Source: Tubiluchus corallicola
Taxonomy: Eukaryota; Animalia; Priapulida
Assembly: GCA_030141605.1 (NCBI GenBank)
Contig: JAQGDQ010000138.1
Span: 372,001 to 436,000 of the forward strand
Direction of reading: 5' to 3'
DNA: 64,000 nucleotides
The position numbers were made by a program, and so were the translations under genes. This document shows positions 1 to 64,000 of this stretch, piece by piece (within the stretch, counting starts at the first letter, position 1; each line of letters opens with the position of its first letter). A model generated the notes under the pieces. The model had not been told where the DNA came from, searched no databases, and was given only the letters and a program-made list of their open reading frames with translations.

Positions 1-877
1 AAACAATATTAAAAATCTAATTTTATAACCCCAAGTACACTTTTCTGGGTAGAAACTAGTACTGTAATTGTAAAAACTTGTATTTTCAAACTCCGATTGT
101 AGCTGGTGGAAGGAGTCATTTTGCTTCGGGTTTTTTCTATTGCCAAGCCCAGATCTTCATCAGAAAGGGTCATCTACTGGATTTAAACATAACTTCAATA
201 AGTTCTTCTTACAAAGTACGTAGCAACCAACATTTGCGCGGTTGCTAAGTGTGTTGCAGAAACGCGACAAAAAATAATGGCTTACTTTAACAGCGATTTC
301 TCAAGATTATGTTTTTCAGTGTATAGCGTGCACCTCAACTTCAATGTGGATATTCTCAGCATAGAACGATAACATAGCATGATTCTCATAGAATGCAGAT
401 TCAGTATATGTGAATAACAAGAAAAGCTTAACTGCCGACTTATGGACGATTTTGCTATGCAAGCACACATTTAAATTTCAGATTGATTGTACAAAAAATT
501 ATCTATTCACACGATAGAAAGCTAGACTGCAACACATGAATCATATAAATTTGAATTTAACAAAACAATGCTTCTAGCTGAGCCAGGAGGACAATTTAAG
601 AAACAGTAATTTAAATGAATAAAAAATCTTAATGAACGTATCTATCTACCATAACTTATTACAAGTTGACACATCACTTTGCATTGTTGAAAGAATCCAT
701 AATAGGTTCCAAAACATCTATTAATTGCAATCAAAGAATCTTTCTTTTATCTTGTGCAATGTTCTATTTGTTATATTTAATGTTGATGTTAATATTTAAT
801 GTTATATACACTAATGGCTTGCATCCATAAAAACATTTAACGAAAAATTTTCCTTCTGATAAAAAAACTATGCTCAC

Positions 878-1006
878 CCATCTAAAACAGCTAGTGTCAA
901 GTAATCTCCTTTAATTGTCATTCCTTTCTTTTGTAAAAGAATCAAGCCATTTTTTGATGTAGTTCTGAATGTCAGCTGATATCGATTGCTCATTTGCCCC
1001 AAAATA
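878..1006 (-). CDS. AGRN: agrin LG3 part 2
   Basis: ILGQMSNRYQLTFRTTSKNGLILLQKKGMTIKGDYLTLAVLDG; ttcag acceptor, gtgagc donor; phase 2-2. Confidence 0.92.
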
Positions 1007-1353
1007 CTGAATGTACAAAACAAAAATAAATAAGTGTGGGAAGGAACATGTTTCAGCCTTCCCTGCATTTAATATAAAATTTAAGAAAAATCACCTTCAG
1101 CCGAGCAAATTGGAATAAAGTCTTATAAGTGCAATGTAGATTTCTGCAAGGTAAAACACTTGTAAATTCAAACTGAAAGCCAAGGCCACAATTTTTGATA
1201 TGTAAAACACTCGACCAAACAAAATCAGTGGCACTGGCTGATGGAGGTAAAGGGCAATGAAATGAAATGTTTCTGATCAACAATTGCTTAAGTTCGAAAA
1301 ATCTGTATCAAGAATTGAACATAACAAGCAGTGCTTGCGTTTAGTCTACTCAC

Positions 1354-1432
1354 ACTTTGTCAAAAAAGTTATTGTAATGAAGATATGTTTGACCATCGAA
1401 CTTTACTGGTTGATCCAACTCTCCATTTGACG
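1354..1432 (-). CDS. AGRN: agrin LG3 part 1
   Basis: TSNGELDQPVKFDGQTYLHYNNFFDK; ctgtag acceptor, gtgagt donor; phase 1-2. Confidence 0.9.
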
Positions 1433-1843
1433 CTACAGAGAAAAAAATTAGAAACTCCAGAACAACAACAAGATAATTATAATGAGAATATCACGTGAAA
1501 CCAAATGCTAATAAGATTGCATTTGTTCTACAATAATCCCCACAACGTTGACGCTTTGTGAATACTACTGCTGAGCAGAGCAAATAAAAAACTGTTTAGC
1601 ATTTACACGTAGTGTGACAAATAAGCAGTCTTAGTCTTAGAATATCTAGAAAGTCTATTAGCTAGGCTACAACTACATTGCAACATAAAACTTTACTGAA
1701 CACATGTTTAATAAAGAAGAGATAATGAATCACAAATTTTTTATTTTGATAATATGAATTTATTGAATATGGTGTACACTTCCAGTTTGTTTCAAAATGC
1801 TAAATGATAGCGACATCAAATAAAACAGCAATCATTAACTTAC

Positions 1844-2008
1844 TTTTCTCACAAGCCTTTCCCATGTATTCTGGGGGACACTTGCACATAAAGTCGTTCA
1901 AGTTAGGGATGCAAGTTCCGCCATGAAGACAAGGAGACTCTTGGTGACACGGAGGCCCCACATAACGCGCAATTGCAAAATTATCTGTAGCCCCAAAAAG
2001 CAAATCCT
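1844..2008 (-). CDS. AGRN: agrin EGF4
   Basis: YVGPPCHQESPCLHGGTCIPNLNDFMCKCPPEYMGKACEK; 165 nt. Confidence 0.95.
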
Positions 2009-2579
2009 CTGAAATTCAACAAGAACTAAATAGTAATGTAAAAAAATTTTAATGTTTTGGCTTCTCTGCTGAAAGAAGGAGAACCAAGAATGTTTACATA
2101 GCAGGGACAATTAGTAGACGGGTTTGTTATTTAAAAACTAGAGGCAAATCAGAAGCAAAAACAGTTAGAAGCCAGAGCCCTTCAAACATATGAGTGAATG
2201 ACAAATCTGTGTTTCTAAGTTAGATGACAGAGTCTAAATTAGGTGAGATTCATAAATCTTGGTTGGGAGCTAATGAAGAAAAGGCTACTTCAATTTTAAA
2301 TGTAATAAAGTTTTCTAATTTCACCTAAGAACTTAGTAACACAGATAATTTAATGAATTCCATCCGAAGTGTTTCAGTTTTGAATTTTTGGTGTGCAGCT
2401 TGGCCATTAATGTACTCCCATTAAATACAGAAAGTGAACTTTTGTTTGACATTGCAATAGGACTTAACCCAAGCAAATGTCTGCTTAGGTAACACGCTGC
2501 AAAGGTTTAGCTATTTGGTTGGTGCAAAACGTGAAAAAGCATAAAAAAATATTAATAGTTAAATTACTGTACCACTTAC

Positions 2580-2721
2580 CAATGACAATTCCGCTGATGA
2601 ACATACGCTGAATCGCACCTTTCAATCCTGTCACTACACCAGACTCTGTGGAAACTTTACTTAAGTCCTTGAACCCACCAATGGACAATGGAAGATTCAG
2701 ATTCAGCTCATTTCTTGGGGG
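2580..2721 (-). CDS. AGRN: agrin LG2 part 3
   Basis: PPRNELNLNLPLSIGGF...GVVTGLKGAIQRMFISGIVI; phase 0-1; donor gtaagt. Confidence 0.92.
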
Positions 2722-2999
2722 CTAAAACAGTATACAAAATAATTAGAGAAACAATATTTTCAGTGATGAAAGTTATACAGTAGCTGACACAGATGTTTTA
2801 TGTAATAAGTAACAAATGATTGTGAAACTGTCGTGTGAGACTTTACAACAAAAATAACAAGCTTATCCTAAGATTCTAAATTTCTGAATAAGATCCATTT
2901 GTGAAATATAAAACAACTTTTTTGGTTTGAATTAATTTGAAAACAACAGTATTGACATAAGAATTCTCAATGGCAACTTGATATTGATTTAAAACAAAT

Positions 3000-3037
3000 G
3001 CTGGTTCTATATCACATTTTAGTGATATAGAACCAGC
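3000..3037. repeat. perfect 16-bp-stem hairpin
   Basis: GCTGGTTCTATATCAC-atttta-GTGATATAGAACCAGC. Confidence 0.9.
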
Positions 3038-3137
3038 TAAATTTTTAGTTTCAAGCCAAACGAAGGAAAATATTTTTGAACCATTGGCAAAAAATAACTA
3101 TATATTTTGTGAACAGAGAACATAAAAATGAAGTCAC

Positions 3138-3249
3138 CCCTGAACTGCCTTCAACGGGTTCCTCGCCATTGACACGTAAAGTTCCCAATCTGTTAATGCG
3201 GCTGATAACAACTTTATGCCATTGGTTGAGTGTAAGTGGCTCACGACTC
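3138..3249 (-). CDS. AGRN: agrin LG2 part 2
   Basis: SREPLTLNQWHKVVISRINRLGTLRVNGEEPVEGSSG; phase 2-0. Confidence 0.93.
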
Positions 3250-4053
3250 CTGTACATAATATATTGCAAATAAAGTAATTCTCAGTGTAAGCAACATATT
3301 TGAAATGCAATAGTAAATCTTATGTATTCTTCTTCCCACAATCCCCTTCTCTGGACACCAGCAATTTAAACAAGAAACCTTATCACAAAGAAGCATGCCA
3401 ATCTATGCAGTTTTTATAATAAACTTGTGAGACATAAATTTCAGACTTTTGAGGATGATGCTGGTAGAAAAAGATCAGTTTGAAATTTAAGAAGCCAAAA
3501 TTTTCAGAAGCTAAATGATGAAAAATGGTAGAAAATAAAGGTTTGGTTTTCTGTTATACTGACTGCCACCATCAGAATTACAGGTGACAGAATTTAAAAA
3601 ACAGAATGACTATGCTATTAATTCTGCTAGTCATAATGCAGAATCAAGACGACAAACAAATCAAAGTCTATGATTGCAACTTCTCGGTGAATAAGGATTA
3701 TTACTATCGAATGTTCAGAGCCGATTACTGTTTCTGTTTTAAATCTACAATAAAAGTAAAAAAAAGCCAAGACACACATACACTTACAATACATAATATG
3801 AAAACTAGTGATGAAATATTTCGTTACAGGTAATTATTTCTTATTCCTTTTCAAACGCGACTAAAACTATCATGCAGTTCAGAGATGAAAACTGAAAAAT
3901 GTGAAAATGCCGAAAAATATTCTTAAGCTAGAGCTGTAATGAGTAACATATGCAATACTAAGGCTGAATTATTCAGAAATTAAAATGACATCAGTACCAT
4001 AACAGTATTACAAAAAGCAAATACTAAAGTAAATGTAAAAAGCGAAGACATAC

Positions 4054-4303
4054 GTTATGTTTGCTGTTCCACTTCCCAAATTAAACCGGAAATTGACATA
4101 TCCGTCGATGAGATTAAGTGAAACAAAGTCGCCTTTTCCATTTGCCAGTTGACCATTATATAACAGCATGCCATTAGGTGAATATGCCATGTACCAGATT
4201 TCAATAGTTAGAGAAAGTCCCACGTTGCTGTTTAATCTTGGTCTTTCTATGTAAGAACGCCCGTTAAATTCTGGTATGAACATCTGATGTTTCTCGGGAA
4301 TCA
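4054..4303 (-). CDS. AGRN: agrin LG2 part 1
   Basis: FIPEFNGRSYIE...NGMLLYNGQLANGKGDFVSLNLIDGYVNFRFNLGSG; phase 1-2. Confidence 0.95.
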
Positions 4304-4520
4304 CTGTAAACAGAACAGAACACAGGTAGTAGAAAATAAAAATGCTAACGAAACTATTTTTTCAGTGGGTCCACCTGCCATTTCACTCCATGGATGATGC
4401 AATTCTAAAATGGCAGAATTGTTCTGCTTAGCAACAAAAATTTCTAAATGCTGAAAAACAATTTTGAAAACCAACAGCACTGCACACTACTTGGAGCCAT
4501 CTGCATTGCTTAGTCTTTAA

Positions 4521-5223
4521 CTACTTCAGGACCACAAGAGGTGCTGCATTTTACAACTGTTCATGAAAAACTGCTCTCACTAAGCAGCAGTTACACTATA
4601 TTTGATAATCTTTGTAGATTTCTACTCCGCACACAGTAGATTTTCATGCAAAGTTATACGTGAAATGCATTTGCTTACCTTAGACAAATTAAAAATCGAT
4701 TTTTGATGAATAAAGTGAAAAAAGCTTTCAGTAACTGCAGTGTTTGCACTGACAAAGTACAGTATCACTTGCGTGAAATCAGCTAATGTAGAAACTTCCA
4801 ACTATTCACACACAATACTCTGATGCACTTTGGCCCCAAATCTACTGGATTTTAAGGAGAAGTTTCTGTTAAAATACGAAACGACCTTGGTTTGTCCTTG
4901 GCTGATTGACTGATTTTTCCTGGAATAGCCACAGAACACTGCACAGCTTGGGCTGTAGCAAGCAGGCGATCAATAAAATAGTGTGTACGATCACGCAATG
5001 TTATGCCAGACTAAGCTACTCAGTACGTTAAGTTGGAGTGCCGGAAAAGGGTGTTTTTTTCTTAAATTTATCCAATTAAATCACTTATAAATGTTTAAAC
5101 AAATAACACGATTGAATAGAGCAGTACCTAATTTGTAATCACTTAGTTACATCTGTCCTCATACAGTAGCAGAAAAGTCATATTCTCGTGAGACCTATTT
5201 TGAATGGCGCGGTCCTGAAGGAG
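4521..5223. mobile_element. piggyBac-like MITE, copy 1 (~700 bp)
   Basis: TTAA|CTACTTCAGGACC ... GGTCCTGAAGGAG|TTAA: terminal inverted repeats with TTAA flanks; similar along its length to 21130-21828. Confidence 0.85.
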
Positions 5224-5600
5224 TTAATACGCATAAGACCAAATTAATTTCTATCAAGCTTAGTTTTTTGTCTTTATTGAACAAATCATCATAACGACAC
5301 AGACTAACTGGAAAATACGAGTAACAAAGCACTGACTCATAAGTCATAGCACTTCATATCCACTCCTCTTGCTAAAAGATATCTTTTTAGAGGCATTTCT
5401 TTAATAATGAGTCAGGATCCAATCTCAGCAAAGACATCATTATTGGGTAGGCCAAATCACTGAAACTTCACTCTGGCTTGCAGTTTGCCAAACTACATAA
5501 AAAAATAATGCCTACATCACTGCTGCCAAGTGTCCAGTAATATGGACTTGTTGATTTACTGCCTATACATAAAAATGATAATTCTTGCTAGCATACTCAC

Positions 5601-5735
5601 AATCTTCACACAGATCACCAGTTCGACCTGCAGAACATTTACAAGTGAATCCTCCTTGAGGTAGAGTAACACAGGTAGAGCCCATGTAGCATGGACTTAG
5701 CATGCAGGTATCAAGTGTATTTTCACATACTCTCC
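5601..5735 (-). CDS. AGRN: agrin EGF3
   Basis: GRVCENTLDTCMLSPCYMGSTCVTLPQGGFTCKCSAGRTGDLCED; 135 nt. Confidence 0.95.
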
Positions 5736-6459
5736 CTAGAATATAAACAGGACAAAATATTAATGAGTTTTGACATACAAATTGGAAAATACGAGTAAAA
5801 GAACAATGATTAATATGGTACATTGTATCAATACTCCTAGTCCAGACAAATGTCACAGTATGTTCTTCATATAGCTTGCAAAATCAAGAAAAATCATTTC
5901 CACCTGCAACAAAGCAGGTATCATAATAAAAATGATGAGTAGATATATGAGTTAAAAATGGCTAAACTACAAGTTTGGCAATTAACACTTACTCAGTTTA
6001 TAATGCCAAACTCGGAGTGGATAGATTTTGGTAAAGTACTCATTTACCTTAAGTAGTCTCTAACAATTGACAAGTTTCAAAATTAAAAGTCAACCTTCCT
6101 AAAAAGCCTGCACTGTCTTTTCCTGACTCGAAAATACTATATTATAATAATTATGTTCAATGATGAGAAGATTTTCGAATTGTGCCTAATAATGGTCTGG
6201 CAAATAATAGCAAATCTCCCTTTTAAGTCTAATCAAAACTGTATCTGTGTAGTACTCAGCCCTGCTTGTGATCTGTGTATATTTACAAATTTATCAGTGT
6301 GTGATAAGTGTAATTAAAGCCAAATGTGATGTAATATCTTATTAGTCAAGGGGTAGTCTTTAATGCATTATACACAAATTCAACAGAGTTTCTTATCTCA
6401 ATTTATGCTATTCAGTGACATTCTCTAAAATCCTATCTCACCCCAAGAGTTTTGCCTAC

Positions 6460-6567
6460 CAGTGAATCCTTCTAAACACATGCAGCTGAAATTTTCTTCA
6501 TCCTTTTTCAAACATGTAGCTCCATTCTTACAAGGAAGGCTGCTGCAAGGATTATTACCACACTCTC
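6460..6567 (-). CDS. AGRN: agrin EGF2
   Basis: GECGNNPCSSLPCKNGATCLKKDEENFSCMCLEGFT; 108 nt. Confidence 0.95.
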
Positions 6568-6912
6568 CTGAATTTGAATAATGATAAATGTTAAGTGAAT
6601 TTGAAACTATTTTTATGCAAATACGAGTGCATAATCGATGTACATGAATGAAAGCATATTTGTTGATCTTTGCAGATAGATAGGCAACGATGCCTAGGTG
6701 CACAAAAAATTAAACGCAGCAGTCAAAATATCAGGATAGCGACATGCAAGACTAAATGCATCTGAACAAATGTTGTCATTTAAAAATTGCACAAAAAGAC
6801 TAGTTAAACACAAAAAGTCAGGGTGATAGAGTGACAAAGGCATTAATTAGGCATCATTTGCTGCTTTACCTGATGAAAGATGACAGAATAAATTAACACT
6901 AAAGATAAGTAC

Positions 6913-7037
6913 CTATTTCTGATCCATCTATGACATCTCGAGACCCTGGGTAAAACAAAGCATATTCCCTGTCATTGATTTTGAGAGATCGCACACAACC
7001 GACCAGACCCAAAGTGGCACCTATATTTTTCATAACC
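6913..7037 (-). CDS. AGRN: agrin LG1 part 4
   Basis: EVMKNIGATLGLVGCVRSLKINDREYALFYPGSRDVIDGSEI; phase 2-1. Confidence 0.92.
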
Positions 7038-7444
7038 CTGAAAATACATTTATTGCTAATAATAAAAAATTTATTTACAGTAATAAAGCAGGGCTATAGT
7101 TAACGCAGTGGCAAACTAAATGAGGCAATTAACTCACGGTGGTAATCATGATGAACATATCGCCCAAAATTCTTTATTACTGAAACTATAAAGAGTCCAA
7201 AGCTGCTATATTAAAGAAATTGCGAGCATCAAAACTTTTGTAATTGGATTTTAAGTTCCAGTACAGATCGTCATCGATTTACGATCATAATTGATTCTGG
7301 CTCGTTGGTCTGTACGTGTGCGTGCATGTGGGCGTGTGTGTACTCCAACTAAGTATGGTTGCAAATTGAGCAGTCATAAGTTGCATAGGTTGTAAGGTGA
7401 GTCGACGATTACCTGTAATAACAAATTACATTAGCTACACATAC

Positions 7445-7657
7445 TCTGGTGACATGTCTGGTACATAGCCCAAGTACATCGGTTCCCTCAAGTCTAATGA
7501 CTGTAGTCTTCCGGCACTCTTTCCTGTCTCCGCCTCTACACCATCAACTGATAGAAGACCATCTTTTTTGAATCTCTTCAATGTTACCTTGTAGAATTTA
7601 CGCAACTCCAGTTTATTTTGGGACTTTATGACCACTGGACCATCACCCAAATCAAAT
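7445..7657 (-). CDS. AGRN: agrin LG1 part 3
   Basis: RFDLGDGPVVIKS...RFKKDGLLSVDG...SLDLREPMYLGYVP; phase 2-2. Confidence 0.95.
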
Positions 7658-8173
7658 CTGAAAAATATTACAAAGAGCAGTGTTTTATGTCAAACTCTGC
7701 AGAACATCTCATTATATTGCCAAGTTATTACACATTCAACTGATATAGAAACAATGAAGAAATAGGTGAAGTATTCGACAATCGAATACTTTTGACGTAT
7801 GAATAGTTCATATTTGAAGTTACATCCACATAAACTCATACCAGTGCCAAAATTTGGAACTTGGGATATCACTCTCAATGGCTTTTAATACACATAATAC
7901 TTAGATAAGATAACAACAGCAGAATCTGAATAATTCGGATACCATGTAACTTGTAGCACACAAAAATACTCCGCCTGTTTAACCCTTAATTCAAGAACAA
8001 TTTAGTAATCACACTAAATCAAAACTTCACTTTACAGAAAAATGAAGCACATACATCAGAGGCTACCGTTAATACATTTGTATCATTAAAACTCTTTTTA
8101 AAAATAACAATAGAAAGATTTTTGTTGGAAAATTGTGACATCATCTAATTAAATTTTGAAAGCTGCAACATAC

Positions 8174-8298
8174 CTGTACTCCAAAAAACGCTTTCGCACA
8201 GCAAGAGAAATGAAATCGCCCGAGCCATCTGCATTTTGCCCATTATAGAGGATAATGCCGTCATCAGCCAATGTACGAAAATCAATTTCAATTGTAAC
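8174..8298 (-). CDS. AGRN: agrin LG1 part 2
   Basis: VTIEIDFRTLADDGIILYNGQNADGSGDFISLAVRKRFLEY; phase 0-2. Confidence 0.94.
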
Positions 8299-8604
8299 CT
8301 AATTAAGAAACACTTAATAATGAAGAGTCATTCCTATTTTGAAATTCCATCTGCTTTGCACTCAAATAAAAATAAGCAAATGCATTGATTTAGTTATTAC
8401 ATTCTAATATACAGTTTCGGTAAAGTGCAAATCATTCTGACTTTGGCGACTTAATCAGGCAATTAAAAGCAAATGCTTGATTTTACCATTTACAATCCAT
8501 TTTAAAAAGGCTTACAATAAATGCCAATACAAAAGAAACAAACTTCGATAAATTTAGCTGTGTCATGTAAGAGCAACTATATTGACTGATGTTTTTATCT
8601 TTAC

Positions 8605-8678
8605 CTGAGTATAAGCGTTCATTGTACTAAATTTCATCCACGACATTCCACTAAATGCTGGTTTATTGAACTGACGAT
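8605..8678 (-). CDS. AGRN: agrin LG1 part 1
   Basis: DRQFNKPAFSGMSWMKFSTMNAYTQ; phase 1-0. Confidence 0.92.
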
Positions 8679-9121
8679 CTGCAAGAAAAAAAATCATTTT
8701 TATCCCAGTGCACTTTTTGTTGCAAATAGACAGACATATTTATAATATCTACGTGGTCAAAAATATTAAGTTCAAAGAAACCTTTTAATAGAAAATAACA
8801 GTATCAAAATAACAGCTAAAACAAACAAAATAGGTTTAATAGTAGACATGACATTGGTAATTTCTACCTTTAATGTCTCAATGAATGGGCTACTTTTTAT
8901 AAACAAAGATATCACGTTTAATCATTCTTACTGACTCGAACAATTTTCATTGCACGCTATAGTCAAAGTTTATTGAACAGCCTACGACTATTACACATTT
9001 GAGAAAGTCTGCTAATAAATGAATGAAAAATGATTCATATACATTAATAAAGTAATGGTAAAATATTACCAATAGACACATACAATGACTAGCATTTATC
9101 ATCATTAAGAACTCAATATAC

Positions 9122-9262
9122 CTTCGGAGCAAGTTCTGCCACTTTTGCCAATAGGACACAGGCACACAAACCCTGACTCGGGATCATTCATGCACGTTGC
9201 GGTATTCATACACGGAGCAGCCTCACATGTAGAAAGTGACTGCGCTGGTGTGTCTACCTCAG
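9122..9262 (-). CDS. AGRN: agrin EGF1
   Basis: TCEAAPCMNTATCMNDPESGFVCLCPIGKSGRTCSE; 141 nt. Confidence 0.95.
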
Positions 9263-10838
9263 CTACAAAGCAACACACACAAAATAACATGCAACGCATG
9301 CTAGGTTAGTTAAAGAGGAATCATGCTAATTGTCACAAATTAGCTAAGAAGATCTACGGAGCTTGCAAAATCCAACAATGTATTTCTAAGGCAATTTCAC
9401 TAAGTTACATTTGATTTCAACCATGAAAAGTTCTCTAATTTAATTGGATTTCCAGCATTGCTATGTCTCTCTAGTGTTTTAGTAATAACAGATTACCTAA
9501 TTAGTGTTTAGGCAGAATTACAACTACATATACTGTGAATGTACTGAATGGAAAACTCTAATTCATTCAGTTATATTCACTCATAATACTGGATTGCTCG
9601 CATGATACAAGCTCACACTAGCACCAAAATTTAGACAATTTAAAGGAGAAATGATTAGATAGTCATGATTCATGAAAGATAAACAATTAAGGGTTTGATT
9701 TAATCGTAAATCACATACAGAAGTGTAAAAGCCGTTGTCATGATGTGTTATTTTTTAATGCTTCATGAAAATTAGAAAATTCAATTTTTCCAGGCAGTTA
9801 CTTATGAATTATAGTACATTATTTTTTCAGGTATTTGGAAGAAACTATGGAAATGAAAGAAAGATGTGGATTTAGCTCCTACAGTACTTGTTTTGCTGCC
9901 AATGGACAGAAGGAAGTCTACAGCACCCATCATCAACTTTATTTACAAAGTTTGAAATAAATAAATATTTTTTTCACAAATAAAAGCTAATGAGAGGCAT
10001 CCTTGTTGTAGACATCTATATCTGTGCCATTTGACCTCAGTGTTAGTTAACATTACATAATAAGTAATTACAACAACAATCAAATTTTAGTACTTAGCAT
10101 ATGCCACAAAAACTAAACATAGTCAGTCACAACATAACAAACTCTTACATGTATTCTCACTATATTCTTTCGTAGTCACGTTTAAGAAGCTATACTGCTC
10201 TGAAACAAATTGTAACTTAAAGCTAAAACTAAAAGCTGGTACATGTCAAATCAGTCGACACCACTTTTAAACCAGATGCTTTGCAAGGCAAGCAAACAGC
10301 TAAACTAAAAAAGGTTTTCTTCGGTGAATTCCCATGAATTTGGAAAATCAAATATTTGGGTATGAAGTCAAACCTGTGACATACAGCATTACCAAGCCAA
10401 GTCAAACACAAATCACTTCCAATGTAAGACTTTTGCATATGTATAACAAAAAAGAACCCAGATTTTGTTCACATTTATTAAAATTCCAACTCCTCCCATG
10501 TTTTTATTTATCATTGTTTATGATGTGCCTTTCTTTTTAAAAACGATTTGTTTCAGTTAGAAAATTATTAGTTCATTCTGGCTATGCAAATCAAAATTTG
10601 GCTGAGAGTGGACAAAAATTCTCATTTGGCCTAGACAAGTTTAATGACAGCACTAAAAACTAAACGACTTGACCCAGTTCTATAGTAGTAAATTAAGCAT
10701 CACGAACAAAAGGACATGAAAGCTTCATAAAGTATTCTCATCGCTCATGTGAGACATAACAGGGAGGAATTTCTTACTATTTTATGATAAATCTTGAAAT
10801 AATATTTTTTACATTTTTTCAAGGCATTAAGTACTCAC

Positions 10839-10961
10839 CTATACACACATCCTTATTTGGACCAACTGCATAATGTTTTGGACATTGGCAAGTCCCTCTA
10901 TTACAGTCAGATAATGGAACAGCACAATCAAATCTGCTAAAACATGTGTCTCCGATAAACC
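10839..10961 (-). CDS. AGRN: agrin EB/EGF-like 6-Cys module
   Basis: GFIGDTCFSRFDCAVPLSDCNRGTCQCPKHYAVGPNKDVCI; ttgcag acceptor, gtgagt donor; 123 nt, phase 1-1. Confidence 0.88.
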   Translation of the reverse strand, partial: GLSETHVLADLIVLFHYLTVIEGLANVQNIMQLVQIRMCV

Positions 10962-11708
10962 CTGCAAATAAACTATAGAATTAGTAAACTACATACAGTG
11001 AAAATATTCAAGATGTTAAAGAAAAAATAAAGCAGAAATTTTATTATATGAAGGGTATTCAATAGATAATAGTATTTTAACAAAAAAATCAATAAAAGTT
11101 TTTTAACAATTCTGCACATTGCAACTTGGAATCCAGCACTCAACATGTAGGGTCTACACAATCTCAATGGTTGTGGGGAGACTGTAACCTGTCTCATTAT
11201 CATGGACAAATCTCTAAGATGAGACACTGAACCGAACGAAGTATCTTAGCAATGTTCGGATTTTTGTTATATATATAGTTTCTATATACTTCTCTGAGGT
11301 AAACAGCTGGAATCAGTATGCCGAATGAAACTGTTCAAAGCGACTATCGACCTGGTAATTCACCCACCCATTCACTGACCAGTTTTAGTGCCATTCTTAA
11401 CTTTAGTTGCCAGGCACATGCCAAGACAACTCTGTCATACTCATTGCCTTGACATGACATTAGACAAACTAATAAACAAGGAAGCAATTAACACAGTGTT
11501 AGCTCTTATGCTCAGATAGTCAGATTTAGTATTGACACTCTTACACTTCACTTTGCTTACTAGCGAAAAAAGTCAAGCATACCTTATTTCGCTTTGCTCA
11601 GTATCTGTCACTAAATCAACTATATTTATAATACAATGTCAAACTAATTTCCTAGCAGTAAGTTGCCTAAATAAGAGAACGTAAATAAAAAAACTTTTAA
11701 ATACACAC

Positions 11709-11885
11709 CTCTTGGCCTGTAGGTTACCACTGTACTTATAGTGCCTGCAGTAGTATCTGTGACATCTGGGGTAACTTTTATTACACCAGGAATAATCTCT
11801 TGTTGTTCTCTAGTAGAAGTGGTGCGCTTTACAGTGGTGTGCATAAGTGGAGATGAGGTAGTTGTCAGAGGTGCTAATGTGGGTT
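11709..11885 (-). CDS. AGRN: agrin Ser/Thr-rich (mucin-like) exon
   Basis: EPTLAPLTTTSSPLMHTTVKRTTSTRE...VVTYRPR; tttag acceptor, gtgtgt donor; 177 nt, phase 1-1. Confidence 0.85.
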
Positions 11886-12181
11886 CTAAACAAAAAATTG
11901 CCAAATTAGTGGAAAAGTTTCTGCCCATTACATTCTGGTTACAGTCAAAATAGACATAAGCAAAGATTTCATTACTTAATCAAAACAAACTAATTAATGA
12001 ACCAATAACTACTTCAGTAACAAAGTTCATTCAAAATGTATACAAAGTCCTGTTTCAGCATTTATATAACAACATTCTATGAACAATATCCAATTTTGTC
12101 ATAACTCCCTAAAATCAGCTTATTAATACCTCTCCAAAACATCCAACTCCATGTTACCCAAGTTTCACATCAGCTAATAAC

Positions 12182-12754
12182 CAGTGTTGTAGTCAAGTCT
12201 TTTTCAGCTCAAGTCCAAATAGAGTCTCAAGTCCTTGGGGTTCAAGTTCGAGCCAAGTCTCGTGTCACAATGCCCAAATGCGACACAAGCATTTTAAAAA
12301 AAGGCTGTGTAAGAATATTTTGAATTTCTCTGATAGTTAAATGCATGTATAATGTCATAATAACCCGAAAAAGTTTTTAGCCAAATGTAGGTGTAATCAC
12401 AGCGGGTGAATATAGAGACTTCAAGAATTCACTTTAAGCATAATATGCAAATATATCCTCGAACAACAGACACAGACAAAAAAATGCGTGAGTGAAACTG
12501 TTTTAAATGTTTTTCGTATGTAAGAAGGTAATAATTGCTTAGTTATAACACCAGTAATTATTATTTGTTTGACTGTCCATGGAATTCAAGTCATTAGTCA
12601 AGTCCAGTGCTTTGTCATTTCAAGTCCGAGTCAAGTTACGAGTTTTCTATTACAAATCGGAGTCAAGTCTCTAGTCAGTGACATATGAATCCAAATAGAA
12701 TCCGAGTCTAAAGCAAATTGCGAGTCAAAGCCAGACTGGAGTACTTCAACACTC
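12182..12754. mobile_element. hAT-like MITE with CAAGTC/GAGTC subterminal repeats
   Basis: Termini CAGTGTTGTAGT ... ACTTCAACACT; imperfect 8-bp TSD ctaataac/ctaactac; clustered caagtc motifs near both ends. Confidence 0.65.
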
Positions 12755-12888
12755 CTAACTACAGGTTTTTTAAAAACAAGACAGTTTTACTGATAAAAAG
12801 AAAATTTACCTCAGGTTTTGCATACAAGAGTTAAATATTCCTCACTATAGTCATCAAACACTTTCTGTTACATAAGACCACTACTTAC

Positions 12889-13128
12889 CTAAACAAGGAC
12901 CAAGAGAGGAAACCACGATGTCTCTTTGATATCGACAAGCAATGAGCTGTAGCTGACACTCTGAGCCATACGTCTGCCCATCAGAACCGCACACTACAAT
13001 AGGTGATTTCTCTGCAGCACAGATCTCAGTTGGGCATACGCATTCGGCAATACCATTTACTTCCTGGCACGATGCACCAAAGTAGCAAGTGAGGTCCGAG
13101 CAAGAAGTTGGGCGTTCTGGTGACTTGG
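12889..13128 (-). CDS. AGRN: agrin FS/Kazal domain 9
   Basis: PTSCSDLTCYFGASC...VVCGSDGQTYGSECQLQLIACRYQRDIVVSSLGPC; 240 nt. Confidence 0.95.
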
Positions 13129-13538
13129 CTAAAACAAAAATCAGTACTAAACTTAAGTAGCATAAAACATTCCATTTTATTTCATGGAAGCTAAGTTATT
13201 CTACCACATAACCATTTGCTAACTGTTAAGGTTAAAGATGAAGAAAAGGGAATTTTAAATTATGTTTCAAAAACTTTCCATACAAACTTACATTGCTTTG
13301 CATTTAAAAACATATGTAACTGGAAAAGAAACTTTCAGGTATTTAAAATGTTCCTTCCTTTGGTAGAAGGGTGAGTCCAAGTACGTTTTATAGAGTGTTG
13401 CTGCTAATACAAGATTAGTTCTGTGCAATAAGACAGCATGTACATGATGCAAAATTTCAGAATGAATTTTTTTAGCTTTATGTAAGAACAGTATTTACTT
13501 GTCATAATTACAACATATCTTGTTTTTTAAGACTGTAC

Positions 13539-13685
13539 CTTTGGCACAACCATTCGGACCTAACATCTCCTCTTCATTTGTGCACTTGTTGCACTTTTGA
13601 CCAGAGACACCATTTCGACAAACACAACGTCCGGTCATTTGCTCGCAATCATCTCGAACAGAGCCAAACTTTGAACACCCGCAAG
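13539..13685 (-). CDS. AGRN: agrin laminin-EGF domain 2
   Basis: PCGCSKFGSVRDDCEQMTGRCVCRNGVSGQKCNKCTNEEEMLGPNGCAK; 147 nt. Confidence 0.95.
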
Positions 13686-14545
13686 CTGAAACAATACATT
13701 ATTCCTGTATTTGTAGTCTGCGGCACTTGAACAGTTTTGCTGCTAAATGCAACTTCATTTTTAACCAAAAGATTTCGGAACAAATGTCTTCCTCAGCAGA
13801 CAGCTAAATATAACAAGATGAAAATTTCTTACAGACAGACCTTTTAAAAATGTTAAAATTTTGTTATAATAATTTAGAAAACACATAAGTATTTATTAAA
13901 AAATTTTGTGATAATTCTTAAAACAAAAGAATAATTAAGAGATTTTTTTAAAATTTTAGTTACAACTGAGCTAAGATAATTTAAAAAGCAACGAAATATT
14001 ATGGTAAAAAATAAAGCAGCATTTAATAACAAACTGATTAACAGCACCAAACAATACTGTGATTTACATACTGAGCCAAACAGATGTGGACGTGCTTTAT
14101 ATTTACACATAGATATCTGGCCAGCAGAACAAAAATATTTTAGTAATTACTAATTTAGGAAATCAAACTGATTGAATTAATTTATTGTCTGTACCTCATT
14201 ACTCGATAGAGCTGCATGCGACCATTTACTATTTAACATACTAAAAGGATTTCTGACTTGATGACCTTTTGTTTGGCTCGGAATCCTCTCACCCTTTTAC
14301 TTATTACTAGCAATTAGGCCCTATTTAAATGTATACTATTCAACTACTACATTTGCTGCAGACTGGTTGTGGTTATTACTGTGTATTATTTTGTAAATGG
14401 AGAAAAATAAATTTTAATTCAATTCAGTTCAATTCAATTTAATCAACATCGACATGTCACAACAAAATGGACAAATCTGGTGCTTGCCTAAAATATTTTG
14501 GCTAAACAGTACTTATGAGACTGAATTTTAGTTTTGACTACTTAC

Positions 14546-14707
14546 GTATACATCCAGTGTTGCCCTGTGCAATTTTAGGCAATCCCCAGAACCCTGGTTC
14601 ACAACGATCACATTTCTTTCCACCAACTCCAGGTTTACATGAACACTGTTCTGTAGCTGGATCACATGTAGTCTGATAAGAACCAAGCTTGTTGCAGTTA
14701 CAGAAAT
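14546..14707 (-). CDS. AGRN: agrin laminin-EGF domain 1
   Basis: [54 protein letters not shown]; ttctag acceptor, gtaagt donor. Confidence 0.95.
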
Positions 14708-14982
14708 CTAGAAAAAATATCAGTCTTTATCTCAAAAAAAGGAAAAGTCAAAAATGTTGCAATATAAACAAAAAAGTTCTGTATCAAAGTATACAGTTAT
14801 GATTGAAAACAAATAGCAAACTGGAGCACTTTGTGAAACAATGCACCTGTAACAATGCAGGTGTGGAACAGATTTACCATTGTTAACTGTGACTCACACT
14901 TCAAGTTTGTTTAAAGCAAATTTTGAGTGAATGGAGAACTTTTAAAATGATCAAGATGAATTACAATAAACAGTAGCACTAG

Positions 14983-15200
14983 TCTAAAGTGACGTTTATG
15001 TAGCTTACGAACGCGGATGCATTTTTCACCTACAGAACAGCCTGCTGAAAAAATCAATAGGAAACAGCTGCAGAAAAAGAATAATGCATACGCAGGCTAC
15101 ATATAAGGATGCATTGAAAACAATATAAACCGATTTTATCTATTCCGCAACCCCAAAATGCATCCGTATCTGCATCCTGCTACATAAACACCACTTTAGA
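14983..15200. mobile_element. small MITE with long imperfect TIRs
   Basis: tctaaagtgacgtttatgtagc...cggatgcatttt pairs with aaaatgcatccg...gctacataaacaccactttaga. Confidence 0.7.
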
Positions 15201-15766
15201 TGGTTATACATATTATTTTCCTCATTTACTTAAAACACTGTTTCAAAAACTCATTTCTTGGTAAACTGAGAAATAACAAAATTAAAAAAATGAAAAGAAT
15301 GCGAAGCTTTGCTATAACACATTTGCAAGCCTCTATCACATTATTTTCTAATCTATGACCTCTTTCTGTAAGCACAGTCTGAAAACTTTACAAGTCTAAC
15401 ACCTATATCAGGCATACTCAGCATTTAAAGTTGCAACTTGTGCCGCTGCCCAACACTTGCACATTTTTAAATATGCCTTAAGGCTATGAAAGAAATATCA
15501 ACCAATAAGATGCCTCGTCAAAAGTGACATAATTCTGAACAAACAGCAATGGGATCTAAACTAACCCATGTCACAAAATTACATAACTTACTGTAATATC
15601 ACTAATATGAATTAATTTGGTACAGCCAGAGTTGTACAAAAAATTAAGTCTTGCCCAAAATTTACCAAAGTTACAGTAAATGAACAAAATAACATTGACC
15701 TATGATTTTGAAAAAAAGTTGTGCTACATGACCTACAATTTTCAAAAAATATTGTTCTATAGCTTA

Positions 15767-16222
15767 GGGGCCATCCACATATAATGATATCAAGTTTTTG
15801 GCCGATTTCGAGTCTACCTTGCATTGTAATGTTGTTATCATGCTCACCACCTACACACCCCTTATATTGATGTCACACCGATGTAGCTTTTTGTATATTT
15901 TATTCTTCCTCTTCCCAAGGACAGGCGACAACATCACTTGTATTAATTAATGGGAAACCATCAGTGGATTTTACCGGCATCGGCAGCGGAGGCGGTGGCA
16001 GCCCCAATTTACTGAACTCGTTCTCATCGACCCATTATGCAGAATCCTCCTCCTGACAGCCGATTACAACCAGCCATTCCTTCTTCTGCATCCCTACCAG
16101 ACATGAAGTCAGATAACGATATCATGACTAAATCACCTACATACCTTGCAATATAATGGCATTATCAAGTTTCCTGCCACCCACCTACACTAAACTTGAT
16201 ATTGTTAATTATGAATGGCTCC
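15767..16222. mobile_element. PIF/Harbinger-like MITE
   Basis: TTA|GGGGCCATCCACATA ... TATGAATGGCTCC|TTA: TIRs with a 3-bp TTA TSD. Confidence 0.6.
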
Positions 16223-16322
16223 TTAAATCATAAACTAACCCTTCGTATCATGAATAGCATTAATAATGTCACATGATTTTTATTTACAGGAACATGCATT
16301 ATTAAACGAAAATTTATGGTAC

Positions 16323-16415
16323 CTGGACAACCTCTGCCACCAGGTGCTGGTGCTGCAGTGCGACCATCTGGACAACATCCATAAGTACTTTCAGCACAGT
16401 TTCTGATTGTTTGCT
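16323..16415 (-). CDS. AGRN: agrin GCCPDG segment preceding the laminin-EGF domains
   Basis: EQTIRNCAESTYGCCPDGRTAAPAPGGRGCP; 93 nt, phase 1-1. Confidence 0.93.
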
Positions 16416-17568
16416 CTAAAATAACAAACTTAATTGCTTACCAAATAATGAATCAGAAAAAACACATATCAAATTACAGAAGCAGAAACTCACAGATTTC
16501 TTAAAAACCAGTTATGCTGGTAGAGATTTATACCTCGACAAATTAAAATAACTACTGACTACTGACTACAGTTAAAATTTGTACTTCTCTCGCTCGCCAG
16601 TTTTTTTTATAATGGTTTTTTTTTACTCTGTTCCGAAAAGATGCAGGTATGAACATTCGATTAATTCTGACAAGCATGGGTGTCTGCTAGGTGTGGCAAA
16701 CAAGTCATTTGACCCCTCTAGGATCAGTCTTCTTAAATAATATAATTAATTCCCTAAGGAGTGTCGGGACTCGGAAATTTCTATTCTCTGCCCCACTCAG
16801 TAGTACAGTAAATTACCCGATATAAGCTATTGTCAATCTTGGTTAAAATGGTCAGGCCCGGCTGTGAAGTGGTCACTATGAACAGTGAAGCTTAGGACAA
16901 ATCACAGCCGTTGATACAAAGGAAAGGATTAACGTCTTCAGCGGCGGCAAAACCAGGCAGTCCCGGGTCATACGAGTTCACATTTATCATTTTATCTGAA
17001 AAGTTTTTTCTTTTTCTTTTGGAACCCGCTATTTTTATGTCGTAATTTTTATGATTTTTGCTCACAAGAGCTTGCAAGAACTCCAATCCCCTCCAGTCTG
17101 GAGCCCCCTGCTCATGAATGTTACTTTTACCATTAATTATATAATATGGTTCGTTTCATTTAAACGCCAGAATCAATTAGATGTTGCCTGACCCCACCCC
17201 CACTACACCATATGAGGGCTCAAGGGTATGATAAGTTTAAGCAATAATTGTGATAGTAGGAGTATATCCCTTTGCCCCCCCCCTTGGAAAAGTTGCAATG
17301 GATGCCCTTGCCGACAAGTAAATTAAAACAGAAGCTAAAATGTGAGATGAAGAAAGCGACTTGGTGGAATTATGCACTTGTGTAACTTCATATGAAACAG
17401 AACAATAAGTGTAAACCATCACAATATTAGCAGACAAACTGATTTGTATAAATCTTATATATTTTACTGTCTAGCTTTTATCACCACTAATACCATATCA
17501 TTAAATATAGCAGGTCAAAAATGTAGAACAGATAACATCAACAAGAACGGATATGGAGTGAGCCTCAC

Positions 17569-17724
17569 CCTCCCGACAGCATTTTGCAAATACGCCAACA
17601 AGGGAGTGGCAGTAAGAACGGGGAGGGCAATCAACATGGAGTTCTCCTGGCCCACAGTACAGCTCCTCCCCAGTGACCGGATGTTGCAATGGCTGGTCAC
17701 CGTCACAAGCAATCTCCTCAAGTT
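17569..17724 (-). CDS. AGRN: agrin Lustrin/WR1-like cysteine module
   Basis: ELEEIACDGDQPLQHPVTGEELYCGPGELHVDCPPRSYCHSLVGVFAKCCRE; tag acceptor, gtgagg donor; 156 nt, phase 1-1. Confidence 0.9.
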
Positions 17725-18387
17725 CTATACGGTGCAAAAATAAACACATGCATACTAAGCCAAGGTTAATGTGCAAATAAATTATTAAAAAGCATGATCA
17801 GAAATTGCTTAAATAATCTGCTGTTTGTTTGGCCTGCTGACCACCAGACAAGCTGATATAATCAGCTGAAGCAGATTAACTGTCACTTTCTGATCATCGC
17901 ATACGTGCATCAAATCTTAAAAACCTAATTAAAAATAAACAATAACCCACCACTGCTTAATAAGGTTTTAACAAACACTGAATGCAATAATACTGATTAA
18001 ATTTATTAATAAAAATAGACATTTTTAAAGCTACATTTGTATTTATAAATATTGTAATAATCATGCAATATTATCTGCCACCAAAGTGTTAACCAACCAA
18101 ATGAAAGGAATTATTAGCAATTAAGTTAAGGCAAGTTAACATAACACGTAAGTTTGCAGTTAATGTTATTAATTAGAAAAAATAAACTTGCAATTTGCAA
18201 AGCACTGAAAAACTAAAAATTCACAACCTTATGACCAAAAAATATAACTAATATAATTTCCATGCAAAATTATAATTCAGGGGATCAACATTGATTTCTA
18301 CCATGAATTGCAAAATGTTATTTTTAAACAGTCACCCAGGCAAGTTTTGCTAGAATGCTACTAAAACAATGTTTATAACTATCATAC

Positions 18388-18615
18388 CTTCGCACTGATC
18401 AAGGCTGACAACAGTGATTTCTTTCTGCAGTCTACAAGCTTCGCGTCTCATTTCACATTCGTTACCGTACAATTTTCTATCTGAGCCACACACAGACTCT
18501 CTGAAGGCATTACAAGGAAAGTTGCACATGCACTTCTTAGTACCATCACTGTCCAGTTTACATTCACCACCGAACTTACAGCTGTCTTCATCGCACAAAA
18601 ATCCTGAGCCAAAAT
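18388..18615 (-). CDS. AGRN: agrin FS/Kazal domain 8
   Basis: DFGSGFLCDEDSCKFGGEC...VCGSDRKLYGNECEMRREAC; 228 nt. Confidence 0.95.
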
Positions 18616-19742
18616 CTGAAAGTGAAATGCAATAGATAACTTCCTAAAGTAAAAGTGTAGTAAATGTTGTTTTAACATGCAATATAAATAAAAATACGAT
18701 TTCGTGAGACCATACCTGCTAAAAATTTTCATATCTTCTTTCTGTATATATCTCAAAGCATTGTAATTACAAAAGAGTGTAAAGCTGGCTCATTTCATTA
18801 AAAGTGAAAATTGTTGCCGACCAGTGTGTATGGATACAAAATTGCATAACATTGAATCTTACTGTAATTTAGGTTTCATAATGTAACAGTTGCTTTCAGG
18901 CTAGAACAATGGTCGTGTTTTATGTAAAAAGGTTATCTGAAAAACTAGACACTTTTCTGCACAGACTTTGAAAGAAGAATATAGTTTGCCCTATGTTGTT
19001 AGCATTTTAAGAAGAATAATGTTTTAGTCAGTGTTTTAGTTCTTGTTTTGTTACTGAAAGATTAATTTCCAGCAATGTAAAATTCTCTTATATACTGTCT
19101 TCATAGAAGGAATAAAATGTCGTGCTACTAGCAGAATTTTAAAAATGCATCAAAAGACAATTACAAAACAAGCAAAAGATTCATAGAAAGATAAGGATTT
19201 ATGAGTTAAAATGAGGATTTATGAACATCACAAAGAATGAATCATATTAGAAAGGAATTTCCTGTACTTCGAGTTTGATGATAAGTGACGTAATCATGTA
19301 AACAGGAACAAATTCAGAACATCCTGGGAATAACGGCCTCCCACACAAGTTCATCCAAATTATATGGGGCACTTCCACAATTATTTTATCTACCTGTAAA
19401 GTGCAATCTGTAAATTCAAAAACAAAATTGCAAAATTTCTATCAGAAATCCCAATGACTTTCAGTTTTCTGATAGTCCAGTTACTTTTATAGACAGGATG
19501 CGGGTTATTGTAGCAATAAGTAAAGCACTCAACTTTCTTTTCTAGCTGTTATAGTTCCGACTTTATCTGTCCAATAAGATACTACGTGAAGTCGTGAAGC
19601 AAATTTAAATAAGCTTACTCAGCTAGTAATAAGAATTGCATCAAAGCAGTGATAACAGGGAAAATGTTGGTCGAGTACAACTATTTACTAAACGGTCAAC
19701 AGTGCAATAAATTAAAGCATTAATCCCGAATTGTTTACTAAA

Positions 19743-19800
19743 ATGAAGTATGTGTTATTTATGATAGTATTATCAATAGTGCACTATGTCATTTTAACAG
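19743..19800 (+). CDS. nested antisense gene exon 1: signal peptide MKYVLFMIVLSIVHYVILT
   Basis: aaaATG start, 19 mostly hydrophobic codons, consensus CAG|GTGAGT phase-1 donor. Confidence 0.82.
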
Positions 19801-20165
19801 GTGAGTACCATATATAAGCTTGACTTGACACATCTAAATAATGCAACACTGCTAGTAAGATAACAATTAACTGTCTAAGTTTTCCACAGTAAATAAACTG
19901 TCTCCTAATTACAATTCCCAATTTTAAGAGGTGTGAGCTTTTTTTGATTTTTTTATTTCAAATAGCTGGAATTTTAATGGAACCATCACATGTTGAGGCA
20001 ATTTTATTTCTCCTAATTTACAAGTATTCTTTTGCAGTTCTACATCAATGAAAATGTATTGTGTTATACACTATACTAATGCTATTAACACAGTTGAGTT
20101 TCAAGCTATTTGATGTACCAAAAAAGTAGTAAATTAATGTGTAACACATTTCTTTGCCAATGTAG

Positions 20166-20274
20166 AGGGTAAAAGGGAAAAAAGAGGAACATTCAAATAC
20201 TTGGGAGGTTCAGGATGCGTATGCTGGAGAAATCCTTGTTCAGGAATTCACTGCGCACATGGAGAACGATGCAG
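20166..20274 (+). CDS. nested antisense gene exon 2: propeptide/furin site and Cys-rich core
   Basis: Acceptor ttctttgccaatgtag; EGKREKRGTFKYLGGSGCVCWRNPCSGIHCAHGERC; CAG|GTATGC phase-2 donor. Confidence 0.82.
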
Positions 20275-20435
20275 GTATGCATAATCAAGTAAAAAACTTT
20301 TCCAAAGCAGACTGGCAACTGTATAAAAAAATATAATGAGTCTGTCAAGCAGTTCTAGACTAACAGTGTGTATGATAATTTAAAAGAATCAAAATATTGT
20401 ATTTATTACTGTAAAACTTGATTTATTTGGTTCAG

Positions 20436-20616
20436 AAAGTCACGTTGCTGTGAAGGCATGTGTGTACCAAAAAAGCATCGCAGGCCACGTTTGAAGCATT
20501 CAACAAACCACTTAACAAAAGATGAGGGAATTTTGGAAGAAAAAAAACTAACACAATTTTTCAGTAATTGGTTAGAAAATGTGATTCACAAAAAATGTCA
20601 CAGCAGCCAAACTTAG
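20436..20616 (+). CDS. nested antisense gene exon 3: end of Cys core, basic linker and C-terminal tail
   Basis: Acceptor tttatttggttcag, phase 2; RKSRCCEGMCVPKKHRRPRLKHSTNHLTKDEGILEEKKLTQFFSNWLENVIHKKCHSSQT*; TAG at 20614-20616. Confidence 0.8.
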
Positions 20617-21077
20617 CTTTACCTTTCCTTGTTAACGGAAAGTACTATAACTGAATACTGATTGCTTATTATTTATGAAGTAAACACTATTGAAGAAATC
20701 AAGTGTATAAATATGTGTACAAAACTGAGGATATAATCAAACTTTGCTACGTTAGCAAAATCTGAAAATTTTTTTAATCTACATTGTTTTGTACTAGAGT
20801 TATAGTAATTTATAGCACGCTACATAAAGGCTGAAAATAATGCTGAAGATGCAATATACTGTTTAACTACAAATACATATTTCTTGTGCCTGTTGCCAGG
20901 AATATAATTTTACTGATAATATTGAGTGCAACTTGGAAACAGTTGTGGAAAAGCAATGACATGCTGTATCTGTATACCTGTGAGCTCAAAAAGTGAAAAA
21001 AATTTGAAATGTGTATTCCTGAATTTAAGTTTAAGTTTTAAAACTCAAGTTATTTAAGGAGTATGTTCAAAGATGAA

Positions 21078-21083
21078 AATAAA
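21078..21083 (+). terminator. candidate polyadenylation signal of the nested gene
   Basis: AATAAA about 460 nt downstream of the stop codon; the context is AT-rich, so specificity is weak. Confidence 0.3.
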
Positions 21084-21129
21084 AATTCACAGTGGAAGCT
21101 TCCTGGTGTAGTCTTCCATTTCTCCTTAA

Positions 21130-21828
21130 CTCCTTCAGGACCGTAAGCGATTGCAGCATTATGCATGGGTTCATGAAAAACTGCTCTCACTAAGCAGTGA
21201 TTACGTTATATTTGATAATTTGTAGGTTTTTTTCTACTCTTCGCACAATGGTCCTTCATGCAAAATTATAATATGAAATTCACTTGCTTACTTTAGACAA
21301 ATTAAATATCGATTTTTGACGAAAATATTGAAAAATATTTGCACCCTAACAATGTACAGTATCACTTGTGTGGAAACGGCAAATGCAGAAAGTTTCAACT
21401 ATCCAGACACAACACTCTGATAGACTTTGGCATCAAGTCTCCTCTGTTTTTAATGAGAAATTCCTGTTAAAAGACGAAATGACCTTAATTTGTCATTGGC
21501 TGATTGGTTGGTTTTTCCTGGAATAGCAACCAACTTGGTCTGTAGCAAGCAGGCGATCAAGTGTGTAGGATCACGCAAGTGTAAACCAGAGTAAGCCAGA
21601 CTAAGTTACTCGAGAGGCTAAGTCGGAGTGCCTGAAAAGGGCGTGATCTTTTCAATTTTAACCAACTAAATCACTTACAAGTGCTTAAACAAATAGCTTG
21701 AATGGATAGCCGCGATTCTCCTTAATAGAACAGCGCCTAATTTGTACCTAACGTTTGTGCCCATACAGTAGCAGAAAACTCATCTAGGTCTTATAAAATT
21801 TATTTTGAACAGTGCAGTCCTAAAGGAG
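21130..21828. mobile_element. piggyBac-like MITE, copy 2
   Basis: TTAA|CTCCTTCAGGACCG ... AGTCCTAAAGGAG|TTAG; shares internal blocks such as tcatgaaaaactgctctcactaagcag and ctgtagcaagcaggcgatcaa with copy 1. Confidence 0.85.
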
Positions 21829-21973
21829 TTAGAAGTGGTTGGATTAATGAAAGAATCCCATGGATAAGAAACAAGTAAAAACACACTTGTTTTACACTAT
21901 TTTTTCTTTGTTTCTTAATTGTGGGATTTTTTTCATTAATTTCGCTGTTCTAGATTTACATTAACTAGTTTAC

Positions 21974-22195
21974 CTCCAGAACCAGACACTTCAAGATCAT
22001 CACACTCGCCATAGTGCAGTACTTCCACTTCTTGACCATGAATGCAAACAAGTCTCCCTAGATGGCACTCATTGTCATATGTGACCATATCTGTTCCGCA
22101 TACTGGTCTGTAGTCATCAGGACAAATAGTACGACAGACACACTGGCCAGTATCACATACCGCACCAAACTTACAGCTGATATCTCGACATGATT
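21974..22195 (-). CDS. AGRN: agrin FS/Kazal domain 7 plus SGSG glycosaminoglycan site
   Basis: ESCRDISCKFGAVCDTGQCVC...VCGTDMVTYDNECHLGRLVC...ECDDLEVSGSG; 222 nt; not in the ORF track. Confidence 0.93.
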
Positions 22196-22254
22196 CTGAA
22201 ATAAAATAACCTGAATGACAGTACTGTCATAACAAATAAATGATAATAAATATA

Positions 22255-22938
22255 CAGTAGGTGCCGCTTAATAGACTCACTTTGGGGCAGATTTTGACCT
22301 AATTAACCGACTCAGTCATTTAGCTGAAGGTTTAGTATAGTACTACTATACAAGTATGAGTCATCACTCATCGCCTTAGTATGCATTGCAAAGACTTTAA
22401 ATGAATCTTAGAAACGAATTAATGTCAAACATACCTATGTGCAATTACTTAACAAGCATAATTTATATAAATGAATTATCAAAAGAAAAAATCCATTAAA
22501 AATTACAAAAATTCATGCAAGGTCGGGGGTTGCTTCATTTCTTCATGAAGAAGTTTGTTTACGAAATTCTCATACTAATAAAAACATTGAAATCTGTTAC
22601 TGTATGCTGCACATATTCACGCAAGTGATAAATGTTTAGCCTTCTGGAAACAACGAGATTAATTGCAGCGGACAAGCGGGTGATAGACAAAGCAAAACCA
22701 CTATGCTAACATATTGATGCATATTAATAATGTACTGTAAAGTTGTACTTAACGTGACTATTTCTGCTTACATTATAGCACACAAAATCGATGTAAAGAT
22801 GACATAAAAACAGCAAAAACTCTTTGGGCACACACAAGTATCTTATCTTAAGTGCCGGAAGTAAAATATAGAGTCAGTTATGCAGAGTTATTCGAGTCAA
22901 TTACTGACAGTTTTTGTCTACTAAACGGTTTTCCACTG
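22255..22938. mobile_element. Tc1/pogo(Tigger)-like MITE
   Basis: TA|CAGTAGGTGCCGCTTAATAGAC ... GTCTACTAAACGGTTTTCCACTG|TA. Confidence 0.6.
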
Positions 22939-24059
22939 TACTAAACAACTCAAGCATAACATCAATCATTCTCGCTGACTGCACAATCAGCCTGCAAGAT
23001 TTTTCACACCCCTACAGAGCTTACTTAATGCCGTTGGGCTTTGGGATATTAAGCTGCAGCTAAGTATTGCTGGGCATCTAATACTGTTGTGAAAAAATGC
23101 TCAGCTTTTCATTAGTTAGCAGAAGCAATATTGGCCTGTTTCTAGATTTTATTATTGTCAATTGAAATTGCAAGTCAATTAGTGGAAATATATAGTCTAG
23201 TTTCGTTTATTATAGGAAGAAGTGCACAATGTTTATGAGTCGCTGATTAAACTGTTTTGCTATCAATAAAATATGCAGTTTACTTTAGTTTATGACTTAG
23301 ATAAAAAAAAGGATTTGATTAACATTAAAAAAGGACAAACTAACCTAACAAGCTTATATTTTGTACACTTTTACTCAGAACGTCAACTTTTACTAGCTTT
23401 TATTGCCTTTAAATAATAATAATTAATAGACAATAATTGAAATATTGGACTTATGAGTCTGTATTGACGTCAAAGACCTTATTCCGCTTTTAATAATTTA
23501 ATTTTAATATAATGTAAACTATGTATTATATTGTATAATGTGTCTATTTGTGAATATGGAAATAAACTTAAAATTAAAAAGAAATTAAAAAATTTTAAGG
23601 TTAGACCGATGATGCTGCTCTAACGTTTGCAAACATCAAATGGCCTACCGGAAAAAAGCTGAAAAAAATTATAACTTCAGATCATTGAAGCCCGAGTTAG
23701 CAGGTACAAATGATGTAAAAGTTACAGCCTGTGCACCTCCAAGTAGGTCTGCGCATGTTGTAAAGAAAAAGCTAGTCGGCCTTGGTCAGCAATAGATGAG
23801 GCCTAGCCGCAGAGTTGAACTCATCCACGAGAATCTGTGACAACTGTCATGATTACGAGTAAGCGAGCACACTCATGGAAACCCCATATTTAAGCAAAAT
23901 GTTTTCAGAAATTTTCAAGCCAAATGTTTTCTTTTCCGGCCAGTTTTTATAAACCTCAATAAAATCTTCGCGGTTCAAATTAATTCAAACATGGTCAAAA
24001 TTTATATTATATACCAACGAAATATTAGTTAATAATATGCTATTTTTCTGGTTATAGTC

Positions 24060-24250
24060 ATGGTTAAAAGATGCCATTGGCACTTATGTAACTCGGGTAG
24101 TTGATATAATGGTCGTTCATGGAATGGAACAACAAATTTATTCCATTTCCGTAGCCTAACAAAAGGAAAAATACAAAAACTGGATAAATCTTGCAGACGA
24201 GCACATGATCAGTTAAACACAGAAAAAATACATCTCAGGCATGATATGTT
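24060..24250 (+). mobile_element. degenerate THAP zinc-finger relic of a DNA transposon
   Basis: MVKRCHWHLCNSGS*Y..., FIPFP in a shifted frame, then SCRRAHDQLNTEKI; contains stops and frameshifts. Confidence 0.65.
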
Positions 24251-25039
24251 CATATATTTAAAGGCAAGAGGGACTCAAATATTTGTTGCTCATTTATCTT
24301 AAAGCAAGGCTTAAATGGCTTACTTTCTTTATAATAATACTCATGTCTCTACATTTTGTTTAAATTCAAAAGTCATTTTTGGCTACCCGATGGGTTAATT
24401 TTGTGTAAAAATAACTGCTTCTCTGCAAATTAGTGTGTATAAAAAAGCACAGTCAGTTTATCTGCTGATTAGACATTAGTTGTCATATTGTTTACTAAAG
24501 ACAGTTGTTATTCAACGTGAGTTGCTGTCCCGAATGCAGCTGGGCATGCTTACGTCACAGTGGAGGCGGAGCGATAGACAAATATGCTTGATGTCAATTA
24601 CACAAGAGTACCCTATAGGTTTAACTGCAAGCAAAACATGAAAAAACTTGTTCCTCTGTTCCTTCGCAAAATGTGAGAGAAAAGTACTCAATATTTAAAA
24701 TGTGATGTAAAAAGTAATGCTGAAAGCAGTCAAAAATTTACCAAGCCCCTAGGCCTTTTGCAATTAAAAGTAAAACTAATAACTCCATAACTAATAATAT
24801 CTGCTGACACTGCAACCAAAAATAATATGAGTAAAGTTCTTACTGCAAGATTGCATCTTTGCTAACATCTCTTAAGTTACAAATTATTAGCCAAAAAGCA
24901 GAAAATAATTATAAGAGTAACTATTGTGTAATATTGTACCAAATGAAAGTATTACACAGTAATAAAGATCATCAACTTTTACTTTCAAAGTTGCAAAAAG
25001 ATCAAAGTTAACAACAAGAAATATTATTATCGTATATAC

Positions 25040-25154
25040 CACAACGTCCTTGTGATGCGACGACAATGAATTGCTGCTTTCTACAGGCATCTATTCTCAT
25101 TTCACATTCGCTTTCATACGTTTGTCCATTGCTGCCGCACACTGGTGCACTGAC
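25040..25154 (-). CDS. AGRN: agrin FS domain 6, Kazal part
   Basis: VSAPVCGSNGQTYESECEMRIDACRKQQFIVVASQGRC; phase 0-1. Confidence 0.93.
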
Positions 25155-25365
25155 CTGTAAAACACGATAGAAGAAATCAGCTGCATACGCCGTATCCACA
25201 TGCCACTAAGACGAAAATTTAATCTCAAAAAAAGTTTTCCTCAAACACGTATCTCTGAAATTTAAACGAGATTTTGAATAGTGTAATATGTATCCTACTT
25301 CAAGAAACAACAGAAAATTAATATTAGTAACTCGTTTGATTATCAGTCTAACATTAAGACTATAC

Positions 25366-25457
25366 CTTTACGCAAGTGCTGGGACAGACACACATTCCTT
25401 TTGAACCATCGCTCTCACAAATGCTGTAATAATCACAGTGTACATCCTCACAACCAT
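25366..25457 (-). CDS. AGRN: agrin FS domain 6, N-terminal part
   Basis: DGCEDVHCDYYSICESDGSKGMCVCPSTCVK; phase 1-0; not in the ORF track. Confidence 0.92.
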
Positions 25458-25611
25458 CTATATATAAAATTGCAAAGTTAACAAATTATGAAATGTGCAA
25501 TTTCATAGGGTAAAGACCTATAGGGGTAAAGTACATAGGCAATACCAAATGGTCAAAACTGTTTCCAAATGCTACCAAAAATGAAAGTGTCATCGTATTA
25601 TCGTTACTCAC

Positions 25612-25824
25612 CACAGAGCCCTAAACTTGCTGGTGATATGTCAATCTTCTTCAGACATGCTTCTTGTTTTAAGCGACATTTATTCGTGTAGGTGATTCCA
25701 TCTGAACCACACACTGGTTTGTATTCAGAAGTACACGAAGGACACTCACAAGCAGGGACACCATTCTTTACAATGCACATAGCATTGTAATTGCACTGGT
25801 AGTCTTTACAAGGACCTTTATCAT
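25612..25824 (-). CDS. AGRN: agrin FS/Kazal domain 5
   Basis: DDKGPCKDYQCNYNAMC...PVCGSDGITYTNKCRLKQEAC; tttcag acceptor, gtgagt donor; 213 nt. Confidence 0.95.
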
Positions 25825-28800
25825 CTGAAACAGACACCATGATAATACTGTGATTCACAATTGACCATATAGACAGAAACCATCTGATAACATAACAATT
25901 AATGACATAACCAGCATAAAACTTTTTCTTTAAGGTTTCCAATTGGCAGATTTTGATGTCGTTCTAAAAGAATTATATTTATCAGATTGGAGGAAAAAAG
26001 CCGAGGAGCACAATTCCAAGAAAATTAACGTAGTACCAATTCTCTACATTAATGTAGGCAATTAAATATTTTGACGTCAACTTTTTCCTCAGAATTCAAT
26101 TAAAGCAATTTCAGACAATTAGCATAGACACTGTAAATTCAATTCTTGAAAAAAACATGCTGGCCACAGAGCAATAAAATCTCTGAACAACACGAACTTA
26201 TTAAAGTTCTTTTACATGCAATTCACTTAAGTAGACCGGGATTTCAACAGTATAAATATTCACTGCACACATTAATTTTTGCTGCATACAGTAAAGCCAT
26301 CAAGTTTTTTAAAACTAGTCTAATCATTCAATTGTGTTTGCTTAAATTCAATTCAAGAATGATGTATTTGAAAAAAATACAATTTAAGTTTTTAGATTTC
26401 AAGATTGTTTATTTCACATTGGCACAAATACAAAATTAATACATTAAAAAAAAGTTTTTCAATAATTCAATGGTTAACAAACGGTAAGATACCCGATAAG
26501 AAGCAAATTCTGAAAAAATGATTAACTACCCACTCAACTGATTCATATTGCTGGGCATTAAGCCAAGCCAAGCTTGTAAAATGCCCTGATTGTCAAATTC
26601 CAAGTACATTTGACATAAAAATAGACCAAGTAGACCTATATACATTTGCATAAAAAAATGAGAGGAAAGGATGTGAACATGGGAGTGAAGATGAGAAGTT
26701 AATGATGATGGGTGAAAGTTGACAACATGATGAAACAAAATAAAAAGTTATACAAAACTAGTAAAGTGAAATAACAATAAGAATATACATTTGTTCAAGA
26801 TCAAGTGGTAAATTAAGAGCGCAGATCATTCTAGCGAAAGCTGATATAAAATGGACAATTAAAACTGCCCAAATTGACCGTTTGATTTTATTATTTTGAC
26901 TGTCTAGTTATGTCTAAATATTTATACGTACATGAGGAAGACATGGGTCTAAACAGATTTTTAAAACATACCGACACTAACACTGTGTTTTGTAGTTCAA
27001 GAATGGTGTTGCTTATACACGAATCTGAACAGTGAAAACACAATAATATTTTTTACTACGGCTACTGTCTCACAACAGGTTTGTATAAATTTCACTACAG
27101 CCATCAACAGCAAGGTTTAGTGGTCTTTTTCTGAATGGCAATCACAGACAAAAAGAGTTCCGAAAAGTCTTTGCAACAAATAACTAAGAAACAACGGTGT
27201 GTAAATCGAATCAAGCGGCTACCTAATCAGCTTTCAAAATTACAGGATTAACATTTAACTTGAATATGAGTTAGGAAACTACAATATTCCACTGTACTAG
27301 CAAATGATGAAGTAAACCGGAGAATGCCAAATAACGAACTAAAATTTTAATTTAATGTTGGCAATTAGTATCCTTAAAACTAGTAGTTCAAACACACTTG
27401 CATTTATAACAAAAGTTTAGGTTTTCATGGAAGAATTTTCCATTCAATCATCTTCTGTACTCAACAGCAGTTTTGTTTCATTAATTCCCAAATGTCTTTC
27501 ATGTTTGAGAATTATTTTTATTTTGTAATGTCATATTATATATTTCGCATTTATACAAAAGTATGTCATACTTCAGTTCATGCATCAATAAAAAGACTAG
27601 TCACAAAAGGCACACATTCTCTGTTTTCCCTGAATATGAGGCTAGTTGAGAACAGCAATTTTAAATAATTTGCCCAATTACTTGAGAAATATAAAGTTAT
27701 GTTATTACCCAAGGTCTCTGGCCCTACCTCACTAAACTTATGTTTTTCAGGAAGTAGTGAATGAATGACGAATTTGAAAAGTCTGAAAACAACCTAAAAA
27801 TGGAAAATAATTTTTAACTGCAAATGTCTCAATTGCGTAAATTACTAGATTATAGTCTATATATTATACATACAGTTTCCCAGCTACCAGCGCTAGTGAA
27901 TAGCCAATAAAAGCTAGTGAAATACTGGTTTATTGCACAATAAAGGTGTTGCCACACAACATTTTTCATATTCTAATTATTCTGGTTTGGAGTTGTGTTA
28001 CATAGACAAAGCTCAGTCGCATAGAGGCCTACTTATAATAATAAACGTATGGTATGGCACAAAGTACTTGCAAATTGTGTGGGTTGTAAATTTATGATTA
28101 AGGATTTATTCACATGCTACCATCACTATTATTCTTGCCAGTTAATCCTCTGCAGAATTACTGAACTGCTAATCCATATAGCTTATCGTCGCATACAGCT
28201 GGCAAACACCATCAACTGTTCATTTAGTAGGACTCCTAATTCTGAATGCCCTCAATGGGCATTACGGCCACACAAAAGCTCAATAAATGCGCTTGGCAAA
28301 GCATGAAAAGAGTAAAAACAGCAATGGAATTTACTCAATTTAGCAATTGACTCTCTCAAATTCTTATCCGCTTGTTTTCTATATAGAAGCACTAAATTTT
28401 CACGCATTTTTTGTTTCAGCTAATCTTCTGTACTTACCCCAAACAAGTACACATAAATTCTATTGTATAGATCAAAACAGTTGAAAAGCATAAGCAGTAA
28501 ATTTATTATATAAGAAATAAGAGAATTTAAAAATAGACAAAAGGCCAAAAATATCTGCTATCTTTTTCCAAAAAAAAATTATATCCATAAAAGTTTTGCA
28601 CATTCAGTAAGAAAACACGTTTATCGATGATACAGATAGACTTAAAAAAAGTCTGGAGGACCGTTTGATTTGCACTGCAATTTCAGAAAATTTAATATCA
28701 GTTATTTTGTTTTTATTCATTCTAGCAATTAACCTACGTTACTTGTTACGTTCTAAAACTGATGCGTTAAATACAAAAAATATTAATAAGACTCCCATGA

Positions 28801-29647
28801 GATGGAAATCTGGCCGTACAATCCCCTATTCAAATAGTCCATCAAGTGCTGATAATTCAATAATGATGGCAGCTAACTAATCACTGGGCCCAAACAACAA
28901 AAAAATCTTTCAAAACAGTTTCTAATCAGCTTTTTTATGCGTTTTCATCAATTAACTGTTGACTGTTAACTGTTGTGTATAAAGAATTTTTATAGTTATT
29001 TTCTAAAAAGATTAAATTTATGTTAACTAAATTTACTGAATTTTCATTCACAACAAATTATTTCCTATACACTAAAAGACATGCCTACTCAAAAAAAAAA
29101 CTACAAGTCTAGAAAGTTGTGCATCCCTAAAAACATTAACTGAAATGTCAAAATATAAAAGCCTAAAAGTAAACTGCATCAAAAGAGCATTAACCAACAT
29201 CCGTAAATTTCAACTTCTGCTTTACAGCAGACAGAATTGATTTGTTGGTAAAACAAATGTGTATAATAAAGCAACAGAAAAATTTTCACCTATGCTGGAG
29301 TTTACTACCGTGCAGCATTGTACAAACAAAAATAAAATACATAAAAACCACTTAGTTCACCCTTAATGTATTATGCATGAAAAACTATTGAATTTATGGT
29401 GCACATGTAACTCATATGACATGAGTACGACATAAACGCACTGTGTCACATGGTCTTGAAACTTTAGCAATGCTGGCTCTGCAGAGTAGTCGGAGAGTAA
29501 ACCATTTAATAGGTTTATCTTTTTTGATTTAGTTATCCAGACAAAATATGCAAGTAAAAGCTTTTTACACACAATCTGAAAGGCTTGGGTACTTTAATCC
29601 AGTGCAGCAGTCCATTCTCAATAATAAGCTTTTCAGTACATATGTAC

Positions 29648-29672
29648 ATATATATATATATATATATATATA
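29648..29672. repeat. (TA)n microsatellite
   Basis: Directly visible. Confidence 0.9.
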
Positions 29673-29762
29673 GAGGAGCTTAATTTATTGCCAGGACATA
29701 AAAAATGTTTTATTATTTAAAAATTACTACTTGCTTGATATAGGTTGCAGAAAAAATCTTAC

Positions 29763-29978
29763 CACAACTGCCACTATGTCTGATACTGACATGGCGTTTG
29801 TTAAAACATGCTTGCCTCTTGAGTTCACATTCATTTTCATATGTCTGACCATCAGTACCACACACTAACCGCACTACCTTCTCACAAGATGGTGGACATC
29901 TGCAGGTGGCTGTCTTGTCCCTGCTTACTTCACACTCCATGCCATACGAACACTGGACGGAGTTACATGGGTTTACTC
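29763..29978 (-). CDS. AGRN: agrin FS/Kazal domain 4
   Basis: GVNPCNSVQCSYGMEC...VCGTDGQTYENECELKRQAC; tttcag acceptor, gtaaga donor; 216 nt. Confidence 0.95.
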
Positions 29979-30996
29979 CTGAAAAAGTTTAAGCCAACAT
30001 ATTCAAGTTATCGTAACTTATTCACTACTAGAATTTTAAAACTGCTATCCAAAAATCGAGAAAAAGTTAAGGGTCACCTGGAAACCAAAAGATAACGAAA
30101 ATCAGGATGTGTCCAGCCTTATCCCTTTATTAGGGGACCTAATCACTGCATAACCACTGTAGGGTTTACTAGCTCCAAAACGGAAATCAAGGCAACAAAT
30201 ACAGCGTCAGTTAAATGGTCTGTAACATTACTGTTGAGACCAAGCAATGCCTAACATTACTGAAGTTTTCTGAACAATTAGTTACTGTAATTGCGCCATT
30301 AGTGAGCTGATGAAAACGCAGCTGCTGGATGATCCATAACTTCAAATTAAGCACAGACAAATACGAATTTGGCGAAAACAGCATCTAATTAATTACAAGA
30401 TATAGGTAAATGAATATGTAGTAAATTCTATTGCGAATAAATTGGCCATTTGGGGCTTCTATAGGAAACTGACCAAGTTTCTGCCTGTTTCGTTTCTCAT
30501 TTAGCTAAGAAATGGTTTTTGTTTTTTGTACATAATGGCAGAAGACGATTTTTATTTAAAACGCGGATTGGTACACATAATGCCATTGTTGCTGATTGAC
30601 AAACACAATTTTAAATCCAAATTGTCTTTATGCATGAATTCTTTAGAAAAGCAGTCTCAAGAAGGTATATGTGTCTTTTTAAACTTAAACCCTTTCCAGC
30701 TTACAATGTAGTTGAATGTGCAACTCATTGGTTGTTCAGACCTGAGATTTTTATTGCAAAGTCAGATCTACTAAATTACTAAAATATGCATACTAAAATA
30801 AGCACACGCATACATAGGCCTATAAGAAAAATAAAACACACATTATACGAAACTACGTACACTAACTGTAATAGCACTAAGAGTGACTACAATTGTAAAC
30901 TGAATGGTGCAATGATGCCAAATCTACAAATTAAAGGTACAAAAAGATATTAATGCAATTTTAATTAAATTTCATTAATTTCTATGTTGCACTTAC

Positions 30997-31212
30997 CTGC
31001 GTCGCATTCGCCATTATACAACACTCTTAAAATCTTTCTTTCTACGCAAGCTTCAGACTTCATGATACATTCGTTGGGATAAGTCTTGCCATTTGAGGCA
31101 CAGACAGGATCATGTTCCAAGGTGCACAGTTGATGACATTTGCAAACAGGATTCCGTCTGTCATCCAGTTGACAAGCAAAGCCGTTTTCACATTGCACAT
31201 CAGCGCATGGAT
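30997..31212 (-). CDS. AGRN: agrin FS/Kazal domain 3
   Basis: DPCADVQCENGFAC...PVCASNGKTYPNECIMKSEAC; ttttag acceptor, gtaagt donor; 216 nt. Confidence 0.95.
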
Positions 31213-31551
31213 CTAAAATACACAGTAAAATAACAATAACCTATAAGGTTCAACACAAACATGAAGATCGGTGTGTGATCTCGTCTTGAAGTTTTAGTTT
31301 ACAAAGTTCAACCAATTTTTTTGTGCTGGTAAACAAGCTCAGATGGGAATACGGATTTCGAAGACATTAAGATTTAAATTCAAGATTTTAGATTTATTTT
31401 TTACAAGTACATCTCAGGTGCTTCTGAGAAATTTCTCTGAAAGGAATATTCATGTAGCTATAGTTAAAAATGAGCTGACTCAGTTAGCTAATTAACAAAG
31501 TAATTTAAATCAACGTAAGAAATGAATACATACAAAAAAAATTGGCATAGA

Positions 31552-31588
31552 CCAAGGACTACTATACAACGTGTATAGTAGTCCTTGG
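31552..31588. repeat. 37-bp perfect palindrome flanked by a 6-bp direct repeat
   Basis: CATAGA|CCAAGGACTACTATACA-acg-TGTATAGTAGTCCTTGG|CATAGA. Confidence 0.9.
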
Positions 31589-34500
31589 CATAGACATATT
31601 TGTATTTTTTCAAAATATGCGTATTATCTACATTACAATGAACATTTACCTCTTTAATATATAATAGCTTAAAAGTTAAGCGAAATGTACTAGCTGAAGC
31701 ATAATTATCCCTGATTACTAATATTTAACGACAAAAATAAGGTACTTAAGCAATAAAAATCGTTTTAAACGCTGTAATACAACAAAAAGCTAATGGAAAT
31801 TTATTTTACAAAACGTGTCGCATTTCAACAAAAATTTAATTCTGCTGAAAACGTAAGAGTTGAAAACTAAGCAACGCATTAAGGCATCAATGCGAATGCT
31901 CGTCAAAAACTACAATTGAATTTATTGCTTGAAGGTCTGTGAACTTTCGAAGGCGTGAGTTACGTCAGTAATCAGTCCTGTTTTCCGCAACTAGTCCAAT
32001 CGAGTAATGTCTCAGACATACGTGTCAAAATCTAATTCAAGCTGAGCATGTACGTACTCACTCTCAGAAAATCACACTTGTAATTCCTAGGAAAAATCAC
32101 TGCTAACCTGATGGCGTTTTTTTGTTGTTATTGTTAGAAGGAAATTCAAGCCCGCACACAGCATGAAAGGGTCAAAATTCGGACAATTAATGTTGATGGC
32201 GTAGCTGAGCAGGAAATGTCTACACGCTGTCAAAGTGAAAGAAACATGTACAGAAACAATTTTCGATCGATTTTGTAAAATGATTAATTAATTAAGTATT
32301 TTGACAATCTTACAAGTAGGCTACACTAACTGTTTTCCCAAGCGCGTCACTCCTATGGATGTATGCGACGTCATCACAGTAAGGTTGGCGATCTATTTAG
32401 TACTTTGTTAAGGGTGGACTAGCGCACCCGGATACCCAATTTTTCCAGGTGAGTCCTCTTACTGAACAAAAATTTATACCAGCATAATGTCCTAAAAAAT
32501 TTGCATTCGTTTTCTTTAGTTCGTACTATGCAAATACTTAGCAAATTTAACAAACGTCCTAAATGTCTACCAGTTTTAGCCTATTCTAGCAACAGGATTA
32601 AAATCTCAGCTTAATACTTTCAGACTTCATATAAAAATTTCTGATATCTATAAAACCTTTAGCCCAGTACATGTGCTAGTTAACAACTGAATGAATTGGC
32701 TGAATTTATTTCTGTGGCAACAACGTAAATCTATTACAGCTAAACTTGTTTGCGCTAACAACTGCCAGCTGATTGGTGACGTCAAACTACCAGCTTGCCG
32801 ATTGCAGGTTTTGCAGATATGCCTACAATACAACTTCAAATCATCGTATTTTATTTCAGTTTTATATAAAAACGTTGAAATTACATATCATTATTTGTCT
32901 TCTTGATAAATAAACGGTTTATATTCGGATCATTTATTGCATATCATAAATAAACATGATATAAAGCATGACTGGGCTTATACTTTAAATTTTTAAAGAA
33001 CGGTGAAACTGACAACAAGACCATTTCAGTTTTTCAATCAACATTTGTCTAAGAAAATGCATGCAAAATTAAAAAACTGTGGAACAATTACATCATAAAA
33101 CATTAGGCATTGAGCGCACGCGATTTCAAATGGCGTGGGCTGGTAAATAAAAGGAGAATAGGTCTAAAGTGAATAAACAGTTGAAGAAACCAATAAGTAA
33201 ATGCAAAAATACGTGAACAAATAAATTAATAACGAACATAATCGAAGACGCGAATTGAACATAACATTGCTTTGAAGACGCGACAGCTCCCAGTGTCAAC
33301 ATTCGACTGATTCCAGCAGAAATCATTCACATAATTCGAAAATCGATCGAGAAAGCAATGTGAAAGTTGTGACAAATTCTGGGAATTTCTTTGCCTGACT
33401 GCAAATCAACTACATTGAACTATTCTGCTTCAAAATTTACCGAATCTTCAAACGTGTAAGAATTCTGATCATAACGTTAGCAAATTTACCACTACTGCGA
33501 ATTTATCACCACTTTTACATAAATAAAGCTACGGCCTTTTACAGTTTGTCACCGTATAAAAGACTGTAATATGCTGCAACATAATTTAACACGACAAAGC
33601 CTTTTGTGCACTGCTCTATCACGGTGAACTAGCAAAATATCACGCGCTCAACAGTACCCTAAGGGAACGGTATAGCAGCAGTATCACTACGCGAATTCCA
33701 CAATTACAAAGTTCCTTAGATCGCAAAAGATGCAGTACGTGTACATATATATATGCGCGAGGTTGCCGCTTAAACTGATTATGTGATTCTTTGAGGTTGC
33801 CATACAATTTCACTAATGGCCACCGAATAACGTCATTTTGCAGATTTTCACTGAATTCACCAATCATAATACACGTATTTTATAGTTAGTATACTACTAT
33901 CACAGGAGCTGGCTGCAGTCAGGGTCCTGTAAAATAATATTATATATTTTTTTTTTCTGCATCTCCTATATATATATATTAGAAGATGCAGAAAAAAACA
34001 GGCATCCCATTGCTTCACATGAATTACCTTTCTTAAAGTGCTAGACGGGTGGTAATTAGAGTAGCCACAGTGTTATCGTTATCGAGATTTTTCTATTCGC
34101 GCTAAGCTACCCTAGCTCGTCCCAGTCTTAGTTTTTAATAATTATGCAGTAGTCATGACAGTGTAATTTTCAAAAAGCTTCATAATAGCGTACATCATAA
34201 TGTGCGTAAATTAGCTGACATTTCTCCAGTGCTGCGCAATATTACCTTTCGCTTAGTCGCTTACAATAATAATAAAAGAATAAAATACGGACATTTGTCA
34301 AAAATAAATCCTAACAGACCTATTTGAACCTATCTCTGCTCCACCACTCACGTAGAATTCATAACAATTAGAGGGCCCATCAAAATCACAGAAAGGGGAT
34401 TCATTAAAATTGCAAAAACTTTGCAACTAACGCGGTTGTTTGCCAATGTGACATTTTAACAAAGATAGCTCACTCTTCAAATTGATAATGCGCTGTATCT

Positions 34501-34867
34501 ACGAAATTAAGAATGGTGACTGATCAACAGTTCAACACGGATACGAGTAAGCATTTGCTCGATAATGAAACGCATTTGAACAAGTGACCAAAACAAGAAT
34601 ACCCGCGAATAATTCCAGCGTTGACACCAAGCCTCTTCCCTAATGTTGTACTGTAATAAACTTCGGGTTACCTGAACAAATTATTCAGCAGCTACCAAGC
34701 CCAGCTACAAAGATGCGAAAATGGAAAATCGGCAGACCACAATCAGAGTCAGTAAAAGACCCGCCTTGACTTGAAGCTTTCCAGTATTCATTTGACCCAG
34801 GACAAAAATTCAGTTGGTTGCTGGTGTTCTCGCTTGAGTATAAAAAATATCACAATACCAAAAACAA

Positions 34868-35403
34868 ATGTAGGTAAAAATGGCACAGGAAAAAATGGCA
34901 CAGATGGAAAAGGAGGTAAAAATACACTTTGGTAAAATATGTGTTAGGGTTAGGGTTGCTGTGGGGGATAATTATTTTAGTTATTTTTACCTCTACCAAG
35001 GAAGTTATGCTTTAAAACAGTTTGCTTGTTTGGTTCTTTTTGTCTGTTTCAGCTATAAGCCTGTTATGCAAATGCTATCTAACAGATTTCCAAGAAACTT
35101 TGTGAAGAAAGGATATAGGATGCCAAAATGGGAGTATTTTCGCCGGTTCTTCTTTTCAAAAAGCATTTGTGAAGCACTTCGTGGAGGTCTCACAGGGAGT
35201 GCTTAGTATTTGTTTTTTGTTATCTCCACCTGGACAAACAACGACTAGTTAGTTCCAGTTCCATTTCGAGAAATTCTCGCTTGGCAAACTGTATAACACT
35301 GTCTATAACCCTTTGCTCATTACCTTATGCCATTTTTTCTGTGTCATTTTTTCCTGTGATGTTTTTACAGTGACATTTTTCCTGTGCCATTTTATCGAAC
35401 ACC
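34868..35403. mobile_element. MITE with AAAATGGCACAGG subrepeat TIRs and internal TTAGGG motifs
   Basis: Left aaaatggcacaggaaaaaatggcacag, right cctgtgccatttt subrepeats; (TTAGGG)2 at 34944-34955. Boundaries are approximate. Confidence 0.7.
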
Positions 35404-35404
35404 C

Positions 35405-36420
35405 CAAAAAACTCATCAGTTCGTAGCTTCGCAACAGCCATGTATGCAAAAAGATAGCCTCTGGAAAAATTTTAAGCATTTCATCAATTTACACAATCTG
35501 GAAAAGTTTCTGCATTGACATTATTTTTTACCCGAAGAACGAGTATTTTTAAGCTACCCTGTAAAAAACTCCAATTATGACTGGTGGGGATCACTAAGCC
35601 ATTTGGTAGAGGAACAAGGATCAAATAACAAGTGATAGAGTTATCCTTCAAGATTTCGTCCATATTTCGCCAAAGAATGGAAAGTTAACCTAAGACTGTG
35701 TAGTACAAGTATGTCCCTTTTCTAGAACCGTTAAGACCTTATATAATGTCTCAAACATGAATAAGTCAGATTTGTGGCAATCAAGTACTCAAATGCAGTT
35801 GATCCTTTAGTGCATCTAAGAAAGGCTGATGTAAACGAGAAAAAAACAAGAAGTATCACACCAGGTTTACTAAAATGGTTGAAGCCGCGCATAAATGGTC
35901 TTTATCAATGCTATGACGCTATTTAGAGAAGAAAAGGTGTTAACATTTCAGAAATATGGAACAAAACTGAAACCATGTTATTAGAAGACAATGTTTTCCC
36001 GGAATTGCGAAGACTTTTTGGACTGATGCAGTGCACAAGTGATGCGCGACTATCTCAATGCGGCTGGATATCATGTGCTTGAGAAGAGACAATGGTTTAA
36101 TCTTGTGAAATCAAGAAAACGTACTGAAACACGAGAAGGTTTCACAGAATATGATACACACTTAATTGCTTCACTCTCAACTTACTCCTTCTAAAAGAAC
36201 AAACAGAAGTTAGAGTCCTAAAAACGGGAAGTGCATTAGCGCATTGTCGCATTCATGTTGATTCAACCCCATCTGATGTACATGAACTAGCAAAAGCAAA
36301 ATGTCAGAGACGAGGAGATGTGGAACGTGCCTGTTCTAATCCCACATCTCATAAATACCTAGAATACTTTGACAGGTAACGTTAGAGTAATTTATTACCC
36401 GATACATGGTTGGGAAATAT
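35405..36420 (+). pseudogene. TTLL4: decayed intronless TTLL4-like (tubulin polyglutamylase) retrocopy
   Basis: Collinear TTL-family motifs across frameshifts and stops: KDSLWKNF, YFLPEE, ITKPFGRGTRI, KVNLRL, LEPLRPYI, VRFVAIKYS, HKWSLSML*RYLEKK/GVNISEIW, MRDYLNAAGY, TPSDVHEL...RRGDVER...KYLEYFD. No introns are apparent. Confidence 0.8.
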
Positions 36421-38283
36421 CACAACAACCCAGTAAGACTGGAGACGCTTGAAAAAGCTATTTTCTGCTGGATATTATACATAGAGAATGCTCAATTTCA
36501 TCATAGCAGGACCAAAGACAAAAGGACGAAGACAACTTTTTATTTACCATCTCTCATTTAACATACAACATTAGCACAGCAGCAACATGTATTTAGGTAA
36601 ATACAACAATGGTAAATACAAGTACATGTATGTAAAACAATATAGGTAAGGTGCAACATACAAATAACGAATAACATTGCACTATGTAGGATACACGCCA
36701 TGAAGTTGGCAGCCGCTATTCTCGAACTCAAAACTGCAATTACAAGCCTATCTACAGCATGAAATCTTAATTCCGCTTGGCCACCGAACAACGGAATCAT
36801 CGACTAGAAGCATGGAGGTATGAACCGTCAACAATTAACAAAATTATTGTTAAATTAATTAAAACTAATTGTTACTACTGTGTAACTTTGCATGTTGCAC
36901 CCACTGATATGCTTCATTAGTTAACTGAAAAATTTATTCCTATGAAAGCCACAAGATACTTCTATCAAACGCAATAATTCTAAACCAATTTTGCAGTTTT
37001 GTGCAGTGATTGACTCGCTAAAATACTTAGTCTAAGACTCTTAAGCATTAATAAGTCTATATATGTCTATACGCAACAACACACAAACAGAACATATTAC
37101 AACGTCACAACCCCAACTGTAATAACAAATTTACAACAGAGGTATAAAATATCTTTATTTATTAACTATGCCGCAGCTTGCACCACTTTTGTTTTGAGTA
37201 ACCATGGTAAAGAAGCCAGTGTGCACATCCTCTTCGCGGAAAACTAACAACTCAACGAATTCAGGCATTCGGATTAATTGATTTTGGGCGCTTTCGTCCC
37301 CTAGAGATTTGTGTAGAAATAAACAGCGTTTTGTTTTTGAGATATTGACATTAGAGCGTTGTTTTTTAGCACGGAATAGATTATTCAGATTATTCAAATT
37401 AATTAACGGAACTTCGTCGAAAGTGCCATCATTGCAGCCACAAAGTAAAAATTCTAACGTTTGATCTTGATTCTAATTTCACAATGATGTTTGCCACACC
37501 ACGGGTTATTTTCAGAAAAACAAGTTTACCGTATAATTGAGTACGTGAGTGAGGGTCTATTAAAAGGGCTGTGTGATGTGCAGAAAGATATTAACCCGGG
37601 AATTTTATTTAAGGCTATTTGCCACTCGACTACTGATGTTTAGAAATGTTTAAAGTCTTAAGCGGTGGATAGCTGTGTGGAAAGAAGGCTATGTGGACAC
37701 TTAAAATAACTTTATTTCACCATAATACATTCTGGCTCCAAGGAAACTTTTACCATGTTTCCTTTTACATAGTTTTACATAGTGAAGATCAGAGATGATA
37801 AGGTAAAATAAATAACTGCAGCATACAGCAATAAAGCTTTATTAGGGATGGTGAGTTTCATAAGCCCAGAGTAGCAACTTTGCAATCATAAACTCCAGTG
37901 TGAACCTGGTTAGATCTTTCCCTCGATTACCAGCAAGAGAATATTCTTCATAGCAAGTGTGATTGTGCTTTTTCTATAAATTGTGTCATTATTCTAGAGG
38001 ACAGAAATGGCGTTAGATCTTGATAACCACGCAGCGAAAATCGGCAAAAAATTATGATAAATTGCGAGGCACATTACAGCAAATCCAGCTATAATGATTA
38101 ACACCCTAGTCTCTGTTGACACATTTATTTTGGGCAGACAAAAAAGAGCTGAAATTGTGGGAGTGTAATAATAGCTCTGTTACTCTACGTTCGAGTTATA
38201 TCTTATGTTATATCTACCTATATGGTTGATTATATTAATCTTTGACTAATATTTTAATGTAACAAACATCGATAAAAAAGCAA

Positions 38284-38433
38284 TGAATGAATGAATGAAT
38301 AAGCAAATGCGTGAATGAATGAATGAATGAATGCCCAAATGAATGAATGAACGAACGAACGAATGAATGAATGAACGAACGAACGAATGAATGAACGAAC
38401 GAATGAATGAACGAACGAACGAACGAATGAATG
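38284..38433. repeat. (GAAT)n/(GAAC)n tetranucleotide microsatellite
   Basis: Directly visible. Confidence 0.95.
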
Positions 38434-39544
38434 GAGTAAACGAATGAGTTGGTTCTGAACTACACAGTATAAATTATGTACAGAGATTATGTACTATGCA
38501 GACACAGCACTGATGGGGAAACATGGATAAAAGTCCACCGTTAATTATTTAAACAGACCTTGAGCGCTGCATCATGGAGATTCATTGCCATGTAAGACCC
38601 AGAAAAAACAATGCACTACAGAAAATTCTTGGGGCCTATGCACCTCTTGGCAAAAGAACGTTATCAGCATCAACGTATTCTGGATTAAGGCCAAACAAAC
38701 CACATGGTGTGCAGTGTTTCAGGACTTACGTAAGTAAAATACACGCATTAAAAATCGCAAAACGTAGCGATTAACCAACCCTACTAACGAGAAAAATACA
38801 TAGGATTGATTTCCCTTGCCATAACTGAACAACAATATATCATATTTAGTTGATTCTTTACAATGCTGTTCAGAAACATAGACCGTTAGCCTGAAGTAAT
38901 TAAAAGCAATGGTTGGTTTTCAGTTTAACATACACAAAGAGAGCTTTATGAAGTTTATGAACAGCTAATTGGACAAAATTTTATGTCTGCTTTGTGCAGT
39001 CTTTTCTTTTCAATTTACTTTCTAACGAAAATTAAGTCACTGGCTCTTTTTTGAGGTAAATATTCACATAATCATGAAATCGAGGGAAAAGGTAATATTC
39101 ACGTAACCACATACTGCTAGGACGCATATTTATGCAGCGACGACTTACTGAGTCAGTATTTACGACATACTGCATTCTGACTTTAATGTACTTACGCTGT
39201 ATTACTCAATATTGAATGCAGCGGAGATTCTCATGGACCATCTAATGAACCTGTCGCACCTGATTACCAGTAATCATTCCTACATAATTATAGCTTATAA
39301 GTCCTAAGGCAGTCTGTCTTTCATATATAGTTCTTGGTTCTTCGGGTACCTTTAGGGTTTATTTTTAGGTACCATTGTAAAGTGCTGCTGGGAATCCACC
39401 GACCAGGGGTGCAAAGAATAAGTGCTCAACAAAGTAGATGTTTCTGTTATGCTTTTATATTTATCATACAGCTGGTATGCTTCACATTTAGTAGATGTAA
39501 AAATATTTAAACAAAGTTAAGTAAAAAGATAAAAACCAACATAC

Positions 39545-39781
39545 CACATTTGTTTTTGTACAGTACAGTGATATTTCGTTTGCTCTCACACGCAGCTTTG
39601 TTGAGTTCACACATATTATTATAATCCTTTCCATCCGAGCCACATACGACCGAGCTATCAGTACTGTCGCCATAGTCATAACACATCTTCGGACACATGC
39701 AATGAGCCGACTGGCCATCCGGTGACCGTTCACACTCAGCGCCGTACGAGCAGATCACTCCATCACAGGGATCCCTAGAAT
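39545..39781 (-). CDS. AGRN: agrin FS/Kazal domain 2 (internal acceptor form)
   Basis: DSRDPCDGVICSYGAEC...VCGSDGKDYNNMCELNKAAC; 237 nt, phase 1-1 using a weak aaag acceptor; donor gtatgt. Confidence 0.9.
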
Positions 39782-39845
39782 CTTTATTAAATAGATAACA
39801 ACAGTCAGTCAATGAGACAAGCAACAATGATGTTACAAATATCAT
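39782..39845 (-). CDS. AGRN: in-frame 5' extension of the FS2 exon encoding a signal-peptide-like segment MIFVTSLLLVSLTDCCYLFNK
   Basis: ATG in a caaaaATG context 9 nt downstream of a strong ttactttgtttatttcag acceptor (boundary 39854); hydrophobic core, in frame with FS2. Confidence 0.65.
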
Positions 39846-42030
39846 TTTTGTGCTCTGAAATAAACAAAGTAACTGCGGCAAGAAAGAAACTAGCCACTTT
39901 TTCCACTTCATCTCACGACTTGATTTGCATTGGAAGCAGTTAGCTCGCTTACTACTACATCCTTCAAAACGATACTCCCAACTATCATCGTTTCAAGGCC
40001 GTTTAAGGAGTCATAACACTTGTTACTCCATAGTACGTATCCATTATCAACATTCAACATTTGTCCGCCTGCCATGATGACAGCATTAACCAAAGTCCGA
40101 ACTAATGCAGAAACTTAACACATTCCACATTGTCTTCAATTTCACAGAGATGTCCTCAAGCACTCAGATAGCAATGTACTAACAGCACTTTGCCTATAAT
40201 CTCCTGCTCATACACCACGCAGCAAGCGCCAGTAGGCTTCCCCAAGTAGAGGAGAGAACTCTATATCTGTGAGTTGGCACTAAAGCCATGACAGAATAAC
40301 TGTTCTTGGCAGATAATACTACTTTTACAGCGTTTTCCACTAAACACCACAATTAAAAACTTAAAGGTCGGTTTTAGAAGGGCGTTTCAATAAATGAGAT
40401 TCACGTTTATGGCTTCACACTACTCAGTAGCTACGCCCCTAGCATCAGAGGCTCAGTTAAATGTTGCAGCGAAGATCAATATGCATTTAATAGCCGAAGA
40501 ACATCAACATCAGCGCTGCCTGAACTGATGGAATTATAAGTGCATTAATTTTTAATAATCGTCTTCTCAGATGCTCGCAAATGTGGCGTATTTGAGCAAA
40601 GAAATGGCAAGAAACGACTAACAGAACGGTTGGAAATTAGTGTAACTACAGGTAAAGTCAAGAACACTGACGACTAGATGGATGAGTATTTTTTTGTCTT
40701 TCATAATGATTTCAAAAGACGCCCTTTGAGAATATCTAGCCAACAACAATGTTCCAGATCGGTTTGGGCCTTGCTGTTCTGTCACTTCTGTTTGACTCTT
40801 TACGCTAATCTAACAACATCTTTACTAGTTCAGGACCTAGGCTTGATGATAATCCGATAAGCGGTTACAAAGTTAAATGAAATCAAGTCCGAAAAATTGC
40901 CAGTTTTGCCGCTTTTAACAGTTACTATTAATACTCAGTTTACTGAGTGATTGTGGGTCCATTGGCTGTTTTTAGTGAACTCTTCTAGTAAAACTAAAGC
41001 AATTACTATATTCAAGAAAGCCCCCAATTATATTATTATAATTGCTAAACTTGAATATGATTATGTAGTTATAACGTAACTCATTAACTATATACGTATA
41101 TCTATATCTATATGTGTAATGTGTATGTGTATGTGCATAATGCATATGTATATGTATATGAGAAATACTGTGGACCGAGGATAGTGTGTATACTGCATAG
41201 CAACGATTTCTTCTCAAAATGGACAGCGCGAACAATAATCCTGCTCTATAAATTATCCAGGGCGCTCGAAATGTCTGAAATGTCACTGACTCAGTTACAA
41301 TAAATGCCATTAGATTTATGTTGTCTTGGTTTCAGTATGAGCCTCTATGAATAAAGGCTACAGATGATATATTAAATTGGAAGGTGTTAAATGAAGGCAC
41401 GATTATTCCTGAAGTGACCACAGATAGTCTAGAAGACGTCTGGCTCTATTATGGTAGCTGCACGTACTCACGAAGAGAAAACTTTATTGGTCTTAATCAA
41501 GAATACTTCTCACGCTTAACATTTTCTTTGAGATCAACCCTTCCTATTATTGAAAGTGAGAACACTTTTCATATTGAATATCACATGAAAGTTATATGAA
41601 GAAAAAAAACATTTGGAAAATTTTAAATGGCCATACACAATGGAAGGATGTGCAAATTTCATGAAATCACTAGTTTGCCGAATTAATGGCAATTTGAATC
41701 ACGAATTCACAACAAATAACAGCCGACCATCTACAGCTGCAACTCAGCTTTGCTAAATGCAAATTTGTATTGCTATCTACCATTACTCATAATCTTCCCT
41801 CATCAAACTAACCTACTTTGCGTTTTGAGTGGAATAAGTCATGACGAATGAGTTTAACTCATCGCCGCTTCTGTAAAACCATTTTTTGCCTCCCGAACCT
41901 CAAATACAATGCTAGAAATTCGAGTTGATTGTCTTTACTACAGACAAAGCAAGTACCTGTAGGAATTTCAGAAGAATTAGTCTGGAAGCATAGCCGATAA
42001 ATTTAGTCAGACCACACCGGAATGTCAAAA

Positions 42031-42424
42031 GGCTGCGCGGAAAGTTTGGTACTAGTAAGTTTGGTATTGGTAAGTTTCGTACTAGTAAGTTTGGTACTGG
42101 TAAGTTTTGTACTAGTAAGTTTGGTACTGGTAAGCTTGGTACTGGTAATTTTGGTAGGAGGAAATTTTGGTACCAGGAAAATTGGTACTAAGAATTTTTG
42201 GTACAGGGAAAATTTGGCACAAGGAAGGTTTGGTACTATCAGAATATGTTATATATAACTTACTTGAACAAGTTATAGAGGCTCATATTGTTGCATTGGT
42301 TTTTTGTTTGCTTCCTCTTTGTTTGCTATTTGTCATTATTGTTGTTGTTTGTCTGTTTCTTGCTCACTCTTTTGTTGTGATTACTGCCACCACCACCACC
42401 AACACCACCACCACCACCACCACC

Positions 42425-42458
<34 letters not shown>

Positions 42459-43462
42459 TCTAAGCTGTCATCATATCACCATATTTACTTTTGTCATTTT
42501 CTTGCTGTTGTTCTTGTTGTTTTGTTATTGTTGATGTCATCGTTGTTGGTGGTGCTGCTGTTGTTGCTATTGTCGTTGTTGCTGATGTTGTTGTTATTCT
42601 TGTTGTATGTTAGTTCTTGTTTGCAGTTTCTTTATCCTCACCATCATAATCATCATCATTATCATTATAATTATAATTATCATTATCATCATCAAGAAAT
42701 ACAGTTTTCACTTCCTACCGTGGGCCATGCAGGAAACCATACTATGCCTCTGCAGGACGTTTCTGTCCAGTGACGTTATTAGCGATTACGGCCATGTTCT
42801 TATCTCGGTTTGGTAATTTTTGTAAAAAGAAATAGAGTGATTTTTCCTGAAAAAAACAAGTTGGCCGAGCTTTTGGAAAATTTGCATGGTGAGTTGGAGA
42901 CCTTTCATTTTTGGCTAAAAGAATTCTCAAATGTACCTGCATGAGTGGATAATCACGGATAAAAATTAAGCTGTCATGCACTATTAATTACAGTATAATG
43001 TTTTATGAACTTTTTAACAAACCAGACTTTCCTCGCACCAGATTTCCTCCCTATTGAACTAAACTTCCTTATTTTCTAGTTGAAACAATTGTTTCATACT
43101 GAGATATAGAAATGTTCTCTTTTTCGTTTAGTACCAAATTTTCCAGTACCACACTTTCTTAGTATCAAATTTTCCTCGTACCTTATTTTCCTAGTAACAA
43201 AACTTCCTTGTACCAATATTTCATAGTACTAAACTATCCTGGTACCATACTTTCCTAGTACCAAATATTCCCATACCACATTTCTTAGTACAAAAATTCC
43301 TTGTACCTAAAGATAATAGTACCAAATTTACCTGTACCAAAATTACTGGGTACAAAAAATTCCTGGTACCAAATTTTCCCGCTACCAAAACTTCCTCGTA
43401 CTAAAATTACTTATACCAAACTTACCTGTACCAAACTTATTTGTGCCAAACTTTCCTACATT
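42031..43462. mobile_element. foldback/Mutator-like element with tandem-repeat TIRs
   Basis: Left arm has 15-bp GGTAAGTTTGGTACT and ~16-bp GGAAAATTTGGTACTA units; the right arm carries their reverse complements. 8-bp direct repeat TGTCAAAA at 42023-42030 and 43463-43470. Confidence 0.8.
42388..42695. repeat. compound microsatellite (CAC)n(CAT)n / (TGT)n / (ATC,ATT)n
   Basis: Directly visible trinucleotide runs inside the foldback element. Confidence 0.95.
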
Positions 43463-43929
43463 TGTCAAAAGAGATTAGGAGGATTTTGAAAAAGTTGCAA
43501 AGTTTTTTTGTGGTAATTTCACTGCACTCATTTTTAGTGACTTGTAATTGTAGTGCAAAATTAAATTATTATTTAATATGTCTGAAATTTCACAACCAAG
43601 GATTTTTTACTGGCTTCCCTTTAATGTCCTGGAATAATAATGTCTAAAGAAGTATCTTTTTATTTCTTTTTTTCATCTAATAAATTTATAATAAATACAT
43701 GTAGCAGGTCTAAATGTCAGAAACCCAATAATTATAATTAAAGCATATGTACTCTCTGTAAATTTTTCAAACTTTTTATTGTATTTGTAATGTGAAATAA
43801 ATGTCAAAGTCAAACTTGTATCGAACTGATCAAACACATATGTTCCATGTCCTAAAGCAACATTTTTTTTTGTTTAAAATAATATATGACAGCTTGACAG
43901 AGAAAACTTGAAAAATTATTGACACCTAC

Positions 43930-44139
43930 CACAAGGTCTCTCTTTTTTGATGCGGATGTTGCGTTGTTGTGTACATCCTGCAAGTCGTAGCTGACATTCG
44001 CTAGTATAGGTAACCCCATCATCGCCGCACACAGGTGCAAATACATTTGAACAAGTTTCCACGCATTTACAATAAGCTGTCCCATTATCGTGTAGCAAGC
44101 ATTGCGACCCAAACGCGCAATATTTCACCTCACATGGCT
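43930..44139 (-). CDS. AGRN: agrin FS/Kazal domain 1
   Basis: EPCEVKYCAFGSQC...PVCGDDGVTYTSECQL...RPCG; tttcag acceptor, gtaggt donor; 210 nt, phase 1-1. Confidence 0.95.
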
Positions 44140-47100
44140 CTGAAATAAGCAAAATTCTCATTTATAGCTAAGTTACCAGAATAATACGAAATATATAGCA
44201 TGCAATGAGGAGATAAAACCGATAATTACTATACCAAGCCATTTAAGGCGGATAGGCTGAAAGAATACAAATTTATGTGAAAAAGTGAAAAAGTTATGGC
44301 CGAGCTCTGAGTTGAGTTCACGTCATATAGAATATAGGCCCAGTGACAATTCCAGTCATGGCTTTGACGATTTGGGCAGCGTCTTCTATGGTCTGATGAC
44401 TTTATCAGGGAAAACCGAAGTCAGCAAAGAGCAGACTTTTAAACCTGCAGCACACATGCACGTAACTTCATAAATATAAATTCTTCGCAGTCATTCACTG
44501 AATAACTTGAACATTGGTTTTACGTTCAGAAACCAGTAACTATCGCCAAAATTACAGCACTTATACGCTTATGGAGTAATTAAAAAGTGTTTAATGAGTT
44601 ATTTAATAGCCTGCACAACTTTAACGGTCCATATCATAGGCTATAATACAAATGTAACTATCTCAAAACCAATAAGCCTAATGCAAAAGCATTAAAATGA
44701 AAAATAGGAGCTGTCCACACCCAGATACACCCTGTTGGTGTAAAGACTTCAAAAATTAGTACCGTACCGAAAAGGATTATTGTCAATTAAAATTACACCA
44801 TTTACGTTTTCACAAACGTTTTAGCGTTTAATGACACTTTGCTGAGGCGGCACCAGACTGGGGGCTAGGAGACAACATTCAAATCCACTGTATGGCACAT
44901 TCTACCAGCAAGTCATGTGACTTAAGAATATGCTAATAATTGCTACGTTGAAGTGTGCACATCTTTCACATTTCATAAACACACTTAACATATCAGTCCC
45001 CGTACTGGGTCACCAGCCCACTAAACCTAGCTTGGATGATGTATGGCACCTGCTATCCAAACCTGCAAATATTTTGTCTAGTTCAATTTGCTTTCACAAG
45101 CAAGTAATAATTACACGATAACTGATAACCAAAATTAAAGTGTTAAAATAAGAATAGGAAAATTTCAGCATTTTGAACTAGATCATGTCTGCTCGTTCAG
45201 CTCGTGCACTACTTCATAGTAATAGACAGTTTTAATAAGAAATAAATATCAGCTAGAAATTGTGTGTAAAGTTTGCCTATTGTGAGTATGGTTTTATGAA
45301 AAGTTACTTCATGGTCTGATACGTAAAATTTACACAAAGTTTCTTTCTGCATTGTGCGTAATTAACTTTAATAGTACCGTCAGCAATGAGTTCTTATAAC
45401 GTGATTTAATACGATGAGTTGATAACCACATTTCTAAATTTACTTGACATGTACATGATGAGTTTTGAATATTTTTTTCCACTGTGAACCATCTTCAAGC
45501 ACAATAGTGTTTGCAAAATACAATACGTTTTGTTTGTGAAAAGTAAGTTTGCCACATTGGCCTTTACATAATCCCGTAAAGCAATGAATGGGCAGCAGTT
45601 TCAGTTGATACGACTGTTACACTATCAGGCCACCACTACCTGACCGCTGGTACACGGGCTTTAATTCGGCAAGGTCAAAAGTTCTGTCTCAGAACAATTT
45701 TTAACAAAATTATACAGTGAAAAGTTTCCATTTGCAGCAAGATGTTGAAATAGCAAGTAAATTGACACAAAAAAAAAACCCTAGACTGGGGCTTCAAATT
45801 CCAGTAGCAAGCATTGGCACCCTGATGTACGTATTGTTTACTGTTTACTGAACCAAAGTCGCTGTTTACTACAGACAAATTCGCAAAATACCAGGGCCCC
45901 GCTTTCGCGTACTGCATTTTTTGGTGAAATTCAAGTAGTGAACTTAAGTGCACTCAAAAACAGCTACATGAATATGATTTACGACACTGTCTTAGAGGTG
46001 TCGTAAGACAATGCACTTAGGTGCATTAACTTATAACACATACAAGAGTCCTCATCCCATCCAAATAAATATTTGATGGCTTGAGTTATGCAAAGTCGGG
46101 TAAATATGTATGCATGACCACTAACTGTGGACCGGAAGGTGGGTAGCGGCAAAGACAAATTAAAATAAATAAAATATAATATAATAAAATCAAATAAAGT
46201 AAAATAAAGTACTGTATCAAAATTGATTTTCAGTATGTGCGAAATGACTAAAAACATCGTTCGTTACCCAAGTTAGATATTATTATTCTGTCGTTCACTT
46301 CAGTTCTTTGTTGAATGTTGATTAAATTTAGCATTGAATTTATTTGATTAACCTGTGTACCACGTTACTATTCTTTAACTTCTTTTAAATCCTTGCCCGA
46401 AATAAAATAACATGTTGTCTTATTGGATTGTCATCCGAAATTTCAAGGGAATTTTATTCTGGCCATTCACATGAAAGCCCTGCTACTGTCCCAGCAACCA
46501 AGTTTTATCAATTTTGCAAGACCTTGAAATAACCTATTCCCGCGCCAATTTTAGTCATCAAACTGCGGAACAGTGATAGAAACAGATATATAGAACAAAC
46601 AACGGGCAAATAAACAATCGGATATTAACATTTTTAGTCACAGGACCATTTTGAGAATCCAGTGTAATGTCTCCTCCCTATGGGAAAATACAAACCAGAC
46701 AAATAAGGAACATAAGCACAACATTAAAAAAACTCAGAGCTTTATACACAATGTACAAAATGTTTTTTACAAAGAATTATGTTTCTCACTCTTTTTCACG
46801 TTAAAATGAAATGCGTCCAACTTCTGTAAACTGAAATTTTTATCTGACTCCATTCAAGGATCCTCTAAACCCATTCATGGACCCCTGAACCTCAGAGGCT
46901 AAGAACCCTCACGCTTGAAGATTATTTCACTGTAAAGATAATGTAGGCAATGCACACTATATTTTACTATTATAATAAAATTTTTTTGTAATTTTTTCGT
47001 ATTTTCATTTCTTACAATAAAGTTTTGGTTTGAAACATTTAATATTTATGAGTTTATTCGACTATACGTACATTATTCGACTTGTCTAGTATTTATAAAA

Positions 47101-47476
47101 ATTACGTTCCTATAAAATATCATATTACTATGTTTAAAATAGTGTATTTTGGTTTTGGGTTTGTCAAAATATTATGGCACAATGCTCAAAAAACTAGTGG
47201 GAGCTAAGCAAGCTAATATAGTTCGACAAAACTCCATAAATATGTCTGCTAATAATCGCAATACACAGACAGCACAACGTCAATCAACTAGCGGGGTCCA
47301 CCTCGCAATGACCAATCAGACCCACTGTATTTTGGCTCTAACAGCTTTTCGATTGCTTGCGCCAGGACTTACTCCCAACCTCAACGGTACACATGAAGCG
47401 CATAATAATACACAGTGAAACTGTGTTCATTAATGTTTTCACTTATTAAATTCATTAAATAGAAGAGAAAAAGACA

Positions 47477-47675
47477 ATGGTGAAACGTTGTGCTTGAGGC
47501 ACACGTAATGTGGATGTTAAGTACCCAGAAAGGTTAGAAGTACGGCTTGTTAGTTTTCCCAATCCAAAAAAACACTTAGACAAGTATCACCGATGGATCG
47601 AAGCATGCGGGAGCAACATGAACAGTCTAACCCATTCAAAATTAATAAAAATCCTGCTGTCTGCTCGAAGTTTCC
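47477..47675 (+). mobile_element. degenerate THAP zinc-finger relic of a DNA transposon
   Basis: MVKRCA*GTRNVDVKYPERL...SFPNPKKHLDKYHRWIEACG, then a frameshifted INKNPAVCSKF; shows the THAP C-x4-C...FP...W...VCSxHF pattern in decayed form. Confidence 0.75.
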
Positions 47676-50522
47676 TAACGTTCTATAGTTACTGCAGGCT
47701 ACGTGTAGAAATGCGGCGTGTATCAAGACAACGCACAGGAATAAGATACTATACTGTACAGTATACTGTACGAGTACTTCGCTGTGCACGACTGGATGAA
47801 TGAACACTAGATTGTACGTTGTGCAATTATTAATAGTCACAAAGTTTAGCTCAGCTAACTTGCTTGATTTTAATTTAATTTATTCAGGTATATATCTATA
47901 TTATGATATAATTTATTATCATGTATTACTAGCTGATATTTTAAACATTGAATTCTATTTTCTACTGATAATGAACTAAACTGCTATATGGTACTACCAA
48001 AAACACCAATAGGCCTACAGTATAATATATTAATTACTAACTTATTAATAACAGTAATATTAATAATATACTAGTAAATAAATAACGCCACTTAAACAAT
48101 CTAGTCAATTTAAACAAATCTCAAATGTTACTAATATTTCGAAAATAAATTACTGAAGCAAAGAAATAATGAATATAATAGAAGATGCATTATTTACAAC
48201 CTGGTGTCTTTCTGCCGTTTCTAAAACTTTACTCTTTTCTACTGATTTTTAAACGAAAGACTTGGGCAGTGACAACATATGGTGTACCAACTTGCAGCAA
48301 GTGTTTATGAGAACGTGTGTATGAACATCATCAAGGGGGGCGGGGCTAAACGCCGCTTGCGATCTATGTATTAATGTACCAGTAAATAAACATCACTATT
48401 TCGAACACACCACAAATAGTTAGGTAACGAAATATAACCCCGATGTCTGCAACAGTAGTAGAATAATAACTGCATGGGAAAATCAATAAGATTTTGCTAA
48501 ATTTTGACAGTTGCTAACATGAAGTTAACGGGAAAATATTGACAAATACAAATATGTAATCATTATAACGCTTACGTTTTCGTATAATCAGTTGTACAAA
48601 ACATGAAACACGACTATATTTTGAAAAATTTATCTGCTTTTTGGATGTTTTTCATACAATTTGTCACTGAGATTGAACCGGCAGCGATGACGACCACATA
48701 ATTCAGTATTCATTAGAATAAATTAGCAGAGCAAATTATGAACACTCGACAGGCTATAGTGCAGGCTATTGGTTACTTATTTCATAATGTAGGCAACATT
48801 AAAAATTATCATCAAATTAAAAAATTAAAAATAATATTTTGTTGAGTTTTAGATATGCTATATATATCTTTAAAATGTTGCATGGTAGCTGAATGTTGTA
48901 AATTATTTGGCTTTATATTCTTTTGTATAATTATGTTCTTACCACTTGTAGTTAAATTACAGAAAACCAGTATCTGAATTATCTTAAAAAACATTTACGT
49001 AATATGCATATGTTTATAATTATATCCTACTCACATAATTATTTTCATGAAATAAATTCAAGACTCACAATGGTTAAAGTGAAAAAACTTTTTATGTGAA
49101 ATTTGCTAAACTAAACGTAGTAAACCACAAGGACTTGGAGGGCACATCATAATCAGGCAATACAAGTAGATGTCATTCCACAGAGGCGCAAACTGTAACC
49201 CAACCACACATGAAATCACTACAGTAAAAAATTCATTTTGACATTTTTAACTTTTGACCATTGACTTCTGATCAATTTTTAAATTGATTAAGATTATGGA
49301 AAAAATTAATCACCATCAAAATTTGAACACGAAAACAATGGTTTTCCAAGTCTTACACAGATCTGCCTTATAGCTTCATCCTCAATATGGGCAAAATTTT
49401 CTTTTTAACATTTTTGACACCGCAACCTTGATCTTTGACCTTTCAGTGGCCGTTCTGTCGGATCTGTGTGTGTCTAGCCAAACAACAAATCAAAATAGAT
49501 GAAGTTATATTCACCAAATGTGGTAAAGGGATAAGACTGGGCAACACCTAGAAATTCATTGCTTTTTGTTTTTTCAAAGGTTTAAAGTCAGTATCACAAA
49601 GTCAAAAAATACAGTAAAATCAAGCTATAAAAAGCCTATAATCATCAAATTTGGGACACGGAGTGAGACCTGGCGGCAGTCTTGTTTTTGTTTGAAAGGC
49701 CAAAAAATGTCTACATCAATTTTTCCCCACACTGACTTCATGTGAGGTCACCACCTCTGTATCTAGTTCCTAGTCAAGTTGCGCAAATCAATACACATTG
49801 GAGTATGAAATTTTGAAATGGGGGGGGGAGGAGTGGGACGAGGCGATTAAAATATGAAATAAGACAGTTGTATGAAGTTTTAAAATTTCGTTTTGAATGC
49901 AAAGCACATTTAATGCTGCACATCGGGGGTTCTTAGTTCAGAGTAGCTCTGATCAGTAATGAATATCAAACTTAAATGCTTTCTTTAAAAGATAATTTAA
50001 GGTTTTCAGAGATTCATTAAATGAATGAACAACCAAGAAAATCATCAAATTACAAAAAAATGCATCGCAAGCACTTTGCAAAAGCTTTTAAACATAAGCA
50101 ACGCAGGTTGCAAGTTTTGCGATAACACCAATTCAACTAGATTAGGTTTATTTATTTATTTTGCAATATTACATGATGTAATTTACTTTAATTTACAAGA
50201 CAGAAGTGAAAAAGAATTTCACAAGATAGACTCAAACATGCCCTCCTTTTTGAAACAGAAGCTATTATTTGTCCTATGGTGTCTAAAACATAATTATTTC
50301 GTCATTTGCAAGTACATTAATCATTGAACTGCAGAAAAACAAAAATAAAATCATGCCTATTCTCTATTGTTTTAGAAAAGCGAAAAACAAACAAACATAA
50401 AAAAGATTTACAGGTTAAGGCATGAATATATGAACATAGAAAAAACAAGGACTGTTTTACTTCAGCAGAAGTAGTATTAAATAATAAACATTTTGGATAG
50501 CATAAATAATATTAACACCTAC

Positions 50523-50558
50523 CTGGTGGTGGTGGAGGCTTATAAGAAAATGGTAAAT
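50523..50558 (-). CDS. AGRN: agrin 36-nt Pro-rich linker microexon (xLPFSYKPPPPP)
   Basis: Acceptor gttttttttcag, donor gtaggt; phase 1-1, open, and joins FS1 as ...PPPPP-E-PCEVKYC. Confidence 0.85.
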
Positions 50559-52682
50559 CTGAAAAAAAACAATGAATGTTTAGGATATTTATTTAAGTAA
50601 CTTAACCATAATCTACACTCTACAGTTTTACATTTGCAAGTTACGAAATTACAAATTTACCATAAAAATATTTTTTTTAAACAAGACAGAGGAACAATAG
50701 CAATTTAAAAAACACAAAAATTTAGAAATTAACTATATGTGATGTACAAGAAATAAAAAAACTAGCCTAAATTTCAACGATGATAAGAACTGACCAGTAT
50801 TCAGTGACATTCACCCCATGATCTAAGGTCGAAGGCATTTTACCATTGGGTTTAAGCCTCTACTGTACGTGTATATCAGTAATTTTCGTGAATCTTAGAT
50901 ATTGTACTTCTTGAATTATTTGATATTGTATTAGAAACATATTTTAAGGGACAAAAATAGACGATTTGTAAGACTTGAAGTTTTCACCAGTCAAAGCAAA
51001 ATCTTTATTTAAAATCGTAGTACACAATACACAGGCGTTGGATTAAGAACAAATAAAGCTCAAAGAGATATACTAGTACTTAGTCTATTTGCATGCCTGT
51101 CAGTAAGTGATAATAAATCGAATTGAACCAGGTTAAGCCTGATTTCAAAAAAGTTTATGGATGGAGTAAAAAGAAACTTTGGCGTATGAAGAAAGAGGAT
51201 CCCACATTTAAAACTCTGTTAAAAAAGAGAAATGTGTAAAAATGTCGGCTTGATAGAGTACGTCTTACAGGACTTGAGACGTCTTACAAGAGAGTAAGTG
51301 TTGGTTCGTGGTAACAATTTGGGGAGCATCACGTTATTGTTTTAGTACTAGCGTGCGTAGACAGGATCCGATAATTATTATAAGCTTATATGCAAAAAAA
51401 TGCGATATCAACGAGCAGCTTTCTTGAAGGTAAAGGTCATTAACCATTGTCATATAGTACTTAGAACTCTTGCTAATTCTGGCAAACCAAAATCCAAATT
51501 AAACGTCAATTTAATCTAACCCACAATCAGTGGGAAACATGCACACACTACTGCACTAGTTGTGATTATACAGTGTACATTGTGCGCTGTACAGGCTTAT
51601 TTAGTGTAGGCTTATCAACTGAAACAGATAAGCTTATTTAAACTATCGCGTGTAAAAAGTAAAAAAACAGGGCTATTTTCAGAAAATCTATATATACGTG
51701 TGCAAACAAAATTTGAAATATTCCTAAGTATTGCTATAGCTAAGTCGGGTTCCCTACCAAGTTCACTCACAACTAATCGCTCGCAGCCCTAGAAGTTGCG
51801 AGATGGCTTTTCATGGGGTGAGACAAATAGGCCTAAAGAATATGATTCTTTTCTTCATTTTATTTTATATATTACTGACTACTGGCACCACTGTTTTCCA
51901 ATTAGCACCTAGTCACCAAATCTTCTAATATCGATTTGTTTACATTAGTCTACGATTTTTGTTTCTATTAAACCTGTCCTATAAGCCAGAATACTATCGT
52001 TCAAATGAATTTTATTTGTTATTATCTTGTTTGCATTGTTAAAACATTAATTCGTCAAAAAGCACTTAACGAACTTAATAAGGTATATTAGCTCATAACA
52101 GGTATTTCGGCTATGAGCTTATTTTTAGTTCAATTTAATTACTGTTATGTGGTTCGATTAAAAATAAATTAGTTAGTTATTCGAAATTTGACTTTTTGTT
52201 TTATATTTAGAACATGGTATTTCGGTATAGAGAGTACAAAAATTAAACATTTTCCGGGGTTGTCCTGCATAGTAAAGATTGTGAACCCCAAGCAAAGTGC
52301 AATATAGACCTACATGCATGCATACAAATGTATGCCCGACTAACACAATCAATATTTAACAAAGAAAAGCTAAAGCATCTACAGCCAGATTTCATTTCAG
52401 TAAACACTAGCACATGCAGTTTCATAAACCATTATGAAAAAACCACGAGGAGATGCAGTAAACTAAAAACTTAGCTAAAGATACCGCAGCATCTGTTCGC
52501 TAAATATAAATTGGGATAGATGGCGATCCAAGCCCTGTAAACAGTGCCGGTAATAGTATATTAAGCGTGTATTATTCATAACATGTGACACAACTTAAAA
52601 GAAAGAATTGCCTCCCCAAGAAAAGGAGCGACTACTTCATACTCTCGTTAAACCTTTTGTTAAAGCTAATACACGTACGTAC

Positions 52683-52854
52683 ATTTATACAACACCATAC
52701 ATCCAAGAATAAGGCTTAGCAGAGCCAGTAATAAACACACCATGTACAGCTTATTATTGTTTTTCTTTTTCACCATAGCAACCACCAACAGTGGTGGCAC
52801 ATTGCCTTTTTCCGCTGCCGGAATAGTTAGAGTTTGGGTTCTCCACTTCGTCAT
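52683..52854 (-). CDS. AGRN: candidate alternative first exon of agrin, type II transmembrane anchor
   Basis: ATG (A at -3) opens MTKWRTQTLTIPAAEKGNVPPLLVVAMVKKKNNNKLYMVCLLLALLSLILGCMVLYK. A basic cluster precedes a ~20-aa hydrophobic stretch. The exon ends at a phase-1 GTACGT donor that fits the next (phase-1) exon. Confidence 0.7.
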
Positions 52855-55800
52855 TATGAAACTTTCAATGTGTGCAAGAATGCGCTAGAATCAATCACAA
52901 AAATTTCACAATTATAAATAGATTATACGAGCAATGACTTTGTCCTTTCGTCTAAACATTCGAATCGTGTTTTTTCACTTTTTGCAAGTAAGAAGAGCAG
53001 CGAACACAAAGTACGAAAGCTTCTTCCAAGCAGTACTAAAATAATTTTCTGTTTTAAAGGTAAATATGCTGTTGTTAAAACGAGTCGCAAACAAACACAA
53101 AGATGAATGCAACGGAAACAAGCAAGCACCCAACTAACCCATAATTAGTTGTTTCTAACCATAAAAAGAATATTACTACACGACTTTCTCGCTCAAATTT
53201 CACAAAATTACTATTTAAATTTCTAACACAAAAGGTCATCGAACATTGTGGTCGACCGCGCTAAAATTGAGCTGTTACCTCGCATTCAAGCGGGCCTACT
53301 CAAGTAGGCCTACACACACGTCAAGTGAAACCATTGAGTCGTACAGTTAAAAGCTTCTACCGCATTGTCTAACGCGTCATGTCCTAATTCAGGCACTCGC
53401 TATCCTTGCTGGCATTTGCAGATGCAGAAGCTTGTTCAAAGCTACCAACATTAGGTCTTTAACTTGCAATGTTCTTCATTAATGCAGTAAATCTTAATCA
53501 GCACAACATTCACTAGTTTTTCAAAAACCTTCTATCCCTGAAATGGTTTCAGTTGCAGCTACAGAAGCACTAGAAGTTAAAAGCTAAAATTAATAAACTC
53601 CAATCACACTTGATTCACAGCAAATTCCTGTTTTTTGTACGTTTTCTCAACGCGCAATAAGTCTACTGCAAAGTTCTGTTTGCATGTCACGCAAGGCTAG
53701 TAGACTGAAATATATCTGCACAGTCAACACCCTGAGTTATTATTTTCCGCACGTCTGTGTACCTGGACAGGTGAACGAGAGGCGATGCTGCGGTTTTGCA
53801 CCTGATAAACCGCTCGTGAACTTCGTGCATGCCGTATAAATACAATTAGCTACCTTAAAGGGAAATTACCTATTCAGCATCCTGCCATACGTACACATGT
53901 AGTTAATAGTCAATTTTTACAAGATAACTTCCGGGGGCCTGCACATAACAAGCTAATAACTGCTGCAGAACAATTCCAACATGTCTTATTGTAACGACAA
54001 CATTATACAGGAGTAGTAAATCAACTGCTAATAGTCAGGTGGTTTATTCAGATCGCCGACGGGAAGAAATGCTCACCACGAATTCCAGCAAAATATCCGG
54101 TGACCTTGGGTTAACAAAAACCATCATCCTGAAATTTATCACTCAAAAATTCATCACGGATGATAGATTTCCTACTCAATTTGATCGGTACGTCCCATTT
54201 TGTGTAAAAAGATCCCTTGAAAATTAATATTCAATCACGAGTTCTTCATTATTTTGGTAAACCTGCAATCAGAGCCATGCCACCTGTTTACAGGCACTCG
54301 TAGCGAAGCACGCATGGAACTTTCTATTAAGAGTGATTTGATTGAATTTGACGTCCTCACAAGAGCATTATGTTGAATGAATTATGATCATCATACCAGT
54401 CTTTCCTGTCCTGATGCACAAATATTACCTTACAAATGCCTCGTTTGACCTTAAATGGTTCGAATAACTTATAGTTTAACCTTTATAGTTTTCATATAAC
54501 TTTACATTATATTATTCACTTATAATAAGAAAAAAATCAATAATGTTTCGGGATCACAGAAAATAAATACGCAAATAGTCTACGGTAATAATAAGCAATT
54601 ATGCCATCGTAATTTATAAATTGCATAAATTATGCAAAGACACAAGCGTTTGTTTGCACTGGTAATAACAATGTACCGTATACTCGGTAAACAGCACCTA
54701 ATATATTATACAGCTTAGTAAACAGTAGTTGCTGTACAGAATTTTACTAAACTCTTGCAATAAAATGGGCATGTAAAATCGTTCGAGAACACATTAATCG
54801 CAGCGAGAAAACGCTAGTGAAAACGGCCTTTACATACTGCTGAGAAGCAAGAGCATCAAGAACACAAATAAAAGAAATAAAGTTAGCATAGAATACTTTA
54901 CTCATAAGCACAATAAGAATTACTCATTAATTATTAACACTAAATACAGCTACAGGCAGCTTAAATCAACGTATTTATATAAATGCAAAATATCAATTGA
55001 TTTACAATAAACCAAAAAGTAGGTGAAATATATTACGCAACTAGTAACAATTAACGAATTTTTTTCTATTGCATGCGTTCGCCAAAAACGACTGTAGATG
55101 AGAAAAAATGCAGTTAAATAGTTAAATGCTGTGGATAGCAAATAGAATCAATTGCACCTTGTCACAGTACAGAACCGGTAATTATGTATCCCTAGTATAA
55201 AAATAATTTGACTCCCTTTTTCATAAACGCAGTGTCACCTACTTGTGATCTTACAGAAGAAATAATCATATCAGCAACTGAAAATGATATAAAAATCAAG
55301 ACTGGTGAGTAATGCTCAATAGTGTATAAAAATATGGCAAATTGCAAATATGTCCTTGCAAAGCGGTTAAAGGGCGTAAATCATGAAGTGGTAATAACAG
55401 CATAACAAAAAATTGAGTTACTATCAATGATCCTGCTACAATTCCGTGCAATTAAAAAATATCGCGTTCAGCAAGCCCACGAACACGCCGAACCGTTTCG
55501 GAATGCCAGGTAAAAACGACAAAACAGAATGTTCCTTATACCGCCCAATATGTCACTTTACAAAACGCCCCTCAGTGGTGAGGGCATGAAAAGAACACGT
55601 TTAAAAAATTCCAGGCCAAAAACTTGCTAAAATGAAGAACAACCTGGCATGAAAGCCACACAGTGTGAGCTACGTCGCTGATACAATGGATGAAAAAACA
55701 GCTTGAGAGTAAAGATAAATATGCTTTTCAACAATAATGCATTGCAGCTACTTTACTTTCCAAGCACTTGCTCCAATCCAACATTATACTTAAGCCTTGA

Positions 55801-58800
55801 GTCAAAGGCAAATCTCAGACCAGTATTTCTATAGAGAAAAGCTGTTACAACAGTAGTTAGTAGTTACGGGATTAGCGTCTGACTATTAATTTTCTCATTT
55901 TATGGATTATTATGGGGTCGGTCAATGGTCATCATGCATTTTCTCTTAGTGTTGACCTTCAAGATCTTTTGGACCTGAATTAATATTATCTCACTGTACT
56001 ACCAAAGAAGTGAAAATTCTGTAGTTTTAGCACAATTTTAAGTAAACATTTTGACACTGTAAACGTAGTTGATTAAATATTTTCTCCATATTATATAATC
56101 ATAATTATATAGTTATATATATTCTGGCATATATATTTCTAACTACGCTCACAAATAAACATAAACATCACAATTATAATTAGCGCATTTGGTGAGTTAG
56201 GTTTTATCTTGCACTCTGAATTGTCTATTACAATAAAAAACAATAATAAATGTTTGTCTTTATATCTGCTGAAATTTCATCACAAATTTGGCTGTCACTT
56301 ACTAAAAACAAAAAACGAAGCTTGCCACTAAATTATCAAACTTTAAATCTACTCCCACCGAGTCCCCATGACTCCCATCCCATCAATTTAATCCGTACGT
56401 AGCTTTCCTCAGTAACTATAACTGATACAGTTAAAGGCCACTAAAATCGAAAGCCACGTTTGTGGCGACATCGTTTGGCGGAGAAGGCAAATTTTTTTAA
56501 CTTGCGAATCTCTCCTTACAGCGGAAAGGTGGAGCTGCATGCCTGTCATTATATAAGTTAACTACCACAGGTCATGTTAATAACCCATTTTATTTACGTC
56601 GCTCAAAAACTGCCTCTATTAATAATCTTGAGCTGCACAACGATCAGGAAACCAAGCCCATAACGTTTTTAGATCATCGTTTTATATCTTGTAAAATTCA
56701 CTAGACAGACCCATTACAGGTAAGTCCCTTTTGGCCATTTCGTACAAAGAAATGTAAAAATAATAATAGCCCACTCTAGGGCTCGGAATCACACATAACA
56801 AACGCACAAATTACTACTGCCAAAATAATAAAGAAAGAACCGTTAGTGCTCAATTATTCCAAATTCAAAGCACAATTTAAGCAACATTAAATACAATCAT
56901 GACATCAAATGAGTGTCATCAATATGCTATGAGACTTAAGAACAACACAAGTTAGCCCATGAAGACCAATTTAAATTTTTTTCAACAACGCTTGAATAAA
57001 AAAATCTCCGAATGTACTTCCAATCACTGAACGTACTTCCAGTCAGATCCATCCATGCAGGTTCATGGTTTACTAAGTGAACTACGCTCCGCACGGTCTA
57101 CACGCGGAAGAAGCAAAAATTTACTTGCATAATATTCGTTGAATCGCACCAAGCATATGTTGTTTCTGGGAAACCACCCAGAGCTGTACCTTCCAGTTAA
57201 TAATCACGCATATTCGTCTTATGAAAGGCCAATAATATACAAATCTTGTTTGTGTTTGCACATGGAGTAGCCTAATATACTGTAAACTTGCACGGCGACT
57301 ATCCCTACACTACAGTATTAGTCCAAATGCAATAATCAAATAAAAACGCTGCAGTAAAGTTATCCTAAATACATGAAGTTGTTGCATAAGCTAATCGCAA
57401 AAAACACCATAGCTCAGGCGCCATACTTAATTTCACCTAATCCAGGCATCTGAAAATCAAAACAAATCTCATTACAAATACAAACACTCTAGACTTTAGT
57501 CATCAGACAGTTATTTTAAAATGCTGATGGCTTTTAAGCCAGTCAGATTAGAGAACTGCAAAAACAACGACGAATAATTTTCGAAGCAAACGTCTTTTTT
57601 GCGGAAAAATCTCGAATAACACAGAAGTGAAAGCTGCGTATAAGTTGTAACATGGTTCGCACTGGTCGTAAAATTAGATGACAAGCAAATTTACGGCCAG
57701 TTTATCTAAATTAAGTACAGTCAGCCACTTTAATGCATATATAAAGTTGTTCAGTTGCTCCATAAAAACCCCAAAACTGAAATTCAAGGAATTAAAGGAA
57801 CACCACCTTACTACGTTAATTATAATTTTGGTAGATAGCGACATTCACTGAAAACAGCAAATGACGGTAGTGCTGTAAGCAGTAGTGGTTTAAGTGCTTA
57901 TAAAACACGAAAAAATAAAGACAACAGAACTTACAGAAGCAAGTGCCACTTTAAATAATGGAGGAAGATCACAAGGCAGACCGTAAAATTTGTCATGGCC
58001 TTCTTGTACTCTTTATTACTTTACTGCTCAATAAGTCATAGATGTGGCCCCATGAATGTAAATATGAACGTCTTGGGCAAGTTTGATTTATTGTTTGCGA
58101 AAAAATAAAACTATATAAAATTATATAAAGTTATATTATATAAAATACAGGATTAGATTTGGTCCTGCAGGCTGCAGCCTAAATGCTAAAGCATGCCGCC
58201 ATTAATGGACAGTGGCGCCATCTCCTACTAAAACTAAATCCAAGTTTTTATACTGATTACTATGCAATTTACTATACTATGCACGTATCGGAAGTGGTGC
58301 TGACAAGCCCTGGCATAGCGGTGTCTAGTTTTTTGCTGAATTAACTGCTGTGTTTACCTGTCTTAAGGGCAGATTTCTTTTATTTTAGAGTTCAGCCTGC
58401 CCAATGTTTACAATAGACGTAATGAGCATATGATGATGATGACTATGTAATTTTAATCTGGACTTGTCGTTTTTGCGTCAAAAGTTGGTCTGTGTAGCAT
58501 TCAAATGCGAAAAATTTAAACTGGATTGTTAAAGTTGCTAAACTACGTGGGCTACTTCAGTGGTCAGGCAGCAGAAAAAAATGCAAAAATACCTTACAAG
58601 AAAAAGACTCCATGGGAAAGTTTTCTCTCACGGATTACCTTGGACAAAGCGTTTAGCAACTTCGAACTCGTTCAAATGATTTCAGAGGCAGACAATAGGG
58701 TCAGAGCTCGTCTAAGTTTGTGTCAATAACCAAACACATGCCATGAATAGATAGCAGCCTCTAATTGGTTAAACTACTATAAGCTTATTTGAGTCTGAAT

Positions 58801-61800
58801 AGCCCACACATAGGCATAATGTTGACAAAAACTGCTGGCTAAAATCCTCAAGCAAACAATCTAAATCTCGACAGTGGCGGTGAAATAAAGGTAACCATAC
58901 AGCCTGGCAGCATTAAATTTTTGATTAATGTAAACCAGGCTCCATGATTTTAAAGCACATCAGTGAATTAACAGACGGATAAGGCTTTTAACTTGACGCA
59001 ATTCTGAGAAAATATCCATCCGACACAGATTTAAAGGAAAGGATAAGCCATTTATCATGTTGGGTTTATTTTGCCGTTATCACTTAAACTTAGAAAAATA
59101 TAACAAAGAACTGTCTATAAACAGTCAGAATTGCAAAACTGTCTATGAACCATAAAATTAACTTATACTACGGCGGTTAGTTCAGCAGAATTCAGTACCA
59201 CATAAAATTACATATAGGAGTAAACACGAGTAATCAGTCTATAATACTGAGGAATGTTCGTCTGAAAGACTAGATTTTGAGCCTCGTATTGCTTCATACA
59301 TGCATATAAGCGACCAACACACGGTAACTAATAAACACGTGGTTAGCGTGAAGCGCATTGAAAGATGGGATAATGTATTAAGAGTTCAAGTAGTTGCTTT
59401 GGGCAGATGCTCAGAATTCTTCGAGTTTCACCTCATCATGACACAGATATCTAGAGTTGTTACTCATCAGTAGTACAAAATGAGAGAAACTAAAAAAGTG
59501 TACAAGGTCACTCAGGCCTGTAATCCAGTTAGCGCGTTTGCCGTGTGAAGTGCTTACAAGAAAATATAGTCTATATTCCTATTTTATAATGTTATCTGAA
59601 ATTGATTAACTTTACCAGTATCTAGTGTACATAAAATGAATTTGTTTTTTAATAGTCACCTAACAGTATGAGTATGTTGTTAGCCGTTAGCAGTCTTAGC
59701 TTTATATATCGAGTCTTCTGTTAACTTTGACAATACATCTATTTTACTATTGTCTCCAATCATTTCCAGGTTTTGCACCTAAAGTAAATTTTATCTGGAT
59801 GGATGTATTGACTTCGCGACGTTTGTAAAGACGATACACACGTGTATAGAATGTGGTGCCAAGCAATAAACGTAACATGTCATCCCACAAATGACACGAC
59901 ATTACATTTATGGCTGTTTACACGTTGGCAGATGTCTTATATGACTAAAGTAAACACCATAACGTCCAGTTCACAACTAACGCGCCGAGGGAAGCCTGAT
60001 AAATTCAATTACAACTCGAGGATTCTGCCCACTTATGGCACACGTTACAGATTTTAATGGGAATTGGCACTCAACAACCGACAGCTTTGTAATTTTAGGT
60101 AATTGCGTTGGCTACTTTGAAGACTGTGTAACAGTTGGTCTGATTCTAAAGAAGAGTGTAATAGCAAAGTGATGCTAGTAAGCTAATAATCACAAACAAA
60201 AGCTTTGGCTTTTTCATAGAATAAGAGAAAATGATTTCCACCCTGGTTCGAAACCCGTTCACTGTTAGCTTAGTATAGACTGTGGGCCTTTCCTTGTTAG
60301 CTGCTGGTGAAGCCCATTGAAAAAATTCTAGAAGGAAAATGATGATAAACAATGTTGCCACGATAAGCATAATTAAAACAGAAAAATGATCGAGGCACCT
60401 GCTTGTAAGTTGCAGACGCGCAGAGTTGATCAAAGGTCAAATAATTTCAACAAATGCATAATTCAAGTTGACAGCAAAGCAAAAACGCTATCAGTAGATG
60501 AAAACTTGTATCCAGGTTAAATAGTGTACATCAGTAAGTAAAAGAAGAGCCCGTTTGTCTGTCTTGCGGTTTTTAGACAAAGCCATCCTGATGCGTTTTC
60601 TAATGTAGACTAATGTATTCTAAAAATTAAATTCTTCACGCCGAAGTCACTAAAGTTAGTGAGATGTTTAAGATGAAAAATAAAAGCGAAAGAGGTGCAG
60701 TTTAATAACTAATAAGATTAGTTATTACGTGATTTTTACAGGGCTGAAATTTACAGACTAATTCTCTAAGATAAGTTTAGACAACAAACAGCCTCTTCGG
60801 ATGTACAACCAGGATTCGTATGATGAATGAAACCTCCAAGAGAGAGTACTGAACCCAGAGGTAATACTTTCATTCACTAACCACCATTGCCGTTGTTTAA
60901 CTTCAATCGCTTAGTACACACGTGACCATAGGGTTATTTGAACTCATTTCGTTTGCATCAGTGAATGTTCAATAATTAAGGTGATGAAATCAGGTTTAAA
61001 GCAGCACCATAATGGGTTTCGCTTGATGCTAATGGGCGCTGCCGTGGTTTCAGAAAAAATCCTCTGAATTCCTAGGTGTTGCACAAAACGAGCAAAACTG
61101 AGATTCTTAGTATATTCGAATTGTAAACGAGATTATGGTGCACACTTACAACACTTGACGAAATAACACACCACATAGCTGACATGTTTCGACAAAATAG
61201 ATTCAATTATCTGCACCTTGTAAACTGTTACGCCGAATTTTGCCGACAAAGTCGAATTCCCTAACTTCTGAAATTTGAATTCGATGTTTTACATGTTTAG
61301 CTCATGCTAGTACTTTTCTAGTACCACAACTGTATCATGCGTCTATTATGAGGCTAAACAACTTAAAATTGGTCATTATTTAAGCATTAAGACCTCAAAA
61401 AATTTGAAAACTATCAGACAGTCAAATTAGTCTAACCTTAGGGCGTAGAAAGCTATTCGTTAAACACCTGTTCTCTCCACTAATTAGTGCAGAACACTGC
61501 TAATAGAAGCGCAGGCACACCGTTTTTCAAATCAATTTTCATTGGTATGTATCTATTTAAACTAAACATACAGACATGTGAATCGTACTGCATGTTATGA
61601 CAGTAGCATTCAAAACTTGAAAGGAAACATTATAATATATGTTGCGACATTGAGAGAATCTTATTGCACTCATGCTGTATACAAGTGGTTACTCCTACTA
61701 TCTAAAGAAATTCTTTTGATATGACTCAGAAAAGAAAATGCTAAAGTTTCGGATCACCCAGGCACATTACTGATTAATGGACCAACACCCTTATTTCAAC

Positions 61801-63924
61801 AAGCAACGATAGGTGCCAACCTCCGAGCTTTTGAAAACGTCTGGTCCCGCAATTACATACTGCTGTCAAAAGCTTCCAATTTCAAGTTTTATACTTGTCT
61901 CTCGGGAAAAGGAATGGACACCAATACGGTCCCTTTACACCAATGATTAGCTAACGTGCTAGCCACCCACCCACGAAAAAGCTTGCCCCTTGGCGATAAC
62001 TCACTCAGTACAAAGGACACACGACCCTGCATAAATCACGTGTGTAATCTTGTCTGCCCACCGCCTATTATTCACAACCCACAACAGAAATTCATCTCTC
62101 ACATCCTGCGCCAGCAATAGCAGACAACCATCCCTACCCGAAAAATTACCTCACATTGTGAATTCATCAGAGGCTGCATTAGACGCTACTATCTGAGGCC
62201 ATATTGTTAACTGTTTACCTGAAATAACAGTTCATTTTGCCCTGCACCTGTTAATTAGATAATTAATGCCTGTGGGGTAATTATGAGAGTTGAGCTTGCA
62301 AGCACGCAAGACAAAAGACTGCTGACAGATAATGCGAAACAAAGCAACCCGCAATACAGTAATTCATTCTAATAAAGATCATGAAACGAAACATTGTTGT
62401 AACCACTAGAACGACTTTTTTAACTTTCTATTTTCTTACACCATTCCACTGGCAAATTTAATTCGGTTTTTAATGATATGCGAGACGTGCAAGACGACAT
62501 TGAAGTGTCTATATGTTAAGGCTACAGTCTATACTTCTTTTGTCTAAATCAAAGAAATGTGGTGATGAGGAATTCAAGAGATATTATTATAACATTTCAT
62601 TAGTTCATTGTTTAGGCACCATACAATTTCTGAATTGCCAAGATCATATACCACTATTACTAGTACATGACCAGAAAGTTGAATTTGCCAGCAATAGGCC
62701 TTCCGATTTGCAAAAGCTCTCGCTTGGATATTCTCTTTAAATCCAAACTGCATGACATCCAGACATAAATGAAATCTTCCTACGGAAAGGCAAATCCTGG
62801 AGAAGACTAAGGATGTGATTACATCATGATTTCCCCCGATGGAAACACTCGCGACAAAATGCAAGACTAAAACGTCATGCTACAGAATCTGGTAAAAATA
62901 ATGCGCTATAAAGCAATATAAATCAAACTGTAAGGAAGCTTTTCTTGAAATGATACAACGTTAGATAAAAATTGAATGCAAAGGGTTCCTTCTGGAAACA
63001 ACATCAGTTTCGATACGCCCTGTTCGATTTGAGAAGCCTAAACGTTTCGATTGTCAATCAGACAGAGTGGATCTCCTTCGTCTCATTACAATAGATTACT
63101 CATTCAAAATGTCTTCTTTTATTCAATTACAGACCACGTTCAAATAGAGGCATGATATTAAAGTATTGTGGAAGAGTTGAGACATTCAGCCTTGACAGGC
63201 AAGTGGGTAATGGTACATAGACTACACTTATACATCACGTATAATACAAAATTGCACATGAAATTCAATTCATAATGGTTTTATTGCAACACTAAATAGA
63301 ATCGCACCCTATACACGTCTCGTCAGAATTCACCTCATTCAGTGAAGTCTCGGGAGGCGTTGGACTAAAGTTCGAAGGCTGCGTGTGCACTATTCGAGGA
63401 TGAGGATAATTATTGACTTAAGCAGACGTCTCTTTTTATTGTCTGTTCTGTCCCCAATGAATTCTGGGGAAAGTAACTGTTGTTGTGCTAACACAGAAGA
63501 AGACAAAAGTACTACCAGTAATCTTCTAAAACATTTGTTGCGACAGTCCTGTGCACTTAAGAATCAGATTTGGTTGAAGTCGTTTAGGGATTTAGACGTC
63601 AGCCTTCAGTGCAAGAGAAATCTCTGTATAATTAAGTGTTACCTGATGTATAAATGCATAAGAAAGTTATTTTCGCTGCCTTACGATTGTAGTGACAGAC
63701 AAATGTGCTGTATTTGAACATAGCGTATTTATATGTTTTACTAAGGAAAACGATATATCCTTTTATGATGAAAGTTAAAAACTGCAACAACAATTTTCTA
63801 TGTCTCGGGATAACTCTGATGTTTTTATATTGCTTAAATTGCATAATAGATGAAGACAAGTTCTTTTCAGTACAAACTGTTATAATCGTAAATATTTACT
63901 AATAACCATTTTATTTTTTGCCAC

Positions 63925-63951
63925 TAATAATAATAATAATAATAATAATAA
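63925..63951. repeat. (TAA)n microsatellite
   Basis: Directly visible. Confidence 0.9.
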
Positions 63952-64000
63952 CTAATTACCACTAATCCTTATATTTTATTATGTGTGTAAATACTATGTA

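What the first reader, a model, noticed from the sequence alone, without database searches (positions are those of the whole stretch)
39545..39854. Dual-acceptor FS2 exon: a strong out-of-frame acceptor serves an internal signal-peptide start (short secreted agrin)
Seen: the strongest acceptor (ttactttgtttatttcag, boundary 39854) lies 73 nt upstream of the in-frame weak aaag acceptor (39781). Splicing FS1 to 39854 would shift frame and hit TGA. However, 9 nt after that acceptor is caaaaATG opening MIFVTSLLLVSLTDC-CYLFNKDSRDPC in frame with FS2. Inference: a further N-terminus, in which an upstream exon from an internal promoter yields a secreted agrin lacking NtA and FS1. Acceptor choice would therefore be coupled to promoter choice.
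Basis: partly seen in the sequence, partly recalled or inferred. Interest (0 to 1): 0.7.

Follow-up and report, generated by a model that had tools for sequence, protein, structure and literature searches.

The report
Third, secreted start of invertebrate agrin
One exon of this worm-like animal's agrin gene (a matrix protein) carries its own start codon and a predicted secretion signal that recur across invertebrates, so the gene likely makes a short secreted agrin besides the membrane-bound one, although the promoter and splice choices behind it are untested.

Summary
The coordinates hold: CAG acceptor 39854, ATG 39845, AAG acceptor 39781, frameshift stop 39807. The in-frame extension is real coding sequence. 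Of 81 homologous FS2 domains, 56 are preceded by Cys-Tyr/Phe-x-(F/Y)-P, mostly after a hydrophobic stretch. They come from insects, a crustacean, bivalves and a nematode. The residues before the invariant Cys follow the signal-peptidase rule. Splicing FS1 to 39781 gives the linker length of the Priapulus agrin model, the closest named relative. So this is likely a dual-use exon and a widespread third agrin N-terminus. It is already in database gene models, but nine paper searches on or near the topic found no description. Not shown: use of 39854, any leader exon or internal promoter, and promoter–acceptor coupling. No data covered the exon's 5' end, a strong acceptor near the ATG is not conserved, and 15 of 22 related loci lack the internal AG. 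The window's other start is transmembrane; no NtA exon was found. The mature chain would begin with an unpaired Cys of unknown partner. The scan had not noted this before.

The parts
39545..39781 (-). FS2 core exon (phase 1-1, 237 nt), follistatin/Kazal domain with 10 Cys; the part shared by both isoforms
   Evidence: a spliced contig joins 39545 to FS3
39781..39784 (-). weak internal acceptor AAG|39781, likely used by FS1
   Evidence: score -3.1; linker length equals Priapulus, bee and beetle models; 15 of 18 FS1-type linkers have 3 residues
39782..39800 (-). predicted mature N-terminus Cys-Tyr-Leu-Phe-Asn-Lys; invariant unpaired Cys at 39800-39798
39801..39845 (-). ATG 39845 and predicted 15-residue signal peptide (cleavage after Thr-Asp-Cys)
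   Evidence: modelled as a helix, residues 2-16; SignalP was not available
39846..39872 (-). strong acceptor CAG|39854 with its T-rich tract; out of frame for FS1, on a codon boundary of the signal-peptide frame; use not shown
39909..39911 (-). second in-frame ATG, 22 codons upstream; usable only if the exon extends beyond 39854
43930..44139 (-). FS1 exon (phase 1-1)
50523..50558 (-). 36-nt proline-rich micro-exon between the TM exon and FS1
   Evidence: matching stretch in the Priapulus model
52683..52854 (-). coding part of the type II transmembrane (SN-like) first exon
   Evidence: 25 of 78 columns identical to the Priapulus N-terminus, BLAST score not significant; covered by a contig of run X1 at 52729-53048
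30997..31212 (-). FS3 exon, downstream partner of FS2

Best explanation
The FS2 exon is likely used in two ways: transmembrane-type transcripts would splice FS1 to the weak internal acceptor 39781, while a second class of transcript would include the upstream extension and start at ATG 39845, giving a predicted secreted agrin that begins with Cys-Tyr and lacks NtA, the anchor and FS1. Shown by sequence and calls: the sites, the frames, the stop, and the coding-type conservation of the extension across protostomes. Inferred with high confidence (about 0.9): the secreted isoform exists, and the signal is cut just before the invariant Cys. Inferred (about 0.8): FS1 uses 39781. Inferred weakly (about 0.5): a non-coding leader exon splices to 39854, removing upstream ATGs. 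Any FS1-to-39854 product would carry an early stop and be degraded, so frame alone could enforce the pairing without an active promoter-splicing link. The spare Cys at residue +1 most likely forms a disulfide with another chain (inferred, untested).
For: (1) 81 of 151 proteins scored 50 or more against the FS2 core. Of these, 56 have Cys-Tyr/Phe 4-10 residues before [DN]PC, 18 have FS1, and 7 have neither; 48 of 53 testable extensions hold a hydrophobic stretch. The motif precedes 0 of 112 other follistatin starts. (2) Before the Cys, position -1 is small in 49 of 52 and -3 small or aliphatic in 51 of 52, but -2 is small in only 25%; the core has its own 10 Cys in 50 of 52. (3) Named carriers include RefSeq models of Plodia, Mya and Saccostrea, and Cacopsylla, Nesidiocoris, Soboliphyme, Mactra, Mytilus and Cyprideis proteins. 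(4) In 22 distinct metagenome loci the frame is open for at least 24 codons upstream. Changes in the motif codons fall mostly on third positions (846 of 1,225 pairwise differences), as in the core (1,910 of 3,063); the loci are related, so these are not independent events. (5) 39 of 56 extension-type proteins read on into the downstream intron, so extension and FS2 are contiguous in unspliced DNA. (6) FS1-type proteins share the last three linker residues with their nearest extension-type homolog: 22 of 45, against 10.3 +/- 2.8 in random pairings, 1 of 10,000 draws reaching it. The Priapulus FS1-type model and unnamed P0002 (extension type) are 88% identical in the core and are the window's two closest hits (63% and 62%). 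(7) ATG 39845 has an A-rich context, and 39854 would exclude five out-of-frame ATGs within 200 nt upstream.
Against: No transcript evidence for 39854, 39781 or the ATG. The internal AG is present in only 7 of 22 related loci although the peptide is kept, so dual use is not universal. A strong acceptor near the ATG is not conserved (16 loci, p 0.21; only L025 has one, also 9 nt before its ATG). No leader exon was located. The 15-residue signal is short and has no basic n-region. FS1 can also join FS3 in frame, and a Mya model does so (P0160). The search query contained the extension, so 56 of 81 overstates its natural frequency. A 73-nt upstream strong acceptor should compete with 39781, and how it is bypassed is unexplained.
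Confidence: 0.72

Rival explanations
1. The secreted isoform is real, but the extended exon is itself a first exon. Transcription would start just upstream, translation at 39911 or 39845, and 39854 would be an unused look-alike in T-rich coding or leader sequence.
For: The frame is open to 39992 with an in-frame ATG at 39911 that adds a basic n-region. No strong donor lies in 39860-42900. The upstream acceptor is not conserved. Many homologs have long in-frame extensions.
Against: 39854 is in the top 0.09% of AGs under the gene's own matrix and sits 9 nt before the better-context ATG. The extra 22 residues have no counterpart in the alignments to P0001 and P0002. No TATA motif lies in 39846-41500 (weak evidence).
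Confidence: 0.25
2. 39854 is used, but the leader comes from a promoter shared with the transmembrane form (skipping the TM, micro and FS1 exons) or from trans-splicing. There would then be no internal promoter and no promoter-acceptor coupling.
For: No leader exon was found in the FS1-FS2 intron. An acceptor a few bases before the ATG is typical of spliced-leader sites (recalled, not tested). L025 has the same 9-nt spacing.
Against: The paper search for spliced leaders in priapulids listed 3 papers, none about priapulids by title or abstract start (listing only). The X1 contig runs unspliced across the region upstream of the TM ATG.
Confidence: 0.15
3. FS2 belongs only to the secreted isoform here. 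Transmembrane transcripts skip it (FS1 to FS3), and AAG 39781 is only the Lys-Asp codons.
For: The skip is in frame. Mya model P0160 has NtA-FS1-FS3. 15 of 22 loci lack the internal AG. 39781 is weak and would be the gene's only AAG acceptor among 19.
Against: The closest named relative (Priapulus XP_014677973.1) has TM-FS1-FS2 with the same linker length. 18 FS1-FS2 proteins were found, and their linkers match the extension tails. The X1 contig passes FS2 to FS3 without a break (a weak hint, since contigs drop rare variants).
Confidence: 0.15
4. The hydrophobic extension is an artefact of reading a polypyrimidine tract in frame.
For: 68 of 3,464 AGs have an ATG and a hydrophobic stretch upstream by chance. 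Several other introns of the gene read as hydrophobic. The conserved Phe-Pro-Pro-Asp/Gly resembles TTYCCNCCAG.
Against: Invariant Cys-Tyr, the signal-peptidase pattern, third-position-biased change, and retention of the peptide in loci that lack the AG.
Confidence: 0.03

Closest known systems
Vertebrate LN- and SN-agrin (PMC2189804, abstract read)
   Same: One agrin gene, alternative N-termini that set localisation (basal lamina versus cell-associated), apparently under transcriptional control.
   Different: Both vertebrate forms join common exons upstream of the follistatin repeats. The form here starts inside the second follistatin exon, has neither NtA nor an anchor, and would begin with a free Cys.
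Arthropod TM-agrin of Apis and Tribolium (PMC2874008, passages and parts 1-2 of 3 of Table S1 read)
   Same: TM, FS1, FS2 order and a three-residue FS1-FS2 linker, as predicted for the window's 52854 isoform.
   Different: The parts read list only the TM form for insects and no signal-peptide-FS2 form. A sea-urchin model with signal peptide and no NtA was treated there as needing correction; whether it is the same kind was not tested.
Priapulus caudatus agrin-like XP_014677973.1 (P0057) and unnamed P0002
   Same: Closest sequences (62% and 63% in the FS2 core). P0057 mirrors the TM-micro-FS1-FS2 path; P0002 mirrors the extension.
   Different: P0057 is a partial prediction. P0002 has no ATG within 160 residues of its Cys, so its start must come from another exon or a non-annotated start.
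Database agrin models that start with signal peptide + Cys-Tyr + FS2 (Plodia XP_053616834.1, Mya XP_052821290.1, Saccostrea XP_061196855.1, Cacopsylla UniRef entries)
   Same: Same N-terminal architecture.
   Different: Automatic annotations under the plain name 'agrin-like'; their splice sites were not examined here.
C. elegans AGR-1 (PMC1939731, passages read)
   Same: Secreted invertebrate agrin with a signal sequence, reported without NtA; one isoform by 5' RACE.
   Different: Its first Kazal domain starts at residue 173 and the region was later called NtA (PMC2874008 Table S1), so it is not the short FS2 start.
Hedgehog/Spitz-type N-terminal Cys palmitoylation by Hhat/Rasp (PMC8061759, passages read)
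   Same: Cys exposed as residue +1 after signal cleavage.
   Different: A basic residue within the first seven is required; the window has one, but only 22 of 54 homologs do. The review notes that none of 87 predicted human candidates other than the hedgehogs has been shown to be a substrate.

Membership tests
Agrin | Tandem follistatin/Kazal domains followed by laminin-EGF domains | tested here: met
   Nine follistatin-type domains and two laminin-EGF exons in order on the minus strand; Kazal_2 above cut-off for FS1 and FS2
Agrin | C-terminal EGF and laminin G domains | tested here: inconclusive
   EGF-type exons at about 9262, 6500 and 5700; laminin G exons were not scanned against Pfam
Agrin | Closest relatives are agrins | tested here: met
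   Best named hit is Priapulus agrin-like; other named hits are agrin or agrin-like, or unnamed
LN-agrin (secreted, NtA) | NtA domain after the signal peptide | tested here: not met
   The isoform has none. An NtA profile from six proteins found no window fragment below E=1, while finding 12 fetched proteins, five of them in its training set. Sequence beyond the window could not be searched.
SN/TM-agrin | Uncleaved type II anchor joined to FS1 | tested here: not met
   The FS2 start has a signal-peptidase pattern and no FS1. The separate exon at 52854 fits this type.
Cleaved signal peptide | Small residues at -1 and -3 after a hydrophobic core | tested here: met
   49 of 52 and 51 of 52 homologs; window Thr-Asp-Cys; best 9-residue hydropathy 2.84
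Cleaved signal peptide | SignalP call or N-terminal sequencing | not testable with these tools
   No predictor or proteomic data on hand
Alternative-promoter isoform | Own transcription start and first exon | not testable with these tools
   No raw reads or 5' ends; no candidate located by scan
Dual-use exon (internal acceptor inside a coding extension) | Extension contiguous with the core, plus an in-frame acceptor at the boundary | tested here: met
   Window sequence; 39 of 56 homologs contiguous; AG present in 7 of 22 loci
Dual-use exon (internal acceptor inside a coding extension) | Junction reads for both uses | tested here: inconclusive
   The only spliced contig ends at 39752, short of both acceptors
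Hhat/Rasp substrate | Free N-terminal Cys after signal cleavage | tested here: met
   Predicted only, from the cleavage pattern
Hhat/Rasp substrate | Basic residue within the first seven; tolerated residue 2 | tested here: inconclusive
   Window has Lys at 6; 22 of 54 homologs comply. Tyr at position 2 is not among the residues the review lists as tested.
Hhat/Rasp substrate | Palmitate incorporation | not testable with these tools
   Needs a labelling assay

The most novel reading that the evidence does not exclude
Protostome agrin has an ancient third N-terminus whose mature chain starts with an invariant, unpaired Cys that is palmitoylated by Hhat/Rasp, like Hedgehog and Spitz. This would give a lipid-tethered agrin in place of the laminin-binding and transmembrane forms, selected by competition between two acceptors in one exon.
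Probability: 0.1. Interest if true: 0.8.

Novelty: new variant of a known kind. Interest (0 to 1): 0.5.

Why it matters
Agrin is described with two N-termini (NtA-secreted and transmembrane), and its role in invertebrates is largely unknown (PMC2874008). A third start kept from insects to bivalves, nematodes and priapulid-like worms would explain how lineages annotated only with a transmembrane agrin make a secreted one. It also warns that 'signal peptide without NtA' models are not always prediction errors. The invariant free Cys gives a concrete handle to test: a disulfide partner or a lipid. The acceptor pair in this species is a compact test case for how a weak downstream acceptor wins over a strong upstream one.

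Tried and rejected
No whole genome is held, so exons beyond the window could not be sought. Sequencing runs: no RNA holder listed; two runs were found. X1 (RNA by guess) gave one spliced contig over 39545-39752 and none on 39753-41050 or on FS1; a filter leaves records out, so these holes prove nothing. The contig end at 39752 is 29 nt short of 39781 and coincides with a third codon position, so I read nothing into it. X2 behaves as genomic DNA. A near-length homolog search found no candidate. The Atlas search with homolog P0093 gave only Kazal/follistatin clusters, all under 0.9. No FS1 exon was found upstream in any of the 33 loci, with flanks of at most 6 kb. Loci dropped before counting: L001, L004, L016 and L020 (same sequence as another locus over the region printed), and L027-L033 (FS2 start not readable), leaving 22 of 33. 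Six of the 22 had no ATG 21-50 codons upstream and were left out of the acceptor test. The first NtA profile was contaminated by wrong segments and was rebuilt. One search's tail labels were too loose; one search's 39 of 56 replaces them. Acceptor 39774 (TAG) was rejected: it is out of phase with the FS1 donor and scores -6.4. The AlphaFold model (mean pLDDT 87.8) gave no coordinates, so Cys pairing could not be measured. No complex prediction was obtained, so whether two chains pair through the Cys is open. No extra conserved odd Cys was seen by eye in the printed first 1,500 columns of an alignment of ten long agrins. Paper searches found no description of this isoform; most subscription journals are not in the library. 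PMC3927612, PMC3927609 and PMC10381214 (agrin passages read) do not describe it. Part 3 of Table S1 of PMC2874008 and its other supplements were not read.

Full report
Setting. The minus strand of the window holds an agrin gene: follistatin/Kazal exons from 44139 downwards, two laminin-EGF exons and EGF-type exons. Upstream lie a 36-nt micro-exon (50558-50523) and an exon with ATG 52854 that encodes a type II transmembrane segment. This path mirrors Priapulus caudatus model XP_014677973.1, which with unnamed P0002 is the closest FS2 match (62% and 63%). The animal is therefore likely a priapulid or near relative (inference). An NtA profile found nothing in the window, and no genome is held to look further.

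Observation. A matrix trained on 18 other acceptors of the gene ranks 39854 in the top 0.09% of AGs and 39781 near the bottom of the true sites; a generic model ranks 39872 above 39854. FS1 joined to 39854 ends at TGA 39807-39805; joined to 39781, or skipping to FS3, it stays in frame. The frame is open further upstream than reported and has a second ATG at 39911. A hydrophobic read-through before an acceptor is common (68 of 3,464 AGs), so the claim rests on conservation.

The extension is coding and ancient. A search of 1.84 billion representatives gave 150 best hits. With P0001, 151 proteins were rescored against the FS2 core alone, and 81 reached 50 bits. Of these, 56 carry Cys-Tyr/Phe shortly before [DN]PC, usually as C-Y-x-(F/Y)-P-x4; 18 carry FS1; 7 carry neither. 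The motif precedes none of 112 other follistatin starts. Carriers with names include hemipterans, a moth, an ostracod, four bivalves and a nematode, with divergent versions in flatworms. The query held the extension, so the proportions are biased. In 22 distinct metagenome loci (of 33 fetched) the motif codons change mainly at third positions, as the core does, and the peptide is kept even where no AG is present.

Signal cleavage and the spare Cys. Position -1 before the Cys is small in 49 of 52 homologs and -3 small or aliphatic in 51 of 52, while -2 is free: the signal-peptidase rule (rule recalled; counts). The mature protein would start with that Cys. The FS2 core has its own ten Cys in 50 of 52, so this one is spare. 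An inter-chain disulfide is the simplest use (inference). Palmitoylation by Hhat/Rasp is possible, since Hedgehog and Spitz are modified on such a Cys (PMC8061759, passages), but only 22 of 54 homologs have the required basic residue. I put it near 0.1.

The internal acceptor. FS1-type proteins have three residues between the last Cys of FS1 and [DN]PC in 15 of 18 cases, as do the bee and beetle sequences in Table S1 of PMC2874008; acceptor 39781 gives three. Those residues match the tail of the nearest extension-type protein far more often than chance (22 of 45 against 10.3 +/- 2.8). In 39 of 56 extension-type proteins the frame runs on into the next intron, so extension and core are one stretch of DNA. 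Residue -3 has a G-starting codon in 48 of 49 nine-residue motifs. Against universality: the AG itself is present in only 7 of 22 loci, many of them closely related, and a Mya model joins FS1 straight to FS3 (its two models may be separate gene records). A few proteins (P0010, P0070, P0135, P0141, P0168) show intron-like sequence at this position, so in some lineages the signal part is absent or a separate exon.

What is not shown. The one spliced contig (run X1, about 98% alike) joins FS2 to FS3 and stops at 39752, short of both acceptors. X1 also covers the TM exon. No donor scoring above 5 lies in 39860-42900, and a strong acceptor near the ATG is not enriched in 16 related loci (p 0.21; L025 is the one match). 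So the leader exon, the internal promoter and the coupling remain hypotheses. Even if 39854 is used, the early stop in FS1-to-39854 transcripts could make the pairing look coupled without any promoter-splicing link.

Comparison and novelty. Vertebrate agrin has LN and SN starts (PMC2189804, abstract); insect agrins were described as TM only (PMC2874008). The start described here works like LN/SN switching but is neither. It is already present in automatic gene models, and I found no paper on it in nine searches (two of these were on side topics), in a library that lacks most subscription journals. The scan's own notes held nothing on it.

Verdict. Observation confirmed; interpretation partly supported. 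New variant of a known kind: a likely pan-protostome third agrin N-terminus. Confidence is 0.72 in the dual-use exon model as a whole, about 0.9 in the secreted isoform and about 0.5 in use of 39854 by a leader exon. Interest 0.5.

Noticed in passing
window 52683-52854 and 50523-50558 (-): Transmembrane first exon and a 36-nt micro-exon; joining the TM exon directly to FS1 would create a stop codon, so the micro-exon is obligatory for that isoform.
   Followed up: partly
window 53467-53667 (-): A contig of run X1 lies here, about 94% alike, upstream of the TM exon; probably 5' untranslated sequence of the TM transcript.
   Followed up: no
window 42042-42236 and 43129-43457: Two arrays of 15-16-nt units in opposite orientation flank CCA, TTG and ATC repeats in the FS1-FS2 intron; possibly a small inverted-repeat element. 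Four of the five strong donor-like sites in this intron lie inside it.
   Followed up: no
window about 58300-58450 and 59030-59110: Very high contig depth in run X2 and many loose ends; likely high-copy interspersed repeats.
   Followed up: no
P0160 versus P0028 (Mya arenaria): One model has signal-NtA-FS1-FS3 without FS2, the other signal-Cys-Tyr-FS2-FS3; FS1 and FS2 may be mutually exclusive there.
   Followed up: partly
L025:1-140: A locus with a strong acceptor exactly 9 nt before the ATG of a divergent Cys-Phe extension, as in the window, but with no internal AG.
   Followed up: partly
P0001 (Cyprideis torosa CAG0890931.1): The model joins a TPR-repeat protein to an agrin that begins with its own signal-like segment; likely a gene-prediction fusion.
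   Followed up: no
window 25457-25366 and 25154-25040 (-): The sixth follistatin domain is split by a phase-0 intron, unlike the other single-exon phase 1-1 domains.
   Followed up: no

What the first reader, a model, noticed from the sequence alone, without database searches (positions are those of the whole stretch)
52683..52854. Invertebrate transmembrane-agrin: alternative first exon with a type II signal anchor
Seen: an ATG-initiated 57-codon exon with a KKK cluster followed by LYMVCLLLALLSLILGCMVLY, ending in a phase-1 GTACGT donor about 2.1 kb upstream of the Pro-rich microexon. Established: vertebrate agrin has secreted NtA (LN) and type II transmembrane (SN/TM) isoforms from alternative first exons. 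Inference: this invertebrate has its own membrane-tethered agrin isoform from an intronic promoter, either homologous to the vertebrate exon or convergent.
Basis: partly seen in the sequence, partly recalled or inferred. Interest (0 to 1): 0.75.

Follow-up and report, generated by a model that had tools for sequence, protein, structure and literature searches.

The report
Membrane-anchored agrin start, shared across animals
This invertebrate's agrin gene holds a short exon that likely swaps the usual secreted start of the protein for a membrane anchor; database gene models show the same kind of anchor in arthropods, molluscs, an annelid, echinoderms and vertebrates, so it is probably an old animal feature, already noted by prediction for two insects, not an invention of this species.

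Summary
In detail: a 172-nt exon (57 codons + 1 nt; basic patch, 21-residue apolar stretch, phase-1 donor) lies 2124 nt upstream of the 36-nt linker exon of a protostome agrin and joins it in frame. It is the only such candidate in 19.9 kb; chance 0.24 at loose thresholds, 0.019 with type II charge, 0.0003-0.008 with two family marks added. Agrin models of insects, crustaceans, chelicerates, molluscs, an annelid, echinoderms and vertebrates carry a transmembrane start at the same linker, in eight invertebrate species as an alternative to NtA. The splice itself was not seen; a contig of a run guessed to be RNA covers most of the exon. Type II transmembrane agrin was already predicted in print for Apis and Tribolium (PMC2874008, Table S1), so this is a new member of a known kind. 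Single origin in the bilaterian ancestor is likely (about 0.6) but sequence similarity to the vertebrate exon is not demonstrable. The gene also has a third, signal-peptide start on the second follistatin exon.

The parts
52683..52854 (-). Coding part of the candidate transmembrane (SN-like) first exon: 57 codons + 1 nt; ATG at 52854 (A at -3), second in-frame ATG (Met27) at 52776 (G at -3 and +4)
52750..52770 (-). Basic patch Lys29-31 and Lys35, predicted cytoplasmic; net +4 in the 15 residues before the apolar stretch against +1 after it
52687..52749 (-). 21-residue uncharged stretch (residues 36-56), predicted signal anchor; Gly51 is 7 residues before the junction Tyr
52677..52682 (-). Phase-1 donor GTACGT preceded by T (6.25 bits on the gene's own donor matrix)
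52855..53048 (-). Probable 5' untranslated leader, covered in one piece with 126 nt of the coding part by a contig of run X2 (RNA is a guess); all 19 gap letters of that contig lie here
   Evidence: tables 4 and 8
53467..53667 (-). Second stretch covered by an X2 contig (13 other letters, no gaps); leader or promoter-proximal DNA, not resolved
   Evidence: table 8
50523..50558 (-). 36-nt phase 1-1 Pro-rich linker exon, the first common exon; acceptor 12.5 bits, donor 9.5 bits
43930..44139 (-). Follistatin/Kazal exon 1
39782..39854 (-). 5' extension of follistatin exon 2: strong acceptor at 39854, ATG at 39845, signal-peptide-like stretch and Cys-Tyr-x-Phe motif; probable third N-terminus
39545..39781 (-). 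Follistatin/Kazal exon 2 (common part; weak in-frame acceptor at 39781)
877..31212 (-). Remaining agrin exons in the window: seven more Kazal exons or exon parts, two laminin-EGF, EB, EGF and laminin G exons

Best explanation
The 172-nt exon likely encodes an uncleaved signal anchor that, when spliced in frame onto the Pro-rich linker exon, would make a type II membrane form of agrin, and this exon type probably descends from the bilaterian ancestor. Shown: the open frame, basic patch, apolar stretch, phase-1 donor and in-frame fit to the downstream exons. Inferred: a promoter upstream of 53048 starts the transcript; SRP takes the apolar stretch; the lysines hold the short N-terminal tail (35 residues from Met1, 9 from Met27) in the cytoplasm (positive-inside rule, recalled); the follistatin, laminin-EGF and laminin G domains stay tethered on the cell surface instead of being secreted and bound to basement-membrane laminin through NtA. 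By analogy with mouse SN agrin it would be the cell-surface, possibly neuronal, form. With the NtA start (inferred, outside the window) and the signal-peptide start on follistatin exon 2 the gene would have a three-way choice of N-terminus.
For: Anatomy and frame. Null tests. Homologues with a transmembrane stretch directly before the same linker: Cydia, Neocloeon, Cryptotermes, beetles, wasps and bees, Penaeus and other decapods, Amphibalanus, Lepeophtheirus, Tachypleus, Centruroides, Ornithodoros, Liolophura, Haliotis, Octopus, Lamellibrachia, Anneissia, Antedon, Patiria, Acanthaster, Asterias, and vertebrates. NtA and transmembrane isoforms sharing the same linker within one species: Centruroides sculpturatus, C. 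vittatus, Antedon, Acanthaster, Asterias, Liolophura, Haliotis rufescens, Octopus sinensis. In 23 hand-picked rows the helix ends in Tyr in 21, and all 19 invertebrate rows have G, S or A seven residues before it; the window has both (the rows are related, not independent). The window's apolar core fits the 19-row invertebrate profile in register better than its shuffles (19.8 against 6.5 +- 4.1, p 0.0025; four shifted registers p 0.21-0.99). A contig of run X2 (RNA guessed) covers 52729-53048 with 29 other letters, and its 19 gap letters all fall upstream of the ATG (about three gap clusters, so weak, roughly p 0.2). Mouse layout LN exons, single SN exon, common exons: PMC2189804 (passages).
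Against: No read or contig shows the 52683-50558 splice or a start site. The donor is middling, and a stronger phase-0 GT (9.0 bits, 52740) and another phase-1 GT (5.6 bits, 52700) lie inside the helix. HMMs built from the homologous helices did not rank this frame first among 2132 six-frame peptides (ranks 8, 17, 26, 65, 88), so sequence likeness alone does not pick it out. Likeness to the vertebrate helix is not significant in register (p 0.92; p 0.026 only at one of five shifts), and 11 of 12 cross-phylum tests among the homologues were not significant. In the four lophotrochozoans the Tyr lies 6-9 residues before the junction, and decapods and copepods have His, Asn or Gly there. No transmembrane isoform was seen in Branchiostoma (15 of 84 members listed), Glandiceps (2 of 2), Lingula (7 of 7), Lineus (2 of 2), Babylonia (4 of 4), Gigantopelta (3 of 3), Holothuria (4 of 4) or Caenorhabditis (6 of 6), and 5' RACE found one isoform in C. 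elegans (PMC1939731). The homologues are predicted models; their intron positions were inferred from isoform pairs, not read from DNA. No NtA exon is in the window.
Confidence: 0.8

Rival explanations
1. The exon is real and makes a type II agrin, but such exons arose several times: any new promoter in the NtA-linker intron must use the same phase-1 acceptor, and Tyr and small residues are favoured at helix ends anyway.
For: Little cross-phylum sequence likeness; vertebrate helix not in register; junction shifted in lophotrochozoans and tails from about 10 to over 400 residues; no isoform seen in amphioxus, hemichordate, brachiopod or nematode clusters.
Against: Present in all three bilaterian superphyla and in many classes of each; T, not the consensus G, before the donor in most; G/S/A at -7 in 19 of 19 invertebrate rows; window core fits three groups in the same register at p 0.01-0.03. 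Gaps may be missing annotation.
Confidence: 0.3
2. The exon is used but the apolar stretch is a long cleavable signal peptide (start at Met27), giving a secreted agrin without NtA.
For: From Met27 the layout is 9 polar residues, then the apolar stretch; small residues (Gly51, Cys52) could form a cleavage site (rule recalled). No SignalP or Phobius run was possible.
Against: 21 uncharged residues run up to Lys57 with no polar cleavage region; charge difference -3; insect homologues have tails of 130-500 residues that exclude a signal peptide and were called N-in by TMHMM; mouse SN agrin stays on the cell (PMC2189804).
Confidence: 0.07
3. The frame is chance hydrophobic intron DNA that is never spliced.
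For: A loose hit is expected 0.24 times per 19.9 kb; donor middling; no splice seen.
Against: 0.019 with charge, 0.0003-0.008 with family marks not used to find it; homologues predict such an exon in exactly this intron and it is the only candidate in the window; covered by an X2 contig without coding gaps.
Confidence: 0.06
4. The frame is the 3' part of a longer start: an upstream exon splices into the acceptor at 52884 and gives a longer cytoplasmic tail, as in insects and crustaceans.
For: In-frame AG at 52885 scoring 7.5 bits; 13 upstream ATGs between 53667 and 52855 make a long unspliced leader awkward; long tails in pancrustaceans.
Against: The X2 contig runs unbroken across 52885 up to 53048; chelicerate, echinoderm, mollusc and vertebrate tails are short. 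This variant would still be a type II agrin.
Confidence: 0.07

Closest known systems
Vertebrate SN / TM agrin (Burgess et al. 2000, PMC2189804, abstract and passages read; Neumann et al. 2001, seen only as a citation in PMC1939731)
   Same: Single short exon upstream of the first common exon; short tail, one apolar stretch, Tyr, then the Pro-rich linker and follistatin 1.
   Different: No significant residue-level likeness in register; intron to the linker 2.1 kb against 0.4 kb in mouse; NtA exons not within 11 kb upstream (8 kb in mouse); no SEA hit among the exons scanned; expression unknown.
Predicted type II transmembrane agrins of Apis mellifera and Tribolium castaneum (Banyai et al. 2010, PMC2874008, Table S1 read whole, main text in passages)
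   Same: TM then follistatin repeats, N-in by TMHMM; the printed sequences have Gly seven residues before the Tyr, as here.
   Different: That paper gives TM as the insects' only listed architecture and, in the passages read, does not treat it as an alternative exon shared across phyla; the insect tails are longer; this animal is outside the arthropods sampled.
RefSeq 'agrin-like' isoforms with a transmembrane start, e.g. XP_023239925.1 (Centruroides), XP_076328006.1 (Tachypleus), XP_071945471.1 (Antedon), XP_022100570.1 (Acanthaster), XP_064610787.1 (Liolophura), XP_036359771.1 (Octopus)
   Same: Same position before the linker, same helix end; crinoid and horseshoe-crab junctions read almost alike.
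   Different: Automatic models without a label as membrane forms; tails unrelated in sequence; lophotrochozoan junction lies 6-9 residues further on.
C. elegans AGR-1 (Hrus et al. 2007, PMC1939731, passages read)
   Same: Protostome agrin with follistatin, laminin-EGF and laminin G domains.
   Different: One 5' isoform with a signal sequence by RACE; no transmembrane start.

Membership tests
Agrin | Tandem follistatin/Kazal domains, two laminin-EGF, one more Kazal, then EGF and laminin G domains in order | tested here: met
   Pfam on 20 frames: 9 Kazal, 2 laminin-EGF, EB, 2 EGF, 2 laminin G hits; 4 frames without hit; collinear tblastn chains with named agrins at 37-53% identity
Agrin | NtA exons upstream | tested here: inconclusive
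   An NtA profile from 11 homologues and tblastn found nothing in the window (best E 1.1-1.2); the window ends 11 kb upstream and no genome is held
SN/TM agrin isoform | Single exon with ATG, short tail and one transmembrane stretch, upstream of the first common exon | tested here: met
SN/TM agrin isoform | In-frame join to the Pro-rich linker at the site where NtA joins | tested here: met
   Frame open through three follistatin exons; junction residue Tyr against Asp/Asn/Gly in NtA isoforms of homologues
SN/TM agrin isoform | Spliced transcript exists | tested here: inconclusive
   X2 contig covers 52729-53048 but ends before the donor; no joint listed; RNA is a guess
SN/TM agrin isoform | Uncleaved anchor with N-in orientation | tested here: inconclusive
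   Hydrophobicity 2.71 and charge +4 / +1 predict it; no topology predictor or experiment
SN/TM agrin isoform | Own promoter in the intron; mainly neural expression | not testable with these tools
   Shown for mouse in PMC2189804; no raw RNA reads here
SN/TM agrin isoform | Sequence homology to the vertebrate SN exon | tested here: inconclusive
   p 0.92 in register, 0.026 at one of five shifts; fit to invertebrate helices p 0.0025

The most novel reading that the evidence does not exclude
The secreted-versus-membrane switch of agrin is not a vertebrate neural invention: one transmembrane first exon has sat in the NtA-linker intron since the bilaterian ancestor, and protostomes add a third start (signal peptide on follistatin exon 2, whose conserved Cys-Tyr-x-Phe codons double as the pyrimidine tract of the internal acceptor), so that promoter choice sorts agrin to basement membrane, cell surface or free diffusion. 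This window extends the anchor exon to a protostome lineage outside the arthropods and lophotrochozoans sampled.
Probability: 0.55. Interest if true: 0.55.

Novelty: new member of a known kind. Interest (0 to 1): 0.4.

Why it matters
Membrane agrin is studied as the brain form of vertebrates, and PMC2874008 says practically nothing is known of agrin function in invertebrates. The two model invertebrates mislead: Drosophila lacks agrin (PMC2874008) and C. elegans showed one secreted form (PMC1939731). If the anchor exon is ancestral, the cell-surface role predates the vertebrate AChR-clustering inserts and neurotrypsin sites, which that paper finds only in vertebrates, and can be tested isoform by isoform in beetles, moths, abalone, octopus or sea stars. 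The single exon in this one animal is ordinary; the value lies in the cross-phylum pattern, which already sits unlabelled in public annotation.

Tried and rejected
No whole genome is held, so NtA exons beyond the window could not be sought. No RNA holder listed: 2 runs, none on record as RNA. The 8 loose letters at 53048 match no upstream exon end with a good donor (5 matches, best 3.3 bits), so a spliced leader is not supported. A word search with the follistatin 2 frame found 0 of 54 candidates. Pfam has no family for the exon. The Atlas gave no answer. HMMs of the homologous helices do not single out the exon. The IQ-TREE run did not finish; FastTree was used, and the two trees differ in where the window attaches, so only 'outside the sampled arthropod, lophotrochozoan and deuterostome clades' is claimed. 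My first count took the chiton Tyr as the junction residue; one search showed it lies before the junction, and I corrected it. A first exon join had an off-by-one acceptor, corrected. In one search I classed 86 of the 120 hits (most vertebrates left out): 37 TM-like (one, Chionoecetes, a low-complexity artefact), 7 signal-peptide starts, 42 other, 26 of 132 were TM-like. Two papers on TM-agrin function (PMC2823450, PMC2728160) were not held. Earlier scan notes held nothing on this exon type.

Full report
Observation. The minus strand at 52854-52683 gives 57 codons plus one T before GTACGT. Lys29-31 and Lys35 precede 21 uncharged residues (36-56). The 36-nt linker exon lies at 50558-50523, 2124 nt downstream. 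Joined to it and to follistatin exons 1-3 the frame stays open, with Tyr at the first junction. An in-frame stop lies 30 nt upstream of the ATG (frame opens at 52884). A second ATG (Met27, 52776) has a strong context.

The gene. Pfam finds nine Kazal, two laminin-EGF, an EB, two EGF and two laminin G hits in order among 20 frames (4 without hit), and tblastn chains named agrins along the window (best Tachypleus, Centruroides, Chamberlinius, Owenia and Liolophura, 49-52%). FastTree puts it outside the sampled arthropod (99), lophotrochozoan (99) and deuterostome (100) clades, in an open fork with the two protostome clades (91); one search attached it differently. It is probably a protostome of an unsampled lineage. 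No NtA exon is in the window.

Chance. The exon was the only hit in 64000-44141 at four thresholds; 107.9 kb of control gave 0 strict and 8 loose hits. Simulated intron DNA (70.5 Mb) gives 0.24 loose hits per 19.9 kb, 0.019 with stronger hydrophobicity and net charge +2, 0.0076 with the two family marks alone and 0.0003 with everything. The donor is middling (6.25 bits; 10 of 29 donors of the gene are lower), and competing GTs lie at 52740 (9.0, phase 0), 52700 (5.6, phase 1) and 52678 (6.3, phase 2).

Reads. Two runs were listed, neither on record as RNA. On 43700-55900, X1 covers intron pieces with few differences. X2 (RNA guessed) has, among its listed pieces, repeats and two others: 52729-53048 (29 other letters, 19 gap letters) and 53467-53667 (13 other letters, no gaps). 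The nine gap rows for the first add up to 19 letters and all lie at 52910-53005, upstream of the ATG. They form about three clusters, so this is weak. The contig ends inside the helix; no splice is shown. Whether it reflects transcription or conservation in a relative, it points to function, modestly.

Homologues. A phmmer search with follistatin exon 1, two word searches and three cluster look-ups gave agrins of many phyla. A transmembrane stretch directly before the linker occurs in insects, decapods, a barnacle, a copepod, chelicerates, molluscs, the annelid Lamellibrachia, crinoids, sea stars and vertebrates (26 of 132; 37 of 86, one an artefact). Eight invertebrate species have both NtA and transmembrane isoforms on the same linker (Centruroides sculpturatus, C. 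vittatus, Antedon, Acanthaster, Asterias, Liolophura, Haliotis rufescens, Octopus sinensis). In arthropods, echinoderms and vertebrates the residue at the switch point is mostly Tyr in the anchor form and Asp, Asn or Gly in the NtA form, which fits a phase-1 intron; this is inferred from proteins. No anchor isoform was seen in Branchiostoma (15 of 84 listed), Glandiceps, Lingula, Lineus, Babylonia, Gigantopelta, Holothuria or Caenorhabditis clusters. That RefSeq models usually rest on RNA-seq is recalled, not checked.

Homology or convergence. In 23 rows chosen by hand, 21 end the helix in Tyr; all 19 invertebrate rows have G, S or A seven residues earlier, as does the window; vertebrates have Val or Leu there and Ala one place before. 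The window's core fits the invertebrate profile in register (p 0.0025; lophotrochozoans 0.034, chelicerates 0.09, pancrustaceans 0.026, echinoderms 0.012). Against: vertebrates p 0.92 in register; vertebrate against echinoderm p 0.017 at one of 16 group-shift tests; 11 of 12 cross-phylum tests among homologues not significant; HMMs rank the exon 8th to 88th of 2132 peptides; lophotrochozoan junctions lie 6-9 residues later; decapods and copepods lack the Tyr. Shuffling does not remove features common to all helix ends. I put one origin among invertebrates at about 0.7 and including vertebrates at about 0.6.

Mechanism. Shown: the anatomy. Inferred: a promoter upstream of 53048; an uncleaved anchor with the tail inside (charge +4 before, +1 after; positive-inside rule recalled); a cell-tethered ectodomain lacking the laminin-binding NtA. 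In mouse, SN agrin comes from a single exon between the LN exons and the common exons, stays cell-associated and is mostly neural (PMC2189804, abstract and passages). Roles in filopodia are known to me from reference titles in PMC2874008 only; growth-factor binding by the follistatin region is that paper's result (passages). None of this is tested for this animal.

Third start. Follistatin exon 2 has a strong acceptor at 39854 (13.9 bits) leading to an ATG at 39845 and a signal-peptide-like stretch ending in Cys-Tyr-x-Phe, and a weak in-frame acceptor at 39781 (1.8). Follistatin exon 1 joined to 39854 meets a stop after 17 codons. The same start is in Tachypleus X5, Haliotis rufescens X6, Ridgeia, Littorina, Anabrus, Gryllus and others; P0128 aligns across it (E 1.6e-23). 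H. rufescens has all three starts.

Prior knowledge. PMC2874008 Table S1 (whole text read) lists Apis and Tribolium agrin as type II transmembrane proteins by TMHMM; its main text (passages) gives two alternative N-termini for vertebrates. PMC1939731 (passages) found one isoform in C. elegans. Nine searches (listings only apart from the three papers named) showed no paper describing the anchor as an alternative exon across phyla or the third start; most subscription journals are not searched, Neumann 2001 was not read, and supplements of other papers were not seen.

Verdict. Observation confirmed; reading supported. Real, used exon about 0.9; type II anchor with likely ancient origin 0.8 for the anchor and about 0.6 for the origin. 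New member of a known kind. Interest 0.4.

Noticed in passing
window 39545-39911, minus strand: Follistatin exon 2 carries a third probable N-terminus (signal peptide + Cys-Tyr-x-Phe) as a 5' extension, with two acceptors 73 nt apart (39854 strong, 39781 weak, AAG); the conserved motif's codons supply the pyrimidines of the inner acceptor. A further in-frame ATG lies at 39911. Widespread in protostome models.
   Followed up: partly
window 39854 and upstream intron 39855-43929: The strong acceptor needs an upstream, probably non-coding, first exon and a promoter inside the follistatin 1-2 intron; not located. Mis-splicing of follistatin 1 to it gives an early stop.
   Followed up: no
window 53467-53667 and 52855-53667: Second X2-covered stretch upstream of the exon; 13 upstream ATGs in 53667-52855 and unused-looking acceptors at 53583 (10.4 bits) and 53537 (7.6) suggest a spliced or regulated leader.
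   Followed up: partly
window 42042-42236 and 43129-43457: Two arrays of a 15-16 nt unit in opposite orientation flank a block of trinucleotide repeats (42387-42694) in the follistatin 1-2 intron; looks like a foldback or helitron-type repeat element (label recalled, not tested).
   Followed up: no
window 47272-47566, 48164-48375, 45990-46044: Multi-copy repeats: high summed depth and many loose ends in both runs.
   Followed up: no
homologues P0319, P0383, P0469, P0490: Lophotrochozoan anchor exons share a well-conserved, Cys- and aromatic-rich helix across chiton, abalone, octopus and a tubeworm, and run 6-9 residues past the Tyr before the junction.
   Followed up: partly
homologues P0343, P0358, P0369, P0125, P0126: Insect and copepod anchor forms have cytoplasmic tails of 130-500 residues in many independent models, which argues against the mis-annotated start proposed for bee and beetle in PMC2874008 Table S1.
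   Followed up: no
window 10822-10980, 16312-16415, 17555-17725: Extra cysteine-rich exons (EB module by Pfam; two short modules without Pfam hit or not scanned) and no SEA hit among the frames scanned, as in other invertebrate agrins.
   Followed up: no
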